Positions 1 to 64,000 of a stretch of 64,000 nucleotides of DNA are shown in pieces (the first letter of the stretch is position 1; the number at the start of each line of letters is the position of its first letter). Source of the DNA: Cyanophora paradoxa CCMP329 (lineage: Eukaryota > Plantae > Glaucophyta). Both the position numbers and the translations under genes were made by a program. Location: contig QPMI01000449.1 in the NCBI GenBank assembly GCA_004431415.1, positions 124,001 through 188,000 on the forward strand, read 5' to 3'. The notes under the pieces were generated by a model, which saw nothing but the letters and a program-made list of their open reading frames with translations, had not been told where the DNA came from and made no database searches.

Positions 1-75
1 CCCGCACGCGGCGGCAGCGACCCAGCTCTTCCCTCAGGCTCACCTCGGGCCGGGCCCGCGGCCTCGCGCGTGCAG

Positions 76-3000
76 GTCTCTGCGAGAAGGCCGCGACCAA
101 CGACCAACTGATCGAGGAGCTGTGCAAGATCATCAACGGCGCATTCAGGCGAGGACTCGCACCCGCCGACCCGCGTACCCCTGCTGAGCGCGCTCCCGTA
201 CCCCAGCAAGGAGATCGAAGTCGTCGAGAAGTACGGCGGCGAGGTCCTCTGCTTCCTGGTACCCCCCCTTTCGCCGCAGCATTTCATGTATCCCCCACTG
301 GGCCACGCTGACTCCCGGCGGTCGCAGGGCGACGGTAGCTTCAGGGGGCGGGAGGGGGGGTAGGGTCGCCCCCGCGCGCTGCTAAGCCGCCCCGCTTCAG
401 GCCTGCTGGTGTTCTGGCCAGACCTGGGCGGCGGCGAGGGCGGGGGTCCAGAGACGAGGGGGCATGCCCCGCCTGAGACTGGCAACCGGGGGGCGACTCC
501 CGTCCCAGGCCCCGGCCTCGGGTCCGTCTAATCCCGACCTTAATCACGAGCCTGTACATGTGCAAGGGCCGTTGCGAATTCGAACTGGTCCGCCCGTCTG
601 CAGGACGCAGGGTCCGCGTAGCCCCCCCGACCTTCATATGGCCTCCCGCGCGGCCGCTGCCGTCCTGTGCGCCCTCGAGATCCAGGAGGCGAGTACCCCC
701 CGGGCTCACCCCCCCCCCCCAAATCTCCCGGCCGCTCAGCAGTGCTTCGCTTCGTTCGCACGCACAGGTCTTCTCGGAGGCGTGCACCGGGATGGGCGCT
801 TCAGATCTGAGGCTCCGCGTCGCGGTCGCAGGTGCGGGCGGCCCTCGCCCCTCGTTCGATCGCGAACGATCGCGACCCGCGCTCGAATCCGCAGCGGGCG
901 AGTTCCAGGAGTACTTCTGCGGGATCGGGGGCGTTACGAGCGCCGGGGGGTATGCGGCGCGCGGGGAGAGCGCCCTAGTGGACGAGGGGGGGCGAGTCGT
1001 TCCGGGGTGCGCCCCGCCCCCTTTCTTCCCCCCCCCCCGGCACCCATTTTCGGCGCAGGCGCATGGTTCACTTCATCGCGGGGCCGGCGGTCGAGGAGGC
1101 GGGCGGTGCGTTCCCTGCTCCAAAAAAGAAACAAAAAGAAAGATAGAGAGAAGGGCCCCCTCGAAAGAGCGAAATTGATCTCATAGGAAAACATTTGATC
1201 CGCAGCGGCCCTGGGGGCGATCAAGACAGGCGAGGTCGCAGTGTGTGCCTCGGCCGCTACGCACCTGCTCGGGTCCCCGCTGGGGCCCGGCCCAGGGACC
1301 GGCCCGGGGTCCGCCTCCGGTCGCGATACCCCGGCTGGTTTGGAGGGCGTCACCGCGTACACCCCCGGGCCCTCCCCGTCCGCCAAGGCGATCCCCTCGC
1401 GCAAGTTCAGCTTCCGATTGGATCCGCTGCGGTACCCCCGGGCCCTTCTTCCCCCCATAATAAAAGAAAAGTATGTAAGCCCCGCGCAGGCCCGTCGCGG
1501 TCCCTGTACCCGTTATGGGGCCCGCGCACGTGGTCGCCCCCCCATCGGTTCGGGGCCCCCTGGAGCGCTGGGCCAAACAGCTGCCCCCCGCCGCCGCCGG
1601 TGCGCACGGGTTACCCCCCCCTCGCCCCCCCTCCCCCCCCCTCATCCCCTGATGAAACGATGTGCTCCCCCCCCCCCCCCCCGGACAGCGCCGATGGACC
1701 CCGGGGAGTTGGGGCCGGACGAGCAGGACGCGGTAGCCCTCTACGTGTGAGCGCGATCGCCCCGGATTCACGTAGCCCCCGCATCCCGAAATTCACGTAC
1801 CCCCGCCCGCAGGCCGTACACGGTCCGCGCTCGCTTTCGGGACATGCGCGAATGGGCGGCGCTCTCCGGCGTTCGCGAGTTCGATCCGTGCGGGCCCCCA
1901 TTTAGTTTCCCCCTCCCCCTCCCCGCCCACCATCTGACCTGCCCCCCCAGCACGCGATTCCTGAGCGAGTTCCGCGTCGTATCTGTACTGGTACCCGGCT
2001 TGGTCCCTTCCCCCCTCCGGCCCTCCCCGACCCGGGTACGCAGTTCATGAAGCTGGAGGGGCTGGATCCATCGCAGGCGAGCGTCCAACGGGCCGTCCAA
2101 GGACTCCAGGTACCCCCGCTCAAACGCCGAAAATCATGTACCCTTCTCGACCACATGTACCCCCCGCAGGCGGTCCTGTACTCCCACGAGGGCTCCCTGC
2201 GCCAGATCGTCCTCGACGGTGCTCCGAACCCCCCTCTCCCATCTGGCCCCCATCCCCCCTTCTCATCCCAATTTGACGTACCCGGCCGCGCCTCAGACAA
2301 GGGCCTGGTCTTCATCGCCGTCTTCGGCCTCTGGCCCTTCGGTACCCCTCCTTTCTCCCCCCCCCTCCCCCGCCCCGAGCTGAGCCCCGCGGCAGCGCAC
2401 GAGGATGACGCAGCGCGCGCCATAACCTGCGGTGCGGCGGCCCGTACCCCTCCCCCGCCTTTCCCCCCCTCACTTCGTTCGCAGCGGTGGACATGCAGGC
2501 CTCGATGCGCGCGATGGGCGTGAAGACGCACGTCGGGTACCCGTCCCCTCCCTTCCCTCCCCCGCCCCGCCCCGCCCCGTGGATCCCGCTTTGATTCGGC
2601 TACGTTCGCAGGATCACCACGGGTCTCGTCTTCTGCACCTTCGGTACGCCCCCTCCCCTCCCCCCCCCCTCGCCCCCCTCACCTGAGCTCACGTGAGCGC
2701 AGTGGGGAGCGCGCGCCGCAGCGAGTTCTCTGTCTTCGGCACAGGTTCGGATTGATTTGATTCCCGTTCAATCTGATTTGATTGTTTCCGCACCGCCTGA
2801 CCGGCCCTCTCTCTCCGCAGTCGTCAACCGCGCGGGCGCGCCCTCGTCTCCCTGCTCCCCCCCTCCCCCCTCCACAAAGCGCCCCCCTCGTTCTAAAAAT
2901 AGCGCAGCGCACCTGATGTCCAAGGCGGAGGGGGGCGTCTTCGTGGACGAGAAGACGTGCGAGGCATGCCGGGCCCGGGTGCGCGGATCAAATCCGGATC

Positions 3001-6000
3001 AAATCCGGATCAAATCTGGGTCGAATCCGGATCAAATCTGGGTCGGAGCGGGGCGCGAATTAGATGTGGGCGCGGACCTGCATCTAGCTCTAGATCTTAA
3101 TCATATGATCACAGCATAACGTCTAGATCCTATCATTTGGATCAAAGATTTTGAGATCGAGATTATCCACGGCTGAATCCGAAGCAGATCAAAATGGAGT
3201 TTGTCGGCCACTTCAAGATCAAGGGCGCCGAGGACAAGGTCTACCCCCTCTCCTTCCTTCCCCCCCTGCCCCCTTGAGCATGAGCTTCGCTCGCAGGTCC
3301 CCGTGTACCGGCCGGTGGTGCGGCAGGGCACCCTCGCGCGCTCGCAGACGATGAGCAGGCCCGGGCCCTCCGCCAAGACCACGGTGCGGACGGCGTACCT
3401 TTTCATTCATGCTACATTTTTTCTAGGCTTTCTAGGAGCTCTTTCCTATAGGAGCGTTAGACAGACATGTATAGAAGTCCCAGGCCCCCCCAATGTGGTC
3501 CATCAATGAACAGTTAACTCGTCAGTGAGGCTCGCGTCCTTTTTTATACGATTCCATAAGCTTCCCTACAAGCTCCTATAAGCTAGCTTCCTCACAAGCT
3601 TCCTTTCAAGCTCCTGGATGCGTTCCTTCTTAAACACGCTCCCTCATAACGCTTCCATATTAGCTCCCATAAGCTTCTTTGAGCGTTCTTTCTCGCTTAT
3701 GCACGCGCCAGGTCCGCTTTATGGCGCGGGCCTCAGAGATGGCGCGGATAGAGGAGCTCCTCGGGGCGGCCGCCTCGGGCGCCGTGGCTGGCGAGAGAGG
3801 AGGCCGCCCCGGTGCCGGCGCCGGCGGTGCCGACGATACCCAACGCACGGGCGGAGGCGGGGGCGGGGGCGGGGGCGGGGGGGAAGCGCCCCCGCCCCCG
3901 CCCTTCCTCCTCTACGAGGGCACCAGCGGCACCGGTACCCCCCCCTCGCCCCCCTCGCGCCTGTACCCCCCGCTGACCCTCGTACTCGTACCCTCCCTCC
4001 TCTCTTCCTAGGCAAGAGCACGCTCGTACTGCACGCCACGCGGGTCGCCGCGCGCCTCGGGATGACGGTGAGTCCCGCGGCCGCCGGCATGCGCGCCCGG
4101 CCGCGTGTATAGAGCGCATGCAAAGCGTATTACCTCGTATAAGAATACCCAACTATGAAATGAAACCTTCGTTCGCAGGCGGTGGTGGCGGCGGGCCGGT
4201 CGAACCGCGCGCTGCAGCCCTGGTTCCTCTGGCGAACGGTCCTCCGCGAGCTCTTCCCCCTCGGGTCCGCGCGGATCAAATCCGGAAAGATCAAATCCTT
4301 ATCGAATCGCGCCCCAGGACGCTCGAGATGGGCCCGCTGCTGGACGAGGAGGACCTCGAGCTGCTGTACCCCCTCTCCCAGGCGCGCCCGCCCGCCCGCG
4401 GTCCATGCTTCCAGCTGGCCTGGGTCTAGATCACGGGGCCGGCACCGAGCGCTAGGCCTAGGGCAGTCGCCCGGCTCCCCCTGGGCCTTGAAGCCGGTAC
4501 CGGCGGGTACCACATGCAAAGCCTAAGGGGCGTAGATGCGGTCTCCCTGCCCAACCCCCCGTAACCGCTGCGGCGATTCGTCTTGAGGCGGTCGCTGAGG
4601 CGGGGCGGGGCGGGGCGGGGCGGGGCGCAGGCGCTGCAGCTGGACCCAACCCCTGCGGCGGCGGCGGCGGCGGCTGTGGCACAGGGCGGCTCGTTCCGCG
4701 CCCGACGCAGCGCCTACACGCGGCCCTCGGCGCAGCAGCCGCCGGCGCAGCCTTCGGCCGTCGGCCGCGAGTCCCCCGCCGGAGCCGCGCCCCAGATACC
4801 GGAGCCGGGGCCGGGGGCGGGGCCGGCCTCGCCCCGGCTCAGCCCCCTCCCGCCCAACCGCCGCCGTTCCATCGCGTGCGCCTCATCTGATCGGATCCGA
4901 TCCCATCTGATGCGATGTGATGTGATCTGATCTGATGTGATTTGATCCGCGGCGGCAGGTGGGTGCCTGCCGAGTCCCTCGCTGCTGCGGCCGCGGGAGA
5001 TTTCATCCCCCCCCACCTCCCGAACCCGCATTCCCCCGCGCCCGAGTCCCCCCTCCCCGGCCCCGAGAGCCCCCGCAGGCTGGCGGTCCCCGCGGGCCGC
5101 TACGCGCGCCGGCGCTCGAGCGCGGGTAGCCAGGCGGGCCCTACCCCCCCCGAGGACCTCTCGGCGTACCAGGCGCCCAGTCCCTCGCTCGCGATCGGAC
5201 CGGGGGCGGGCGAGCGGGACCGGCGGCGGAGTCTCGCCGCGGGCGCGCGCGGGCAACGGAAGCACTCGGCCGCTGCGAGGTGCGCGCGCCGGCGGCACAA
5301 CGCATGGGCAGCCAAGTACCGCTAGAGGGACCGAGGGCCGCGCCTGTCCCGCCTTGTCCCTATCTATAATTCCCAAGCTTGCCCCCCAGTCTCCCCCTCT
5401 CCCTTTGAACAGGCTTTACCTCAAGCTGAAGCTAAGCGGTACCCCCCCGCGCAGCGATCTCGAGGGTGGCAGCGGCGGCGGCAGCGGGGGGGAGAACAGC
5501 GAGCAGGAGGCGGTACCCCTCGGGCGCCTCCTCGCCGTCCCCTGGGTACCCTCCCCCGAGGGCCCCACCTCCCCCGTGGCCCGCCGCCGATCGGTTGCGC
5601 TCCAAGCCCCCCCTGCCCCCGCCCGAGCGTTTCCGCTCATATGAGCCGCCCGGCAGGCCGCGCCCCCGCCGCCGTCAACGATGGCGGAGGGCGCCGACCC
5701 CTCGGGGCCCGACTCGATGCCGGCGCCTCATATGAGCCACGAGGGCTCCGTGGCGCTTCCCCTTCCGTTGAAGGCTCGGGAGGCTCCGCGCCGCGAGTCA
5801 AACGGCTCGGGAGGGCCGGCGCCGGCGCCGGGGCCGGCGGGAGGCGGGGACGGCGCCCTCCTCCCCGGCATCGTCCTCCCCATGCCCGCATCGGACTCGT
5901 CGGAGCCGCACCACGGCTTTGCCTCGCTCGGCTCTTTCCCCCCCGTCGAGCCGCACTCGCCCCTACCCCCCCACCCTCCTCCCCCTCCTCCTCCTCCTCC

Positions 6001-9000
6001 TCTTCGGGCCGGGAACGAGGGCGCGAAAGAGGGCGAGCAGCCGCGCGCCCCCCCGGCCCGCGTGCAGCACCGCACCATGTCCGTCGATTCCGTCGCCTCC
6101 TCCTCGCACGGCGAGCACGGCGGCCTCTCCGGTTCCGGAGGCCCCTTCGGAGGCCTAAGCGGCCTGTCGGGCCTGCGGGCGCCGGTGCCTAACGAGCCTC
6201 GCCGGGAGTCCAACGCCTCTCGGGCCGAGGCCCCGCTCACGACCACGCGCGGGCCCCAGCGGCGCGTCTCCCAGATCGGGGGGGTACTGAGCGGTGCGCC
6301 TTCACCTCGCCCCCTAGGGCCTCCCCTCTCGCCCCCTTGGCCATGGGCGATGTTAATGTTAACGGTACTATCCTTACTAAAAACAAATGCGCATAAAGGT
6401 CTCGACTGTGCGAATAGATTTTAACTGATTATCACTTGCGCCCCCTCCCCCTTCTTTCCCTCCGAACCGGCACCGACCCGCCCCGCCCCTTCCGCAGTCG
6501 ACCCGCCAGCCAAGTACCTCGCACGCGCCCTCCGCGCGCTGGTCGCGAAGCTCGTCACGCGGCGCGCGGCCGCGGCCGGCCCCATCCTCCTTGTCTTCGA
6601 AGGTACCCCCCCCCCCCCCCCCCCGCGCCGCGCCGCCCGGCCTCGAATTAGAACCCGGCCGCCTCTTCAGACGCGCACCACGCGGACAGCCAGTCGTGGG
6701 CGGCGATCGGCAGCCTCCTGGCCGCGCTGGCGGGCGCGCCGGCGGCCCGCGCGCGCCTCGCCGTCCTCGTCACGATCCGGCCGCTCGCGAGCGCCTCCCT
6801 CGCCGCCCGCCTCGCCCAGCGCCTCCTGGAGGCGGGGCCCACCGCCGTCCAGCACGTCGTCCTTGGACCCCTCTCCGAAGGTCCGCGAAGCCGCCCTACG
6901 CCTCTTTCCCGCCCAAATTCAAATTCAAATTCGAAATTTTCGGCGCAGGGGACGTGGAATCGCTGTGCCTGGCGGCGCTGGGCGCCCAGCGCCTCCCGCG
7001 CGCCGTGCAGGCCTTCATCAGCGCTCAGGTGCGCTGGGCGCGCGCCGCGCCCGGAATCGAATATTAATGTGAATCGGCTGCAGCCGCTGCGGTTGCTGTA
7101 GTCCATAAGATTGTAGCGTTTTGAAATCGATATCCGAACCATCTGAATTCTAAGCCTCTGAACTATTATATGAACTATCTAAACTATCTGCTCTGAACTA
7201 TTGTATGAACCATCTAAACTATCTGAAGTCCAATTCGAAACTATCTTAACTATATATTATCCAAACCATCTGAATTCAATTGCAAAGCCTCTGAACTGTA
7301 TTCTTCTTATCCGACACGATCCGCGCCCGCGCCCGCGCCCGCGCCCGCGCGCAGGCTGAAGGCCTACCCATGCTGGTCTCGGACCTGGCCCGGTCCCTGG
7401 TCGCAGACGGCTTCCTGGAGGTGCGTGGATTAGAGTTTATATTAGGTATAGGTATAGGTATTAGGTATTAGGATTATAGGTATTAGATCGTAGAACTAGT
7501 TATCGAATTAGGTGCGCACTGTCAATTATTTAGGATGCTATGATAACGTACGCGCGATCGATACCATATCATAAATTTAGAACAAGAGTCGAAGTTAGAG
7601 CGTAGCGGTAAAGCGTTAGCGATTGCGTGCCCGACCTCGCTCGGCCCTTTGGCTCTTCGGTTCCTCAGCTTTCCGCTCCGCAGGTGGACCCGAGCGGCGA
7701 AGTGCTGGTGAAGAAGGCGCTTCGGAGGCTCAAGCCCACCGTGAGCCCGCCTTTATTATATTAAGCTTAAGCTCCCCTGGACCGCAATGAGACGTCTTTC
7801 TTAATCATCTTATTTGATCCATCTTTCCATCTTTCAATCTTTCCATCTCTCTTTCTGCTACCGTTGTGCCGCTGATCGGCGGGCAGGACGGGGCGCGCTC
7901 AGCACTGGTTGGCAGCCTCGACCGCCTCACCCCCTCCCAGGTGCGCATCTTTCGTTTTCCTTCCCTTCACTTCCTCCTCCTTCTGATGGCTGGTTTTATA
8001 TTACGTATACTTATACAGGCGATGACCCTCAAGCTCGCCTCTGTGGCGGGGGTGCACTTCTCCGCGGCGGAGGTTCTCGCGTGCCACCCGGGCACAGGCG
8101 CCGGCGCCGGGGCCGGCGCCGGCGCGGAGCGGCCTCTGGCGGAGTCCGGGTCCGCGCTGCCGGCGCCCTCCGCAAGGAAGCGGGGTACGGGTCTGGCCGT
8201 GGCCGCCACCGTCGCCGCGGCCGGCACGCTGGAGTTCGAACTGGACGAGGTAAATACGCACGCGTACCCCCTCCCTCCTTCCCCCCCTCGACGCCGACGC
8301 GGCTTGCTTGCAATTGCAGCTGCAGGCGGCCACGGGCCTGGCGGCCGCCCTGGCGCGCGATCTGGCGGCGCTGGTCGACCTCCACATGCTGGTGCGAACC
8401 TGCGCTTTAAAAACGTTACCGTTACCGTCAACGTTGCTAGAATGGAATTAGGAAGTTGGTGCGCATCGGCGCTCTAAAACACTTTACCTAGCTATAGCTA
8501 TAGGAAGTTCGATGACAAAGCGCGTCGGCGCTTTGAGCAGATTGTGATGCGAGAGCGGGTTAGGCTTCATAAAACTCATAGATAGAGCTTCGAAACGCGG
8601 CCCAGATCATCGTGAGGCGGGTCCCACTGACCTTCGTTCGCAGGCGGAGGTCGCGGCGGGGCCGGCGGGGGGGGAGGGCCTGGAGCTCGTCGCGCGCCCC
8701 GACGACGAGGCCGGCCCGGGGGGGGATCTCGAGGGGGGGAAAGAAGGGGGCGAGGGGGAGGGCGCCGCGGAGGCGTCGACGGAGTACGAGTTCGTCCAGC
8801 CAATGCTCCAGGTTCGATCCGTTTCAGGACGCTTTCATTCGATCTTATATGATTATATATATACATCTCACAACGAATAAGAGATGTCTTCGTGCAACGA
8901 GATCTATGTATAAGATCTTATGGATCATAGCGTTCTTGTACCCTCGCACGTTCCCGCAGCGAAGTTTAGAACGTTCCTCCTCACAGCGAACTAATTCGAG

Positions 9001-12000
9001 CCTAAATCCGTCCGTTCGTTCGGGCCCGCAGGAGGTGGTCTACACGCTCCTGCCGCCCGCCGAGCGGCGCGCCCTCCACCTGAGGCTCGCCCGCCACCAC
9101 GAGGTGCAGCGCGCTCTTATATATATATGTGATTTGGGATTTGTCTGCTTAAGGGCCTAAATACTCTTCTCTCTGCCTCGTATTAAAAAGGAGCGGCTGG
9201 CGGCGCGGGGTGGTCTCCGCGGCCTCTGACTTGAGACTTGTAAGCTGAAGGGCTTACATCTTCTGTCTCGTATCAAAAAGGAGCTAAAATAAGGAGCCCC
9301 TAAATAAGGGCTTTATTAAGGGCTTAAATAATCTTCTCTCTGTCATCTTCTGTCTTACATAAGGGCTTAACTAATCTTCTCTCCGTCTCATATATACTTC
9401 ACAGGAGCGGCTGGCGGCGCGGGGCGGCCTCCGCGAGCTCGAGGGCGAGGGCGAGGGCGTCACCGAAGACCACGATTTGATCACGGTGCGCGCGCGATCG
9501 TGAGCGGTGCAAATTAGAGCTCTAAAAGTGGATCTAGAGCGATAAGGCATATGCGTGCTTTCTCCATCGATAGCTCCCGTCGTTGCACACTGTCTCAGAG
9601 GCCGATATCTATCGCGAGGGAACACCCTCTAGTGCCTTTAATTTCTCCAGAAACTCTTAAGCCACTGCGTTCCCTGCGGGTTCCCTTAGTAGCGACGAGG
9701 CGGCGTGCGGCTCGGTTCGAATTCGACTCCCATCTCTCTCCCGAACCCGACTTCGTTCGCTTCGCCTCGCTCGAACTCGAACTCGCAGGTGCTGGCGTAC
9801 CACTACGAGCTGGCGGGCGAGCGGGGCCACGCCTGCCTCTTCCTCGAGCGGTACCCCCCCTTCCGCTCTTTTGAATTTGACGGACTCCGCCCCGGCGCTT
9901 CGCGCTGACGCGACGACGCCCTCTCCGGCGAGTAGATGCGCGGACGTGGCGCACCAGCAGCACGCCAACCTCGAGGCGCGCCCGCCCCTAAACTATAAGA
10001 ACTATAAGAACCTAATCTATAAGCTTCTATATATGAACTATAAGCTCTATAAAGCTATAAGCTTCTGTAAGATCTGGCGCACCAGCAGCACGCCAACCTC
10101 GAGGCTCGCCCCCCCCCCCCCCTCCCGGCTCGCCCTTCGAATCCAGATCGCCGCCATCTATAAGTTTCTATGTATGAACTATAAGCCCTATAAGCTATAA
10201 ACTTCTGTTAGATCTCGCCCCCGCGCGGAATCCGGATCGCCGCGCGCCGGCGCCCCCCTCTCCCTCCCTCCCAACTCGTCCTCCGAATCTGATCTGAATC
10301 TGAATCTGAATCTGAGCTGATTTCTCCCCCCCGTGGCCATGCAGGCGGCCCGCCTGTACGAGGACCTGATCCGCATGGGCGGCGACAGGTGCGTGTGGTC
10401 CGAGCTGCGGCCGTCGGACTTCCGAGCCGCCCTCTCCGCCTTTAAGATTAGCTGTAAGCTAAAGTTTCCATGATATATAAGGACCGTGCGCTCATGCTAA
10501 AGCTAAAGCTAAAGCTAAAGCTTCCTCCATGGGCGGCGACACGTGCGCCGGGCCGCGGCCGTCGGACCCCCGAGTCGCCCACTCTCTTCGCCGCGCCCCA
10601 CCAAACCTTGGCCCTCGCCCCCACCAAACCTTCGCCTCTCGCAGGGCGCCCAAGGCCTCGCTGGTCCGCTGGCTCCGCTGCCACGGCGAGGTCCTCGCCC
10701 GCATGGAGTGCGCCCCGCCCCGCCCGCCCGTACACTAAACGAAACCAAACTAAGTTCGTCGAATTAGCTAAACTAAACTATAGCTAACTAAGTAAACTAA
10801 ACGCCCGTACACTAGAGGAAACCAAACGGGAAAAGCTAGCTCGCGATCGGCCCGCCCGTAAACTAAACCAAACTAAGTTCGTCGAATTAGCTACGATATC
10901 GAATCGATCGTCGAATCGAACGCTACTAGCGGCTATATATAGCTCCCGGACCGCCCGTACACTAAACTAAACCAAACGTGAAAAGCTAGCTCGCGATCGT
11001 CGAATCGAACGCTACTACTAGCGGCTATAGCTATAGCTAGGAGCCTCCAAGCTTAAGCATCCAAGATTAGCTGTAAGCTGAAGCTTCCAGGATAAGCTAT
11101 AAGCTACAAGCTTCCGATAGAGTTCGCGATCGCCCGCTGCAACAGCTTAAGCTTGCGGTTGTCTAAGGCTTAGCTTTGTATTATTTGAAATATCTAGAAG
11201 CTCCAAGCGTATCTGGAGTTCAAGCCGCATCCTATCTAAGGCTATAGCTAGCTATAGGCCTAGGTATCCGTCCGTCCATCCATCCATCCATAAGCTTCCG
11301 AATTGAAGGGAACGAGGTCCTTCCATCTATCTCTCCATCTATCTGACGCCCGCGATCTATCTGATGCTATTTTATTCATCTATTTAATGCCTTGCGCTCC
11401 GCCCGCCCGCCAGTTTAGCCAGTCTAGCCTCTCTGATGCATGCGCATCCATCCGCCTTCACCTCACGCCCTCCGCCCTCCGCCCTCCGCCCGCCAGCCTG
11501 AACGCCGAGGCGGTCGCCTCCTTCGTGCGCGCCATGGACGCCCTGGGCCAGCGCGTGCCCCGCTCCGCCCTCGTCCGCTCCGCCGCCGCCGCCCTCAACG
11601 TCCTCCGCGTCGCGATCGCCGCGAGGTGCGAAATATAATTAAAGAGAAACGCAGCGCCGTTTGGAGAGCCGTTTGGATACTAGAGATTCTAGAGCCGTTT
11701 GGATACTAGAGCTTTCTAGAGCCGTTTGGAGATTCTAGAGCCGTTTGGATACTTTGGCGCTCGCCATAGAAGCTAACTAGAGCCTCAACGCCGCCCGCGT
11801 CGCCTTCGGCTCCGCTGGCCGATCGCGAGTGTACATAGCGGAGAATCTAGAGCCGTTTGGATACTTTGGCGCTCGCCATATAAGCTATAGCTGAAAGCTT
11901 CCAATGTACTCGTCGCCGCGAGGTATGCGTATGCGAACTACCGTACATAAGCTTACGCGACGTCGACGCGCTTCCGATGTGCTCTGAGCGCCGTCCTCCG

Positions 12001-15000
12001 CGTGCGCGGCCTGCCGCCAGGCCGTTGCCCCTCGCGGGGCGGTGATATTATCGCGGCCGCCCCGCGTGGTGATATATATAGGCCATAAGCTCACTGCAGT
12101 GCAAGCCTTGTTTGTACGGATATCGATGCGTCTGACGCGCGCGCCCTGGCGGACAGGCGGCCGCCGCGCGTGCAAGAGTACCTGCGGCGCGCCGCCCAGC
12201 GGCCACTCTCGCCCCAAGAACTCGAGGAGGTGCTTCAAACTCGAATGTCTCGTCGTATGTTCGTCGACTCCGATCCGCTGACCGAGCCGCGTTCCGAACA
12301 GCAATTCGAGACGACTCTGATTATGTCGGGGGCGACTGTGAGCGCCTACAACTCGAGCCAGGTGCCTTCAGCCTTTCGGGAGCCACATACGATTCGGCTT
12401 CGAAGCTCAAGCGAGCGTTCCTCCGTCTCAGATGAACATGAACAAGTACCTTATTTCCAGAGCGGTGAGCGAGCGCGCGCGCGGCCGCGGCCCTGCTGCG
12501 CTCGTCTCCAACCCCGCGCCCGCCCCTCCTTGACGCCGGCGCAGGCTCTGCTGGGGGTCTCTTGCGAGGAGGTCCGCCGGCCCCCCCCCCCCCCCCCCCC
12601 CCCCCCTCCTCCTCCTCCCCCCCTCCTCCCCCCCAAAATCGCAAGTCCCTCCGGCCATGCCTCCGTTTGAATGGCCACGCCTTCGCCGGTGTGCAGGGGG
12701 GGCCGATGGCGGCGATGTGCCTGTCGCGCGTCGCGCAGCTCACACTCTTCGGCGGCCGCCGCGACGACGCCGTCAAGTGGTGCGCTGGTTTAATTTGATC
12801 TGGCTGATCACAACTAGGAATTTGATAGGTTCTTGTTCGAATTTCTTGTTCCTATCTCCTATATACATAGCTATCTCCTGGCTATAGTTTCCGGTTCTAC
12901 GACGCCGTCAAGTGGTGCACGCGCGAGCGCGCGAGCGCCCCGCGGCCGATCGGCACTGGGCCTCCACCCACGCCTTCAAAGAGCGCATATTTTCCACTCT
13001 ATTTCAACATCGCTGCCTTCTACTACTAGTACTCCCTCCTTTCTCATTTCTAACGTTTCTGATTCGAATTCGAAGGGCGCACCTGGCGTGGGCCGTCGCG
13101 CGCGAGGTCAGATTCAGATTCAGATCAAATTCGGATCTGATCTGAGATCTGAGATCGGGTCCTACAGGTGGATTCCCCCCTCCTCTGGGGCTCGATCGCC
13201 ATCCCCCTCGCCTTCGCCCTCACCCTGTCCCTCGGTCCGAGATTTGATTCGATCCGAGATTTGATCCGAGATTTGATCCGAGATTTGATCCGGGCCGGGG
13301 CCAGACCACGTCGCGGCGGGCTCTGCGTGCGCGTTCTTCGCGGACCACGCATACTCCCAGAAGTGCGCTCCAGTTTCTTGCGCAATTATAACTATTCATA
13401 AGGTCTAGCCAGTTTCGTCTCGAGTAAGGCCTAGGGTTTAGCGCTCCTCACCCCGGCCCCACAATCTGAACCCCCCTGCACTCCAGCACGAGACCGGAGC
13501 TTTTAGTTCCCTATGACCGCATCCTCCTCAAGCTTCTGTTCTATGCGCATCCTTCCTCTAGAATGGACGCTCCCTCTGACAGCACCCTCCTGCGGATCTC
13601 AGCTCCCTCTGACAGCACCCTCCTCCTGTCCATAAATGCGCAGGGACATCTTCCTGCTCGCCGTCATCAACAGCGTGCGGGCCAACCTCGGGCTCCGGGG
13701 CGACCCCGCCACCGCCTTCTCCAACGGAGTCGCCAGCTTCCTCTCCGACCTCCGGGTCCGCCTGCGTGGTCCAGCTTATAAATGATTAGTTGCTGCTAGA
13801 GCTCTATTAAGAGAAAGCTTAAAGCTTTTATGAGCTTGATTCACTTGCCAAGTTGCAATCAAGACTGATCACGAGCTTGAATCACCGATATCGATGCGAC
13901 TACTTCTCGTCCCCCGCCCTAGGCCTACGCCTAGGCCTACGCCTTTGGCCTTACGCTTCCCAACCGAATCGGATCGATCCGGACTTGATCCCGCCCCCGC
14001 CCCCCGGCCCCCTCCCCGCCCCCGCGCAGCGGGTCCTCGAGAGCGTCGCTAACTAAAATGTATAGCGGCCATTAATGTATATAACTAAAAAGAGCTAGCG
14101 GTGGTCCGGGTTACTTGGACTTGGTTATATACATATCCTAGAGCTTGATCATGAGCTTAGGTTCCTCCCCGATGCGACTTCTCGTCCCCTGCCCTAGGCC
14201 TTGGCCCTTCCCAACCGAATCGAATCGATCCGGACTTGATCCCGCCCCGGCCCCCGGCCCCCGCCCCCGCGCAGCTGGTCATCGAGAGCGTCGCCAAGCA
14301 GCCCGACCTCGTCAGCGACTTCCTCGTGGTGCGCCCCGGGCCCGGGCCCGTTCATAACAGTTGGTTTGGTGAACTAGCTAGATCTAGAGTTTATAGTCTC
14401 GTATAGATCTGGTGCTTCGAGTTTCTAGTCTTCGCCCCGGGCCCGGGCTCGTTTATATTAGTTGGTTTGGTGAACTAGCTGTATAGTCTCGTCTATTCTC
14501 CATCGAACTAGCTATAGAACTAGCTATATATAGATCTGGTGCTTCGAGTCTCTGGTCTCGTACAGTCTCGTCTCTCTAGTCTCTAGACTTCCTCGTGGTG
14601 CGCACCGGCCCCGGGCCCGTTTATATTAGTTGGTTTGTTACCGGTGAACTAGCTAGAGTTTACAGTCTCGTATAGATCTGGTGCTTCGAGTTTCTAGTCT
14701 CGTCTCTCTAGTCTCTAGACGTCCCTGTGGTGCGCCTCGGGCCATATGCATGGCGGGCAGGGGAGGCTAGCGGGCCCAGAGGGGGAGGGGGAGTGGGGGC
14801 GGTGCGTGGTGCACCCTCGGCCGGTCTAGTTTGGCGCACTAGAGACTAGACCAGGCGCCCTGGGCCAGTTAAGTCTCTAGATCTAGTCTCGTCTAGTTTA
14901 GTTTGGTGAACTCGATCTAGAACCGAACTGGAGGCTGGGCGTTTCTCCGCCCTTCCGAAGCTCCCCGTGGTCCTCCCCGGGCCGGCGGGCCGGGGAGGCT

Positions 15001-16624
15001 AGCGTGCCTAGAGGGGGAGTTGCGCGGAACTAGTTTGGTTTGGTGGACTAGATCTAGAATCTTCTAGATCGTACGTGGTGCGGCCTGGGCCGGTCTAGAT
15101 CTAGTTTGGTGAGCTAGATATAGAATCAATCGAGCGGCTGGACGTTTCTCCGCCCTTAAGCTTTTTGGCGGTGCGGCCTCTAAGCTTAAGCGCCGTATAG
15201 AGGCGGGGAGAATAGAGGCGAGGCGCTCGCCCATCCAAACTCGGCCGCGGGCCGAAAATCTTTCACTTCAAATTCGTGCATCTGACGCGGCGCCAGCTCA
15301 CGAACACAGTCGCCCTCATGGGGTACACCAGCATGGTGGACCCCGCCGCGGCCCTGGAGGGGTACGAGGACTTCCTCGCCACGCGCGCGAGCAACTTCAA
15401 CGCGAACGTTCGCCTGCAGGTGCCCCTACCCCCCCCCCAACACTTTGAATACGCTTGAGATTGAGCTAAGATATATACAAGTTTCACTGGGCTTAAGAGG
15501 GGCGCGCCCCCTCCTTTGATTAAGCTTTGAGCTCTAGCTTCGAGGTAGACTAGGGAGGAGAGGCCGCGGCCCCTGACCTTTGTTGCCGTGCGCAGGCCCT
15601 CGCCGCCGGCGCCCACGCGGAAGCAAGCCCGGCCCCCCACCCCCGCTTCAAGGCTTTCCGGCACTGCGTTTATAATTACACGTTGTTTTCGCTCGCGATC
15701 GCAGGCTCTTTGGCGGGGGCGGGGCGTGAAGGCGCGCGCCCGCGACGGGCGGAGCCTGGCGCGCCTGGCGGCCGACGCCTGCAGGCTGGTGGGGAAGGCC
15801 CGGGGCACGGACATCGCCGGGCGCCTGTCCGAGTTCTCGGTGCGCGGCAGAGTCCGCCGAACTCTGCCAGGCAGAGTTCGTCGAACTCTGCCAGGCAGAG
15901 CTCAATGCCTAGGCCGCCTCCCGCTTTAAGATTTGGCGCCGCGCACAATTTTCCGCTCATGCATGCGCAGGAACCCTTCTGGAACGCCACCTTCGTGGCG
16001 TATCTTTGCCTCCTCCAAAACGCCGCCGACCGCGCGGGGCCGCCCCCGCTGCCGGCGGCCGTGCTGGTGCCCTGCATTGCGCCGGCGGCCCCCGGGACGG
16101 CCGAGGGCACGCCGCCCCGCGATCGGAAGGCGTCCGCGGGCCAGCCGGCGCCCGAGCCGACGGGCGACGAGCTGCGGGCCGCTGTCCGCGCGGGCTGCCA
16201 CTTCTTCTCGGGCGCTATGGTCCGCCCCCCGAATCCATCCGCCCGAGTCCCGTTAACGTTTTAGTTTGCCTTCGCATAAATTTTCTTGACGGGAACCGAA
16301 CCGCAGTCCCGGGTCTACGCGGTCCGGTCGCTGGCGGAGATCGCGGCTGGCGTGGGCCACTCGGCCAAGGGCAGCTATTCGAAGGCGCTCCGGTGCTTCG
16401 CGCGCGCGGCCGGCATGGCGCGCGCCACCGGCCAGCCCCGCGACACCGCGCGGGCGCTCCTGCTGCAGGCGGCGCACACAGAGGCGGCCGGCGAGCGCGC
16501 CGCGCTGGCCGCCTCGGCCGCCGCCGCCGCCTCTCAGTCCGGGGACCAGGTCTTTTCGGGGCTGGCCCGGCGCGTCGCTGCCGCCTGCGCGGGCCCGGGG
16601 GCCGGCCTCGCCAACTTGCTTTGA
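76..16624 (+). CDS. ADCY10: Soluble adenylate cyclase type 10-like protein (two class III cyclase domains, STAND P-loop NTPase, TPR-like region); multi-exon, 5' end outside the window
   Basis: Spliced exons read KEIEVVEKYGGEVLCFL-GDG-LLVFWP, FLSEFRVVSVL, AVLYSHEGSLRQIVLD-DKGLVFIAVFGLWPF, AHEDDAARA, ITTGLVFC and VNRAAHLMSKA. Walker A is EGTSGT-GKSTL and Walker B is LLVFE-DAHHADSQSW. Later exons read AEGLPML, SLDRLTPSQ-AMTLKLASVAG, EVVYTLLPPAERRALHLRLA and VLAYHYELAG. The last exon ends at TGA 16622-16624. Confidence 0.88.
15846..15903. repeat. Intronic alternating inverted repeat (GGCAGAGTTCG / CGAACTCTGCC units)
   Basis: ggcagagtccgccgaactctgccaggcagagttcgtcgaactctgccaggcagagctc contains a perfect 11-bp hairpin. 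Confidence 0.8.
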
Positions 16625-17179
16625 CCATTGAATCGACGACGCAGTTTTCAATAACGTAGTGCAGTCGCTTAGGGGCAGTTCAATACTATACATATCGACA
16701 GCTGCAGTGTGAAGAACAGTTCGGCATTTGCAAACAATAGTAGAAGTGTATGGATCATGATCATGATGATGCCAGCAATGGACTCGATCAGTGAATTTCG
16801 CACATGTACACGACCGCCTCCCGGACGTCATGATCATCCTCGGGGCGTGCGTGCGCGCCGGAGAACTCGAGGTCAAGGGCTGCGCGGCCGGGGCGGGGCC
16901 AAGTGAGAGAGATGGCTGCAAGGGCTGGGTGATCATGAGAGAGCGGGGCGCCCGCTCGCCTCGAGCTCGGAGGGACGCGGGGGAGGCCACGTGCACGGCC
17001 GCGGAAGCGGGGGCGCTCGGGGGAAGCTCCGCGCCCTCCCAGCGGGATCAATCCCCGCCGGGAAAGAAAGCTCGAGTTCAGGACGAGCCGCTGGAGCCCA
17101 GGAAGGGCAGCGAGTCCAGGAGGAAAGCGAGTCTAGGAGGCCTAGGGCGGCGGGGGCCATCGGGGTGACCGGCACGGCA

Positions 17180-17445
17180 TCAGCGCCGCGCCGCCGGCCT
17201 TCCACAACCCCTCGAGCCGCGGCAGACTCGCCGCAGGCGGCGCACTTTCCGCAGGTCGACCCGCGCCTCTCGCTTGGCGGGCGCGGCCGCGGGCGATGGG
17301 GCGCGGACGGCGGCCATAGCGCGGAGCTTCGCCTCTATCGGCAGGCAGAAGAAGGGCTCATCGCTGCTCACGTCCTCCTGCCCGAACGCCAGCTGCACGA
17401 TGCGCAGAGGAGCGCGTCCGGCAAGTCGACGAGGCCCGCATGCGG
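17180..17445 (-). pseudogene. F-box-like gene fragment or frameshifted gene
   Basis: Minus strand reads GLVDLPDALL, then after a frameshift RIVQLAF...VDLRKVRRLRRVCR, matching the F-box motif of the other F-box genes here. Boundaries are uncertain. Confidence 0.4.
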
Positions 17446-17781
17446 GTCGAGATGCCGAGGACTGATACGCGTGGACCGCTCTGTCAGCCTCGGGCAGCCT
17501 GCGGAAAGGCACGAGAGCGCGAACCTTCACTTCGGGCCCATGGCGAGCCATGGCCCATGGCGTGCGGGCCCTCGCGACCGTCAGCGCACGCCGAGCAGTC
17601 CGCCTTGTCCACGCGCCGGCGCCTAGCTCCCCCTCTTCATCGAGATGTGCACCTGTACCCCGACCTCGCGGCTTGGCCGGGCTTGCCCCGACTTGGCAGG
17701 GTTGCGGGCGCCTCAGCACGCCTCAGCAAGCTCTAAGTCCGCAGCGCAGCTTCGCGCGGCCTCGGCCGCGAACATCCTGGA

Positions 17782-18546
17782 ATGGGGCGGCGCACGTACT
17801 ACTGCGACTACTGCGACAGGAGCTTCCAGGACAACATCGTCTCGCGCAAGCGCCACCTGGACAGCGCGAGCCACCAGGCCGCCGTGCGGGCGCACTACGA
17901 TCTGTTCAAAGACCCGCTGGAGGCCCTACGCTCCGAGGCTGCGAAGCCCATGTGCCAGATGTGGTTCCGTTCGGGCGCCTGCACGTACGGTGCGCTCGGC
18001 CCTCGCGCTCGCTCAGGGCCTGCGGGTTCCCGACCGCTCCCGCGCGCTCTGCAGGCCCGCGGTGCAAGTACAAGCACACCATGATCGATCTCGGTGCGCG
18101 ATGCGTCGCTTTCCATTCCTCGCTGCGCGCTGACGTTGTCCGCAGCGTCGCTCCCGTGCGCCGTCGCCGTGTTCTTCGGTCCTCATCCTCCTTCGCTAAT
18201 CGTGCGCCGCGCAGGCCGCCCGTCGTGCAGGAAGAATCCCTTCCAGGTGCTTAGCGTCGCTCCCCGAGCCGTCTCGTCCCACTTCCCGATATTCCCTCAC
18301 GGGCGCGCGCACGCAGGCCCCTGGGTTCGCGTGGAGAAGCGCAGACCGCTCGCGAAGCCGAAGGACGAGCCCGCTGAGCCCCCGGCGCCCACTCCGGCGC
18401 CCGCCAAGCGACCAGCCACCGGCCCTGTACCCCTCTGGATGATCGCGGCGGAGAGCGGCGTACTCCCCAGCGACCTGCCGCCCAGCATGCACCCGCCGCC
18501 CCCGGGCGGCTGGGTTCTCCAGGGCCCGCCCGCGGAGTGGGGCTGA
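17782..18546 (+). CDS. ZMAT5: U11/U12 snRNP 20-kDa zinc finger protein (matrin-type plus CCCH), multi-exon
   Basis: N-terminus MGRRTYYCDYCDRSFQDNIVSRKRHLDSASHQ, CCCH finger CQMWFRSGACTYG-RCKYKH, C-terminus LPPSMHPPPPGGWVLQGPPAEWG. Confidence 0.92.
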
Positions 18547-19379
18547 AGCCGCCGCCCCCTCAACATCGGCTCGACACTCCTCTCGGAGAGGCACATTCAC
18601 CCGCTCCCTTCGGCGCCGGGTACGCTCCGGCCCGTCTCCCGCTCGAGCCGTGAGACGATCTCCCGTGCCTGACGAAAGATTGCGGCGCGGTTTCCGTGCG
18701 CAGAACGTGGCTCTCTTTCGGCCCTACGGGACCCGCGAACCGCAATCGATATCGGCGCCGGCCCGCTCCCTCTCCGCTCCTAATCCAGCGGGACTAGCCC
18801 CCACCCCCTCGCACGTCTATCAGTCCAGCGGGCCCAGTTTTGGCTGCCACTCGCTCCGCCGCGCGCCGAGGGCCGGGCGGGCCCTCGGAACTCGCCCGCC
18901 CCCTCTCCCTCCGCCCCCGCTCCCCCCCGTTTCCACACGATTCAATCGAATCCGACGGCACACGCGCCGAGGGCGAGAAGTACAAGGAAGGGAAAGCGAC
19001 AAGTTGAAGGCGGGCGGGAAGTGGTAGGGAAGGCGAGGGGGCCAGGGGCGGCGCGGGAGAACGGGATCGTGATCGGGGCGGCGCGGGCCCGATCGCGAGG
19101 CCTAGAAAGGGCCATGATCGGAGGGGGAGAAGGGCACTGGCCGGGACGAGGGGCCGGGAGGAGGGGCCATGATGATAGGACGGGCCCCGCAGGGGGGAGG
19201 GGCGGGCGGGGGGGGGGGGGGGGGGGGGTGGAGGAGGAGGAGGAGGAGGAGGCGGGGGTGGGTGGGGGGTGGAAGAGGTCGTTGGTCGTTGAGGGAAGAG
19301 GGCAGCGGGCCCAGGGAACTCCGTACCCCTTCGAATTCCCCCCCCCCCAAAAAAATCAAAAGTAACCAAAAAGAGTACA

Positions 19380-20116
19380 TCGACCCCGCGCCGCGCTGCG
19401 CAGGCGTCATATTCGCGAGGAGCCCGTCGCAAGCTTTCTAATGACCCCCATATCGCGAGGCCTGGGGAGGGGGGTACAGGCAACTTTCGCACCTGCCCCG
19501 CGGCATGCCGCACACCGTTGAAACGGGCGCGTTGCGGCGAATCCGACGGCGACGGGCGCAAGGCGCGGCGGGCCCGGCGGCCCCGTCGTCCAGGGGTACA
19601 CCTGACAAGCTGCTGGGGGCCTGTCAGACCCCTGCAGAACCAAGCCGGGGGCGAGCGCACCCGTGCCACCCGACGGTTAGAAGCTCTCTCGGACAATGAG
19701 ACTCTGTGTAATTGATGGGCGGCGCCCGCAGGGAGGGGCAGAGGGGCGGATCGTCGTGACGAGAGCGGAATTCGCGTCCGGTCCACGTCGATGGGACGTA
19801 CTCCGGGAGCGGAACCTGCGATCGACCGTGTGCAGACCCTAGCAAAGCGATCGCCGCGGCGCCCGCGCGTTCGAAGACGCCGCGAAGCGCCCGTCCGCCG
19901 CAATTCGTAACCGAGCCGGCGCCGCCACGTTTCAGCGCCGGCACGGGCGGCGGTGCGAGGTCGGCAGTGACTCTGCACACGAATCCTGCGGCACGGGCAA
20001 GCACGCCAGTCAGCCGGGAGCGCAGCCCGCCGCGACGGCGAGCGCCAAACCACCGCGCTGAGACCGGCGGGCTCTCGCGGCCTCGACCTGTGCGCTCCAC
20101 AACCGCACCTCACCAT
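19380..20116 (-). CDS. Possible small multi-exon gene of unknown function
   Basis: ATG at 20116 followed by a GTGCGG donor and several gcag acceptors with ctgac branch points. The reading frame was not resolved. Confidence 0.3.
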
Positions 20117-20647
20117 TTCAAGTTTGAGAGCCGTTGATCTGCGGCAGTATCGGGCGTCTACGTCAGATGCGCCTGAGACCGCGCCACTCGCACGGCCGAC
20201 CGGCAGGGCGGACCGTGAATGGCTTCAGCATGTCTCACGCTGCTCGGCACGTCTGCGTGGCTTGCTTGTTCCGATTTGTTGAATTTTGTTCGCGGCGACG
20301 GGTACGAGAGACACGCCAGCGAGGACTCGAGCGCCTCAGCGAACGAGTGCGCGGCGCGTACGTGCGAGCGCAGGAGTCATCTTAAGCGAGCGCGCAAGGG
20401 CAAGGCTCAGGTGCGGCGGGCGAGGGCCGTTGTGCCTCCTGTCAACACGGCTCGCTCGGCCCGCGCGACGCCCGCTGATCCCCAGAGAGCCCAGATCGGC
20501 GCGGGGAAGGAGTTAGAGCACAGAAATCCGCTCGGAAGCGAGCGCGCTACAGGAAAACACGGGTGGGGACTGGTGCCGCGGGCACGCGACGTTGACGCCC
20601 GCTGAACTTCAGAACTGCGTGCGCAGATCCATCGGGAGCAGCCGGCA

Positions 20648-22300
20648 ATGCTGGGACGCAAGCTTAAGGGTGGGCGCGCGGCGAAGCGGGCCCGCGTCGA
20701 AGAGCTCGACCTCGAGCCAGCTGCAGCGGCAGCCGCGCCTCCAGAAGCGTCAGGTGCATTCGATGCGCTGCCGGACGCGTTGATGGGTGAAGTCTTCAAA
20801 ACGCTCGGGCTGCGGGAGAGCTGGCCCCTGCGCGGCGTGTGCAGGTCCGATCTGCATGCGCTGCAGCTGCCTGCCGCGGCTGCCCTTCGTAGCTGAGGGC
20901 TCAGGATCGCAGGCGGTGGCGACGAGTCGTCGAGGAGACGCAGTGGGCGAGCTTGGAGCTGCGCGTCAAGGACGCGAGCTGCGGGCCGTGCCCAAGGACG
21001 CGGGCAAGGAGCGGGACGTCGTTGAGGGCGCGCACCCTCGTCTCCGCTCCTCGGGAAGCGGAAGCTGCTGCTCGCCAGCGGCAGCAGCGTTGCGATCACG
21101 ATCGAGCGGGCGTCCCAGCAAGCGGCGGAGGTTACGTGCAGCGTCCTCAAGCTTGCAGCCGCCACTCAGCCGCGGGAGGTGGCTGTCAAGCTGCTCAAAG
21201 GATCGACATCGGTCGCCAATGACGAAGGCCCAGCCGATTTCGACGAGCATTTCCTTCGCGGCCTCGAGCTTGGAGTGCTGCGCGCACTGCGGCCGCCGAA
21301 GAAGGCGGCCAGCCGTCTCGAGAGTCTCAGCGTCTGCCTCGACCCCGACAGCGAAGAAGGAGAGTGGGGCGGGTGGCCGTCGGCGTCCGCCGCCGAGCTG
21401 CGGGCCGCCCTCGCCCCCTTCGGCGCTAGCGCTCTTCGCTCCCTCGGGATTTTCGTCGACGACTCCGAAGCCGCGGCCGCCGTCGCCGCCGCCTGTCCCC
21501 TGCTCCGCTCCGTCCGCCTCCAGCCGAAACAAGTTTCGGATGGGGGCGGTTCGTGGGAAGCCGGGGCTTCGGACGTGATGGCGGCCCTGGCTCCCCTCGC
21601 GCACCTCGAGGAGCTGGTGATCGAGTACCCCGACCGCTATATCGGAGACGGTTGGACCCGGGGACTCGACATCAGCGATGGGCTGGTGGCGCTGGCGGAC
21701 GGCGCCGCTGGGAAGACACTGCGGACCATATCGTTTCCGTCTGAGAGGGGGCTCGTAAAGTGCGCGACTAGCTATAGAACTCGACTCAACTCATAAACAT
21801 ACATGTAGAGCTGTAGCTAGCTATATAGGAGCGCAGTCGCGTTTCTTGCTGATACCCCACAATGCAGAAACGACGCTCTTCGTGCACTACAACGCTTGCC
21901 GAATCTGGAATCCATCTCTTGGCTGAGAGTGCGCGCGCAAATCGCTCTCGCTTTCGCCTCGCCATGCATATATGTGTCCACGTATATCAACGCTAACGTC
22001 GACCTTCACGCAGATCTGCGTTTACCCAGGGATGTATTCGTCCGAGGGTGTACAGGCGGGGGGGATCCTGGCCATCGGACGCGTCACGCGGCTGCGAAGT
22101 GTTGGCCTGATTGTCGATCTCGGGGACCCGCCCGTCCTGCAAGCCCTCACGGTGGCGCTCTCCGCCCTGCCCCGCCTCGAGTCGCTGGGTCTGGAGCTGG
22201 ACGGTGGGTCCAGCTGCCGCCGCCGCCGCCGCCGCTGCCGCTGCCCCGCGCTACAAAGACGTGTACAAAGACGCCCTGCAGGGCGTGGGAGGAGGGGGAT
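20648..22300 (+). CDS. F-box / LRR-like protein (lineage-expanded family), possibly frameshifted
   Basis: F-box FDALPDALMGEVFKTLGLRESWPLRGVCR; LRR-like SRLESLSV, ACPLLRSVRL, LAHLEELVI, LPNLESI and LPRLESLGL. The 3' end is approximate. Confidence 0.75.
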
Positions 22301-22600
22301 GGGCGATGGGGGTTGGGGGAAGCGGGGCATTCGGGGAGGCGAACTGTTGACGGGCCGGGGGGCGGACGAGGGTAAAGGGAAGGGGAGGCAAATAGAGCCT
22401 CGGAGCGCTCGGCGCGGCTTCAAGCCTGCGCGAGAACACAATAACATCGTAAGGACAGAGCACAAGCCCCGGGGCCGGAAACAACACACACCGGTGCAGG
22501 TGCTTCCTAAATTGAAGGAGGGCGCCGGCGTGGCCGGGGGCCGCGACTCGTAGAACCCCGCCCCCGCCGCGGGATGAGCGAGCCGTGGGCGCGGCCCGCC

Positions 22601-23222
22601 TCACGGCGCGGCGTCCCCGTCCGGCTCGTCCTCCCGCCTGTGCAGCCGCGCCCGCTCGTGGGCGCTGGCCAGCGCAACGCCGACGGCCGCCCCGGCGCAG
22701 GAGCCGAATACGTCGGCCTGGAAGTCGAGAACGTCCGCCGCCCGGCCCGGGACGAAGTCCTGAGGCGTGCGTGAGCCGATCGATCACGGGGCATCATGAT
22801 CACATGAAACCGCGCCCGCACCTGGAGAACTTCAGTGCATGCGCCGAAGGCGATGCACACGGCGAGGGACGCGAGAGCCGCCTGGCGGATCGGCATGCGC
22901 ATCACGTCCTTGAAGCACGCCGTGCCGAGCGCGCACAGCCCTGCGATTGATATCGATGGGTCAGTTGCAAGATCGCATGCGCATCAGCGGGCGAGGCCCG
23001 CGAGCGAGCACAGGCCGTTAGCGTACCCGCGAAAGCGATGAAGTGCGCCTGCTTGTCCGAGAGGCTGAATGGCAGGGGGAGGCGGGTCGTGAGGCAGCCG
23101 ATCAAAGTCAATGCAATGACAACGGCGAGGGCCACGAGGAGCCCGGCCCGCTGGCTCGCAGGCGCTGGCTGTGGCTGTGAGCTGTCTTGCGTGCGCATCG
23201 CGGCGCGTGCGCCGCGCTCCAT
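22601..23222 (-). CDS. VanZ-like family membrane protein, intron-containing
   Basis: TM helix LLVALAVVIALTLIGCL, then SDKQAHFIAFAG and GACTEVLQ-DFVPGRAADVLDFQADVFG. These match the VanZ motifs DKxxH, ExxQ and PGRxxDxxD. Stop at 22601-22603. Confidence 0.8.
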
Positions 23223-23404
23223 AGCTCGTCGCCCGTCCGCGGTGTTCTTCGCTGTGATCTACTGGGGCGAGGACCGGCCGATCTTGCTCGAAACAAACTC
23301 TACTGTTAGCTACAGCGCAATGGGGTTGCGAACAATGGCCCAGCTGCACCGCGAGCCGCCAAACCTTGTTCAAGAGTGAGTCGAGTTGTGTACCCGGGTC
23401 GAGG

Positions 23405-26400
23405 ATGGCGACGCGCAAGCCGCCGTGGGCGGTGGCGTTGCTCATTGCTGCGCTGGCCCTGCTGGTGCGAGCGCTCGCCGGCCGCGGACGCCGGAGCCCT
23501 GACCGCCGCGCTCGCAGGTCGTGTCGTCGCACTCGCACGGCGACGTCTACGAGTTCACCCACGAGGAGGAGGCGCTCACGCACCAGCAGATCGTCGAACG
23601 GCTCGCGACCTTCGGGAAGACCTTCGCCCGGGCGTCGGCGGAGCGCTTGAAAGGGGCGCAGTCGCCTTCCTCGGCGGTCAAGGAGGTCCTGAACCGCATG
23701 AATGGGCCGCTGACGGACGAGTTCAGGTGCCGCCCGCGCGGCGCGGCCCCCTGCAGCCCGCCGATGCGCGGCCGCAGGTGGGCGCAGTCCGGCACGGTGG
23801 CGCGGTACATCGGCGTGGAGCAGACGAACGCCATCACTGTGCCCATCACGATCAACATCGCGTTCGCCGGCTTCCAGGGCGACGGCGGCTACTGTGCGCC
23901 CGCGCCGCGCCGTGCCGCGCCGCTGCCCTCCGCTCCGCGCAGCCCGCGAGAGACCGCCTTCGCAGCGCTGAACGTCACTCTTGAGGACCTGGAGCCCTGG
24001 TTCGAGCACGTGGACCACGTCCTGCCGCACGCGAACGCGGCCGAGGGCGGCGCGCCGCTCGCGGAGCCCGAGACCGCCGTCATGTACTCGTACACGTACA
24101 ACATCTTCCAGCTCGCGCCGGAGGCCTCCGCCGCCTTCCACTCGCTAGTCTGCCGCTCCCTGCGCCCCGTCGACCCGACCGGCCGGTGCGCGGCGCGGCG
24201 CGCCCGCTCCGCCTGCCCGCCCGCGCGCCCTCCCCTGAAAGATGGACCGCGGCGGCACAGGAGCCAGAACACAGACCAGCACGCGGACGTGAGGCGCGTG
24301 GACGCGGCGCTTGGGCTGCTGGTCGAGCGGCTGAACCTCACGCGCGGCGCCTACGCCCTGCTGGTCCTCAACCCGCGGGACCCCTCCGGCACCCGCGAGC
24401 GCTACGGCTACCGGTGCGGCCTCGTACCCCCCGTCGGCTCCTGTTTCCTGTACCCCCGGCCGACTCTTTCTCCCCCCAGGTACGGCTTCTCGGAGGCGGA
24501 GCTGGAGGTGCTGCGGGGGATACCGGATTTGCGGCAAATGGCGAGCCAGCGGCAGCACGAGATCGTAGCGCGGCGGGAGGCGGCGACGAGCTTCGCCGCC
24601 CGGCGCGCCGCCGGCGGCTCCTCGGTACCCCTCGAGGAGGAGCTGGTGATGCCCCCCGCTGGCCCGGCCCCCGGCCCCGCCCCCGGGCCCGGCTCCAAGA
24701 CGCCCGCTGAGAAGGCCGCGGAGGAGGCCGCACGGCGCAAGGCCGTCTGGGAGGGTACGCCTTCTGCTCTGGACGATTCCCCGTACCCCGCTGAAGCCGC
24801 GGCGGCAGCCTCGAAGCGGTGGGCGGAGGACCTGACGAGGGGCGAGGGCCTGGGCGAGGTGGGGGGGCAGAAGAAGGAGGGGGGTACCGGGCAACCGTCC
24901 CCGGCCGAGGCGCTGGCGGCGGGCATGCTGCGGTCGGACCCGCCGCTCGGCGCGTGGGCCGGGGCCCGCCCGCACGATTCGGAGGCGGACGCGCTGTACG
25001 CGGGGCGCGCCATCGCGGGGGGCGCCCCCGCGCAGCCCTGCGCCACCGACCTCTGGGTCTCCGACCGGTGCGACGCCTACGAAGCCACTTAGGCCTTCTT
25101 CGGCTAAACCTCGCTCATAACGTCTAGCTACGAAGCCTAAGAAGCCATAACGCCGCCTACGAAGCCACTTAGGCCTAAGCGCACGTAACGTCTAGCTATG
25201 AAGCCGCTCCCTCGACCGAGCATCCGACCCCCACTAGTGGCCTTCTAGTGGCCCCCCGCAAAGCCACTAGAAACCTCTCTTCAGCCAGCCTTCAGCTTCG
25301 CATAATGACGTTCTCCTGACTCGGGCGGGGCAGGTACGCGTGGGTGGACCTGAGCGCGGGCCCCTTCGCGTGGGGCCCGACGGTGGGCGGCGAGGGCGTC
25401 CGCTCGGCGGCCTCCCTGCCCCGCGCCTCCGCCGCCTACGACGACCCCGAGGTGAGCCGGCGTCTTAGAGGCCGAGACGAGCCTAAAAATAGGCTAGAAT
25501 CCCATCAGAAGACCTTAAAAGAAGCTGAGACAATCTTAGAGGGCCATGTCCTAGAGGCCGAGGCGATCCTAGAACGAGAGGCCTAGAGAGATGGGACGAT
25601 TCTAGAGGGCCTAGAGTAGGTTAGGGCCGAGGGCCCGGCGCCGACGAGGCGAGTCGGCAGCGACCTAGAAGGGGGGTAGAATGAAGGGGGGGCTTGCCTT
25701 GAAGTGAGGGGCAGGGACGAGTCCAGCGAACGCGGAGTTGAAGTCTCCCTCTAGGCCTAGCCTCTAGCCGCCGCCCACGGCTAGAGGGAAGCCAGGGACC
25801 CTTTCAAGGGCGAGCCAAGGGGAGCTTAGAGCAGGCGAAGAAGAAAAGCCCAAGGCCATCTAAGGAGTTAGAGCAGAGGCCTCTCGACTTTCGGCCCTCG
25901 CTCCGCCCTTCTATCTTTAGATTCTCACCGCGTCCCCGCCCTTCCCCGCCGCCCGCCGCCAGGTGCTGGTGGCGCGGAGCAAGGAGGCCTCGGAGCGGCT
26001 GGCGGGAATGGCCCCCGGCGAGGCCGGCGCCGCCTCCCAGGAGCGCGAGGTCCTCTCCCTCTTCCTCCACCGCTTCTGCCAGGCGCTCCTTTCCTTTCCT
26101 TTCCTTTCCTTTTCTCTTGTTTTCGTTCCTTTTTGACGCGCCGCAGGACGAGCGGGAGGCGGCGGGGCGGCCCCTCTGCGGCGAGATCGCCTCGCGCCTC
26201 GCCTCCCTCGACTCGGGTTCGAATCCGCCCTGAGCCCTTTTCCTTCCGATCTTCTCAGACCGGCCGCAGGGGCGCCAGCGGAGGGCGCGGGGAAGGAGGG
26301 GAAGGCTGGAGCGGGCAGCCTGCTGGAGTCCGTCACGGGCTCCCATTCCGGCGAGGTGCGCGGCACTTGGAACGGGGGGGGGGGTTCCCTTTCCAAACCG

Positions 26401-28754
26401 CTGTGCCGCCCCCGCCTGACGGCTCGCCAGGGATCGATCTCGGAGGCGCTCGGCGGCTTCCTCGCGCACCTCGCCGCCTCCGTCTCCTCGTGCGCCGTAC
26501 CCCCGGCAGAAGGCGGCTATTTTTGGCTCAGCGGGCGGCCGCGGCAGGTTCGTGCGGCACGTGGCTACCCCTCCGAGCGCGCCGCACCCCCTACCCCCCG
26601 CCGAGCGCCTCCTCTTCCACCTCTACGTCCTCGCCCCCCACGACGTGCGCCCGTACCCCCCGCCCGCTCGCCCCCATCCCTCATCAACGTACCCCCGCCG
26701 CAGCGCTTCGACCCGCTGGGCGTCGACGGGTTCGACGTAGAGGCCTTCGTGCGCAATCCGGCGCTGTACCCCCTCGAGGGGGTACGGGTCCCTGACGCGG
26801 ATTCCACGTACCCCTCTGCAGAAGGCGGCCCTGCTCCGCGTTCAGCTTCCCCATCAGAACTTCCTCTTCGCCCTTCACCGGTACCCCGCCCGTGCCATGT
26901 CCGATTCTGAACGCCCGCCGGCCTGATCCCGTACCCCCCAGGGTCAAATCGACCGACGATCCCGAGCTGTGGGCGGCTGCCGCTGGCTCCCTCCGCCCCG
27001 CCGTCGTCCCCACCCTCACGTCCGACGGCAAGTTCGAGGCGCGTACCCCCAGCTTCATCCCGGTACCCCCGGCTCCCGTGCTGAGGCTGTACCCTCTCAG
27101 GCGAGCCGCCGGGTGTTCGTGGATTCCCTTCTCCTGCGGGACCGCCTGCGCTCCCTCTCCTCCCGCCTCCACGACGGGCCGAGTGCGCCCCGCCGGGATT
27201 CGAACCCGGAACGGGAGAATGGTTTCCTGCGAGCTGAGGCCTCTCGTCCGCAGAGGACCCGCTGACGGGCGGGGCCGGCCCCCACGCCCACGCCTCCGCC
27301 GCCGAGGCCGCCCGCCCCCGCTCCCGAGAGGTGCGCGCGCGACTCGTATACCCCTACTCAGAGCTCCGGTCCGGGTCGAGCGTGTACCCCCAGATCCCGA
27401 TCTTCCTCCTCTCCCTCGACCACGAGCTACCCGTCCTCATCGATCGGTTCGCCCCCCCCCCTCCCCCCGCTTGCATTCTTTCGTACCCCGTGACCTCTGG
27501 CGGGGGTACAGGGAGTACCAGGCAAAGGCCCTCGAGGATATGGTGGTCATCGTGCAGTCCCCTCATCCCCGGTGATCCAGTACCCCGAAATCGGATCCGT
27601 ACCCCCTCACTCCGGCCGCAGCTTCGCGGGCGGCCTCTCTTGCGATGGCGCACCCGTACTCTCCGACCTGCGGTACCCCGTCTCTCTTTTGTATTTTCGG
27701 CGGCGTACCCCCCTCACATCCCCGCAGGAGCCCAGTCCGCGCCGCTGTGATGGCGACCCTGGGGCTCGTCGGCGGCCTCGTACCCCCCCACATCGCTCAC
27801 AGCGGCGCCCTCCTCCGTCCCGTCCACGTGCGCCCGCGGTGCCCCCAGGATAGCCGTACCCCACCTGAATCCTGTACCCAGGACTGGACGTGGACAGCCG
27901 GCTGGGGCCCGGGCGCCTGCGTCGCCTCGCCCCCGCACGGCTCCCTCGCCGCGGGCCCCACGGGCTTCCAGGTTCGAATCCGCGCGGTGCCTTTTCTTTC
28001 TCGGGCGCCGATTCTTCTCTTTCTGGGCAGGTGGACGCGGCGCACCGGGCGGGGGTCGCCTGGGCCCTGGATCGCTCCCTCCGCCTCCTGAACGAGGGCG
28101 TGAACCTCCTCTCCTCCCCCGACGCCGCCGCCCGTGCGCGCCCCGGCCCCAGGCCCCGCCTCCTCCTCCTCTTGAGCCTCGCCCTCTTTCGGCGCAGGCG
28201 CCGAGAACCACGCGCTCTCCGGTACCCTCCCCCTCGAGAACGCGTCACTCGCCTACATTGAGGCGACCCTCGCCTGGGCCCGCGTGCGCCGTACCCCCCC
28301 CCCCAGGAATCGCCACCGTACCCCTTCTCGCTCTGACTCGGTACCCCCGTCAGATTCTCCCCTCCGTCGAGCGGCACGACTTCGCGGCGGCCTCCTCGGA
28401 GCTGCCGGGCCTCCTCGTGCACGCCGAGCGGTACCCCCCCGGCCTCGCTCGACCGAGGCCTCCCGCCAAGGGCGCCGGTTGCGACGGCGTCGCAGGTTCC
28501 GGGCTCTCTCCGATGAGATCGTGGCTGCCATGCGCCCCTTCGCCTGCCGCAGGCCCGAGCCGGTGCGGGCGGCCGATCTCAAAAGTGGAACGCTTTCAAA
28601 CTCTTCGCAGGCGCGGGGCCCGCTGGCGAGGTGGGCCGCGGAGGCGCTCGTGGCGGCCGGCGTCGCGGCGGCGGGCGCGGCGGCCCTCGGGCTCGGCTTC
28701 GGCCTCTGGTGGCTACTCGCGCGGCCAGCGAGGCCCAAGCCCAAGATCAACTGA
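23405..28754 (+). CDS. KNS3 / At4g16180-family ER type I membrane protein, multi-exon
   Basis: Signal peptide; VPITINIAFAGFQGDGG; LEPWFEHVDHVLPH; WVDLSAGPFAWGPTVGGEGVRS; IPIFLLSLD; YQAKALEDMVVIVQS; LGLVGGLVPPH; C-terminal TM ending RPKPKIN. Confidence 0.8.
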
Positions 28755-28954
28755 GCCCCGGGGCCCTGCGCGTGCCGCCCTCTGTTATGTTGCGTCAACT
28801 CTCTGTCGTCGTCGGGCTGTTTGGGGGTTTTGAGGCTCGTGCTGTTTGAGCTGTTGAGTCTGTACATGTGACCGCCCTCTCGCCGGCTCGTTTGCAACAA
28901 GGCTTAAACAAGCACGCACATGTTTTTTTCTCGTATTCCGAGTTAGAGAATTGA

Positions 28955-31900
28955 ATGAGAGCCCGGGTCACCGGGTCGAATCCCATTCGGGCGCCTTTCA
29001 CCGTCTGAGCGCGTCACGATCTCCGCACGGACGCGCCCCAGCGGGGTCTCGCCCAGCAACCGGTGTCTCTTCACGGTGAACGTGTCAACCAGCTCGTTTC
29101 GGCATCGCTGGGCGACTTTGGTCGATTCGCGTGCCCGACAACGCGATTCGCAGCTGCAGGAGGCGCAGCGGCACACGATCGCTGCATGCGACGCCAGCGC
29201 GGTTCTTAAGCGAACAAGATCGACCCCGCGCTCTCGGCAAGTGCCTCGTTCAAACTTGGAGCTTTGCGGTGCGATCCCAGGAGGTGCTGACAGGTTAGTC
29301 ACTTCCCGCCGAGCTCCTTGAGAACTTCGGAACAGCTTTTGAGACCGGGCCTGCTTTGGATTCGCCTCGCCTCGCAGATCAATTGCGGCGGCAGCTGGCC
29401 ATTGGGTGTGCGGCTTCCTACTCGTGCGAGCTGCAGAGTAGCAGCTGTCTGGTGCAGCCCGCTGGTGCAGCTGCAAGCGTGCCAGTCGCGGGCTGAGCGT
29501 CTCTGGGCAGGGATCCCTTAGCACGGTCAAGTCCGTTGCAACGCTCGATCCCGAGCCCGCAGGCCGTCGATCGCTTCATCAACAGCACACGTGGGTAGAT
29601 GGACAACGTGCGCCCCCGGTCGCGGCCCGCCAGAGCTGCCGCGGCCGTCCGCCCGCTGATCATGAAGTTCGAACGTGCAGCTCGTGGAACGGAAGTTCCG
29701 CCACGTCCGCCTCGACGTGTTCCGGGCGGAGCTGTACCTTCGCTCCTTCCGCGCACGGCTGGTGAGCGACTTTCCCACGCTCTTACGCAGTAGTGCATGT
29801 GCTCCCCCCGCTGACCCCAGCTCGTTCGCAGCTCTACTGGGACTTGATCTGGCACGTTTGCTTCACGGCTCTCTTCATCGGGCTGATCCTTGTCATCCTC
29901 CCCGCCGATACAGCGAACCAGGTCCGCCGGCCGCGGCCCCGCGCGCTCCCCGCACCGCCTTCGGCCGCACTGCGCCTCGTGACCGGCCTATCACGCAGCA
30001 CGCGACACAGCTGGCGGGGGAGGGAGCCCTGCTGAACATCATCCAGCTCGGGAGCGACGAATCTGCTTTCCTCGCCATCAACACGGTTCGCCGCCGCCCC
30101 GCCGCTCGCCCCTGCGCGCGGCCCTGACCGTCGGACGTTTGCCCCGGCGGCGCAGCACGGGGACTTCTACAGGTGGATCCGTGAGAAGCTTCTGCCCCTT
30201 CTCGAGCCCGGCAGCACGCTAGCGGGATACATGTGAGTCGCGCCTCCCCGCCCCTTCCCTTCGACCCCCCGTCCTGCTTCCCCCCCCCCCCCCCTCCGCC
30301 CCCGCCGCCCCTCCCCACACCCCCAACCCCCCCACCCCGCTCTCATCCCCCCCCCCCTCCCCGTTGCCGCCCTCATCAACCCCCCCCCTTCCCTCCGCAC
30401 CCCTCCCTCCTCCTCCCTCCCCACTCCCCCTCCCCCCCTCCGCTCACCCCCACGTCCCATCCCCGGCCGTCATCCCCCCTTTCCCATCCGCACCCCTGCC
30501 CACTCTTCCTTCCCCTCCCCATCCGACCCTCGCACCCACCCCTAACCCCCCCTCCTGCCTCTCCTCCCCCCATCCTTCACTTCCCCTCCGCACTATTTTT
30601 TCTGACTCTTGAGGCCATGCAGGCGGCCGGTCGGCCTCCTTCGCATCCGCCAGGTACGCTCGTCCGCAGCTCTCGGCCCCTCCACGAATCCTCGCTGTCG
30701 CCTCGAGCGCCTTCGCGTGCGATTTACGACTCACATGGTCTTAGGTTCGGGTCGTCCCGAAGGCGAGCTGCGACTCGTTTCCGGAGCTGTTAGTGCCGGC
30801 GATCTTCCAGCTCAATGCGTGCGCGCGCGCGTTCGTTTGAAAACGACGTAGCTTGCATTCATGCCGGATATATATGACTGCTGCAGAAAATGCTACCCCC
30901 CGTACGACGCGAACGGTCTGGACGAGCGCGCGCCCCTCATCGGTCGTGCCACCGGAAAGGTTTACGAGTGGGCGGTCCGACCTTTCGCTTCTGCTCCGTA
31001 TGCATCAAAGCGTTGCTCGCTCACGCACACTGCGCAGCCCGAGCGGGCGACGCTGTTCGGCTCGTACACGTACTGGAGCACGTGGCCCTCGTACGGCAAA
31101 GGCGGCTACGGCGTGAACCTCGACCCGCGCGACCTCCCCGCGGCCCGCGCGCAGGTCCGGAATCGTGCACGCTCCTATCTCTAGCTCTCGCATGCGCGTT
31201 CGAATTCGTTCTCGGCCCGCTCTGACTCGCGATCGGTGCGCAGATCGCTGAACTGGATAGGGACGGATTCCTTGACGGTGCGTGGGGCTGCCGGTCCGCG
31301 ATCGCTGGCCCTCACGCTTCGCGTTTCTTCGCTCAGAGTCGACGCGCGCCGTCGCTGTGAACATGGCTTTCTACAATAGGCACACCAGGGTCTACATCGC
31401 GGTCGATGTTGGTCCGCCTGTTCCCCAATCGATAACTGTGAATGTTCCTGTTGATCACTTTTAATGATCATGATGTCGTTCGACTTGCAGGTGTCGAGAC
31501 CTCCCAGCCGGGGCTTTTCGTGAGCTTCTACCACGTCCGGCCGATCAGACTGCAGGTCCTAGAAGACACGGTGCGCACGCCGTGCTCGACGCGATGCCTT
31601 GCGTTGCGAGATTAATATTAGACTGAGACAAACGCCGTGGAACCGCGCGCGCAGAGCACCACCGCGTTCTGCGTCGTGATCGTCGTCGGGATCGTTATCT
31701 TCGGTCCGCCTGGACCCTGCCCGTGCCTTCTCGTCTCGCTGCTAACTTTTCCGCTGCGCAGCCGCCTCCGAGCTCTGGCAGTTCCTGCGGTCTCTGCACA
31801 GCAACTACGGGCGCGCCTACTTCAGCGACGCCTGGACCTGGATCGAGGTGCGCGCACGCCAAACAATTGAAACGCTGAGTGCATCTGGCCGGCTGGCCAT

Positions 31901-34900
31901 GGGCATCGAAGCTGACTTCAAATTTGCTTTCCGCTTCAGCTTGCGATCATAGCGATCTTCATCGTCATCATTTGCTACACTGCAGATTTTGTGGTGAGCC
32001 TCTCAATATCGATCGCATTTCGATAGAAGCATGGGGGCTCGCTATCCGCAACAGATCAAAATTCGATCTGATTTCGCCTGCAGAACGAGAGTCGGTACGT
32101 CCGGGACGCGCTGGTCGCCGATCCCGTGGGGCGGTACATCGATTTCCAGCAGCTGCGCCGCGTGTCCGAGGTGCGCAAGGCCGACGGGCGACCACCCAAA
32201 GAGCTCTTGCGAATCCCTTGAGCTGTCTCTGAGTGTTCTCTGGCGAACAGGTCCTCACGGACGTAGTGGGCATCAACATCCTCCTCCTCATCCTCCGCAG
32301 CTTCAAATTCCTCCGGCTGAACTCAAAGCTCTCCATCGTGTGGTGCGCATTTGCCTCCATTCATTCTTTCCAAAGGGTTGTATGCAATATTAATCGATGC
32401 CGTCTCAGGAAAACGTTGAGCCTGGCAAAGCTCGACCTGCTCTCCTTCATTTCCATCTCCGTTGTCGTGTTCGCCGCGTACGCGTTCACGGTGAGTTCGC
32501 ACAGATCTAAGTCTCCAGCGCGAGCTGTGGCTGACATGGCAAATAGGGGTACGTCGTCTTCGGGTACCAGGTTCAACGGGTGAGCGAAACAATCTGAATT
32601 CGAAACCTGTAGCTGTGTTGACTATTGACACGCAGTATCGAAACTTCACCGCTTCTTTCGCCTCGCTCTTCCGCTTCATTACGGGGTACATGTTTGTGCT
32701 CCTCCCTGTAATCTCGGCTTGACAGGGCCGATCGCGCGCAACAGAGACTCGAACTACGATGAAATCCAGGAGTCGAGCCCGTTCACCGTGCGCCTCTGCG
32801 CTAGCTCGTATATATTACGAGTTCTTGATTTCCTTCTTTTCGCAGGGCTACGTGTTTTACACGACGTGCGCTGCTTTGTCAACTCGAATGACGCCCACTG
32901 CGGCGCGCGTGCACGCACGCGCGTAATCGTGACCGGCGTGCTCGTCGACTTTGCGCAGATTCGTGCTATTCGTCGCTCTTGTGCTGATCAACATCTTCAT
33001 CGCCATCGTCGTGCGTCGTGCCATCATCGGTCGTTCTGCATTTTCGGCTCAGCGTTCTGCGCAGAACAAGTTCTACGAAGCAGCGTCGCATGCGGAAAAG
33101 GCCATGGCGCTCCAGGAAGACGAGCTTTTGTGCGCGTTTGTCTTTCGAACTCGTTAATCGATGCAGGGCGTCTGATCGCCGGCGGCGGCAGGGGCGAGAA
33201 GCGTATGTGGGACTTCCGACGGCTGCTTCCCTCGCCGCTCGGGGAGAAGTACGAGTGCTTCGCGAAGAGGGACGACGAACACCCGGGCGGAGGGTCGACT
33301 CCACCTAGAATCGCGGTGCGCCCGACGAATTCCTTTGAAGCGTTCCAAGAGCTCGAGCCCGCACAAAAGCTGATCAAGTCTTTCCTTTTCAGCTTTGGAT
33401 CGAGAAGCGGAAGCACCAGAAGGAAGAGAAAGGATGCGAGTGTATTCCGAAGGGAGCGTTAAACTACCTTCTCAAGTGCGTTGCTCTGAAACTTGCTTTT
33501 GGATATATTCACTTTTCTATAAATCAAAGTTGGATGCGCATGCATGCTCGCGCTATGTCGCTCGTCATTGCTGATCGCTCGGGCAATACCAGGGGACGCG
33601 ATGAGTCGGTGCGATTTCTCCTGCGCACTATCGAAGAGGTCTGCCTCGCTGTGATTCGCTTTCTGCGCTTCCCTTGACGAACCGAATATTGAAACAGAAT
33701 GGGGATCTGCTCCTCGAGGCACCGGTGCGAGAGCTCTAGCCCATACGTACCGGGAGCTGTGGCTTCTGTCTTGACATTTCTGCGCGCGCATAGAGCTCGG
33801 ATCCGGAGTCGTCGGGCAATGCAGGGAACGTGAGGCTGAAAATCCGTGAGGTTCGATACTTTCTATTCTAGGGTTGTCTTAAGCTTTTTTCATGCTTTCG
33901 CGGTCCTCGTGATCAACGAGCACTGCGGCCTCCGGTCTGCCTATGCAGATTGGCAGCAACAAGTGCGGGAGGTTTATATTGCTGGACTTTAAATCTTCCG
34001 CGGCGGCTCAGAAACTCTTGGTAAGTACAAACGCTTATCCGCGCGTCGCGGTCATCAGAATCGATGAATCATTAAAATCGCACCGCAGAACTGCGCTTTC
34101 CTGAGTGTCCGAATGCCCGCTTTCGGCGCATGGGTGAAGGTGCGCATCCCCGTGAACTTATTTCACAAACCAAATTCACGGACGTGCTTTTATGACCAGT
34201 GCACGTCCGCTGAGAAACTTGCAGGTCATCGCGAATATTATGATGCCTGAGTACACGCGTTATTCGAGGTACCAGGCGCTTTTAAGCAAGCGAAAGCCGA
34301 TTTATCATTACGGAGCTCGCAGAGCGAGAGCTTTCCTGGAAAGTGGCGAGAATCAGAGCTGGTCGCTTGGAGGAATGTGAGCTCGTAGCGCTGACGTTTT
34401 GAACAACTCATGTGCAGCGGTAAACGCATTAATATTATACCATCGCGCAGGTGGTACCGCTGGTTCTACCGCGGAATTCTATCCGAAGTCGAGGTGAGAT
34501 CGCGATCGGTAGTTACAGCGTTCTCGATCGCGAATGACGCAGACGTGATTTCTCGGTTCGATCTTCCGCACTTCAGATCAACAAAGAAATTCGGAATCTC
34601 GCCGTGGAAGCCCGGCAGCGTCGCAGCAACAACTTGATCGGCGCGGTACGCGCACGCGTGCGGAGACAAGCGATGGCGACTCGCGCCGCGCATTAAACAT
34701 CATTTATGGCGCAGGACGAGGAGCTCCTGCAATCGTTCAGGCTCGAAGACTTCCTACAGCAGCTCCGCTTGGTATGATCGTCTCGCTTGCGCTCGGGTTC
34801 CGCGCACGCTGCAGCCCGCGGCCGCTTGTCTGATCGTGAGTTCGGCGACCTACGCGTGACGCAGCTTGACGAGAGTCTGAAGCAGGAGGGTGGGACGCCA

Positions 34901-37653
34901 AACGGCCAAGTTCGCCGTCTGGTCGAGTCCGCTGTGAAGCTCGACATGTGCGCCTTCTTGGTTCAACTCGGCGAGCCCTGCGAAGCCAAACTAACTCGCG
35001 GCCACTGCCCTCATGATCAGCCTTTTGAACCAGCTTCGGGAGAACGTGCACTCGCGCACCGTTCCGCAGAGCTCGAGGCTCCAGGAAGCGCACGAGGCAG
35101 AGGCAAGCGTTTCGTTTGCGAAGCGCTGCTAGCCGCGCATCTTACATCCGTATCTTCAGCAGCAGCAACCGAACATACAAGCGAGCTGGAGCCACGCTAG
35201 TGGTCAATCCGTGATCGACACTGCGAGAAAACAGGATGAAGATCGCGAAAAGGCGCGCGTGACGCAGTTCAATGACTTGTACCGCAAGGTACAGCTTTCA
35301 CTGCTCGAGCTTCTGCTTGCAATTGCCCTCGCACATCACAAGTCGCACTAAACGTGTGGTTCGTGCAGAGCGTTGACGAGGCGTCAAACCTGCAGAGGGG
35401 GCTCATGCAGCTGCGGCTCTCCAGGCTCGAGCGGCCGGTGCGCCGTCCCATACCTAGAGCTCCGCATTCGCGTCGAAGCGATGTCGACATCTCCTGGCTC
35501 GCAGTTGAATCGCGGTACCCTTCGAATCGACGAGTGCGACCCATTCGAGCTCTCGATCTTCGATCTCGCTGTTTCGCTCGGTTCCAGCTGAGAATCGATC
35601 GTTTCCCCCAGGCTTTTCAAGCGAATCAGGTGGCACCTCTCCACAATGTATGGGCCAGGAAGTTACTCCGACGTGGTCATCAAGAGGGTGAATGAAATTG
35701 TGCTCTCAAAGCAATCTTCTTTGCTCACGCGAAAATCAATCCCCAGGGGACGGTCTTCCACTTTTGCTCGTTCCCGGAAGATTGCTTCGAGTACCTGGTC
35801 CGAATCCAAATTCTTTGTCCTTGCATCATGCTTTGCTCACGCCTGCACTTACGTGCAGAACGAGGAGGAGGAAATCGAATCGTATCACCCTGTCAGCTTC
35901 GATGTCTCGGGTTACACAGACACAAGCAAGTGCGCACTGCGATATTCCCATCTGTTCACGAGTACTACCGCATGCACGCTCCAGCTAACTGTACATGTCA
36001 TTCTTTCTCAACGTCAGAGATCCGCAGTACAAGCTAAAAAACATTATCGAGATCATCGGGTATCCAAAAACGGTTGCTTTGCGGTTGCTTGTTTGATGAT
36101 CTCGGTTTGATGTTTGGTGCAGTTTGATTATCCATGATGTCTGGTCGAAAGGCAAGATCGACGCCGGCTACACCTACGGCGTCAATCGCAACGACGACAA
36201 AGCGAAGGTGAGGAACCTTTTTCTTCTACGCGCGCTGGCCATATGCATGGCCGCTGCACAGGGGCGTCGTCCCCTGAGCCTGGCCTGACCCCATATGACC
36301 TGAGCTTATCCGCAGGGTCCCCTGACCCACAAGCTGCTCGTTCCTTACGACGATTTGGTGGAATCGGAAAAAGCATACGACAAAAGCGCGCTGCTGTCGT
36401 GAATTTGAGCATTCACATGCTTCTTACCGCTAATCACCGTCATCGGTACAGATATGGCGATCCAAAGCCTGCGTCTCATCTGCGGACTTGGGTATGGAAA
36501 GCTTATATAATTAAGGCGCTTTTGTTGCAGAACCTCGCTTCAAATGACCTGCAAACAGATATTCGATCGAATGGCCGGATGATCGTCCCGTCCCGTCCCA
36601 CGAGCAGGCCAAGAACCAGCTCAAGAACCTCACGAGAGTGGAAAACGGACAGCCGATCGTGTAAGCTCCCTAAGCTTGTCTAACTATGTCTTCCCTTTTT
36701 CTCTTCATTCGCCCTGTTTCGATTGCCAGCTACAACTACGCCCACGATTGCCAGTACCCTCCGGACGCGAAGAAGCCCGCGGACTACTACAACTTGAAGA
36801 CGGTCCGAATCAAACCCTCACCCTCCTTTGGAAAAGCATCTGATCATGAACCGCACGGGACAGTGGCCCGTGCACCAGCGCTCGAGCAACGACGACGCGG
36901 ACCTGCGGGAGCTGGAGGAGCTGATGGCAGAGGCCGTACACGACCTGTGGGCCAAGGAACGCCGCGCCGAAGGAGTCGTCTTCGGGCCGAAGAGCTGCCC
37001 GGGCGAGACCTCCCAGTGCGCATGCGCCCGGCTCGACTTCATTGCGATCATGATCCTCAGCCTTCGCTGTCTGACGCCTCGCTCGCTCACTCGTTCGCTC
37101 GCTCACTGCTCTCGTCCAGCCTACTGAAGCCATGTACGCCGCCCCGTCTTTGGGGTTATATGATCAATTAATTCGAACATGCTTTTTGCTTGTTTGGTCA
37201 CACGGTCTCTTCTCGCAGATGGTTTGATGAGCGCTCGGGAGAGACAGCCTGATCTCGACACGGTGCGTATGAATACACGCCCCGGACCTCTGAAATATTA
37301 TTCGCTGCTGCGCGCGTACGGCACTCGCTCAAGTTCGTTGAATGACGCAGGTGCGCTCGACGCTGGCGACGATCAAGGCCCTGGGGTACGAGATCAAGCT
37401 CCACTCGAGGACAGGCGTCAGCGGCTTCACGGCCAAGATCAACCCGTGCGCGCGAACGAAGAACACTCTAGATCTTATAAATTAAGTCATTCGCTCCGGC
37501 TGGCGTTAACGTCGACCCCGGCCGTGGGCTGGTAGGGTGACGTACGTCTCCAAGCGCCTGGCGAGCTACGGCGGATCGAAGGCCGCGGCCGCCAACGCCG
37601 GCCCGCCCGCCCCCGCGGACCTCGACCCCAAGTACTTGAACATCAACGTGTAG
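28955..37653 (+). CDS. Polycystin-2/TRPP-like cation channel with two C-terminal RyR (ryanodine receptor) repeat domains; start uncertain
   Basis: PKD motifs YGKGGYGVNL, STRAVAVNMAFYN, YFSDAWTWIE, YIDFQQL, NILLLILRSFKFLRLN, LAKLDLLSF, GYVVFG, YRNFTASFASLFRFITG and LINIFIAIV. RyR repeats YHPVSFDVS..IHDVWSKGKIDAGYTYGVNRNDD..HKLLVPYDDLVESEKAYDK and LEELMAEAVHDLWAKERRAEGVVFG..TLATIKALGYEI. Stop at 37651-37653. Confidence 0.85.
30240..30590. repeat. Pyrimidine/poly-C low-complexity intronic tract
   Basis: About 350 nt that is almost entirely C and T. Confidence 0.85.
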
Positions 37654-38034
37654 CCGCATTCACAATTTCTATGCGCACGCGCACGGAAGGATCGTTCATT
37701 TATTTATAATCATTCAAGCGAACTCAACATGCGAAAAAGATCGTTTAGCTTCATGATCATAGGTTTCTGGGTGGATTCAAGTGCTGCAGCCCCAGATTGG
37801 ATGTATTTGCGCAAGCAAGGATCGTTTGGCTGTATACGTAGGATCAGAATTTGAAACCTCCCACCGGCTGCAGGCCGTTGGCTTCAGGTAGAAAAGCGAA
37901 CGCGATAAAGCTACGGCCAACTAGTACTATAGCGCTAGCTTAGCTTGACATATAAGACTCACATCTCGCCGAGGAGCTCGCCGAGTCGCGATCGAGCTCG
38001 AGGCTAGCTAAGCCTAGGAGCCGCCACCGCCGCC

Positions 38035-41000
38035 TCACGGGGCGCCAGCTGCAGCCGCCGGGACGCGGACGGTGGGGCAGCGAGCGAGGGGCCCCCGCGC
38101 GCCGCTGTACGAGACGGCCTGCACGGCGAACTCCTGCGGGGGTACGCCCTCCCCGCGCACCGCCGCGCGGAAGCAGACCCGCGCGGCGCCGTCGGCAACC
38201 CGCGCCGGACCGCGGGCGCGGCCCTCGAAGGCCCACTCGCCGGCGGCCCCGCCGGGGCCGGCGACAGCCGGACGCCTGAAGATATCGTAGTGGAGTGTGC
38301 CCGGGACTGCCTCCCACGCCAGCGTCGCGGCGAGGCCGGCCGCCGGGTCGTGGGCGACCTCCTCGGCCCGCAGTGCGGCGGGGCCGGCCCGCGGGCCGGG
38401 GCCCGCCGACGCCGCCGCCTCGGCAGGCACCACAGAGAGGAAGCCGAGGTGGACGCCGTAAGCCACGGGCGAGGCCGACGCGGCCGCCGCGCCGGCGCCG
38501 CCGGCGACGAGCAAGACCTCGCGGACGATGCGGCCGGAGAAGGCAGGCGGGACGTCGAAGGAGCGCGTCTGCCAGCCGCCCTCGCACGCGCTGCCGAGCG
38601 CCGCCGCCGCCGACAGCGTCACTGTGGACGCAGAGGCGTACGCGGAAAAGGAGGAGGACGACGACGACGTCGAAACGGACGATGGCGAGGACGAAGTGAC
38701 AGAGGAAGACACGACCGTGCTGCTGCTGCTGGTAGTAGTAGTCGTGGTGGTAGTGGTTCGGCTGCTCGTTGCTACGGCCGTGGCCGTGGCTGAGCCGGCG
38801 GAGGCGGAGGCGGAGGCGGCCGAGCCCTCCGGGCAGGGCATGCGGAGGACGGTACCATCGTCCAGCGCCATTGCCAAGGCGAAGGCGTGCTCCTGTACCC
38901 CGTCCGCAGGGCGGAAGGCCAGCGTCACGCGCACCCCCGAGGCGGGGACCTCCAGCGCGACCTTCTCGGGTGAGATGTGATGAATCAGATCGGCTCAGAT
39001 GAGCTCAGAAACTCAGACGGACCCGCAGGAGGCGGAAAACGCCGTGGTCGCCGGGACGCTCCAGGCGCCCGCTGGCCAAGCGGAAACGCGCGAGTCAGGC
39101 GGAGCTGAGATTTAGAGAGAGCGCGGCCGGGGGAGCGGTCACCTGAAGAGGAGCGAGCCCCCGCCGTCGTACGCGGCGCCGTAGGCGAACGAGGCGGAGA
39201 GGGAGGCGGCGGCGGGGCCGGCGGCCGGCGGGCCGAGCGGGAAGGACGGCTGCAGCGCCTGCAGGCCGAAGTCCAGCCAGGGGCCGGCCCGCGCGGGGGC
39301 GCCCCGCAGGAAGAACGCGCCCCCAGCGCCCCTGCGGCGGATAAGACGGAGTCCGGGGGCGGGGGGAAGGGGGGCGGGGTACGCGGTCACGCACCTGCAG
39401 AAGGTCGTCGCGAAGGGGAGGGAGGAGGGGAGGCCCCGCGGCTCGACGTACCCCGCCACGCCCTCTGTGGGAGGGGGTAAAGGTGCGCGTCAGGGCATCC
39501 GGAGAGGATAGATAAGGGGAGCGAAAAAAAGAGGGGGAGCGGGGGGTACCAGCGGGGTCCGCGGCGCCGACGCCGGTCCAGAAACGGTCCTCCCGAGAGT
39601 CGAACGCGGCGCGCGTCTTCTCCCCCTCGGGACGGTTCTCCCACCTGCGCCCGCCCCGCCCGCTCGATCGGGCTGTGGGTACGGGATGGCTCGGCTGGGG
39701 AGGGGAGGGGTACGCGCGTCCAGCCGGGGGCGAAGATGGCGGCGGACAGGCCTGCCTTGGCGATCACTTCGAGAGCCTGCCGGCCGGCTCGAGAGTGCGG
39801 GGGGGGGGATGAAGGCGAAGGAGGGGGGTACGGCACCTTCCAGGCGTCGAAGCCGCCCCCTCCATACGTGTTGCGGCCGAAGCAATCGATCCCTACGCGC
39901 CGCCGTCGGCCGGTACCCCCCTCCCCCCCATCACGAGGGGTACGGCGAACCGAAGAAAACGTCGCGGCGGCGGTCCGGCCCCACGAGCTGCGCCGAGCGC
40001 GCCGGCGCCGCCTCCTGAGGGGGAAGTGAGAGGGGGGTACCCAGCTCGAGCTGAGGGGGAGGGGGGTACTTGCCTTCCACGTGTAGTTCGTGAATATGGA
40101 GTCCGAGGCGCGCATGAATTCGATGTTGTTGTGGTTCACCTGTACCCATATGAGGCGTTCAGGGGGTACCAGATCATTTAACATCACATCGCACCTCGTT
40201 CTGCCACCGGATTCGGCCGCTGAAGTCGAGAGCGTCGTACCACATGACGGTGGAGCCCGGCACGCGCTGCGGGGGGTACCGGATCAGACGCACGGACGGG
40301 GCCGCGTGCGGGGGTACGCTGTTCTCGCCTCGTGCATCAGCTTCGTCAGGTACGCGACCCACTGACGGAGGCGTGAGGATGGGGGAGGGGGAGGGGGAGG
40401 GACGGGGTACGCGCACCTTGACGAGAAGGGCGGCGTGACGCGGAGAGGGTACAGGGCTCTCAAAGTTAAGGAGCCAGCCGTCAAATCTGAGAGAAGGGTG
40501 AGGAGAGAGCTCGAGGTACCCGTACCCCCCCGGAAACTGGGAAATCGCGTACCCGTAGTACTGAGCGACGTCGACGAGGCGCTCGGCGTAGTAGTAAGAG
40601 GGCTCGCCCGCGGGGGGCGCCGGGCCGCCGGGCGGCCCTTCTAGGAGCCTGAGGTTCTCGGCCTCGCCCTCCTTCCACTCGCTGCGGATTCGAGCGGTGT
40701 GAGCGCGGCGGGGCCGGGGGCGACAGATAAGCAGCGCACGTGATGAAGGTCCCGAGGACGGATACGCCGTGCCGGTGGGCAGCCTCGGTCCAGCCGCGCT
40801 GCGGGCCGCTCAGCGGATGCGGTGCGGAGGCGGAGGCGGAGGCGGGGCAGTCGCACGGGCGGCAGGGTCACGCGGTGGTGCGAGAAGTAGCAGAACGCGT
40901 CGACGAGGCTCCAGCTGCGGAAGACGTACGGGTCGGGCAGGCCCCAGCGCGTCTGCGCGTCCGCGTCCTGCACGTAGCCCCCGCACATGTCGTGGCTGCC

Positions 41001-41271
41001 CCGCGCGCCCTTAGCGCCGCGATGGATCGCGAAGGAGAACGGCGGACCAGTGCAGGACCCTCTGCACGCGCTGCGGGCGGGGAGGGCTCGCGCCGCGTAG
41101 CGGGGCGCCGCCGGCCGGGAGCTGCTGCGGGGGCGCGCCGGGCAGGGGCGGCCGCGGCTGCAGAGGAACGCTGCATACGTTCCACGGATCGCCGCCGCGC
41201 CATGCCTCGAGCTCCGCGAGGGAAGCCAAGGGCCGGCAGCGCGGCGGCTCGAAAGCTTCAGCCCCGGTCAT
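38035..41271 (-). CDS. ENGASE: Cytosolic endo-beta-N-acetylglucosaminidase (GH85), multi-exon
   Basis: HDMCGGY, VDAFCYFSHHRVTLPP, WTEAAHRHGVSVLGTFIT, YGFDGWLLNFE (catalytic NxE), VMWYDA, SIFTNYTW, GIDCFGR and SAAIFAPGW. Confidence 0.93.
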
Positions 41272-41354
41272 CTGCGCGCTCCCGCGTCGTCGAACGCGCG
41301 CGCTGGAGTCTAAAGTGAGCAGTTGCGCACCCGAGCGGCGCGTGAGCTCGGGTT

Positions 41355-41455
41355 GGAGTGCAGAGGGGAGACTGGGACCGGTCGGACCCGCACCGAAGAG
41401 ATATGATGGCTCTGTTAACCTAGTGGTCGTGGGTTCGAGCGGCAAGCTGTTGCTG
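41355..41455 (+). pseudogene. Degenerate, internally deleted inverted copy of the tRNA-Lys-like unit
   Basis: Shares the leader ggagtgcag..gggaccggtcgg and ttaaccta(g)tggtcgtgggttcgagcggcaagctg with the copies at 41586-41700 and 48098-48212, but lacks the D-arm segment. Confidence 0.75.
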
Positions 41456-41502
41456 ACGGTGGAAAAGAATACGATGCTCTTTCTGGGTACAGCACAACTA
41501 TG

Positions 41503-41552
41503 GTGTGATGTGATGTGATGTGATGTGATGTGATGTTCTGTGCTGTGATGTG
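41503..41552. repeat. (TGTGA)n microsatellite
   Basis: tgtgatgtgatgtgatgtgatgtgatgtgatg lying between the inverted tRNA-like copies. Confidence 0.85.
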
Positions 41553-41585
41553 CTGTGGTGAAGACAGCAGCAGCAGCAGCATGCC

Positions 41586-41646
41586 GCTCGAACCCACGAC
41601 CATTAGGTTAAAAGCCTAACGCTCGTACCAACTGAGCTACCAGGGC
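41586..41646 (-). tRNA. tRNA-Lys(UUU) positions 1-60 only; the 3' T-stem and acceptor strand are missing downstream
   Basis: GCCCTGG TA GCTC AGTTGGTAC GAGC G TTAGG CTTTTAA CCTAA TGGTC GTGGG TTCGAGC, then GGCATGC instead of CCCAC-CCAGGGC. Confidence 0.8.
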
Positions 41647-41908
41647 CGTCGGACCTCTGCCCGGTGGGCCCGACCGGTCCCGTTCTCCCCGCTGCACTCC
41701 GCCGACTCCGCGAGCGCTCCCGCCGCCCGGAGAGCGTTCCCGCCGCCCGGTGAGCGCTGGGCACCTCCATTTCGCGCCGTGCACGCCCCGCTCCGCCCTG
41801 GCGCGGCGTGAGCCCGCGCAACGCTGACGGCGGCCGCGAGACGGGGCGGCCCGGCGGCGAGGCCGCGAAGCGCGCTTCCACCGCTCCAGCGATCGCAGCA
41901 ACAGGACA

Positions 41909-44030
41909 ATGCCGGCCGGCGGCGCGGAGGCGGCGGCCCCAGCGGCGCGGCTCGCCGACCTGCCCGACGAGCTCTTGCAGCGCGTCGCGACGCACCTCGG
42001 GCCCCTCGGGGCGCTCCCGCTGCTCTCCGTGAGCCGCAGGCTTCGCTGCGCGCTCGCCGGCGCGCCGTGGGCCGAGCTCGCGCTCGACCTGCGGGCGTGC
42101 CTGCGAATTCGAAGACGGGACGACTGCGGCGCGGCGGGTTGCGGGGCAGCTGCGGCCGCGGGCGGTGGGCGCGCTGGTGCTGAGCGGCGCGGGGCCGGCG
42201 GCGGTCGAGGCGCTCCTCTCATTCCTCGCCGGCTCCTCCCCCGACCTCGAGTCCGCCGATGTCCTTCCCACCGCGGGGTCGGGTGCCCTTCCGATTCGAC
42301 CCGCTGCGCTCGCCCGCCCGCCCGCGCTCAGCCCCGCGCAGACGGTATCGCGGCCGCGCGCGCCGCGGCCGACGGCCTCCGGCACTTTCCTCGCCTGGCG
42401 ACCCTCAAGTGGTCCGCCGCCCCGCCCCGCCGCCCCGCCCCCTCGCGCGGCTTCCGGCCGCCTCCGACGCGCTGCGCCAAAGGCGGGGCCCGCCGCTGGC
42501 CCTCTCGGGCCTACCCTCGCTCCGCCACCTCTCCATCCTCGGTGCGGTTCGCCGGACGCGCCTCGGACCCGGCCCGGGCTCGGCCAGCGGCTCTGAGCCC
42601 CGGCCCACGGGCTCCTGGTGCGCGCAGGGACGGATATGGCGGAGGCCGACGTCCGCGCCCTCTGCGCCGCCTTCCCCCACCTCGAGGCGCGCCCGCCCCG
42701 CCGGCCCCGCGGCCGCCGCCGGTGTTCCTTGGCCCCGCCTAACTAGTGGCTGGCCCCCGGTCCCGCCCCGCCCCACCCCGCCCCGCCCCGCCCCGTCCCG
42801 CAGTCTCTGGAGGGCTGGTTCGGGGACCGCGCCGCCCTCGCCGCCCTCGCGCCCCTCGCCGCCCTCCGCCGCCTCTCCGCCGACCTGGTGCCGCGTACCC
42901 CCCTCCCATGTCTCCCCCCCTGATCCGGGCGGGTACAGCTGGAGCCGGAGGGGCTCGAGTCGGCGCTGGCGGCCCTACCCTCCGGCCTCTCGGCCCTCGA
43001 GCTCGCCAGCATCGGCTACGAGGTCCGCGCCGCGCTGTACCCCCCGCCCCCGCCCGGCAGCTCACCTGACCCGCTGCCAGAGCATGTGCGCGGCCGCCCT
43101 GCGGACGCTCCCGCGCTTCGCCGACCTGCGGTCCCTGGCGATTGAGGTGCGGGTCGAATCCGCGCGGCGCCATTTCACGATTTCGCTCTGATTCGCGATC
43201 GGGCGCAGGTGGACCGCGGCTCGGCGCCCGCCCTGGGCGCCCTCGCGTCTGTACCCCTCCTCTCGGAGCTCCGCCTCTCCGTGCGCCTCGGGCACACCGA
43301 CGCCGAGGTGACGCGGTACCCCCCTCAGGGTTCCCTCCCCACCACCTGCTGACCTGCGTACCCCGCCACAGACGTCGGAGTTCGTCTCCGCTCTCTCGCG
43401 GGCGGTCGGGTCGATGCAGGCCCTCCAGGCGCGTACCCCCCCCCTCGCCCCCCGCGCTCCCGCCGCCCCCAGGAACGCCACTGTACCCCAGGACCTGGAC
43501 CTTGATCTGGACGACTGCACTGAGGAGGGCTGCGACGGCCCCGCGCGCGCCGCGGCGCTCCTCGCCGGCTGCCGGCCCAGGTGCCGTACCCCCCTTCTTC
43601 GTTTCTCTGTACCCCTCACACTTGGGTGCCTTGTAGGCTCCGGCGGCTCGGGGGGTACTTCCAGAGCCCCTCCCGCCTCGACCCGCTGGCCTCCGCCTTC
43701 GCCTCCGGCCCCTTCCCCCGCTTGAAGGTGCGCTTTCGCGTACCCCCCTTCCCCAAAAGATCTTTTGTTTTCTCGCCGCAGGAGGTCGAGATCACGTACG
43801 CGGCAGCCCGCTCCGCCCCCGGCGCGGAGTCCCTGTACCCCCTCCTCCACGCCCTCTCCGCGATCCACGCCGCCCTGGCGTCCTCCCACCCCCGGCCGCG
43901 CCTGCGGCTCCGGCTGGGGGCGCCCTCGGAGCTGCGGGGCGGGCCCCTGTTCCCCCAGTGGGAGGCCTTCTGGCGGGAGGCCGCCCGGAGCCCGTTCGGC
44001 GCCGCCCTTCTGCACCCCGCCACGCTCTGA
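41909..44030 (+). CDS. F-box / LRR protein, copy 1 (+1 shift near 42100 relative to copy 2)
   Basis: RLADLPDELLQRVATHLGPLGALPLLSVSRRLR; LRR-like FPRLATLK, LPSLRHLSIL and FADLRSLAIE. Confidence 0.75.
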
Positions 44031-44188
44031 GCTCGACAACTGGAGAGCTAGGCTTTATAATTTGATCATGACAAAAAGCAAAATACATATTATTACAAAG
44101 TTAAAGCAGATCTAAAGCGTCGATGCAATTTCGGTGGGAAATATAATATAGCCGCCTGATCATGAGTAGCATTCCAAAAATCTGATCT

Positions 44189-46788
44189 TCACCTCGACTT
44201 TCGGACGCAGGCCTCGGAGGATCTGGCGCACAGGCCCGGCGTTAAGAGGATAACGTCGGTGGGCAAATTCAAATCAACGCGGTCCAAGCGCACCTCGAAG
44301 GATTCACGCCAGGAGCTCGAGCTCGAGAAGAGCCTGACGGAGACGTGGAGCTCCCGCAGGGCGGGGAGCGCTGCAATCGCCGCCGCCTCCACGTCGCTGA
44401 GGGGCCGGCGGAGGCTGAGGCTGAGGCGGACCAGGGCGCGCCGCACGCCGGCCGATCCGAGGAGGGCGACGACGTCCTCGGCCGCGGATCCCCATGGCCA
44501 CTGCGCGGCGCCGGCGCCGTCACGCCGGGTGCCGAAATCGGCTGCGTGTTAAATATTAATCAGTGATACGTGTACAATGGCGCCGACCGCAAAATTTCGA
44601 ATTCAAACGAATCGACTTCATATATAGTTATAACGTGTTTATCTATATCATTTTTGAGACAAAAGAATGCTTAAGCTTGTTGCATGCAGAATTAGGGTGC
44701 GTAATTCTCGGATGATCATGATCGATATATCACGATGCATATGACTTACAAGACAGAATAAGGCCGAGCCTCTCCAGGCGGGGTAGGCTGCAGAGCGCCT
44801 GCGCCATCGCCGGGGCTGCCGTTCGATCGCTGCAGTCCCCGAGGTCCACGAAAGCGTCGAGCTCGCGGAGGTTGGCGATGCGGCCGATATCGCCGGACAG
44901 CACGGACGAGGGGGTGATCTGGAACTGATCATGATCGCGAGGTCAGATCTAGAGGGATATATATATATATAATGTTTTGTTTGCCCCTCGAGCTCGACAT
45001 CGATGTACGAACCGCCAATCCTTGGACTGATTCAAGGCTCGGGAAGCGGCTGAAGGCGACGAGGAGGGGATAGTTTAACCCCACAACCGTAGATCTGTTA
45101 GATTCGTTCGAAATCCGTGGAAACTGGCCTGCCCTGCGCGCGCACGGCAAACTTAAATTAAAATACATTATCGCGATCGGCGTCAAGCTTAAGCTTGAGG
45201 ATATCGCGATCGATGCGAACTCGTGATCAATCTATTTAATGTATATATAGCGAACAGCTGGAATAGGTAGAGCGCATGCTTACATGTACTGGTGGCCAAT
45301 CTCATACAGGGCGAAGGCTCGAAGGGTCTTTCCCGCGGGACCTTTGGCAAGCCTCTCCAAGCCGGCGATGATGGGGGCGTTTGGATCGTGGAGTTCGGTC
45401 AATGCTGCATACGCGAAGACAACTTCCTGCAGGTGCTCGAGGCGCGAAAGAGACGCCAGGACCTCCACTTCCGAACCGTCTTCGCACAATTCGGGGGCGA
45501 AGCTGATCGAGCGCAGGAGGGGGCATGCAGAGGCGATGGCCGCTGCAGCTGCTGCGTCGATGGCGATGCCTTCCGACAAGAGCCAGTCGCAGGAGAGAGT
45601 GAGCGAGCGAAGCTTGCCGAAAGGAGCGAGGGCGGCATGCAGATCGTCGGCCGCTAGCCTCTGCATCTCTTCTAGATCGATATCTGGGTCGTGGTGATCG
45701 TGGTCGGCGGTGAAGCCGATGTTGAGGCTTTCGAGTCTGCTCTCCGAGCCGTCCGGCGGCCGCAGCGCCCCCAGCACTCCGAACAGGAAGTCGTTGAAAA
45801 AGCCCGCCTCGAATTTGACATAGCCCTCCATGTACCCTCCGAGCAGCTCGAATGTCACCTCGCGCAGCTGCGCCGAGCCGCTGCAGCTGCGCGTGATCGC
45901 TGCGAGGAGTTTGCAGGCTGCCTCGACATAGCGCTGGCGGCGCGGAACAACGGGCGCGTCGTCGGGGACGTCGTCGTCAATATTCGAGCCAACGTTCTCG
46001 AACTTATCCAGCTGCAGCTCCGGCCGAAGCGCGACGCTTGAGCCTTCTCCAAGCCGCAGCTTTCGCTGATCAAAGAGCGCCGAAAGAGAATCGCATCCGT
46101 CCTCGCAGCTGAGCGTGGAGGATATCGATCTTCCGGGTGCAGGCCTGCCGAACTCGAGCTCCGAATCCGTATGCGTTTCCTCGTCGTGCACCTGGAAGCT
46201 CGAGGCATGTGTCTGCACTTGCTTCGAGAAGTCCTTGCCTCCGAACCACAGCTCAAGGGCGGTCCACTCTGTCTCCTCGATCACCCTCCGCCACCGCCTG
46301 CGATCGCGATCGGGCGGGGTTCGAAATTAAACTCGAGGCCTAGGCCTAGCTAGCGCTATAGGCTGCTTGGCATGCGCAGCACATACATGCATGTGAATTC
46401 TAGATTAAATAAAATAAAATTCAGATCGCATGCATATGGTTATACATAATTGATGATCATATGAAAACCGAAGCGCAGACCTGCAGACGGCGCGCAGGGG
46501 CCAGCTCGCCCGCAGCCCCAGCGCGTCGCACTTGAACATGCTGCTCATGACCGCGTCGGGCAGCGCATCGATATCGGATGCTGCCGATTCCGCGCCGCCA
46601 GCGCCATCTGCAGCTGCAGCTGTAGCTGCAGGCGCTGCAGCTGGCGATGGCTGCGGCGCGGCGCCGGCCGCGGATGCAGCTGCAGCTTCGAATTCGAAGG
46701 CTCGAGGAGATGCGGCCGCGGAAGTCGACTGCTCGCATGCGCAGAGAGAGAGATTCAGAGTGAGAATGGACTTGCGCCGCAATTGCAA
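44189..46788 (-). CDS. F-box / LRR-like protein, same family as 20648-22300; boundaries approximate
   Basis: IDALPDAVMSSMF..LGLRASWPLRAVCR. The large exon 45280-46290 has GVLGALRPP..SRLESL, ALAPFGKLRSL, ACPLLRSI and LAKGPAGKTLR. Confidence 0.78.
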
Positions 46789-47441
46789 GATTTATTAAGA
46801 TCGAATTCATGTATCTAGATATCGATCTAGCTAAAGAGCTCGAATAAGTATACGTATACGTATACGAATCGAACATCGATATTATGATATCTATTGCGCT
46901 AGCTATATAGCTAGACGTCGACGCGCATGCATATGCACGCGTACGCGTGCACGCACTGGTACTTGTGACAGGTGCAGCGCTAGCGCTAGCGGCGCGTCCG
47001 GCAGATCGAGAAGCCCTCCAGAAGCAATCTGAGCGCCGAAAGAGAATGAGAATGGACCCGCACCGTGAGAATGGACCCGCGCCGTACTATCGATATATCG
47101 CTACGTACTTTTGACAGGTGCACGGTTTCAGTCGCGGGGCCGTCTCCGGGGCCGTCCAGCCGACGACGCGGACCAGCGAGAGTGTCCGGGCCCACCGCGC
47201 TGCACGCCTCGCCATCCCGCTTCGAATTCATCGCACGCGAGGTATCACGCCTCGGACTGCTGCTCGATCGTGGTCAGCGCCGCCCGAGCCGCGCGCGCAT
47301 AGATGGCGCGCCGCAAACCTCTGAGGTCGCTCCTGCGCGCGCGTTCCGTTTGCGCGCGGGTCGACTTTCCGGAACTGAAGGAAGTGAATCGCCGTAGTAT
47401 GTACCCTAAAACCACGTGACGCGTACCCCCCAGACCCACTT

Positions 47442-48049
47442 TTCGGCGCAAGCCGTTAATTGATTCTAAGTTCCTGGCTCTCATACAAATTTCTGTTCGT
47501 ACGTCTCGCTGCACAAAGAACGTATCGCACGCCCCGCAAAGACGCTAAAAAGGTGGAGAAGACTCATATCTCCAGACGTTTTTCTCAGAAGTTGAAAAGA
47601 CGCCGTCGAAATGCGATTCCGGCTCCAAAAACAGCATATGCATGCTCACATAGTCCAATCTGATCGCGAATGTGTCGCTCAACACGACGCCCAATACAGA
47701 AGAGCGGGGGACTCCGATATCGATGTTCGCGAGTCCAATGAGGATGTAGTTGATGCGCAACATCATCAAAGTCGCCCCCACGCGCCAGGAGAGGAGCGCG
47801 GACATCGATCGGGTGGGGTACAGGGTATACAAGGTGGGTACTAACAAGCTCAAGCCGCAGCTGGATGATCAAGCTCGTTCAAGCTCGTTGAGCTATAGCT
47901 CAAGCTCGTTAAGCTATAGCTCAAGCTCGTTGAGCTTTAGCTCAAGCTCCGATTGAAGCTCGTTGAGCTTTAGCTCAAGCTCAACGCCGAGCCCATCAAG
48001 CTTCGTGGCTCAAGCTTAAGCAGCTCAAGCCACAACGGGTTGCGCCGAA
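47442..48049. mobile_element. Possible non-autonomous element bounded by 16-bp inverted repeats, with an internal ~21-bp tandem array
   Basis: TTCGGCGCAAGCCGTT (47442-47457) and AACGGGTTGCGCCGAA (48034-48049) are 15/16 complementary; AGCTCAAGCTCGTTGAGCT(A/T)T repeats lie at about 47870-47985. Confidence 0.35.
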
Positions 48050-48097
48050 CTTTTGGCCGAAGGCCACCAGCTTTATGTTCCCCGCCGCCAGCTTGCC

Positions 48098-48158
48098 GCT
48101 CGAACCCACGACCATTAGGTTAAAAGCCTAACGCTCGTACCAACTGAGCTACCAGGGC
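48098..48158 (-). tRNA. tRNA-Lys(UUU) positions 1-60 only, copy 2
   Basis: Same 61 nt as 41586-41646, followed by GGCAAGC. Confidence 0.8.
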
Positions 48159-48421
48159 CGTCGGACCTCTGCCCGGTGGGCCCGACCCATCCCGTTCTCC
48201 CCGCTGCACTCCGCCGACTCCGCGAGCGCTCCCGCCGCCCGGAGAGCGTTCCCGTCGCCCGGTGAGCGCTTGGCACCTGTCTTTCGCGCCGTGCACGCCC
48301 CGCTCCGCCCTGGCGCGGCGTGAGCCCGCGGAACGCTGACGGCCGGCCGCGAGACGGCGCAGCCCGGCAGCGCGGCCGCGGAGCGCGCTTCCACCGCTCC
48401 AGCGATCGCAGCAGCAGGGCA

Positions 48422-50562
48422 ATGCCGGCCAGCGGCGCGGAGGCAGCGGCCCCAGCGGCGCGGCTCGGCGACCTCCCCGACGAGCTCTTGCAGCGCGTCG
48501 CGACGCACCTCGGGCCCCTCGGGGCGCTCCCGCTGCTCTCCGTGAGCCGCAGGCTTCGCTGCGCGCTCGCCGGCGCGCCGTGGGCCGAGCTCGCGCTCGA
48601 CCTGCGGGCGGCCGCGGCCGGCGAAGACGGGACGACTGCGGCGCGGCGGGTCGCGGGGCAGCTGCGGCCGCGGGCGGTGAGCGCGCTGGTACTGAGCGGC
48701 GGGGGTGCGGCGGCGGTCGATGCGCTCCTCTCATTCCTCGCCGGCTCCTCCCCGAGCTCGAGTCCGCCGATGTCTTCCCCGCCCCCGGGTCCGGTGCCAT
48801 CCCGATCCGACCCGCTGCGCCCGCCCGCCCGCCGGGCGGCCCTCGCTCAGCCCCGCGCAGACGGGATCGCGGCCGCGCGCGCCGCCGCCGACGGCCTCCG
48901 GCGCTTCCCCCGCCTGGCGACCCTCAAGTGGTCCGCCGCCCCGCCCCGCCGCCCCGCCGCCCCCCCGCGCGGCTTCCGGCCGCCTCCGACGCGCTGCGCC
49001 CCAGGCGGGGCCCGCCGCTGGCCATCTCGGGCCTCCCCTCCCTCCGCCACCTCTCTATCCTCGGTGCGGTTCGCCGGACGCGCCTCGTACCCTGCCCGGG
49101 CTTGGCCAGCGGATCTGAGCCCCGGCCCACGGGCTCCTGGTGCGCGCAGGGACGGACATGGCGGAGGCCGACGTCCGCGCCCTCTGCGCCGCCTTCCCCC
49201 ACCTCGAGGCGCGCCCGCCCCGCCGGCCCCGCGGCCGCCGCCGGTGTTCCTTGGCCCCGCCTAACTAGTGGCTGGCCCCTGGTCCCGCCCCACCCCGCCC
49301 CGCCCCGCTCCGCCCCGTCCCGCAGTCTCTGGAGGGCTGGTTCGGGGACCGCGCCGCCCTCGCCGCCCTCGCGCCCCTCGCCGCCCTCCGCCGCCTCTCC
49401 GCCGACCTGGTGCCCCGTACCCCCCTCCCATTTCTCCCCCCGCCCCCTGATCCGGGCGGGTACAGCTGGAGCCGGACGGGCTTGAATCGGCGCTGGCGGC
49501 CCTACCCCCCGGCCTCTCCGCCCTCGAGCTCGCCAGCATCGGCTACGAGGTCCGCGCCGCGCTGTACCCCCACACCCACGCCCGGCAGCTCACCTGAACC
49601 GCTTCCAGAGCGTGTCCGCGACCGCCCTGCGGACGCTCCCGCGCTTCGCCGACCTGCGGTCCCTGGCGATCGAGGTGCGGCTCGAATCCGCGCGGCGCCA
49701 TTTCACAATTTCGCTCTGATTTGCGATCGGGCACAGGTGGACCGCGGCTCGGTGCCCGCCCTGGGCACCCTCGCGTCTGTACCCCTCCTCTCGGAGCTCC
49801 GCCTCTCCGTGCGCCTCGGGCACACCGACGCCGAGGTGACGCGTTACCCCCCTCAGGGTTCCCTCCCCACCACCTGCTGACCCGCGTACCCCGCCACAGA
49901 CGTTGGAGCTCGTCTCCGCTCTCTCGCGAGCGGTCGGCTCGATGCAGGCCCTCCAGGCGCGTAACCCCCACTCGCCCCCCGCGCTCCCGCCGCCCCCCAG
50001 GAACGCCGATGTACCCCAGGACCTGGACCTTGATCTGGACGACTGCACTGAGGAGGGATGCGACGGCCCCGCGCGCGCCGCGGCGCTCCTCGCCGGCTGC
50101 CGGCCCAGGTGCCGTACCCCCCTTCTTCTTTTCTCTGTACCCCTCACACGTGGGTGCCGTGTAGGTTCCGGCGGCTCGGGGGGTACTTCCAGAGCCCCTC
50201 CCGCCTCGACCCGCTGGCCTCCGCCTTCGCCTCCGGCCCCTTCCCCCGCTTGAAGGTGCGCTTTCGCGTACCCCCCTTCCCCAAAAGATCTTATTTTCTC
50301 GCCGCAGGAGGTCGAGATCACGTACGCGGCAGCCCGCTCCGCTCCCGGCGCGGAGTCCCTGTACCCCCTCCTCCGCGCTCTTTCCGCGATCCACGCAGCC
50401 ATGGCGTCCCTCGAGCTTGGCCCCCGCCCGCGCCTGCGGCTCCGGCTGGGGGCACCCTCGGAGCTGCGGGGCGGGCCCCTGTTCCCCCAGTGGGAGGCCT
50501 TCTGGCGGGAGGCCGCCCGGAGCCCGTTCGGCGTCGCCCTTCTGCACCCCGCCGCGCTCTGA
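48422..50562 (+). CDS. F-box / LRR protein, copy 2
   Basis: MPASGAEAAAPAARLGDLPDELLQRVATHLG; paralog of 41909-44030, with one C fewer in a run near 48750. Confidence 0.75.
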
Positions 50563-51365
50563 GCTCGACAAGTCGGCGCGCATCGACAACCGTTGAACAC
50601 GGCCGACCTCGAGGCTATAATATAATGCCGCTAGATGTACATTATACATCTATTGTGCTCAAATCAATAGCTCACATTCAAATACCAAATGTTCGATCTC
50701 CGCGAGCCAAATGTTCGCCAGGTCGGCGGAGAGGCGAGGGGCGCTAGGCCTAGGGCGGCGCGGGAAGAAGCTCCCACCCCTCCGGCCCGGCGGCCGACGC
50801 CCGGGCCCCGGCCGGCGACCGACGCCCCGGCTGCGCGCGCGGTCGGGGACCACGCCCCGGTGCGCTCATATCATGGAAGTTAAGGAGGGATCGCGATCGG
50901 AGAGGGAGAGGGCCACGTGCCCTCCCGAGGCTCGTGCGACTCGGCTCGAGGCACGAACTCGATGAGAGAAGATCCTCAAATCGATATCGGACAGGCCGGC
51001 GCCAGGCCCATAGCATGCGCATGGCCAGGGGCCCGGCCCGGCCCGGGCGCCTGCCTCTGGTCCGCGCCGGGCATGAGCTATAGCTAGCGATTGAAAGCTC
51101 GAACGCTAGCTATATATATGTGGGCCTTTGTGAAGCGTTGAGCTCTCGAGCTTGCCCCTTCGCTGTCAATGCATTGTTAACCCTCGGAGGTTGCATGAGT
51201 CACGCGTCGCGGAGGTTTGGGTGTTATATTGCGATCAGGTACACGCTGCACTAACAGGGGGGCTAGCACTAACCGACGCGGGGAGTAACAGCCGGTGTAC
51301 CCCTCGGGGGGCCTCCCGGCCTCTAACGATGCTCAGGCTCTAACTGAATGCTGTACCCCCCGCTG

Positions 51366-52102
51366 TTACTGCCCGAACCTTCCGAACTTGCGTAATTCGG
51401 CCTCGCCCTGTACCCAGTGGCTGGTGTCGTCCATCCATTCGCGTACCTCCCTCTGACGCTTGAGTGACTCACGCTGCTCGGGGTAGGGAGGGGGGCCTTC
51501 GAGGCGGGGTGGGGAAGGGGGTACGGTGGCAAAATTCAGCCACTCGGGGGTATGCCGAATTCGCCGTGAACGATCCTCTGCGGTGTGAAATACCGGTCGC
51601 TGCTCACGGCCAAGTGGAAGAACGCGCTCCTGAGCCCGGAGAGGAAGCGTGGTTGCATGAATGGCTGCTGGAGGGACTCGTCGCGCCAGGGGGCTACGAA
51701 ATCAATGATACGCTGCTGTACCTGCGCGGGCAGGGCAAGGATCTGGCTCTTGCGGTTCGCAAAGGCCGTCCACAGCGCTTGCAGGTCGGCCCAATCGCCG
51801 TTCAGATCCCTGCGTTCGCGCCTCAGGTACGATCTCGGGTTCTCTGTCATACCCATCAAGCCCGCGGCCCTGATCATCTCCCTGTCCGGGAGCTCTCGCT
51901 CGTCGTGGAATTCGTCTCTAATCCAGCGCACAAGGTAGAGCACGCGCTCCATGAAGTTCTCCGCCGGCGAGCCGCCCCCTGAGGACGTGCGCCTCCCCTC
52001 CAGCACTGCGTTCGCATCCTCCAAGTCCACGTTCCGCTGTCGAATCTCCCCGTCCAGGTCGCCGTTGTTGTACAGCACGTCGGACTCGCGTGTTCGCGCC
52101 AT
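51366..52102 (-). CDS. Orphan protein A (paralog of B); frameshift near 51540
   Basis: ORF 51536-52102 continues in another frame as KRQREVREWMDDTSHWVQGEAELRKFGRFGQ, stop at 51366-51368. Confidence 0.65.
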
Positions 52103-52136
52103 GCTCGCGGCTCGGTGAGAATTTATACCTGTACCC

Positions 52137-52969
52137 CTACTCGCGGTCGGGGTACCTGTCGCCGGGCATCAGCCTCGCGCGCTTCCGCATCTCCGCCTCC
52201 CCGGGTAGCCAGTTCTTCGGGTCGTTGCTCCACTCCTCCCATTCGCGTATGTCCCGTCTGACGTCACGCGGGGCGGGGCGTTTATCGGTGGGGCGGACGG
52301 GGCTGGCAGGGCCTGGCGCGGGGGTTGAGGCCCCTGTTCCACGAGTACTCGGGGTACTCTTCCCATCCCAGGGGTACCAGATTCATCGGAATTGGCTCAA
52401 CTTCGAATTGGGGCTTTTTGACGTGATAATCATAGTTTGTGACATACGCCGTCACAGCCGAGCGCAAGCGCGAGAGGTCGCGCAAATTTACGTCGTCCCA
52501 TTGCGAGTCCCTTGCCTTCGCGTACCACTCGAGGATTTGCATGCGAATGTGGTCCGGGAGGGTCGAGAGTATGCTGAGCTTGGAGCCCAGGGCGAACCAG
52601 ATGCGCTTGAACTCGTCGATAATCCTGCCCTCGTCGTGGCTCCGAAAGTAATGGGCACCGCCAGCGTTGTGATGCGAATCGAGCCACCCTGCCTGGGCCA
52701 GCTCTAGCACCGGCCAGGGTTGGCGCTGTCGATTCGGTCGCGAGGCCCGCTCAACCACCCAGCGTCTAAGGTCCTTGACCTGATCTATGAACTGTGCGCC
52801 GCCACTACCCTTGTCTGGTTGGTTCACTGTCGATTGTGCTTCGGGCCTTCGGGTCCTTCGCCTTTCGTCAAAACCGCACAACCGGCTTGGGCGTGTCTTA
52901 TACATACTCTTCTTCTTCTTCTTCGAACTGTGCGATCACGTCCTTGGGCGCTTCCTCTGCATCCGACAT
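52137..52969 (-). pseudogene. Orphan protein B (paralog of A); disrupted near both ends
   Basis: MSDAEEAPKDVIAQFEEEEEEYV-stop; core ORF 52282-52905; tail VRRDIREWEEWSNDPKNWLPGEAEMRKRARL, stop at 52137-52139. Confidence 0.6.
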
Positions 52970-53019
52970 TTGTAATTGCACACATCAAGAAATTCTAAAC
53001 GCTACTGCGAGGCTAAGCT

Positions 53020-53709
53020 ATGCATACCGATACAGATTGCGAGACTTTGCAACAGGGGAGCGCGGCGTGGCACGCGGCGCGCCGTGAAAAACTAACTGCA
53101 TCTAATTTTGCGGCTGCGTGCGGCATAAACCCCTGGAAATCCAGGGCCCGCCTGTGGGCGGAGCTAAGCGGGATAGCGGAGGAAAACAACTTTGACAACC
53201 CTGCCCTAACCTATGGGCATGATTATGAGCCCTTCGCGGTCTCTATCTACAAGGCACTGAACGATAACGTTGACATTAAACATACTGGACTGCACGAACA
53301 TAAAGAAATGCCGTTCCTCGCCGGTAGCCCCGACGGACTTATAGGAAATGATAGAATTTTAGAGGTGAAATGCCCGTACAAGGGCGAACTTTATGATAGA
53401 GTTCCTACTTATTACATGCCGCAGTTACAAGGACTTCTGGACATAACGGGCCGCGAGTGGGCCGAACTTTTTTGCTTCACTCCTCTGCGCGTGCAAACGT
53501 GGTACGTCAGGCGCGACGAGAGGTACATCGAGCTCATGAGGAAGTGCTTACATCTATTTTGGATGCACGTCAAGGAGGGCACGCCGCCCGAGCCCTACAG
53601 CGATCGAATGAAGTTAGAGAACCTCAGCGAGGAGCAGGCGGCGCTGCGCGAGTTTAAGTCGTACGCCCTCCTCTCAGAGTCTAGGCAGACTACTTCTGTC
53701 CCAGGCTAG
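53020..53709 (+). CDS. YqaJ-like viral recombinase / lambda-exonuclease family nuclease
   Basis: QGSAAWHAARREKLTAS, ALTYGHDYEP, FLAGSPDGL, LEVKCP and YYMPQLQGLL. Intronless and visibly more AT-rich than the host genes. Confidence 0.92.
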   Translation: MHTDTDCETLQQGSAAWHAARREKLTASNFAAACGINPWKSRARLWAELSGIAEENNFDNPALTYGHDYEPFAVSIYKALNDNVDIKHTGLHEHKEMPFLAGSPDGLIGNDRILEVKCPYKGELYDRVPTYYMPQLQGLLDITGREWAELFCFTPLRVQTWYVRRDERYIELMRKCLHLFWMHVKEGTPPEPYSDRMKLENLSEEQAALREFKSYALLSESRQTTSVPG

Positions 53710-53751
53710 GTCTTTGGAATCTTAATATAAATTTTCCGGGGACCCGGGACA
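53697..53751 (+). repeat. 50-bp palindrome with AT-rich centre, copy 1 (5-nt insertion)
   Basis: tgtcccagg[ctagg]tctttggaatcttaatataaattttccggggacccgggaca. Confidence 0.9.
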
Positions 53752-53849
53752 GGCCTTGTCGGACATGGCAATGTCAGAACCTTCCCGATCATCTAGATCT
53801 ATAATGATTCTAGGGAGGGTCCAGACACATCTCTTGTGCGGACCACTTC

Positions 53850-53899
53850 TGTCCCAGGTCTTTGGAATCTTAATATAAATTTTCCAGGGACCCGGGACA
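53850..53899 (+). repeat. 50-bp palindrome, copy 2
   Basis: tgtcccaggtctttggaatcttaatataaattttccagggacccgggaca. Confidence 0.92.
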
Positions 53900-54030
53900 G
53901 GCCTCGTCGAACAAACCTCTTCATGGGCCAAGATTTCGTGCATGCATCGGCCGCAGCTCATGCGAAAAATCATGTCTGATCCGATCCTGATCATGACGTC
54001 CTGCAAATTGAAGAATCGTCTGACCGGGAG

Positions 54031-54080
54031 TGTCCCGGGTCCCTGGAAATTTTATATTAAGATTCCAGAGACCCGGGACA
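54031..54080 (-). repeat. 50-bp palindrome, copy 3 (inverted)
   Basis: tgtcccgggtccctggaaattttatattaagattccagagacccgggaca. Confidence 0.92.
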
Positions 54081-54169
54081 GATCTACCTAGAGGGAACAT
54101 CCAAAATGCTGTACCCCTCCCACCCCGTGATCTTTCGAATTCAATCTGATGGGCCGACCTGAGTGACGG

Positions 54170-54219
54170 TGTCCTGGGTCCCCGGAAAGTTTATATTAAG
54201 ATTCCAAGGACCTGGGACA
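54170..54219 (-). repeat. 50-bp palindrome, copy 4 (inverted)
   Basis: tgtcctgggtccccggaaagtttatattaagattccaaggacctgggaca. Confidence 0.9.
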
Positions 54220-54285
54220 AGAGCAATGCATTTTCGCACGACGTTGACATAGCCTGATCACGAGAGAAAAATGTACCCCGATCTA

Positions 54286-57200
54286 TCAAATCCGCCGATG
54301 GAGCAGCGAGTAGCAGTCGCAGAACAGATCTTTCACCTCCAAGTAATCCGGCCCCACGCCAGCCCAGCGCTGCCTTGCTTGGCGCTCTGCAACATCTTCG
54401 AGAGTGTCTTCCTTGACCCACGTGATGCACTTGCGCTTGCGAGAGCCGGCGCCCTCCTGCCCTTCTCGGGTCCGTTTTTCCCCGGACCGGGCCCGTCTCA
54501 CCCCCATGTACTTTTCGAGCAGGTACTGAATCACCCGCCACGACTGCTGCGCAAGCTTGGCCTTCTCATTGTCCGATGCATCGAGTTTAGGGGCCCGCTC
54601 GTCCAGACTCTGCAGCACCGCGTAAGCCTCCCGGCCCTCCGGTGATGCGAGCGCCGCGTAGGCTTCGTCCGACCAAAGCATACAGCTGTCGCCGGCCAGC
54701 TTCTCGTACCCCGGCCCAAAAAGTCGCTTGAAAAGCTCCGCAACCTTCGAGACCCTGTGGTACTCAGTAGACGAGGCGATCTCGGCCATGTCGCCGCCGC
54801 GCTTCAGCACAAGGATGATCCGCGACATCAGCGGGATCGAGTAGAATGACTTCCACAGCCAGGCCACGTCGCTCTCGGTCAGCGCGCTTGCGTCCTTGGC
54901 CAGGAACGCAGCGGTCGCTAGGCGCGCGAGTGCAGCAACCTTCTCCACGTCGACCTTAGCAAGCGAATCGCGCGAATGCCACCAGGAGTCCAGCAGCATG
55001 TACAGTTCGGTGATGTCCAGGGCGGAGACTCGAGTACGTACTTGATCTCGCGCTGCCGCTGCTCCTTCTCCTCTTTCGGCCCCTTGTTTCCCTGATCCTC
55101 CGTGACCCGCACGTTCATCACGGCGCAGGTCGACAGCAGCCGCAGCCGCGCGGCCACGGCGAGGCGCCGCGTCGGCATGCCGGCCCGCCGACTCCCGTGA
55201 TGGCTCGCCTTCAAGTCCAGATAGCGCTGCGTGTCTGCAGTGCTAGCTCTCTCATCATCGCTCTCACGCCAGTGCGCGGTCGCCTCGCCCACGCTGACGG
55301 AGGGCGCGGACGCGCGGCTCTTGCGCACGGCGACGAGCAGGTGCTCTCCGCCGGGCGGCTCGCCGCGCCTGCGCAGCTTTCTCACTCGGAACAGCAGCTG
55401 CACGATGTCGTCGGCCTCTAGCTGCGCGGGTTCGGCCTGGAAAACGCCGTAGATCTTGTCAAAGTGCGCTTCCGGAAAGTCCACGCCCGCCCCGAGCGCG
55501 GACGTCGCGATGAGCACGTCGCAGGCCTTGTACGCGCCCTCCTCCGAGACGTCGATCGACACTACGCGGACCGGGCCCTCGTTCGTGAAGCGCACGCTCT
55601 TCTCCTTCGCCTGCCCAACGATGAGCCCAATTGTGAACGGTGCGCCGCTGCCGTCCTCGGGCCCTGCCTCGAGCTGAGTCACGTACTGAGCGCCGCCCAG
55701 GCTGAGCTGCTCCAGCGCCTGCTTCGAAATCTTGTCTGCTAGCTCATTCGCCTTGGCCGGCGTCTCCGCGATGATCATGGCCCGCGAGCGCCCAGGTCGG
55801 CACTGCACCATGATGTCCTTCTCGACGTGCGCCGGGCTGTCTGACACGCGCATCTTCCAGTCGCAGGTCCGGCGCGAGTTGTGCAGGAGCCCAAGGCGCG
55901 CCCCGCGCTCCAGCGCGGACTCCGCGAGGTACGCGAGATCGACCGGCCGGACGAAGCCGTCCATCGCCACGATGCGCGAGGCCTTCATCACGTTTCGCAT
56001 TAGCTGCACGCAGCGCGCGTTTCGGGGCATTGACCGCACGCCCATGTGCAGGCCGGCGGGTTCGAGGGTGCCGCTCGAAGTGAGGTGCTTCGTGAGGGAG
56101 GAGAGCTCGTCCAGCACGATCATCAGCGGCGCAGTCGACCAGCCCGCCCAGTCCTCAAGTACCTTGTGCAGCGAGTCGATCGTGATGACGACGCACCTGC
56201 ACTTCGGATGGCGGTAGCCCCACTTGCCGTGCGTCCCATTTGAGCTCTCCGGCGGCTTCTGAATGTCCATGTACAGCACGGCGTCCTCAGGCAGGCCCAC
56301 GTCATCCAGGCGGCGCTTCAGGTCGCGGGAGAAGGCGCGGCGGCAGGTCAAGAGGATCACGCGCCAGCCCCCTCGAGGGCTGGCTTCAGGTACGTCTCGA
56401 TGAGGGCCTGCGTCTTCCCCGTGTTGAGGCCCGAGCAGATGACGTCGACCTGGGCGGCCCCCGGCTCCAGCGGACCGAACGTGGAGGTGAGCAGCCCTGG
56501 ATCGCGCGTCAGGTAGTCCGTATCCACGACCTTCACGCAGTGCGGTGTCAGGCCCGTCGATTCGAGTGCGATCAGGAGCGACGGGAGGGCCACGTCGAGC
56601 GCCACGGGCTGGGACGGGTCCGTCACGTAAGACGCCGCCGTCTCGCTGCAGCTCCCGTCTCCAGCTCCCCCCTCCTGCTCCACCTCGACACCGTGCGCCC
56701 GAATCGCGATTCTGAGGGCCGGCGATCCTGGCTGATCGCTCATCTTCAGGGTGATTGTTCCGTCGGGCTCGACTGCAATGTCTTGAACGCGGCGGGGGTC
56801 ATTCAGGCTGATCTCAGTGCGCAACGCCGCCCCCGCCCGCCAGATCTCGTCCCTCACCAGCTTGTTCTCGCGCAGGAGGCTCAGGAACCGATCGAAGTCC
56901 GGGAGCGGAGCCTGGGCGTCGCCCGTCAAGCTCAGCGGGGGGTGGGGCGGCTCCTTGCGGGGGAGGAGCTCCTGGCGCCGCAGTCCCGAGCAAGCCCCCC
57001 GAGCTGCGGCGCCCTGCGGCCCCTGCGCCACCCCCTGCGCCGATCCCTGCGTCGGCCCCTGCAGGACGTAGGCTCCTGTGTCGTCCCCCCCGAGCTCCAG
57101 GCCGCTAGATGTCCCCAGCAGCCAGGTCGCAAAGGCGCAGGCCTCCGGGCTCTGCAGGACGTAGGCAGCCTTGAGCCCGTTGTGCGATGTTCGAGAGAAA

Positions 57201-57456
57201 GTGAGGCCTCCGAAGCTCTCCGCGCATGCACGGGCGGCCGCGGTGCTCGTCTCGTCTTCCGCGTCGGAGAAGTGCTTGGACATGATGTGCGGCGGGTGAA
57301 AGATACAGAAGACCATTCCGAGATCAGCGCTGCAGACCTTCTGGACGCAGACGAGGGGAAGCGAGTGAAGAAAAGCTCTTCTTGCGGGCTCAGGTCCACG
57401 GGAGTTACCCCCGGCAGACGGGAGAGTAGACTGTCGGAGCACGTCGAGGTGGCCAT
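54286..57456 (-). CDS. Replication origin-binding protein-like SF2 helicase (herpes UL9 / NCLDV OBP-like), split by single-base shifts
   Basis: Walker A VICSGLNTGKT; Ia ILLTCRRAFS; ITIDSLHKV; Walker B MIVLDELSS; III IVAMDG; V LIATSALGAGVDF..HFDKIYG; VI IVQLLFRVRKL. Frames join by adding one G at about 56370 (EGGWRVILL) and one C at about 55022 (PPLDITELYML). Confidence 0.85.
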
Positions 57457-57635
57457 GCTCTCGGGTTAGGCCTGCTGTTTCGTGTTAGGCTTGGAAAATT
57501 TTCAGTGGCACCGGCCGGAAACTGCACACCTTGAGAACTCGAACTCGAACTCCAAGGCTCGGTGAATTGGCGCTAGCTGCACTGTCGACGTCGACTGTCG
57601 GACCGTCGACGTCGGACTTCGGATGTCTCGTCTTC

Positions 57636-57685
57636 TGTCCCAGGTCTTTGGAATCTTAATATAAATTTTCCAGGGACCCGGGACA
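57636..57685 (+). repeat. 50-bp palindrome, copy 5 (upstream of the helicase)
   Basis: Identical to copy 2. Confidence 0.92.
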
Positions 57686-58653
57686 CTCTGGTCTGACGAC
57701 GCTGCAGCTCGAAGCGCTCAACTGGGTCCGGTTGACGGCACACAGGCTATCAGGGTGCCAGGCCTAGCCTAGTACGTAGGCTGACCGTCGGACCAGTACT
57801 GGCGGTTCAGTTGAAGCCGAGTACTACTAGCGCTAGCTATAGCGCCAGCGCTAGCTGTAGGCTAGTACTAGTACTAGATCGAGAGACGGTACGGCGCGCC
57901 ACAGCTAGCGAGCTCGCGCTCGCTCGCCTTTGCGCTGAAGCTTAGAAAATTTTGGGCTCACGCGGTCGTTCCACGTGTTCTGTCCGGACAACCTGTACCC
58001 CAGCTGTCCAGCCAAGTAGTCAGAGCTCTCCAATCCTGCGGCGCTTGGGCCCCGTGCTTCTCAGAGCACTTGATGGAGGCCAGCGTGTGCGTTCTGTGCT
58101 CTCGGGAGCCGCCGCTTCGTTCCCGCCGATGCAGAAGTGCGTCTCGGTCGGCGACCCCTCTCTCCGCGGAGCGGCTAGCTGGAGAGCTCTCCCGATGCCG
58201 CGCGCTTACACTGCGGTGCGCAGGCTCGGTTGCTGTGGCCGGCAACCTTCGAGAGCTCGATGGCACCCAAGCTGAACCACCTCGCCGCATCGCGGAGGTG
58301 CTGGCTCCCTCTTTCGCAGCTCTTTCGCTTACACTTACACTTTCGCTAGACCGTGCCGCACAGCCTCGCGCTCATTTCCCCCACGTTCGCAGAACTTCGG
58401 CGTCGGCGCAGGTTCCGGGATCTGCGACCGCGCCTCCCGCAGCTCGAGCCGGCGTCTGCGGCGACCCGCGCATGCATCTAGATCCTATTCTGAAACCCGT
58501 GCGTCGATCCGGGGTCCCGGGCTCGCGTTCCTGCGCCTCCCGGACCCTCACACTGCTCCTGTTTGCATCCTAGCTAAGACCTTCCTCGCCCGCAGCCGGT
58601 CTCGTCCTCGGCACATTGTGAGCGGCATCAGTGGAGCTGGAGTTCCGCACTTT

Positions 58654-59741
58654 ATGCAGGCCCGTGCGCCCTTTCCCGCCCCGCCCCGCCCAGCCCCGCC
58701 CCGCCTCGCGTGCGCTATAGCTAGCTAACCCTGTCGCGCGCGCCGCAGAGGGTTCGTAGCCGGAGGGCTCGCAGGCCGCGGCCCGGACACCTCCGCCGCC
58801 GTCGGCGCCGACATCGAGAACGGCCGGCTGGACGAGACCCTCGCCGGCTTCGGCTCCTGGTGCCGCCCCTACTCCTACAAGCTCGGCGGCGTCTGGCAGA
58901 CCTACATCCGCGGCATCGTCCCCAAGGCCCCGCTCTCCCTCGGCGAGAGCCAGCCGGCGCTGGAGGCGATCGCGATCCCCGTCGCCCAGTTCAAGGACCC
59001 GGCGCCCGACGTCGGGCCCTTCCTCGTCAAGCCCCACACCAAGGGCAAGGGCAAGCGCACCCGCAACTCGGCGCCGGCCTTCCTCCCGCCCCAGCCCCCC
59101 GCCACGGCCCCCCAGCAGCGCCCCGGCCAGCAGCGCATCGACGAGATGCTGCCGCGCCAGGTCCGGCCCCGCGTACCCCCCGCCTTCCCTGTACCTCCCT
59201 CCCCCTCGCCCCGTTCCTGATCCAAGGGCAGGGTACCTCCGCCTCCCCCGCGAGCGCCGACGGCCCCAGCCCCGTCCCCGGCCCCGGCGCCGTCCTCTCC
59301 GCGATCCAGGGCTTCGGGGCCCAGCAGGAGGCCGAGCGGCAGGCCCTGGCGGCGCGCCTGGCGCGCGAGGCGGAGGAGCGGCGCCAGGGCCGTCGGGCCC
59401 AGCGCCTCCAGCACACCCTCGCCTTCCGCGCCGAGCTGGAGGCGGGCTTCCGCGCCGGCCAGATCTCCGGCGCGGAGGCCTCGGAGCGCTGGCGGGCGTT
59501 CGAGGCGGAGACGGCGGGGCTGTCGAAGGGCCTCGGCTACAGCTACCGGCGCGTGGCCGTCCCGCAGTCCTACGCGCGGCGGGCGACGCTGGAGGCCTCG
59601 CGCGCGGAGATCGACGCGGCGGAGGACGTGCGGCGGCGACGGAGGCCCACGCCGAGACCTTCCGCCACCTCCACCACTGAGGCCCGAGGCGGTATTTTTT
59701 CTCAACCCTCCTCAAATCGGTCCCGCGATGGCCTTCGCTGA
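58654..59741 (+). CDS. Intron-containing hypothetical protein inside the element
   Basis: Exon ADIENGRLDETLAGFGSWCRPYSYKLGGVWQTYIRGIVP..DEMLPRQ is joined by GT-AG intron 59161-59231 to a coiled-coil exon. A further GTGCGC..GCTAAC..GCAG intron candidate lies at 58664-58748. Start is unresolved. Confidence 0.55.
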
Positions 59742-59919
59742 CAGCTACCCACAGCACTACACCCTTGGAGCCCTCGCCGCGACCCTCACCTGGCTCCTCG
59801 GCGGCACCCCCACCGCCTCGGCCGTCATAGGCGTGGGCTTCGGCTATGCCGCCAAGTCCCTCTACGCCCCCGGCTCCGTCTCGATGGCGACGGCCGGCAT
59901 GCGCCCCGCGGGGCGCTAA
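59728..59919 (+). CDS. Small two-TM protein (63 aa)
   Basis: YTLGALAATLTWLLGG and SAVIGVGFGYAA hydrophobic hairpin; ATG start. Confidence 0.6.
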   Translation: MAFADSYPQHYTLGALAATLTWLLGGTPTASAVIGVGFGYAAKSLYAPGSVSMATAGMRPAGR

Positions 59920-60037
59920 GTTAACTCTCCCTTTTCAAAGTTTTCCCAAGTTCATTCCCCCCTTTCCCTTTTCCAAGTTGCTCAAGTCCGTCGACGTTCC
60001 CTTTTAAATTTTCTTCATTCACGTTACACGTCTAAAC

Positions 60038-60535
60038 ATGCCCAACGCCGTAGAGAAGCTGTTGTGTACGGTGTTCAAATCGGACTCGCGCTGCAGCAAG
60101 ATCGGCGAGGCTGCCAAGGGCGGGGGCGGGGCGAAGGCCGGCGGCGGGGCGGAGGGGCCTAAGATAAGGGGCGCGGACCCGGCGCCGCCGGCGCTAAAGT
60201 CGATTAAGGCTGCGGGCAAGGGCCGCGGCGTCGGGCCCCTGCCCCTCGTGGCGATCGCCCCGGGCCAGCGCGAGGCGGCGCACGCGGCGACGGCGGCGCT
60301 GGCCTCGCAGCAGCAGAGGGAGGGGGCGCCGCGCCTGAGCGCCGGCCTCTGGTCGCAGCCTGCGCCCGCGCGCGAGTACGGCGTCAGCGCTTACTTCGAC
60401 GGCGCGAACGAGCTGAGCCGCCAGGAGATCTGGGCCTGGGAGGCGCGGCGCGCGGTCGACGGGCACCTGCCGTTGCTCGTGGCGCTCGGCGGCTCGCTCC
60501 TCATGGTCTGGTACCTGCGCGGCTTCGCGATTTAG
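60038..60535 (+). CDS. Hypothetical protein with C-terminal TM anchor
   Basis: ATG start; ends LPLLVALGGSLLMVWYLRGFAI. Confidence 0.6.
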   Translation: MPNAVEKLLCTVFKSDSRCSKIGEAAKGGGGAKAGGGAEGPKIRGADPAPPALKSIKAAGKGRGVGPLPLVAIAPGQREAAHAATAALASQQQREGAPRLSAGLWSQPAPAREYGVSAYFDGANELSRQEIWAWEARRAVDGHLPLLVALGGSLLMVWYLRGFAI

Positions 60536-60564
60536 ATAGATTTTCGAAGCGCTAGCTAGTAGAG

Positions 60565-60891
60565 ATGAGCTGGCTCGACGCGCTGCTCACCAAGACCTTT
60601 GGGCCCAAGGGCGCGCCGCGGCTGCAGTTCGGTGAGCTCAACGCCGCGATCGGCGCCACAGTCGAGATGAAGAACCGCGAGAACGTGCTGCGCGGCGACG
60701 GAGGCGCGTGGGCGGACATTGCGGCGGGCGCGCTGGGCTCCGCACTCACCGCACCGGGCAAGGCGGGCCGCGCGCTCACGGACGTGGCCGAGCGCTTCTG
60801 GCACTGGCTCAAGGTTGCCGTGGTCATCGCCGCAGCGGTTGTGGCGGGTCTCCTGGTGCTCGAGGCTCGCGCGCTATTTTCTAAACGCTAG
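60565..60891 (+). CDS. Hypothetical protein with C-terminal TM anchor
   Basis: MSWLDALLTKTFG...WLKVAVVIAAAVVAGLLVLEARALFSKR. Confidence 0.65.
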   Translation: MSWLDALLTKTFGPKGAPRLQFGELNAAIGATVEMKNRENVLRGDGGAWADIAAGALGSALTAPGKAGRALTDVAERFWHWLKVAVVIAAAVVAGLLVLEARALFSKR

Positions 60892-60907
60892 GTAAAGCGA
60901 GCGAACC

Positions 60908-61309
60908 ATGCCCCGCGGCGGCTCTTCCCCCGTGTCTCCTTCGCTGAGAACGAAGTCGCCGCTACCCCCTGGAGCCCGGCGTCAAGCTGGAGCGCGCGAA
61001 CGCAGTCTCCGTCAAGAAGGCCAAGCGCGCGCTGGTTCTAGAAGTCCCCAAGACCGCCTCGCAGTTCCTTCCCACGTCCGAGTACGACGGCACGGAAGAT
61101 ACGGAGAAGGTTGCATTCAACAAGCGCAAGACGTACAAGGCGATACGCGAGGGCCAGCTGCTGCCCACGGACGCGGTTCCCGGGCTGCCGGCACCACGGC
61201 CGGCGAGCTGCTCGTGCGCAACCTGCGCCTGCAGTACGTCTCCCGCCTCCGCCGCTCCAAGGCCAAGAAGGCGCGCCTGGACTCGGGCGATAGCAGCTCT
61301 AGCTCGTAG
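60908..61309 (+). CDS. Basic hypothetical protein, probably frameshifted
   Basis: An alternative frame reads LEPGVKLERANAVSVKKAKRALVLEVPK..FNKRKTYKAIREG; the end is LRRSKAKKARLD. Confidence 0.45.
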   Translation: MPRGGSSPVSPSLRTKSPLPPGARRQAGARERSLRQEGQARAGSRSPQDRLAVPSHVRVRRHGRYGEGCIQQAQDVQGDTRGPAAAHGRGSRAAGTTAGELLVRNLRLQYVSRLRRSKAKKARLDSGDSSSSS

Positions 61310-61324
61310 GGCTCTGTACTCAAT

Positions 61325-61608
61325 ACTACCAGTTCCTGTTCCTATCCCAGAGCACGACTCGGGTAAAGGGCACGGTCATAGCGAACATGAACTCGGCAAA
61401 CTTGGAGAAGTTCATGAGGGTCCCTAGGCGCGGGTCCTCCAGTAGATAGCTTCGCGCAGGGACTCGTAGATGCGCATGAGGGAGCGCTCGTTCTCGGTCG
61501 CGAAGGCGTCGGAGGGCTCGTCGGGATCCGGATCCGAGAGCTCCGAGTACTCGTCCGAGCTGCCAGCGCTCTCGACGCCTGCGGCCGGGTCGGGCGAGGG
61601 TCAGCCAT
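61325..61608 (-). CDS. Small acidic hypothetical protein, disrupted
   Basis: Frames give SDEYSELSDPDPDEPSDAFATENERSLMRIYESLREAIYW then MNFSKFAEFMFAM. Confidence 0.4.
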
Positions 61609-61634
61609 TCTTTGCTGGTAGAAGGGCTAGAAAA

Positions 61635-61975
61635 TCACGGGCGCCGGTACTCCATCGAGTCGCCGCGCCAGTACTTGTTGCCGGAGGCGAGCAGCTTCAT
61701 CGGCTCGCCCGTCGAGTCGTGCGTCCAGGCCTCGCCCGTCCAGACGGCCGTGCCGCCGTCCTCTAGCTTGAGGCGGTGGCCCGCCTCGAGCCGATCGCCG
61801 TTGAGCATGCGGCCGGCCATGAGCGCCAGGTCCCACTCGGTGAGGCCGCGCTGCTCTTCGGGGTGAGGCCGCGCTCGACGCGCTCGGGCTGGCGCGCCTC
61901 GCGCTCCATGCGGCTGAGGCCCACCAGGAAGAAGATCGGCAGCGCAAAGGCCATGAGATCTAGCAGGGCCTCCAT
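61635..61975 (-). CDS. N-terminally anchored small membrane protein, one frameshift
   Basis: MEALLDLMAFALPIFFLVGL..RGLTP joins EEQRGLTEWDLALMAG..WTGEAWTHD across a C run. Confidence 0.5.
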
Positions 61976-62276
61976 TGGGCAAGACTTAGAAAAGGTTCCG
62001 GCCAGGCCCGAGAGCTGCGGGCCCAGGCGCCGGGCGGCGTAGTAGAGCGCGGCGGCCGCGGCGGCCAGGATCAGAAGGCGCGGCGGCCGCGCGCGGCTCC
62101 TCCAGGGTCAAGTCCACGGTCTCTGGCTCGCGGGCCGGCGTCGCCAGGATCTCGGGCTCGGAGCTAAGGGACTTGGGCCCGCGGCGGCGGCGCTGCTTGG
62201 GGCGGAGGCGGCGGCGGCGGCGGAGAGAAGGTCCTCGGGCTCCTGCTTGATACCTGCGCAGTCAGTAAAGTCCATG
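61975..62276 (-). CDS. Small hypothetical protein with C-terminal TM, frameshifted
   Basis: MDFTDCAGIKQEPED.. followed in another frame by RLLILAAAAAALYYAARR. Confidence 0.4.
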
Positions 62277-62337
62277 CTTGCTGGGTACCTCGGAAAATTG
62301 TGGGAGGTGCCCGGCGGCTGCGAACGTAGGATGGGGG

Positions 62338-63765
62338 AGAAGTGACGCGGACGCGAATACGTCATAGTCGAATACGTCATAGTCCAAAACCTGGACTCGG
62401 GACTCGGCCCGGGCCCTGGGAGGGGGTACATGTTATGTCCAAATGTCCAAATGTCCAAATGTCCAAATGTCCAATTGAAAGGTTGCGGAGGTTGCGGACG
62501 CGTCACAAATACGTCATAGTCGAATACGTCATAGTCCAAAACCTGGACTTGGGACCTGGGCCCAGACTCTCGCCAAGTTTCAAATAATAATACTGTACCC
62601 TGTTATCTGCAAGCTTATCTTATCGTTATCGTGTCACCTATCCTATCCCGATCCTATCGCTATCCTTTCGCGATCGCTTGACTACACTATTGCATTCATT
62701 GCTTTTGAATGTAGTTAATGTCATAGCAACTTGAACATGATGTCATGATGATTTCAAGTTAAATACCGGGGTACGGTGTTTTTGTTCAAGTCTCTTTTTT
62801 TACCGGCAGGGCCCGGCCGAGTCCCGAGTCCAGGTTTTGGACTATGACGTATTCGACTATGACGTATTTGTGACGCGTCCGCAACCTCCGCAACCTTTCA
62901 GTTAATTAATTAAGCACTGGGCTAGCGCTAGGCTAGCTAGATATCGATACCAGCTAGCTAGCTCAGCTCTACCCTGCCCAAGTTGATGTATCTAGCAGCG
63001 CCTGCTCCTCTAAGTCTGCACCGCCTCCTCCTAGCGCTAGCGCTAGCTCGATACCGCCTCCAGACTTGATCTCCCTTGGCTTCAGCCACCGAAGGGGCTC
63101 AGGCCACCTCCTCCTGGTGAAGCCGGTATCGTTGCGCTTGTCCAGCTTGAGGTAGCGGTAGGGCGCCGGCGCCGGCCAGTCGGCCTGTGGCTGCTGGCCT
63201 CCTTGGCTATGTCCTTGGCCTACGCGGAAGCAGGTCGGCCTTGGCCTTGGCCTTCTGCAGAGGGCCCAGCGCCTTGAACTTCGGTGCCTTCGTCGCCGGC
63301 AGGGCCTTCGGCTGAGGCTTCGGTGCCTTCTGCGCCTTCGTCTTCGGCTGCGGCTGCGGCTTTAGCTGCTTCGATTTCGGCATACTTCTTGCTCATAAAT
63401 GAGAAAAGCGCTCGAAGTCGGCTTTTATCTCCTCCTTGGTCCAGGATGTCATCTGAGTCGGGTCACCTGAGAACGGCGCATCGAACGCCACGTGGAGCGA
63501 TTTGCAGGCCTGAGCTATCATTGGCTCCGGCCAGGCCAGCTCGATCAGCTGAAGGTAGATACTGAGGGCCTTGTCGAGCTTGCGCCCTGGAGACTAGCTG
63601 GGAGATGGCGGGCTCCATGGTACTGGATTAAGCAGCTAGCCGGGGTTCAGAAATGGCGCCAAGTCCGAGCTTATTTTTTTACCGGCGGGGCCTGGGCCGA
63701 GTCCCGAGTCCAGGTTTTGGACTATGACGTATTCGACTATGACGTATTCGCGTCCGCGTCACTTC
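62338..63765. promoter_or_regulatory. Four ~70-bp modules with tandem GACTATGACGTATT units in mirror symmetry around an AT-rich centre
   Basis: Minus copies at about 62338-62410 and 62475-62555, plus copies at about 62815-62900 and 63695-63765; (ATGTCCAA)5 at about 62435-62474. Confidence 0.75.
63207..63383 (-). CDS. 58-aa Lys/Pro-rich basic peptide, overlapped by a 58-aa acidic ORF at 63220-63396
   Basis: MPKSKQLKPQPQPKTKAQKAPKPQPKALPATKAPKFKALGPLQKAKAKADLLPRRPRT. Confidence 0.35.
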   Translation of the reverse strand: MPKSKQLKPQPQPKTKAQKAPKPQPKALPATKAPKFKALGPLQKAKAKADLLPRRPRT

Positions 63766-63869
63766 CCCCCCTCTTCAGGTGAGCGCTCACCTGACCCTCA
63801 CCTGAACGGCCTCAAAACCGCAGCCGCGCCGCGCCCTCGCTCACACTTCACAGCCAAGAGAAATCAAGA

Positions 63870-64000
63870 ATGTGCGCCCCAAGTACGAGACTGCTGCCTG
63901 ACCTTCGGCATCTTCGAGTACGAGGCCATGGACGAGGATCTCGACGAGAACGGCGAGATCTGCTTCAACTACTGCAGGCTGCTGCGCAACATCTCGCTGG
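63870..64000 (+). CDS. Hypothetical protein, 3'-truncated by the window
   Basis: Protein-like frame LTFGIFEYEAMDEDLDENGEICFNYCRLLRNISL downstream of the last repeat module; the ATG at 63870 is in a different frame. Confidence 0.4.
   Translation, partial: MCAPSTRLLPDLRHLRVRGHGRGSRRERRDLLQLLQAAAQHLA

Follow-up and report, generated by a model that had tools for sequence, protein, structure and literature searches.

A multicopy virus-like element in Cyanophora paradoxa, a glaucophyte, and the probable exchange of its helicase gene

The genome of the glaucophyte Cyanophora paradoxa carries a repeated element, probably a small endogenous DNA virus whose grade is that of the Polinton-like viruses or the mriyaviruses. 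In it, a cassette that encodes an SF2 helicase in inverted orientation appears to have replaced an SF3-type gene. Both states occur side by side, and we have likely caught a replicase exchange in progress inside one genome. The window, that is, the whole stretch of 64,000 nucleotides that we analysed, contains only the left arm of the element, which runs on past position 64000, where the read depth is still about 50-75 times that of the host flank. A previous sequence-only reading had proposed an integrated virus-like replicon truncated by the edge of the window, and our data support this: the genes of the element are multi-copy and compact, rather than being represented by single-copy, intron-bearing orthologs. 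None of the named groups then put forward (Polinton-like, Yaravirus/mriyavirus-like, mirusvirus or NCLDV-like) was confirmed.

Forty-three C. paradoxa gene models, spread over 42 contigs, are related to the tail gene of the window described below; the copies were typed on these gene models of an error-prone assembly, not on DNA. In short reads the element lies about 40-75 times above the host flank, with 43-76 times for the arms vs 6-12 times for the type A cassette, this summed depth not being equivalent to a copy number. Its left edge falls approximately at 51107..51140 (no strand), as judged from a contig end and a jump in depth. A single-copy short-read contig (depth 118, run X3) matches 50504-51136 exactly and ends at this edge, to the right of which the contigs of the same run have depths of 5,100-6,300. 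Among the records listed, none spans the edge with 31 letters on either side; a chimeric assembly at the left junction is nevertheless unlikely. The drop in GC at the element is not diagnostic, as equally low stretches occur elsewhere in the window, and neither a partner for the left end nor a terminal repeat was found in the window. On the host side lie a GH85 gene at 39-41 kb, broken over several frames, and a duplicated 2.5-kb gene (41577-44039 and 48089-50571).

The earlier observation that no capsid, pPolB, packaging ATPase or integrase is recognisable in the window holds at the level of Pfam, for the 26 frames searched. HUH nuclease, VLTF2/VLTF3 and RuvC had no match in the frames of the window (12.9 kb of the element) or in their paralogs, and Rfam gave no match. 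No relatives outside Cyanophora were found in viral contigs, metagenomes or prokaryote genomes with searches that need close matches, and the query P0003 retrieved six matches, all from Cyanophora, among 1.84 billion representatives. This absence is weak evidence, since distant relatives would escape such searches and motif I is incomplete in P0003.

The left arm begins with ORF-a (51536..52102, minus strand; 188 aa, paralog tig00020824_g14274), which belongs to no known family (no Pfam, PHROG or NCBIfam match) and probably extends beyond a frameshift. ORF-b (52282..52905, minus strand; 207 aa) is, from its BLASTP alignment with ORF-a (27% over 64 aa, E 2e-4), likely a tandem paralog. Next comes a nuclease of the YqaJ / lambda-exonuclease family (53020..53709, plus strand), as had been claimed from the letters alone; the assignment is confirmed by Pfam YqaJ (E 2.6e-28, 99.6 bits for a cut-off of 22), TIGR03033 (above cut-off) and phrog_434 (E 8.6e-40). 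The right part consists of small genes. Four of them, of 63, 165, 108 and about 134 aa, occupy 59728..61309 on the plus strand, with near-identical models that form clusters of 10 and 11; two have a clear C-terminal hydrophobic helix. Three or four more, frameshift-broken by indels relative to the short reads, lie at 61342..62276 on the minus strand, one of them showing a clear hydrophobic helix at its N terminus. In the run of small membrane proteins noted before, three of the five candidates have a clear helix on the Kyte-Doolittle scale (2.56, 2.15, 1.66) and two a weak one (1.36, 1.27). A frameshifted gene with a K/P/A-rich stretch and no known family in Pfam (62972..63560, minus strand) and the start of a 93-aa gene with 13 paralogs, which continues past the window (63870..64000, plus strand), complete the arm. 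Just past the window is a protein of about 240 aa. That it binds single-stranded DNA in the manner of the T7 protein is no more than a conjecture, as nothing useful came from Pfam, PHROG, NCBIfam, PDB or phage sequences.

The helicase of the window (57316-54286, minus strand; about 1,000 aa, subtype A), assigned by Pfam and alignments, is a UL9/CyRepA1-like SF2 protein with motifs I, Ia, II, III, V and VI and a UL9-type signature. It had been described as UL9-like, a description that stands insofar as Pfam Herpes_ori_bp (PF02399) is matched above its cut-off of 20 bits (21 bits, E 1e-4). The best profile match, however, is CyRepA1, a cyanobacterial plasmid replicase family (E down to 1e-15), and not herpes UL9, and the gene probably belongs to a replaceable cassette rather than being the ancestral replicase. 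In the PDB the sole matches at E<1 were four UL9 chains, which are weak (E 0.6-0.69). The N-terminal part matched no primase family. Since short-read contigs with zero substitutions relative to the window add one base near 55019 and another near 56367, the two frameshifts of the gene are long-read assembly errors, and we reject the view that it is a pseudogene. AlphaFold models (pLDDT 33 and, for the SF3-like protein, 32) were too low in confidence for use.

The helicase slot exists in two states. A D5/SF3-like protein of about 1,500 aa with the SF3 Walker A is encoded by 15 of the 43 models, and 21 consist of its C-terminal tail alone (5 of type A, 15 of type B and 1 of type C), leaving 7 that could not be assigned. 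Wherever the neighbours could be checked, an inverted SF2 helicase of about 1,000 aa, UL9/CyRepA1-like, lies upstream of the tail; by gene number this adjacency holds in tig00021257, tig00020693 and tig00021017 (type A), tig00000983 and tig00000443 (type B) and tig00021762 (type C). The window is in this second state. By comparison with full models, its tail (58780..59680, plus strand) starts at residue 1230 of the SF3-like protein and is headless, and short-read loose ends show that SF3 sequence precedes 58780 in other copies. Between the two genes lies a cassette spacer (57690..58779, no strand), at the same depth as the helicase and homologous to the type B spacer (P0065, translated match, E 1.5e-10). 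The cut falls at residue 1230 in all five type A models, at 1163 in 9 of the 15 of type B and at about 1151 in the sole type C model, in each case directly after the SF3 motor domain; the three points could be nested deletions after a single insertion.

The four SF2 subtypes in the slot are 45-86% identical. The tails, of which 33 of 44 were retained for comparison, include a 96-aa stretch that is 100% identical among the window, four full SF3 models, two of type A and four of type B; a second variant is present in SF3, B and C copies. Divergent helicases next to tails whose identity between types reaches 100% point to recurrent exchange, and the retention of a headless SF3 tail in the SF2 copies suggests that SF3 is the older state. 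Judged by its motifs, the replaced gene would be a D5/SF3-like helicase: motifs A, B, B' and C, together with a stretch resembling an arginine finger, occur in the normal order. Profile matches are weak (AAA_22, E 0.002-0.006, 8 models), and PDB, NCBIfam, phage and plasmid searches gave no match. In the models at hand, SF2 and SF3 appear as mutually exclusive occupants of the slot.

Two repeat families had been noted as palindromic and confined to this region; both are confined, and the first is palindromic. It comprises four palindromes of about 51 nt with GC-rich arms and an AT-rich centre at 53701..54219 and a fifth upstream of the helicase start at 57635..57685 (no strand for either), identified by pattern and hairpin energy. 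The pattern matches four of the five copies, nowhere else in the window and never in 100 shuffles, and the hairpins have z values of -2.4 to -6.0; these are candidate origin or recombination sites. A loose end in an RNA run suggests that the first palindrome is also present in other copy types. The second family (62333-63771, by repeat search) has four copies in inverted pairs: three that carry a tandem 15-mer and surround a stretch rich in AT (62333..62903, no strand), a candidate promoter or origin, and one at 63674..63771 (no strand; 98% inverted match to 62333-62416). Its unit is not palindromic (z -1.17).

The cassette is also crossed by RNA. A spliced transcript with 11 GT..CAG introns of 48-97 nt runs at 55034..58595 (plus strand), antisense to the helicase and into the spacer, its strand being read from the splice signals alone. 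Two of the 11 introns were seen in all five RNA-like runs (four studies), which are not on record as RNA but are presumed to be so, a guess supported by splice joints that are missing from three DNA runs. YqaJ, too, is crossed by an antisense RNA with a GT-AG intron (53485..53551, minus strand), whose joint is present in the five RNA-like runs and in none of the three DNA runs. The introns over the helicase cannot be sense introns, because they excise its motif I and motif V codons; the RNA is thus likely to come from the opposite strand. A protein-coding gene opposite the helicase is rejected, the joined RNA (55128-57330) having stops in every frame and no open one. The antisense RNA may keep the helicase quiet; overlapping transcription is, however, common in the C. 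paradoxa genome (PMC6704402), which counts against this reading.

One might picture the exchange as follows. Homologous recombination in the flanks that co-resident copies share (YqaJ to the left, the SF3 tail to the right) would carry the SF2 cassette from one copy to another, possibly aided by the YqaJ exonuclease that the element itself encodes. The helicase would use the palindromes on either side of it as origins or as sites for loading. Transcription of the plus strand, formerly in the service of the SF3 gene, would still cross the cassette and be spliced by the host, and such antisense transcription would damp the helicase during integration.

An unlikely alternative makes the cassette a selfish mini-replicon, an initiator helicase with palindromic origins of its own. 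By homing it would enter the SF3 gene, remove the part that encodes the motor domain and assume control of replication. The palindromes bracketing the helicase, the position of all three cut points and the finding of four old subtypes within young flanks would fit, and repeat-bracketed replicases possibly mobile on their own have been proposed (10.64898/2026.10.13.758929). Yet Pfam and NCBIfam revealed neither a nuclease nor an integrase within the cassette, the SF2 models adjoin the element's own genes in the checkable cases, as alleles would, and the suggested presence of the first palindrome in other copy types speaks against its belonging to the cassette. An extended version, with a cassette of cyanobacterial plasmid replicase descent that repeatedly invaded a glaucophyte endogenous virus, excising the SF3 motor, and a virus or host that answers with spliced antisense RNA, is similarly doubtful.

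A reading of the element not as a virus but as a transposon that replicates itself and lacks a capsid, similar to a transpoviron, seems quite improbable. Its high copy number, the lack of structural genes in the window and the absence of free relatives from the viral and metagenome collections, searched for close matches, would agree with it, but a block of small membrane proteins would be hard to account for without a particle, the window contains neither a transposase nor pPolB, and the visible part of the element is incomplete. A giant-virus insertion fragment, passively duplicated later, is very improbable indeed. Such insertions are reported for C. paradoxa (PMC12344493), and Nucleocytoviricota have both YqaJ and helicases of the UL9-like kind; dozens of dispersed copies that keep one gene order while the occupant of the helicase slot changes do not, however, resemble passive duplication, and no giant-virus core gene (e.g. 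PolB, capsid, VLTF3) was seen in 12.9 kb of the element.

Under the preferred reading, an endogenous small virus with an exchanged helicase, the case is informative because a single alga holds dozens of copies in which the two states, their junctions and what is left of the displaced gene are preserved, so that the mechanism of exchange is readable from DNA and testable. What is known of replication-module exchange in small eukaryotic DNA viruses comes mainly from trees and from rare contigs, and C. paradoxa can be cultured and has a long-read genome and RNA data. The element would add a glaucophyte virus-like family for which the literature searched gave no description. It might also connect the plasmid replicases of cyanobacteria with the UL9-like helicases of viruses, and it would provide an example of antisense RNA that is spliced and runs across an integrated replicase.

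Among known systems, herpesviruses have oriS-type palindromes with an AT-rich centre, which the Cyanophora palindromes resemble, and a lambda-exonuclease-type nuclease, UL12, has its counterpart close by; motifs I-Ia and V-VI align with UL9 at about 11 bits only. Unlike in herpesviruses, no other herpes-like gene was found and the host is an alga. CyRepA1 comes out as the best profile in 11 of 14 rows, with E down to 1.1e-15, aligns over motifs V-VI at 27-28 bits, and accounts, with DUF3854, for the labels of 13 of 14 plasmid tblastn matches; all 14 are cyanobacterial, although they cover 6-8% only (E 0.009-0.9). On the other hand, the NF042913 score is 41-55 bits vs a cut-off of 200, the DUF3854 primase domain present in the Nostoc protein had no match in the window frames or paralogs, and the antisense RNA of pSYSA covers a small upstream gene, not the replicase.

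With the Polinton-like viruses of protists the element shares many integrated copies per genome, and their frequent replication-module change and repeat-bracketed replicases are comparable. It differs in that capsid, minor capsid, ATPase, rve/tyrosine integrase and terminal repeat were not seen in the window. PF02399 matched none of 156 catalogued C. paradoxa Polinton-like elements, so the family may lie outside the catalogued set, and YqaJ was not mentioned in the Polinton-like-virus literature searched for it; the family may be among the elements listed for PMC10120064 and PMC12220804. In Mriyaviricetes (Yaraviridae, Gamadviridae) a SF2 (UL9-related) or a SF3 helicase occurs, the two being mutually exclusive, together with a PDDEXK/YqaJ-like nuclease and no DNA polymerase. 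HUH, VLTF, capsid and A32 ATPase, in contrast, were not seen in the left arm of our element, and the mriyavirus SF2 protein carries an AEP primase, whereas that of Cyanophora matches no primase family. The element shares the exclusive helicases and the YqaJ nuclease, again with no DNA polymerase seen; where in Mriyaviricetes the two helicases mark separate viruses, Cyanophora has both states within one genome and keeps the SF3 remnant.

The right end of the window holds the left arm of a repeated element that is likely an endogenous small DNA virus, with replicase exchange inside one genome. The feature that the sequence-only reading had described as an integrated virus-like replicon is real, and all the genes and repeats named there are present. 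The YqaJ nuclease (53020-53709, plus strand) exceeds both the Pfam and the NCBIfam cut-offs, and the UL9-like SF2 helicase (57316-54286, minus strand) passes that of Pfam Herpes_ori_bp by a narrow margin; a PDB search with a profile of its relatives returned UL9 chains only, at weak E-values (0.6-0.69). The helicase frame is split into three in the window assembly, and short-read contigs match it without substitutions and with one extra base at each break, so that the gene is intact. There are five 51-nt palindromes on its flanks, and the second repeat family lies at 62333-63771, its copies in inverted pairs. Each of these copies has two TGACGT motifs 15 nt apart, a parallel to bZIP-type promoter elements, and the outer copies stand directly upstream of diverging gene blocks. 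The proposed small membrane proteins held up in part: a clear hydrophobic helix is found in three of the five, and the other two are without a clear one.

The left edge lies near 51107-51140, since a unique contig matches 50504-51136 exactly; among the records listed, none bridges it by 31 letters on each side. At 51111-51120 a short run of TA leads into TG, which may mark a target site and the end of the element. On the host side, the element adjoins one copy of a duplicated 2.5-kb gene (41577-44039 and 48089-50571, 94% identity), F-box/LRR-like by eye and without a Pfam match. A host GH85 endo-beta-N-acetylglucosaminidase (39390-40809) is broken into several frames, and the GC content is lower (0.51-0.64) in stretches at 7000-15000, 31000-38000 and 44000-48000; these have local repeats, gave no Pfam match in the five frames tested and are possibly other decayed repeats. 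The element continues beyond 64000; its right part, which is needed to fix the virus family, is known from fused gene models only. In several models (P0079-P0088, P0099, P0100) a conserved protein of ~240 aa, possibly a single-strand binding protein, follows the last window gene.

Cyanophora paradoxa gene models include near-identical paralogs of the window proteins, with clusters of 10 and 11 for two small genes; for the frame at 58780 there are 43 matching models, spread over 42 contigs. Read depth in two DNA runs, a rough guide only, is 43-76x that of the single-copy flank in the arms and 6-12x in the helicase cassette. At 58780-59680 the window encodes the tail of a protein of ~1,500 aa, whose Walker A motif is present in 15 of the 43 models; 21 have the tail only and 7 are not assignable. 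Walker A is followed by stretches fitting the SF3 consensus for motifs B, B' and C and the arginine finger, and the protein would thus be SF3-like, a class call based on motifs, profile matches being weak and fold prediction having failed. Among the tail-only copies, residue 1230 is where the tail begins in the window and in all five type A models; the start is at residue 1163 in 9 of the 15 type B models (the remaining six beginning later or being mis-called) and near residue 1151 in a single type C model. An SF2 model and a tail model stand at most four gene numbers apart on six contigs. The SF2 subtypes are 45-86% identical to each other; a fourth lies near other genes of the element. With 33 of 44 tails kept for comparison, the 96-aa tail of the window recurs without any difference in two type A, four type B and four full SF3 models; a second variant is common to SF3, B and C copies. 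Two tail models on tig00000194 (P0035, g14739; P0034, g14737) are two gene numbers apart, one of them continuing into antisense SF2 sequence, which suggests tandem or nested copies. Several public models (P0039, P0047, P0054, P0058, P0068) follow the strand opposite to that of the SF2 helicase, and the real gene is thereby hidden in the public annotation.

Because SF2 copies keep a headless SF3 remnant, the direction of change would be from SF3 to SF2, and we regard replacement of the SF3 gene by the SF2 cassette as very probable. A single insertion followed by nested deletions is possible; repeated exchange of helicase modules is what the comparison of sequences points to, since old cassettes sit in young, reassorted flanks. 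The cassette also appears to be transcribed. In contigs of five RNA-like runs (four studies, their RNA nature guessed), short stretches are missing that are retained in three DNA runs. Eleven of these gaps are plus-strand GT..CAG introns, of which eight lie inside the helicase gene and the other three in the spacer; a joint with 12 letters between is the source for one of the eleven, and two occur in all five RNA-like runs. Two introns remove the codons of helicase motifs I and V, and the joined RNA is non-coding over the helicase, as every frame has stops. Its strand, read from the splice signals, would make it antisense. A further intron (53485-53551) faces against YqaJ, and, to judge by loose ends of the RNA-like runs at 53595-53758, other copy types may have a second intron on the minus strand, one that removes the first palindrome. 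Overlapping transcription is frequent in this genome (PMC6704402), and the antisense RNA is therefore possibly read-through without function.

The reading that we prefer gives this RNA a role, and taken as a whole it seems to us reasonably probable. Element copies would replicate with either helicase, as their mutual exclusion suggests. The SF2 cassette would pass between copies by recombination in the shared flanks, YqaJ possibly assisting, and the palindromes, by analogy with herpes oriS, would likely be origin or loading sites of the SF2 helicase. Plus-strand transcription from the old SF3 unit would cross the inverted cassette, and the transcript, spliced by the host, may damp the helicase.

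For C. paradoxa, 156 Polinton-like elements are known, the PF02399 row of Table S6 giving no match among them (PMC12220804), as are giant-virus insertions (PMC12344493); adintovirus-like genes have been noted in Cyanophora (PMC8502044), which the main text of PMC10120064 does not name. Replicase turnover and repeat-bracketed replicases are discussed in 10.64898/2026.10.13.758929, where one such element bears a Cyanophora assembly prefix, and module switches in 10.64898/2026.06.19.733378. Of the family, with its YqaJ and SF3/SF2 genes, we found no prior description in the literature outside preprint supplements and element lists, nor of the antisense RNA. Among the profiles compared, which included no eukaryotic-virus SF2 profile, the window helicase scores best with CyRepA1 of cyanobacterial plasmids (described in PMC9978351), but it falls far below the family cut-off and is without the CyRepA1 primase domain. 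A parallel to the proposed working is seen in mriyaviruses, in which SF2 and SF3 helicases likewise exclude each other (10.1101/2024.02.29.582850).

Follow-up and report, generated by a model that had tools for sequence, protein, structure and literature searches.

A multi-copy element bearing helicase and nuclease genes

The window, a 64,000-nucleotide stretch of a contig of the glaucophyte alga Cyanophora paradoxa, contains a portion of a multi-copy element inside a eukaryotic genome, a setting that the preliminary description had overlooked. Short-read depth (run X1) was 103 on the flank contig (50504–51136) and ranged from hundreds to >20,000 from there to position 64000, and the step at the left edge of the element was repeated in all four short-read runs. 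By this depth, the element is present in tens of copies. Two neighboring genes of the element could be assigned to families:

51110..64000, no strand: multi-copy virus-like element, placed by the short-read depth step (left end approximate, right side beyond the window)
53020..53709, plus strand: YqaJ-like (lambda-exonuclease type) nuclease gene (Pfam PF09588, E 2.6e-28)
54286..57456, minus strand: UL9/CyRepA1-type superfamily 2 helicase gene (~1,050 codons; the assembly breaks its frame three times)

The other visible ORFs of the element had no family match. A tRNA search found none, and the sole match in an Rfam search was a chance miRNA hairpin with a score far under the cut-off. A separate four-copy repeat at 62,333–63,771 is a better candidate for the promoter module of the element than the palindromes described below. 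A mirusvirus reading was dropped, as the main text of PMC10827195 does not mention Cyanophora. We found no description of the element or its palindromes in the literature, where subscription papers or supplements may contain one.

In seven of seven sister proteins, the end of YqaJ lies 11 residues earlier, at ~53676. The pairing of the two genes is conserved, with a helicase model adjoining nine of 13 YqaJ accessions; scans for related loci with the helicase or YqaJ gave no match. The helicase coding sequence of the window is spread across several frames, a point not made in the preliminary description, and its three frame breaks are probably assembly slips. It comprises an N-terminal region of no assigned kind, a helicase core and a helical C-terminal domain. 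At least four helicase subtypes (45–86% identity) occur within a near-invariant backbone (YqaJ, 94–97%).

Sequence relationships and predicted structure of the helicase

Comparisons with Pfam, PDB sequences, NCBIfam and an atlas place the gene product among UL9-type helicases, as in the earlier assignment. Pfam Herpes_ori_bp (PF02399) matched at E 1.8e-4 (20.2 bits against a cut-off of 20), HSV replication origin-binding protein provided the top four of six PDB sequence matches (E 0.011–0.012, in the motif I–Ia region only), NCBIfam CyRepA1 matched the helicase core (E 2.6e-13) and PF02399 was present in the top three clusters of the atlas search. All protein homologs are C. paradoxa gene models, and a search of 1.84 billion representatives returned five matches, each of them again from C. 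paradoxa. The RVKNL motif and the C-terminal ICP8-binding motif are absent from 20 aligned homologs, and the N-terminal frame gave no match in Pfam, PHROG or NCBIfam. There was also no match in a phage tblastn search, no useful match in profile searches of PDB sequences and no usable match in an atlas search with the C-terminal part of the helicase.

A single-sequence model of the helicase, spanning part of the N-terminal region, was poor (pLDDT 35.9). The protein modeled for structural comparison was P0094, an in-frame sister of the window helicase (mean pLDDT 52.9, with the helicase core poorly folded). Its C-terminal domain spans residues ~280–547 and includes a basic hairpin at 476–506. 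Among 48,161 chains, the top match to this model was 9hgi_A, HSV-1 OBP on OriS, with a Z score of 6.5 that is tied with unrelated rows (6.3, 5.8) and falls under the noise level of ~8 of the structure search (rmsd 3.6, 145 residues aligned, identity 8%). Model residues 342–512 aligned to residues 569–811 of 9hgi_A, which constitute the origin-binding domain. Among the top BFVD matches were giant-virus entries named "replication origin-binding protein" and SF2 helicases (E 0.0025–0.04), and Foldseek on the PDB gave nothing at E 0.001, with UL9 neither listed nor found on re-examining the matches. The C-terminal domain of the helicase is predicted, with the modest score of the 9hgi_A match, to resemble the UL9 origin-binding domain.

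Five copies of an imperfect palindrome flank the helicase gene

Motif scans of the window recovered a palindromic motif at the five places and on the strands where it had been reported:

53697–53751, plus strand: copy 1, left arm longer by 5 bases, plus 1 substitution
53850–53899, plus strand: copy 2, the exact 50-mer, identical to copy 5
54031–54080, minus strand: copy 3, with 3 substitutions; arms closest to perfect (17/18 Watson-Crick)
54170–54219, minus strand: copy 4, with 4 substitutions; 66 bp beyond the helicase stop codon
57636–57685, plus strand: copy 5, the exact 50-mer; in the divergent-gene gap, 179 bp ahead of the probable start codon of the helicase

The motif had been presented as a 50-bp palindrome; a dyad with an AT-rich spacer is indeed seen, but its arms are imperfect and the exact 50-mer is found only in copies 2 and 5. 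Each unit is built of 18-bp imperfect arms around a 14-bp spacer with 12–13 A/T. Between one and four of the 18 arm pairs per copy are non-Watson-Crick, every one a transition, and 12 loop bases are invariant across copies. DNA hairpin z-scores of the five copies range from -2.1 to -7.8. Also as previously described, four copies form a ++/-- cluster between the convergent YqaJ and helicase genes and one lies upstream of the helicase, 179 bp before its likely start codon at 57456. All five copies are ≤600 bp from the helicase gene.

An ungapped scan of the 64 kb allowing up to 20 mismatches yielded no sixth copy, the 51 kb of host DNA within the window being devoid of the motif, and matches at 3 mismatches arose in none of 100 shuffles of the sequence. 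Motif scans of viral contigs, metagenome contigs and prokaryote genomes gave no match. The depth of the motif is compatible with its confinement to the element.

The palindromes as probable initiator binding sites

On balance, we favor the idea that the palindromes are binding sites of the adjacent UL9-type helicase, serving as an origin and an autoregulatory operator. Given a UL9-kind sequence and a predicted UL9-like C-terminal domain, no other single explanation suits the locus as well as an initiator-plus-site pair. With its C-terminal domain seated on each 18-bp arm, a pair of helicase units would come together over the 14-bp A/T spacer and open it, after which polymerases of the host would replicate the element. 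Binding to copy 5 within the promoter gap would allow the protein to limit its own synthesis, and the downstream four-copy cluster would provide a redundant origin or an array for copy control. Comparable layouts are the iterons on both sides of the rep gene in P1 and F plasmids and the clustered palindromes of baculovirus hrs. The adjoining YqaJ nuclease would have a part in replication coupled to recombination, like UL12 of herpesviruses.

Counting for binding by the helicase, 11 of 13 gene ends (hand-called in the element) have no palindrome copy, and copy 5 sits between divergent genes, with no annotated transcript ending there. The closeness of all five copies to the helicase gene and the conserved YqaJ–helicase pairing count in the same direction. 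Against it stand, besides the weak structural match, the missing RVKNL and ICP8-binding motifs and the sense orientation of copies 1–4, two further observations. First, depth arithmetic suggests that the YqaJ-side part of the cluster is common to ~6–7 times more element copies than the window helicase subtype, and the site therefore shows no visible co-variation with the subtype; the C-terminal domains of the window helicase and the common subtype are identical at 112 of 163 positions, and for the most divergent subtype the figure is 58 of 162. Second, a multi-copy dyad beside the rep gene was seen in none of the six CyRepA1 plasmid loci examined (of 14 matches), so this family does not always use such sites.

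Transcript 3' ends and other explanations

Alternatively, the palindromes could be transcript 3'-end signals, i.e. RNA hairpins that are cut and polyadenylated, as in the mimivirus hairpin rule, or that stop transcription of either convergent gene, YqaJ or the helicase, from running on into the other. We regard this explanation as unlikely, and it stays alive because copies 1–4 lie in sense behind two convergent genes: copies 1 and 2 follow YqaJ, the first 23 bp beyond the conserved coding end, and copies 4 and 3 follow the helicase, the first 66 bp beyond the stop. Moreover, every copy folds into a stable RNA hairpin, three of five variable arm positions switch between Watson-Crick and G-U pairs in the sense strand, and the loop contains AATATAAA, which is close to a poly(A) signal. 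Hairpin polyadenylation is documented in giant viruses (PMC5413956, PMC4402537). However, copy 5 lies in a divergent promoter gap, a copy is present at only two of the 13 hand-called gene ends, whereas the mimivirus rule places hairpins after most genes, and the element's other convergent junction (61309/61342) lacks one. The conservation of primary sequence across copies, including the 12 invariant loop bases, would not be needed by a structure-only signal. In addition, RNA folding is about equal on both strands (sense -21.3, -26.6, -35.3 and -24.7 kcal/mol vs antisense -17.8, -26.0, -32.4 and -25.1 kcal/mol), revealing no strand preference.

It is less likely still that the palindromes act in recombination, resolution or packaging, as lox/dif-like sites with an asymmetric spacer, for excision, concatemer resolution or exchange of a helicase cassette. 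Two arms with a directional spacer, the bracketing of the helicase by direct and inverted pairs and the presence of at least four helicase subtypes within a near-invariant backbone would all fit such a role. Yet the subtype-specific stretch overshoots copy 5 by ~1 kb, reaching about 58,666, so its border is not at a palindrome, and none of the joints listed (15 of 17) lies at one. Furthermore, the 14-bp spacer exceeds the 6–8 bp of tyrosine-recombinase sites, and the visible part of the element yielded no recombinase.

There is little to recommend the 50-mer as a tiny mobile or passively duplicated, MITE-like repeat with no tie to the helicase. Its TG...CA ends, terminal inverted arms and near-identical copies are MITE-like, but there is no target-site duplication (0–1 bp at five of five copies), and the flanking bases are common to copies, which points to segmental copying. 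Zero copies occur across 51 kb of host DNA, and the motif depth is at most about 30–37 times the subtype depth, a limit already reached with a few sites per element. Locally, the MITE-like scatter named beforehand as grounds for refuting the origin idea is not seen.

Finally, we give hardly any credence to a promoter or enhancer role, in which a transcription factor of the host or of the element would act on the palindromes and the spacer would be a TATA box: TATAAA occurs within the spacer, TATAAATT is found also upstream of the ORF ending at 52102 and copy 5 sits in a promoter gap, but four of the five copies lie downstream of genes, to which they would fire antisense, and the four-copy repeat at 62,333–63,771 fits a promoter module better.

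Implications of a possible initiator–site pair

Giant viruses, mriyaviruses, Polinton-like viruses (PLVs) and cyanobacterial plasmids widely encode UL9-like helicases, and in the literature we found a defined DNA target for herpesviruses only. The present locus supplies a short candidate site beside a candidate initiator in a culturable alga, which reduces the origin-binding question to a single gel-shift experiment. A working initiator–site pair could yield an episomal replicon for glaucophytes.

More tentatively, and with considerable doubt, Cyanophora may host a so far undescribed family of virus-like, integrated replicons whose replication begins herpesvirus-style, with a UL9-like initiator melting its own dyad/AT-spacer origin. 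If so, a matched initiator–origin pair of the herpes kind would exist outside herpesviruses, four initiator subtypes would share one genome, like plasmid incompatibility groups, and the pair would reveal what many uncharacterised giant-virus UL9-like helicases bind.

Comparison with known systems

Like endogenous PLVs of protists, the element is integrated in multiple copies and has dense small ORFs. For glaucophytes, 156 PLVs are listed, and PF02399 is scored in none of them, although it occurs in PLVs of other hosts, e.g. in 15 of 34 in Streptophyta (PMC12220804 Table S6). The element differs from these glaucophyte PLVs in having PF02399, and from PLVs in that the 13 kb lying within the window show no capsid, ATPase, integrase or terminal repeat.

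The best profile match of the helicase core is the cyanobacterial plasmid initiator CyRepA1, and the weak plasmid matches, 14 in number, are all cyanobacterial (10 annotated CyRepA1, three DUF3854). Unlike CyRepA1 proteins, the element helicase lacks a DUF3854 domain and scores 49.8 bits (window fragment, core only) or 55.1 bits (full-length P0001) with NF042913, against a cut-off of 200. The element has a multi-copy dyad, in contrast to all six CyRepA1 loci examined. Initiation on pSYSA is reported to be RNA-regulated (PMC10899382).

In the viral library, the best structural matches of the modeled helicase are UL9-like helicases of giant viruses and mriyaviruses (mimivirus R8, ASFV F1055L type), with which it shares a long N-terminal extension ahead of the helicase; unlike in the R8/F1055L type, no primase domain was detected in this region. 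YqaJ-type nucleases are common in giant viruses and mriyaviruses with UL9-like helicases (PMC11253617). No origin sequence was found described in the literature on these helicases.

Herpes OriS has inverted boxes around an AT-rich spacer, and the RVKNL recognition motif and the ICP8-binding C-terminal motif of UL9 are defined in the same source (PMC12543377). The element helicase has neither the RVKNL motif nor the ICP8-binding tail and, unlike UL9, is extended at its N terminus by about 330 residues. The GTTCGCAC box, its variants and Box 3 are lacking in the five copies and their flanks. Further differences are the five copies in 4 kb that flank the helicase gene itself, the algal host and the lack of any visible herpes core gene. 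With the RVKNL motif and the Box sequence absent, the palindromes do not belong to the herpes oriS class. The oriS-like initiator-plus-origin pair initially proposed is partly supported. For the C-terminal domain, a likeness to the UL9 origin-binding domain is predicted at a modest score. What the element has in common with HSV-1 is an SF2 helicase whose motif I/Ia signature is that of UL9, one copy between divergent genes, as for OriS/OriL, and inverted 18-bp arms about a 14-bp AT-rich spacer, as in OriS.

A multi-copy element begins within the window

The window DNA is eukaryotic and GC-rich. In short-read contigs from four DNA runs, depth stays at the single-copy level until about 51,136, beyond which it is much higher all the way to the end of the window: a multi-copy element starts near 51,110, inside a TA-rich run, and extends past 64,000. 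Its features relevant here are:

51090-51140, left end of the element, TA-rich run, depth step in short-read contigs
53697-53751, plus strand, palindrome copy 1
53850-53899, plus strand, palindrome copy 2
54031-54080, minus strand, palindrome copy 3
54170-54219, minus strand, palindrome copy 4
57,456 to 54,286, minus strand, helicase gene, in several reading frames in the window
57636-57685, plus strand, palindrome copy 5

Copy numbers from summed contig depth, a rough measure, with the flank set to one, vary by run: 4.4-11 for the helicase-specific stretch and 28-82 for the backbone near 53,837. Apart from YqaJ and the helicase, the element ORFs tested gave no significant family match. Between 52319 and 63890, many single-base gaps separate the window from the short-read contigs (12 listed, and 98 more) and several element ORFs are broken in this stretch; the assembly of the element is therefore error-prone. 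Elsewhere, the consecutive EukProt gene models P021073-P021076 read YqaJ-helicase-YqaJ-helicase and contig tig00000140 holds two helicase loci, and tandem arrays of the element are possible.

In the available part of PMC12220804, 156 glaucophyte Polinton-like viral elements are on record; the herpes origin-binding domain is scored in none of them and is present in such elements from other hosts. Giant-virus-derived regions have been reported from Cyanophora paradoxa (PMC12344493, in excerpt), a species for which we found no mention in the available main text of PMC10120064 or PMC10827195.

The element carries a second repeat family at 62333-63771, whose unit of about 60-84 bp occurs four times, first as a minus-strand pair and then as a plus-strand pair. 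Each unit contains a tandem GACTATGACGTATT, and 64 columns are invariant. The TGACG motifs are presumably CRE/as-1-like, and because two of the four copies lie upstream of ORFs, the repeat may be a promoter module. The host DNA has a tandem duplication (41577-44039 and 48089-50571; period ~6.5 kb, 87-97% identical) containing an F-box-like gene, and short palindromic tandem repeats at 47888-47986 and 15841-15903, AGCT-rich and GGCAGAGT-type.

The helicase is of the UL9 type

Walker A, CRR and DE motifs are present, as in UL9-type SF2 helicases. Pfam PF02399 scored just at its cut-off, herpes simplex virus (HSV) origin-binding protein gave the top matches in a PDB sequence search, and atlas neighbours were likewise UL9-type; the CyRepA1 profile matched with an E of 2.6e-13, yet far under its cut-off. 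The preliminary description of an origin-binding helicase is thus borne out by sequence as to a UL9-type SF2 enzyme. The RVKNL motif and the ICP8-binding tail are absent from the 20 aligned homologs.

Across the gene, short-read contigs show no substitutions; three gaps occur, a single one within 54,855-55,347 and the other two within 56,090-57,661. The last frame break recurs in two other gene models of the same subtype. Since the short-read contigs show gaps and P0094, a sister protein of the same subtype, is in frame over the last break, the breaks are probably long-read assembly slips.

All helicase homologs found are EukProt gene models, all labelled Cyanophora paradoxa except one entry that is unlabelled. 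The element's host is therefore very probably this glaucophyte, in which at least four subtypes occur side by side. The YqaJ proteins are 94-97% identical, and a helicase model adjoins 9 of 13 YqaJ accessions among those listed. Two YqaJ relatives from environmental assemblies, P0014 and P0015 (65% and 50% identity), may represent related elements beyond this species.

Palindromes as candidate initiator sites

All five palindromes were found at the coordinates and strands first described. The 50-mer said to be shared is identical in copies 2 and 5 only; relative to these, copies 3 and 4 differ at three and four positions, and copy 1 has five extra bases in its left arm plus one substitution. 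Each palindrome has 18-bp arms and an asymmetric 14-bp spacer with 12-13 A/T. In each copy, one to four of the arm pairs depart from Watson-Crick pairing, in every case by a transition. Scanning at up to 20 mismatches revealed no sixth copy in the window. Shuffled sequence yielded no match, and Rfam contains no matching family.

We somewhat favour the view that palindromes and helicase form a candidate initiator-plus-origin or initiator-plus-operator pair. The build of the palindromes matches OriS, the HSV-1 origin; they lie close to the helicase gene on either side, their primary sequence is kept across copies, and the two strands fold about equally well. In addition, 11 of 13 hand-called gene ends in the element lack a palindrome, and copy 5 lies between divergent genes. 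The last two observations also argue against the palindromes being transcript-end hairpins (rule in PMC5413956 and PMC4402537, both in excerpt), which we consider doubtful, even though YqaJ is followed by copies 1-2 and the helicase by copies 4-3, all in sense, as expected of such hairpins. A MITE is unlikely because there is no target-site duplication, no palindrome in the 51 kb of host DNA in the window, and a bounded motif depth; cassette-exchange sites are unlikely because the subtype-specific stretch runs on to ~1 kb past copy 5.

Counting against initiator sites, besides the sense placement of copies 1-4, is that co-variation of site and helicase subtype is not visible from depth. Depth suggests that the YqaJ-side part of the cluster is shared with the commoner subtype and that the surroundings of copies 3-5 are specific to the window subtype; a simple two-level model matched the bin depth in run X1, one of the four DNA runs (1,785 vs 1,773), and came to within some 20% of it in the remaining runs. 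The C-terminal domain of the common subtype is, however, identical to that of the window subtype at 112 of 163 positions. None of six CyRepA1 plasmid loci checked as a control, of 14, had a multi-copy dyad beside the rep gene, in a scan that is insensitive to poorer arms, as it recovered only three of the five window copies.

Comparison with known systems

According to the available parts of the sources, UL9-like helicases are known from giant viruses and mriyaviruses, mostly fused to a primase (PMC11253617), and CyRepA1 is a plasmid initiator that has been tested (PMC10899382). Literature listings, subscription papers aside, yielded no described origin for such helicases and no account of this Cyanophora element. 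UL9 binds OriS via its C-terminal domain (residues 536-851) by the RVKNL motif (PMC12543377, in excerpt).

A structure model of P0094, built on the 20-sequence alignment, had a mean pLDDT of 52.9, with the C-terminal half mostly at 57-88 and one block at 50. Of 48,161 chains compared, HSV-1 origin-binding protein in complex with OriS matched it best: residues 342-512 of the model aligned with 569-811 of the chain over 145 residues, at an rmsd of 3.6 and a Z of 6.5, a score in the noise range of the tool. Protein and domain are the right ones, and the alignment is about twice as long as those in the following rows. Foldseek did not find this protein; in a viral library, the best named matches were giant-virus origin-binding or SF2 helicases (E 0.0025-0.04). 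A basic predicted hairpin (GVRR...RKRK) is kept across helicase subtypes. The element helicase has the SF2 motifs of UL9-type helicases, may resemble HSV UL9 in its C-terminal domain, and lacks RVKNL and the ICP8-binding tail; it plausibly works like UL9, though it is not a herpesviral UL9.
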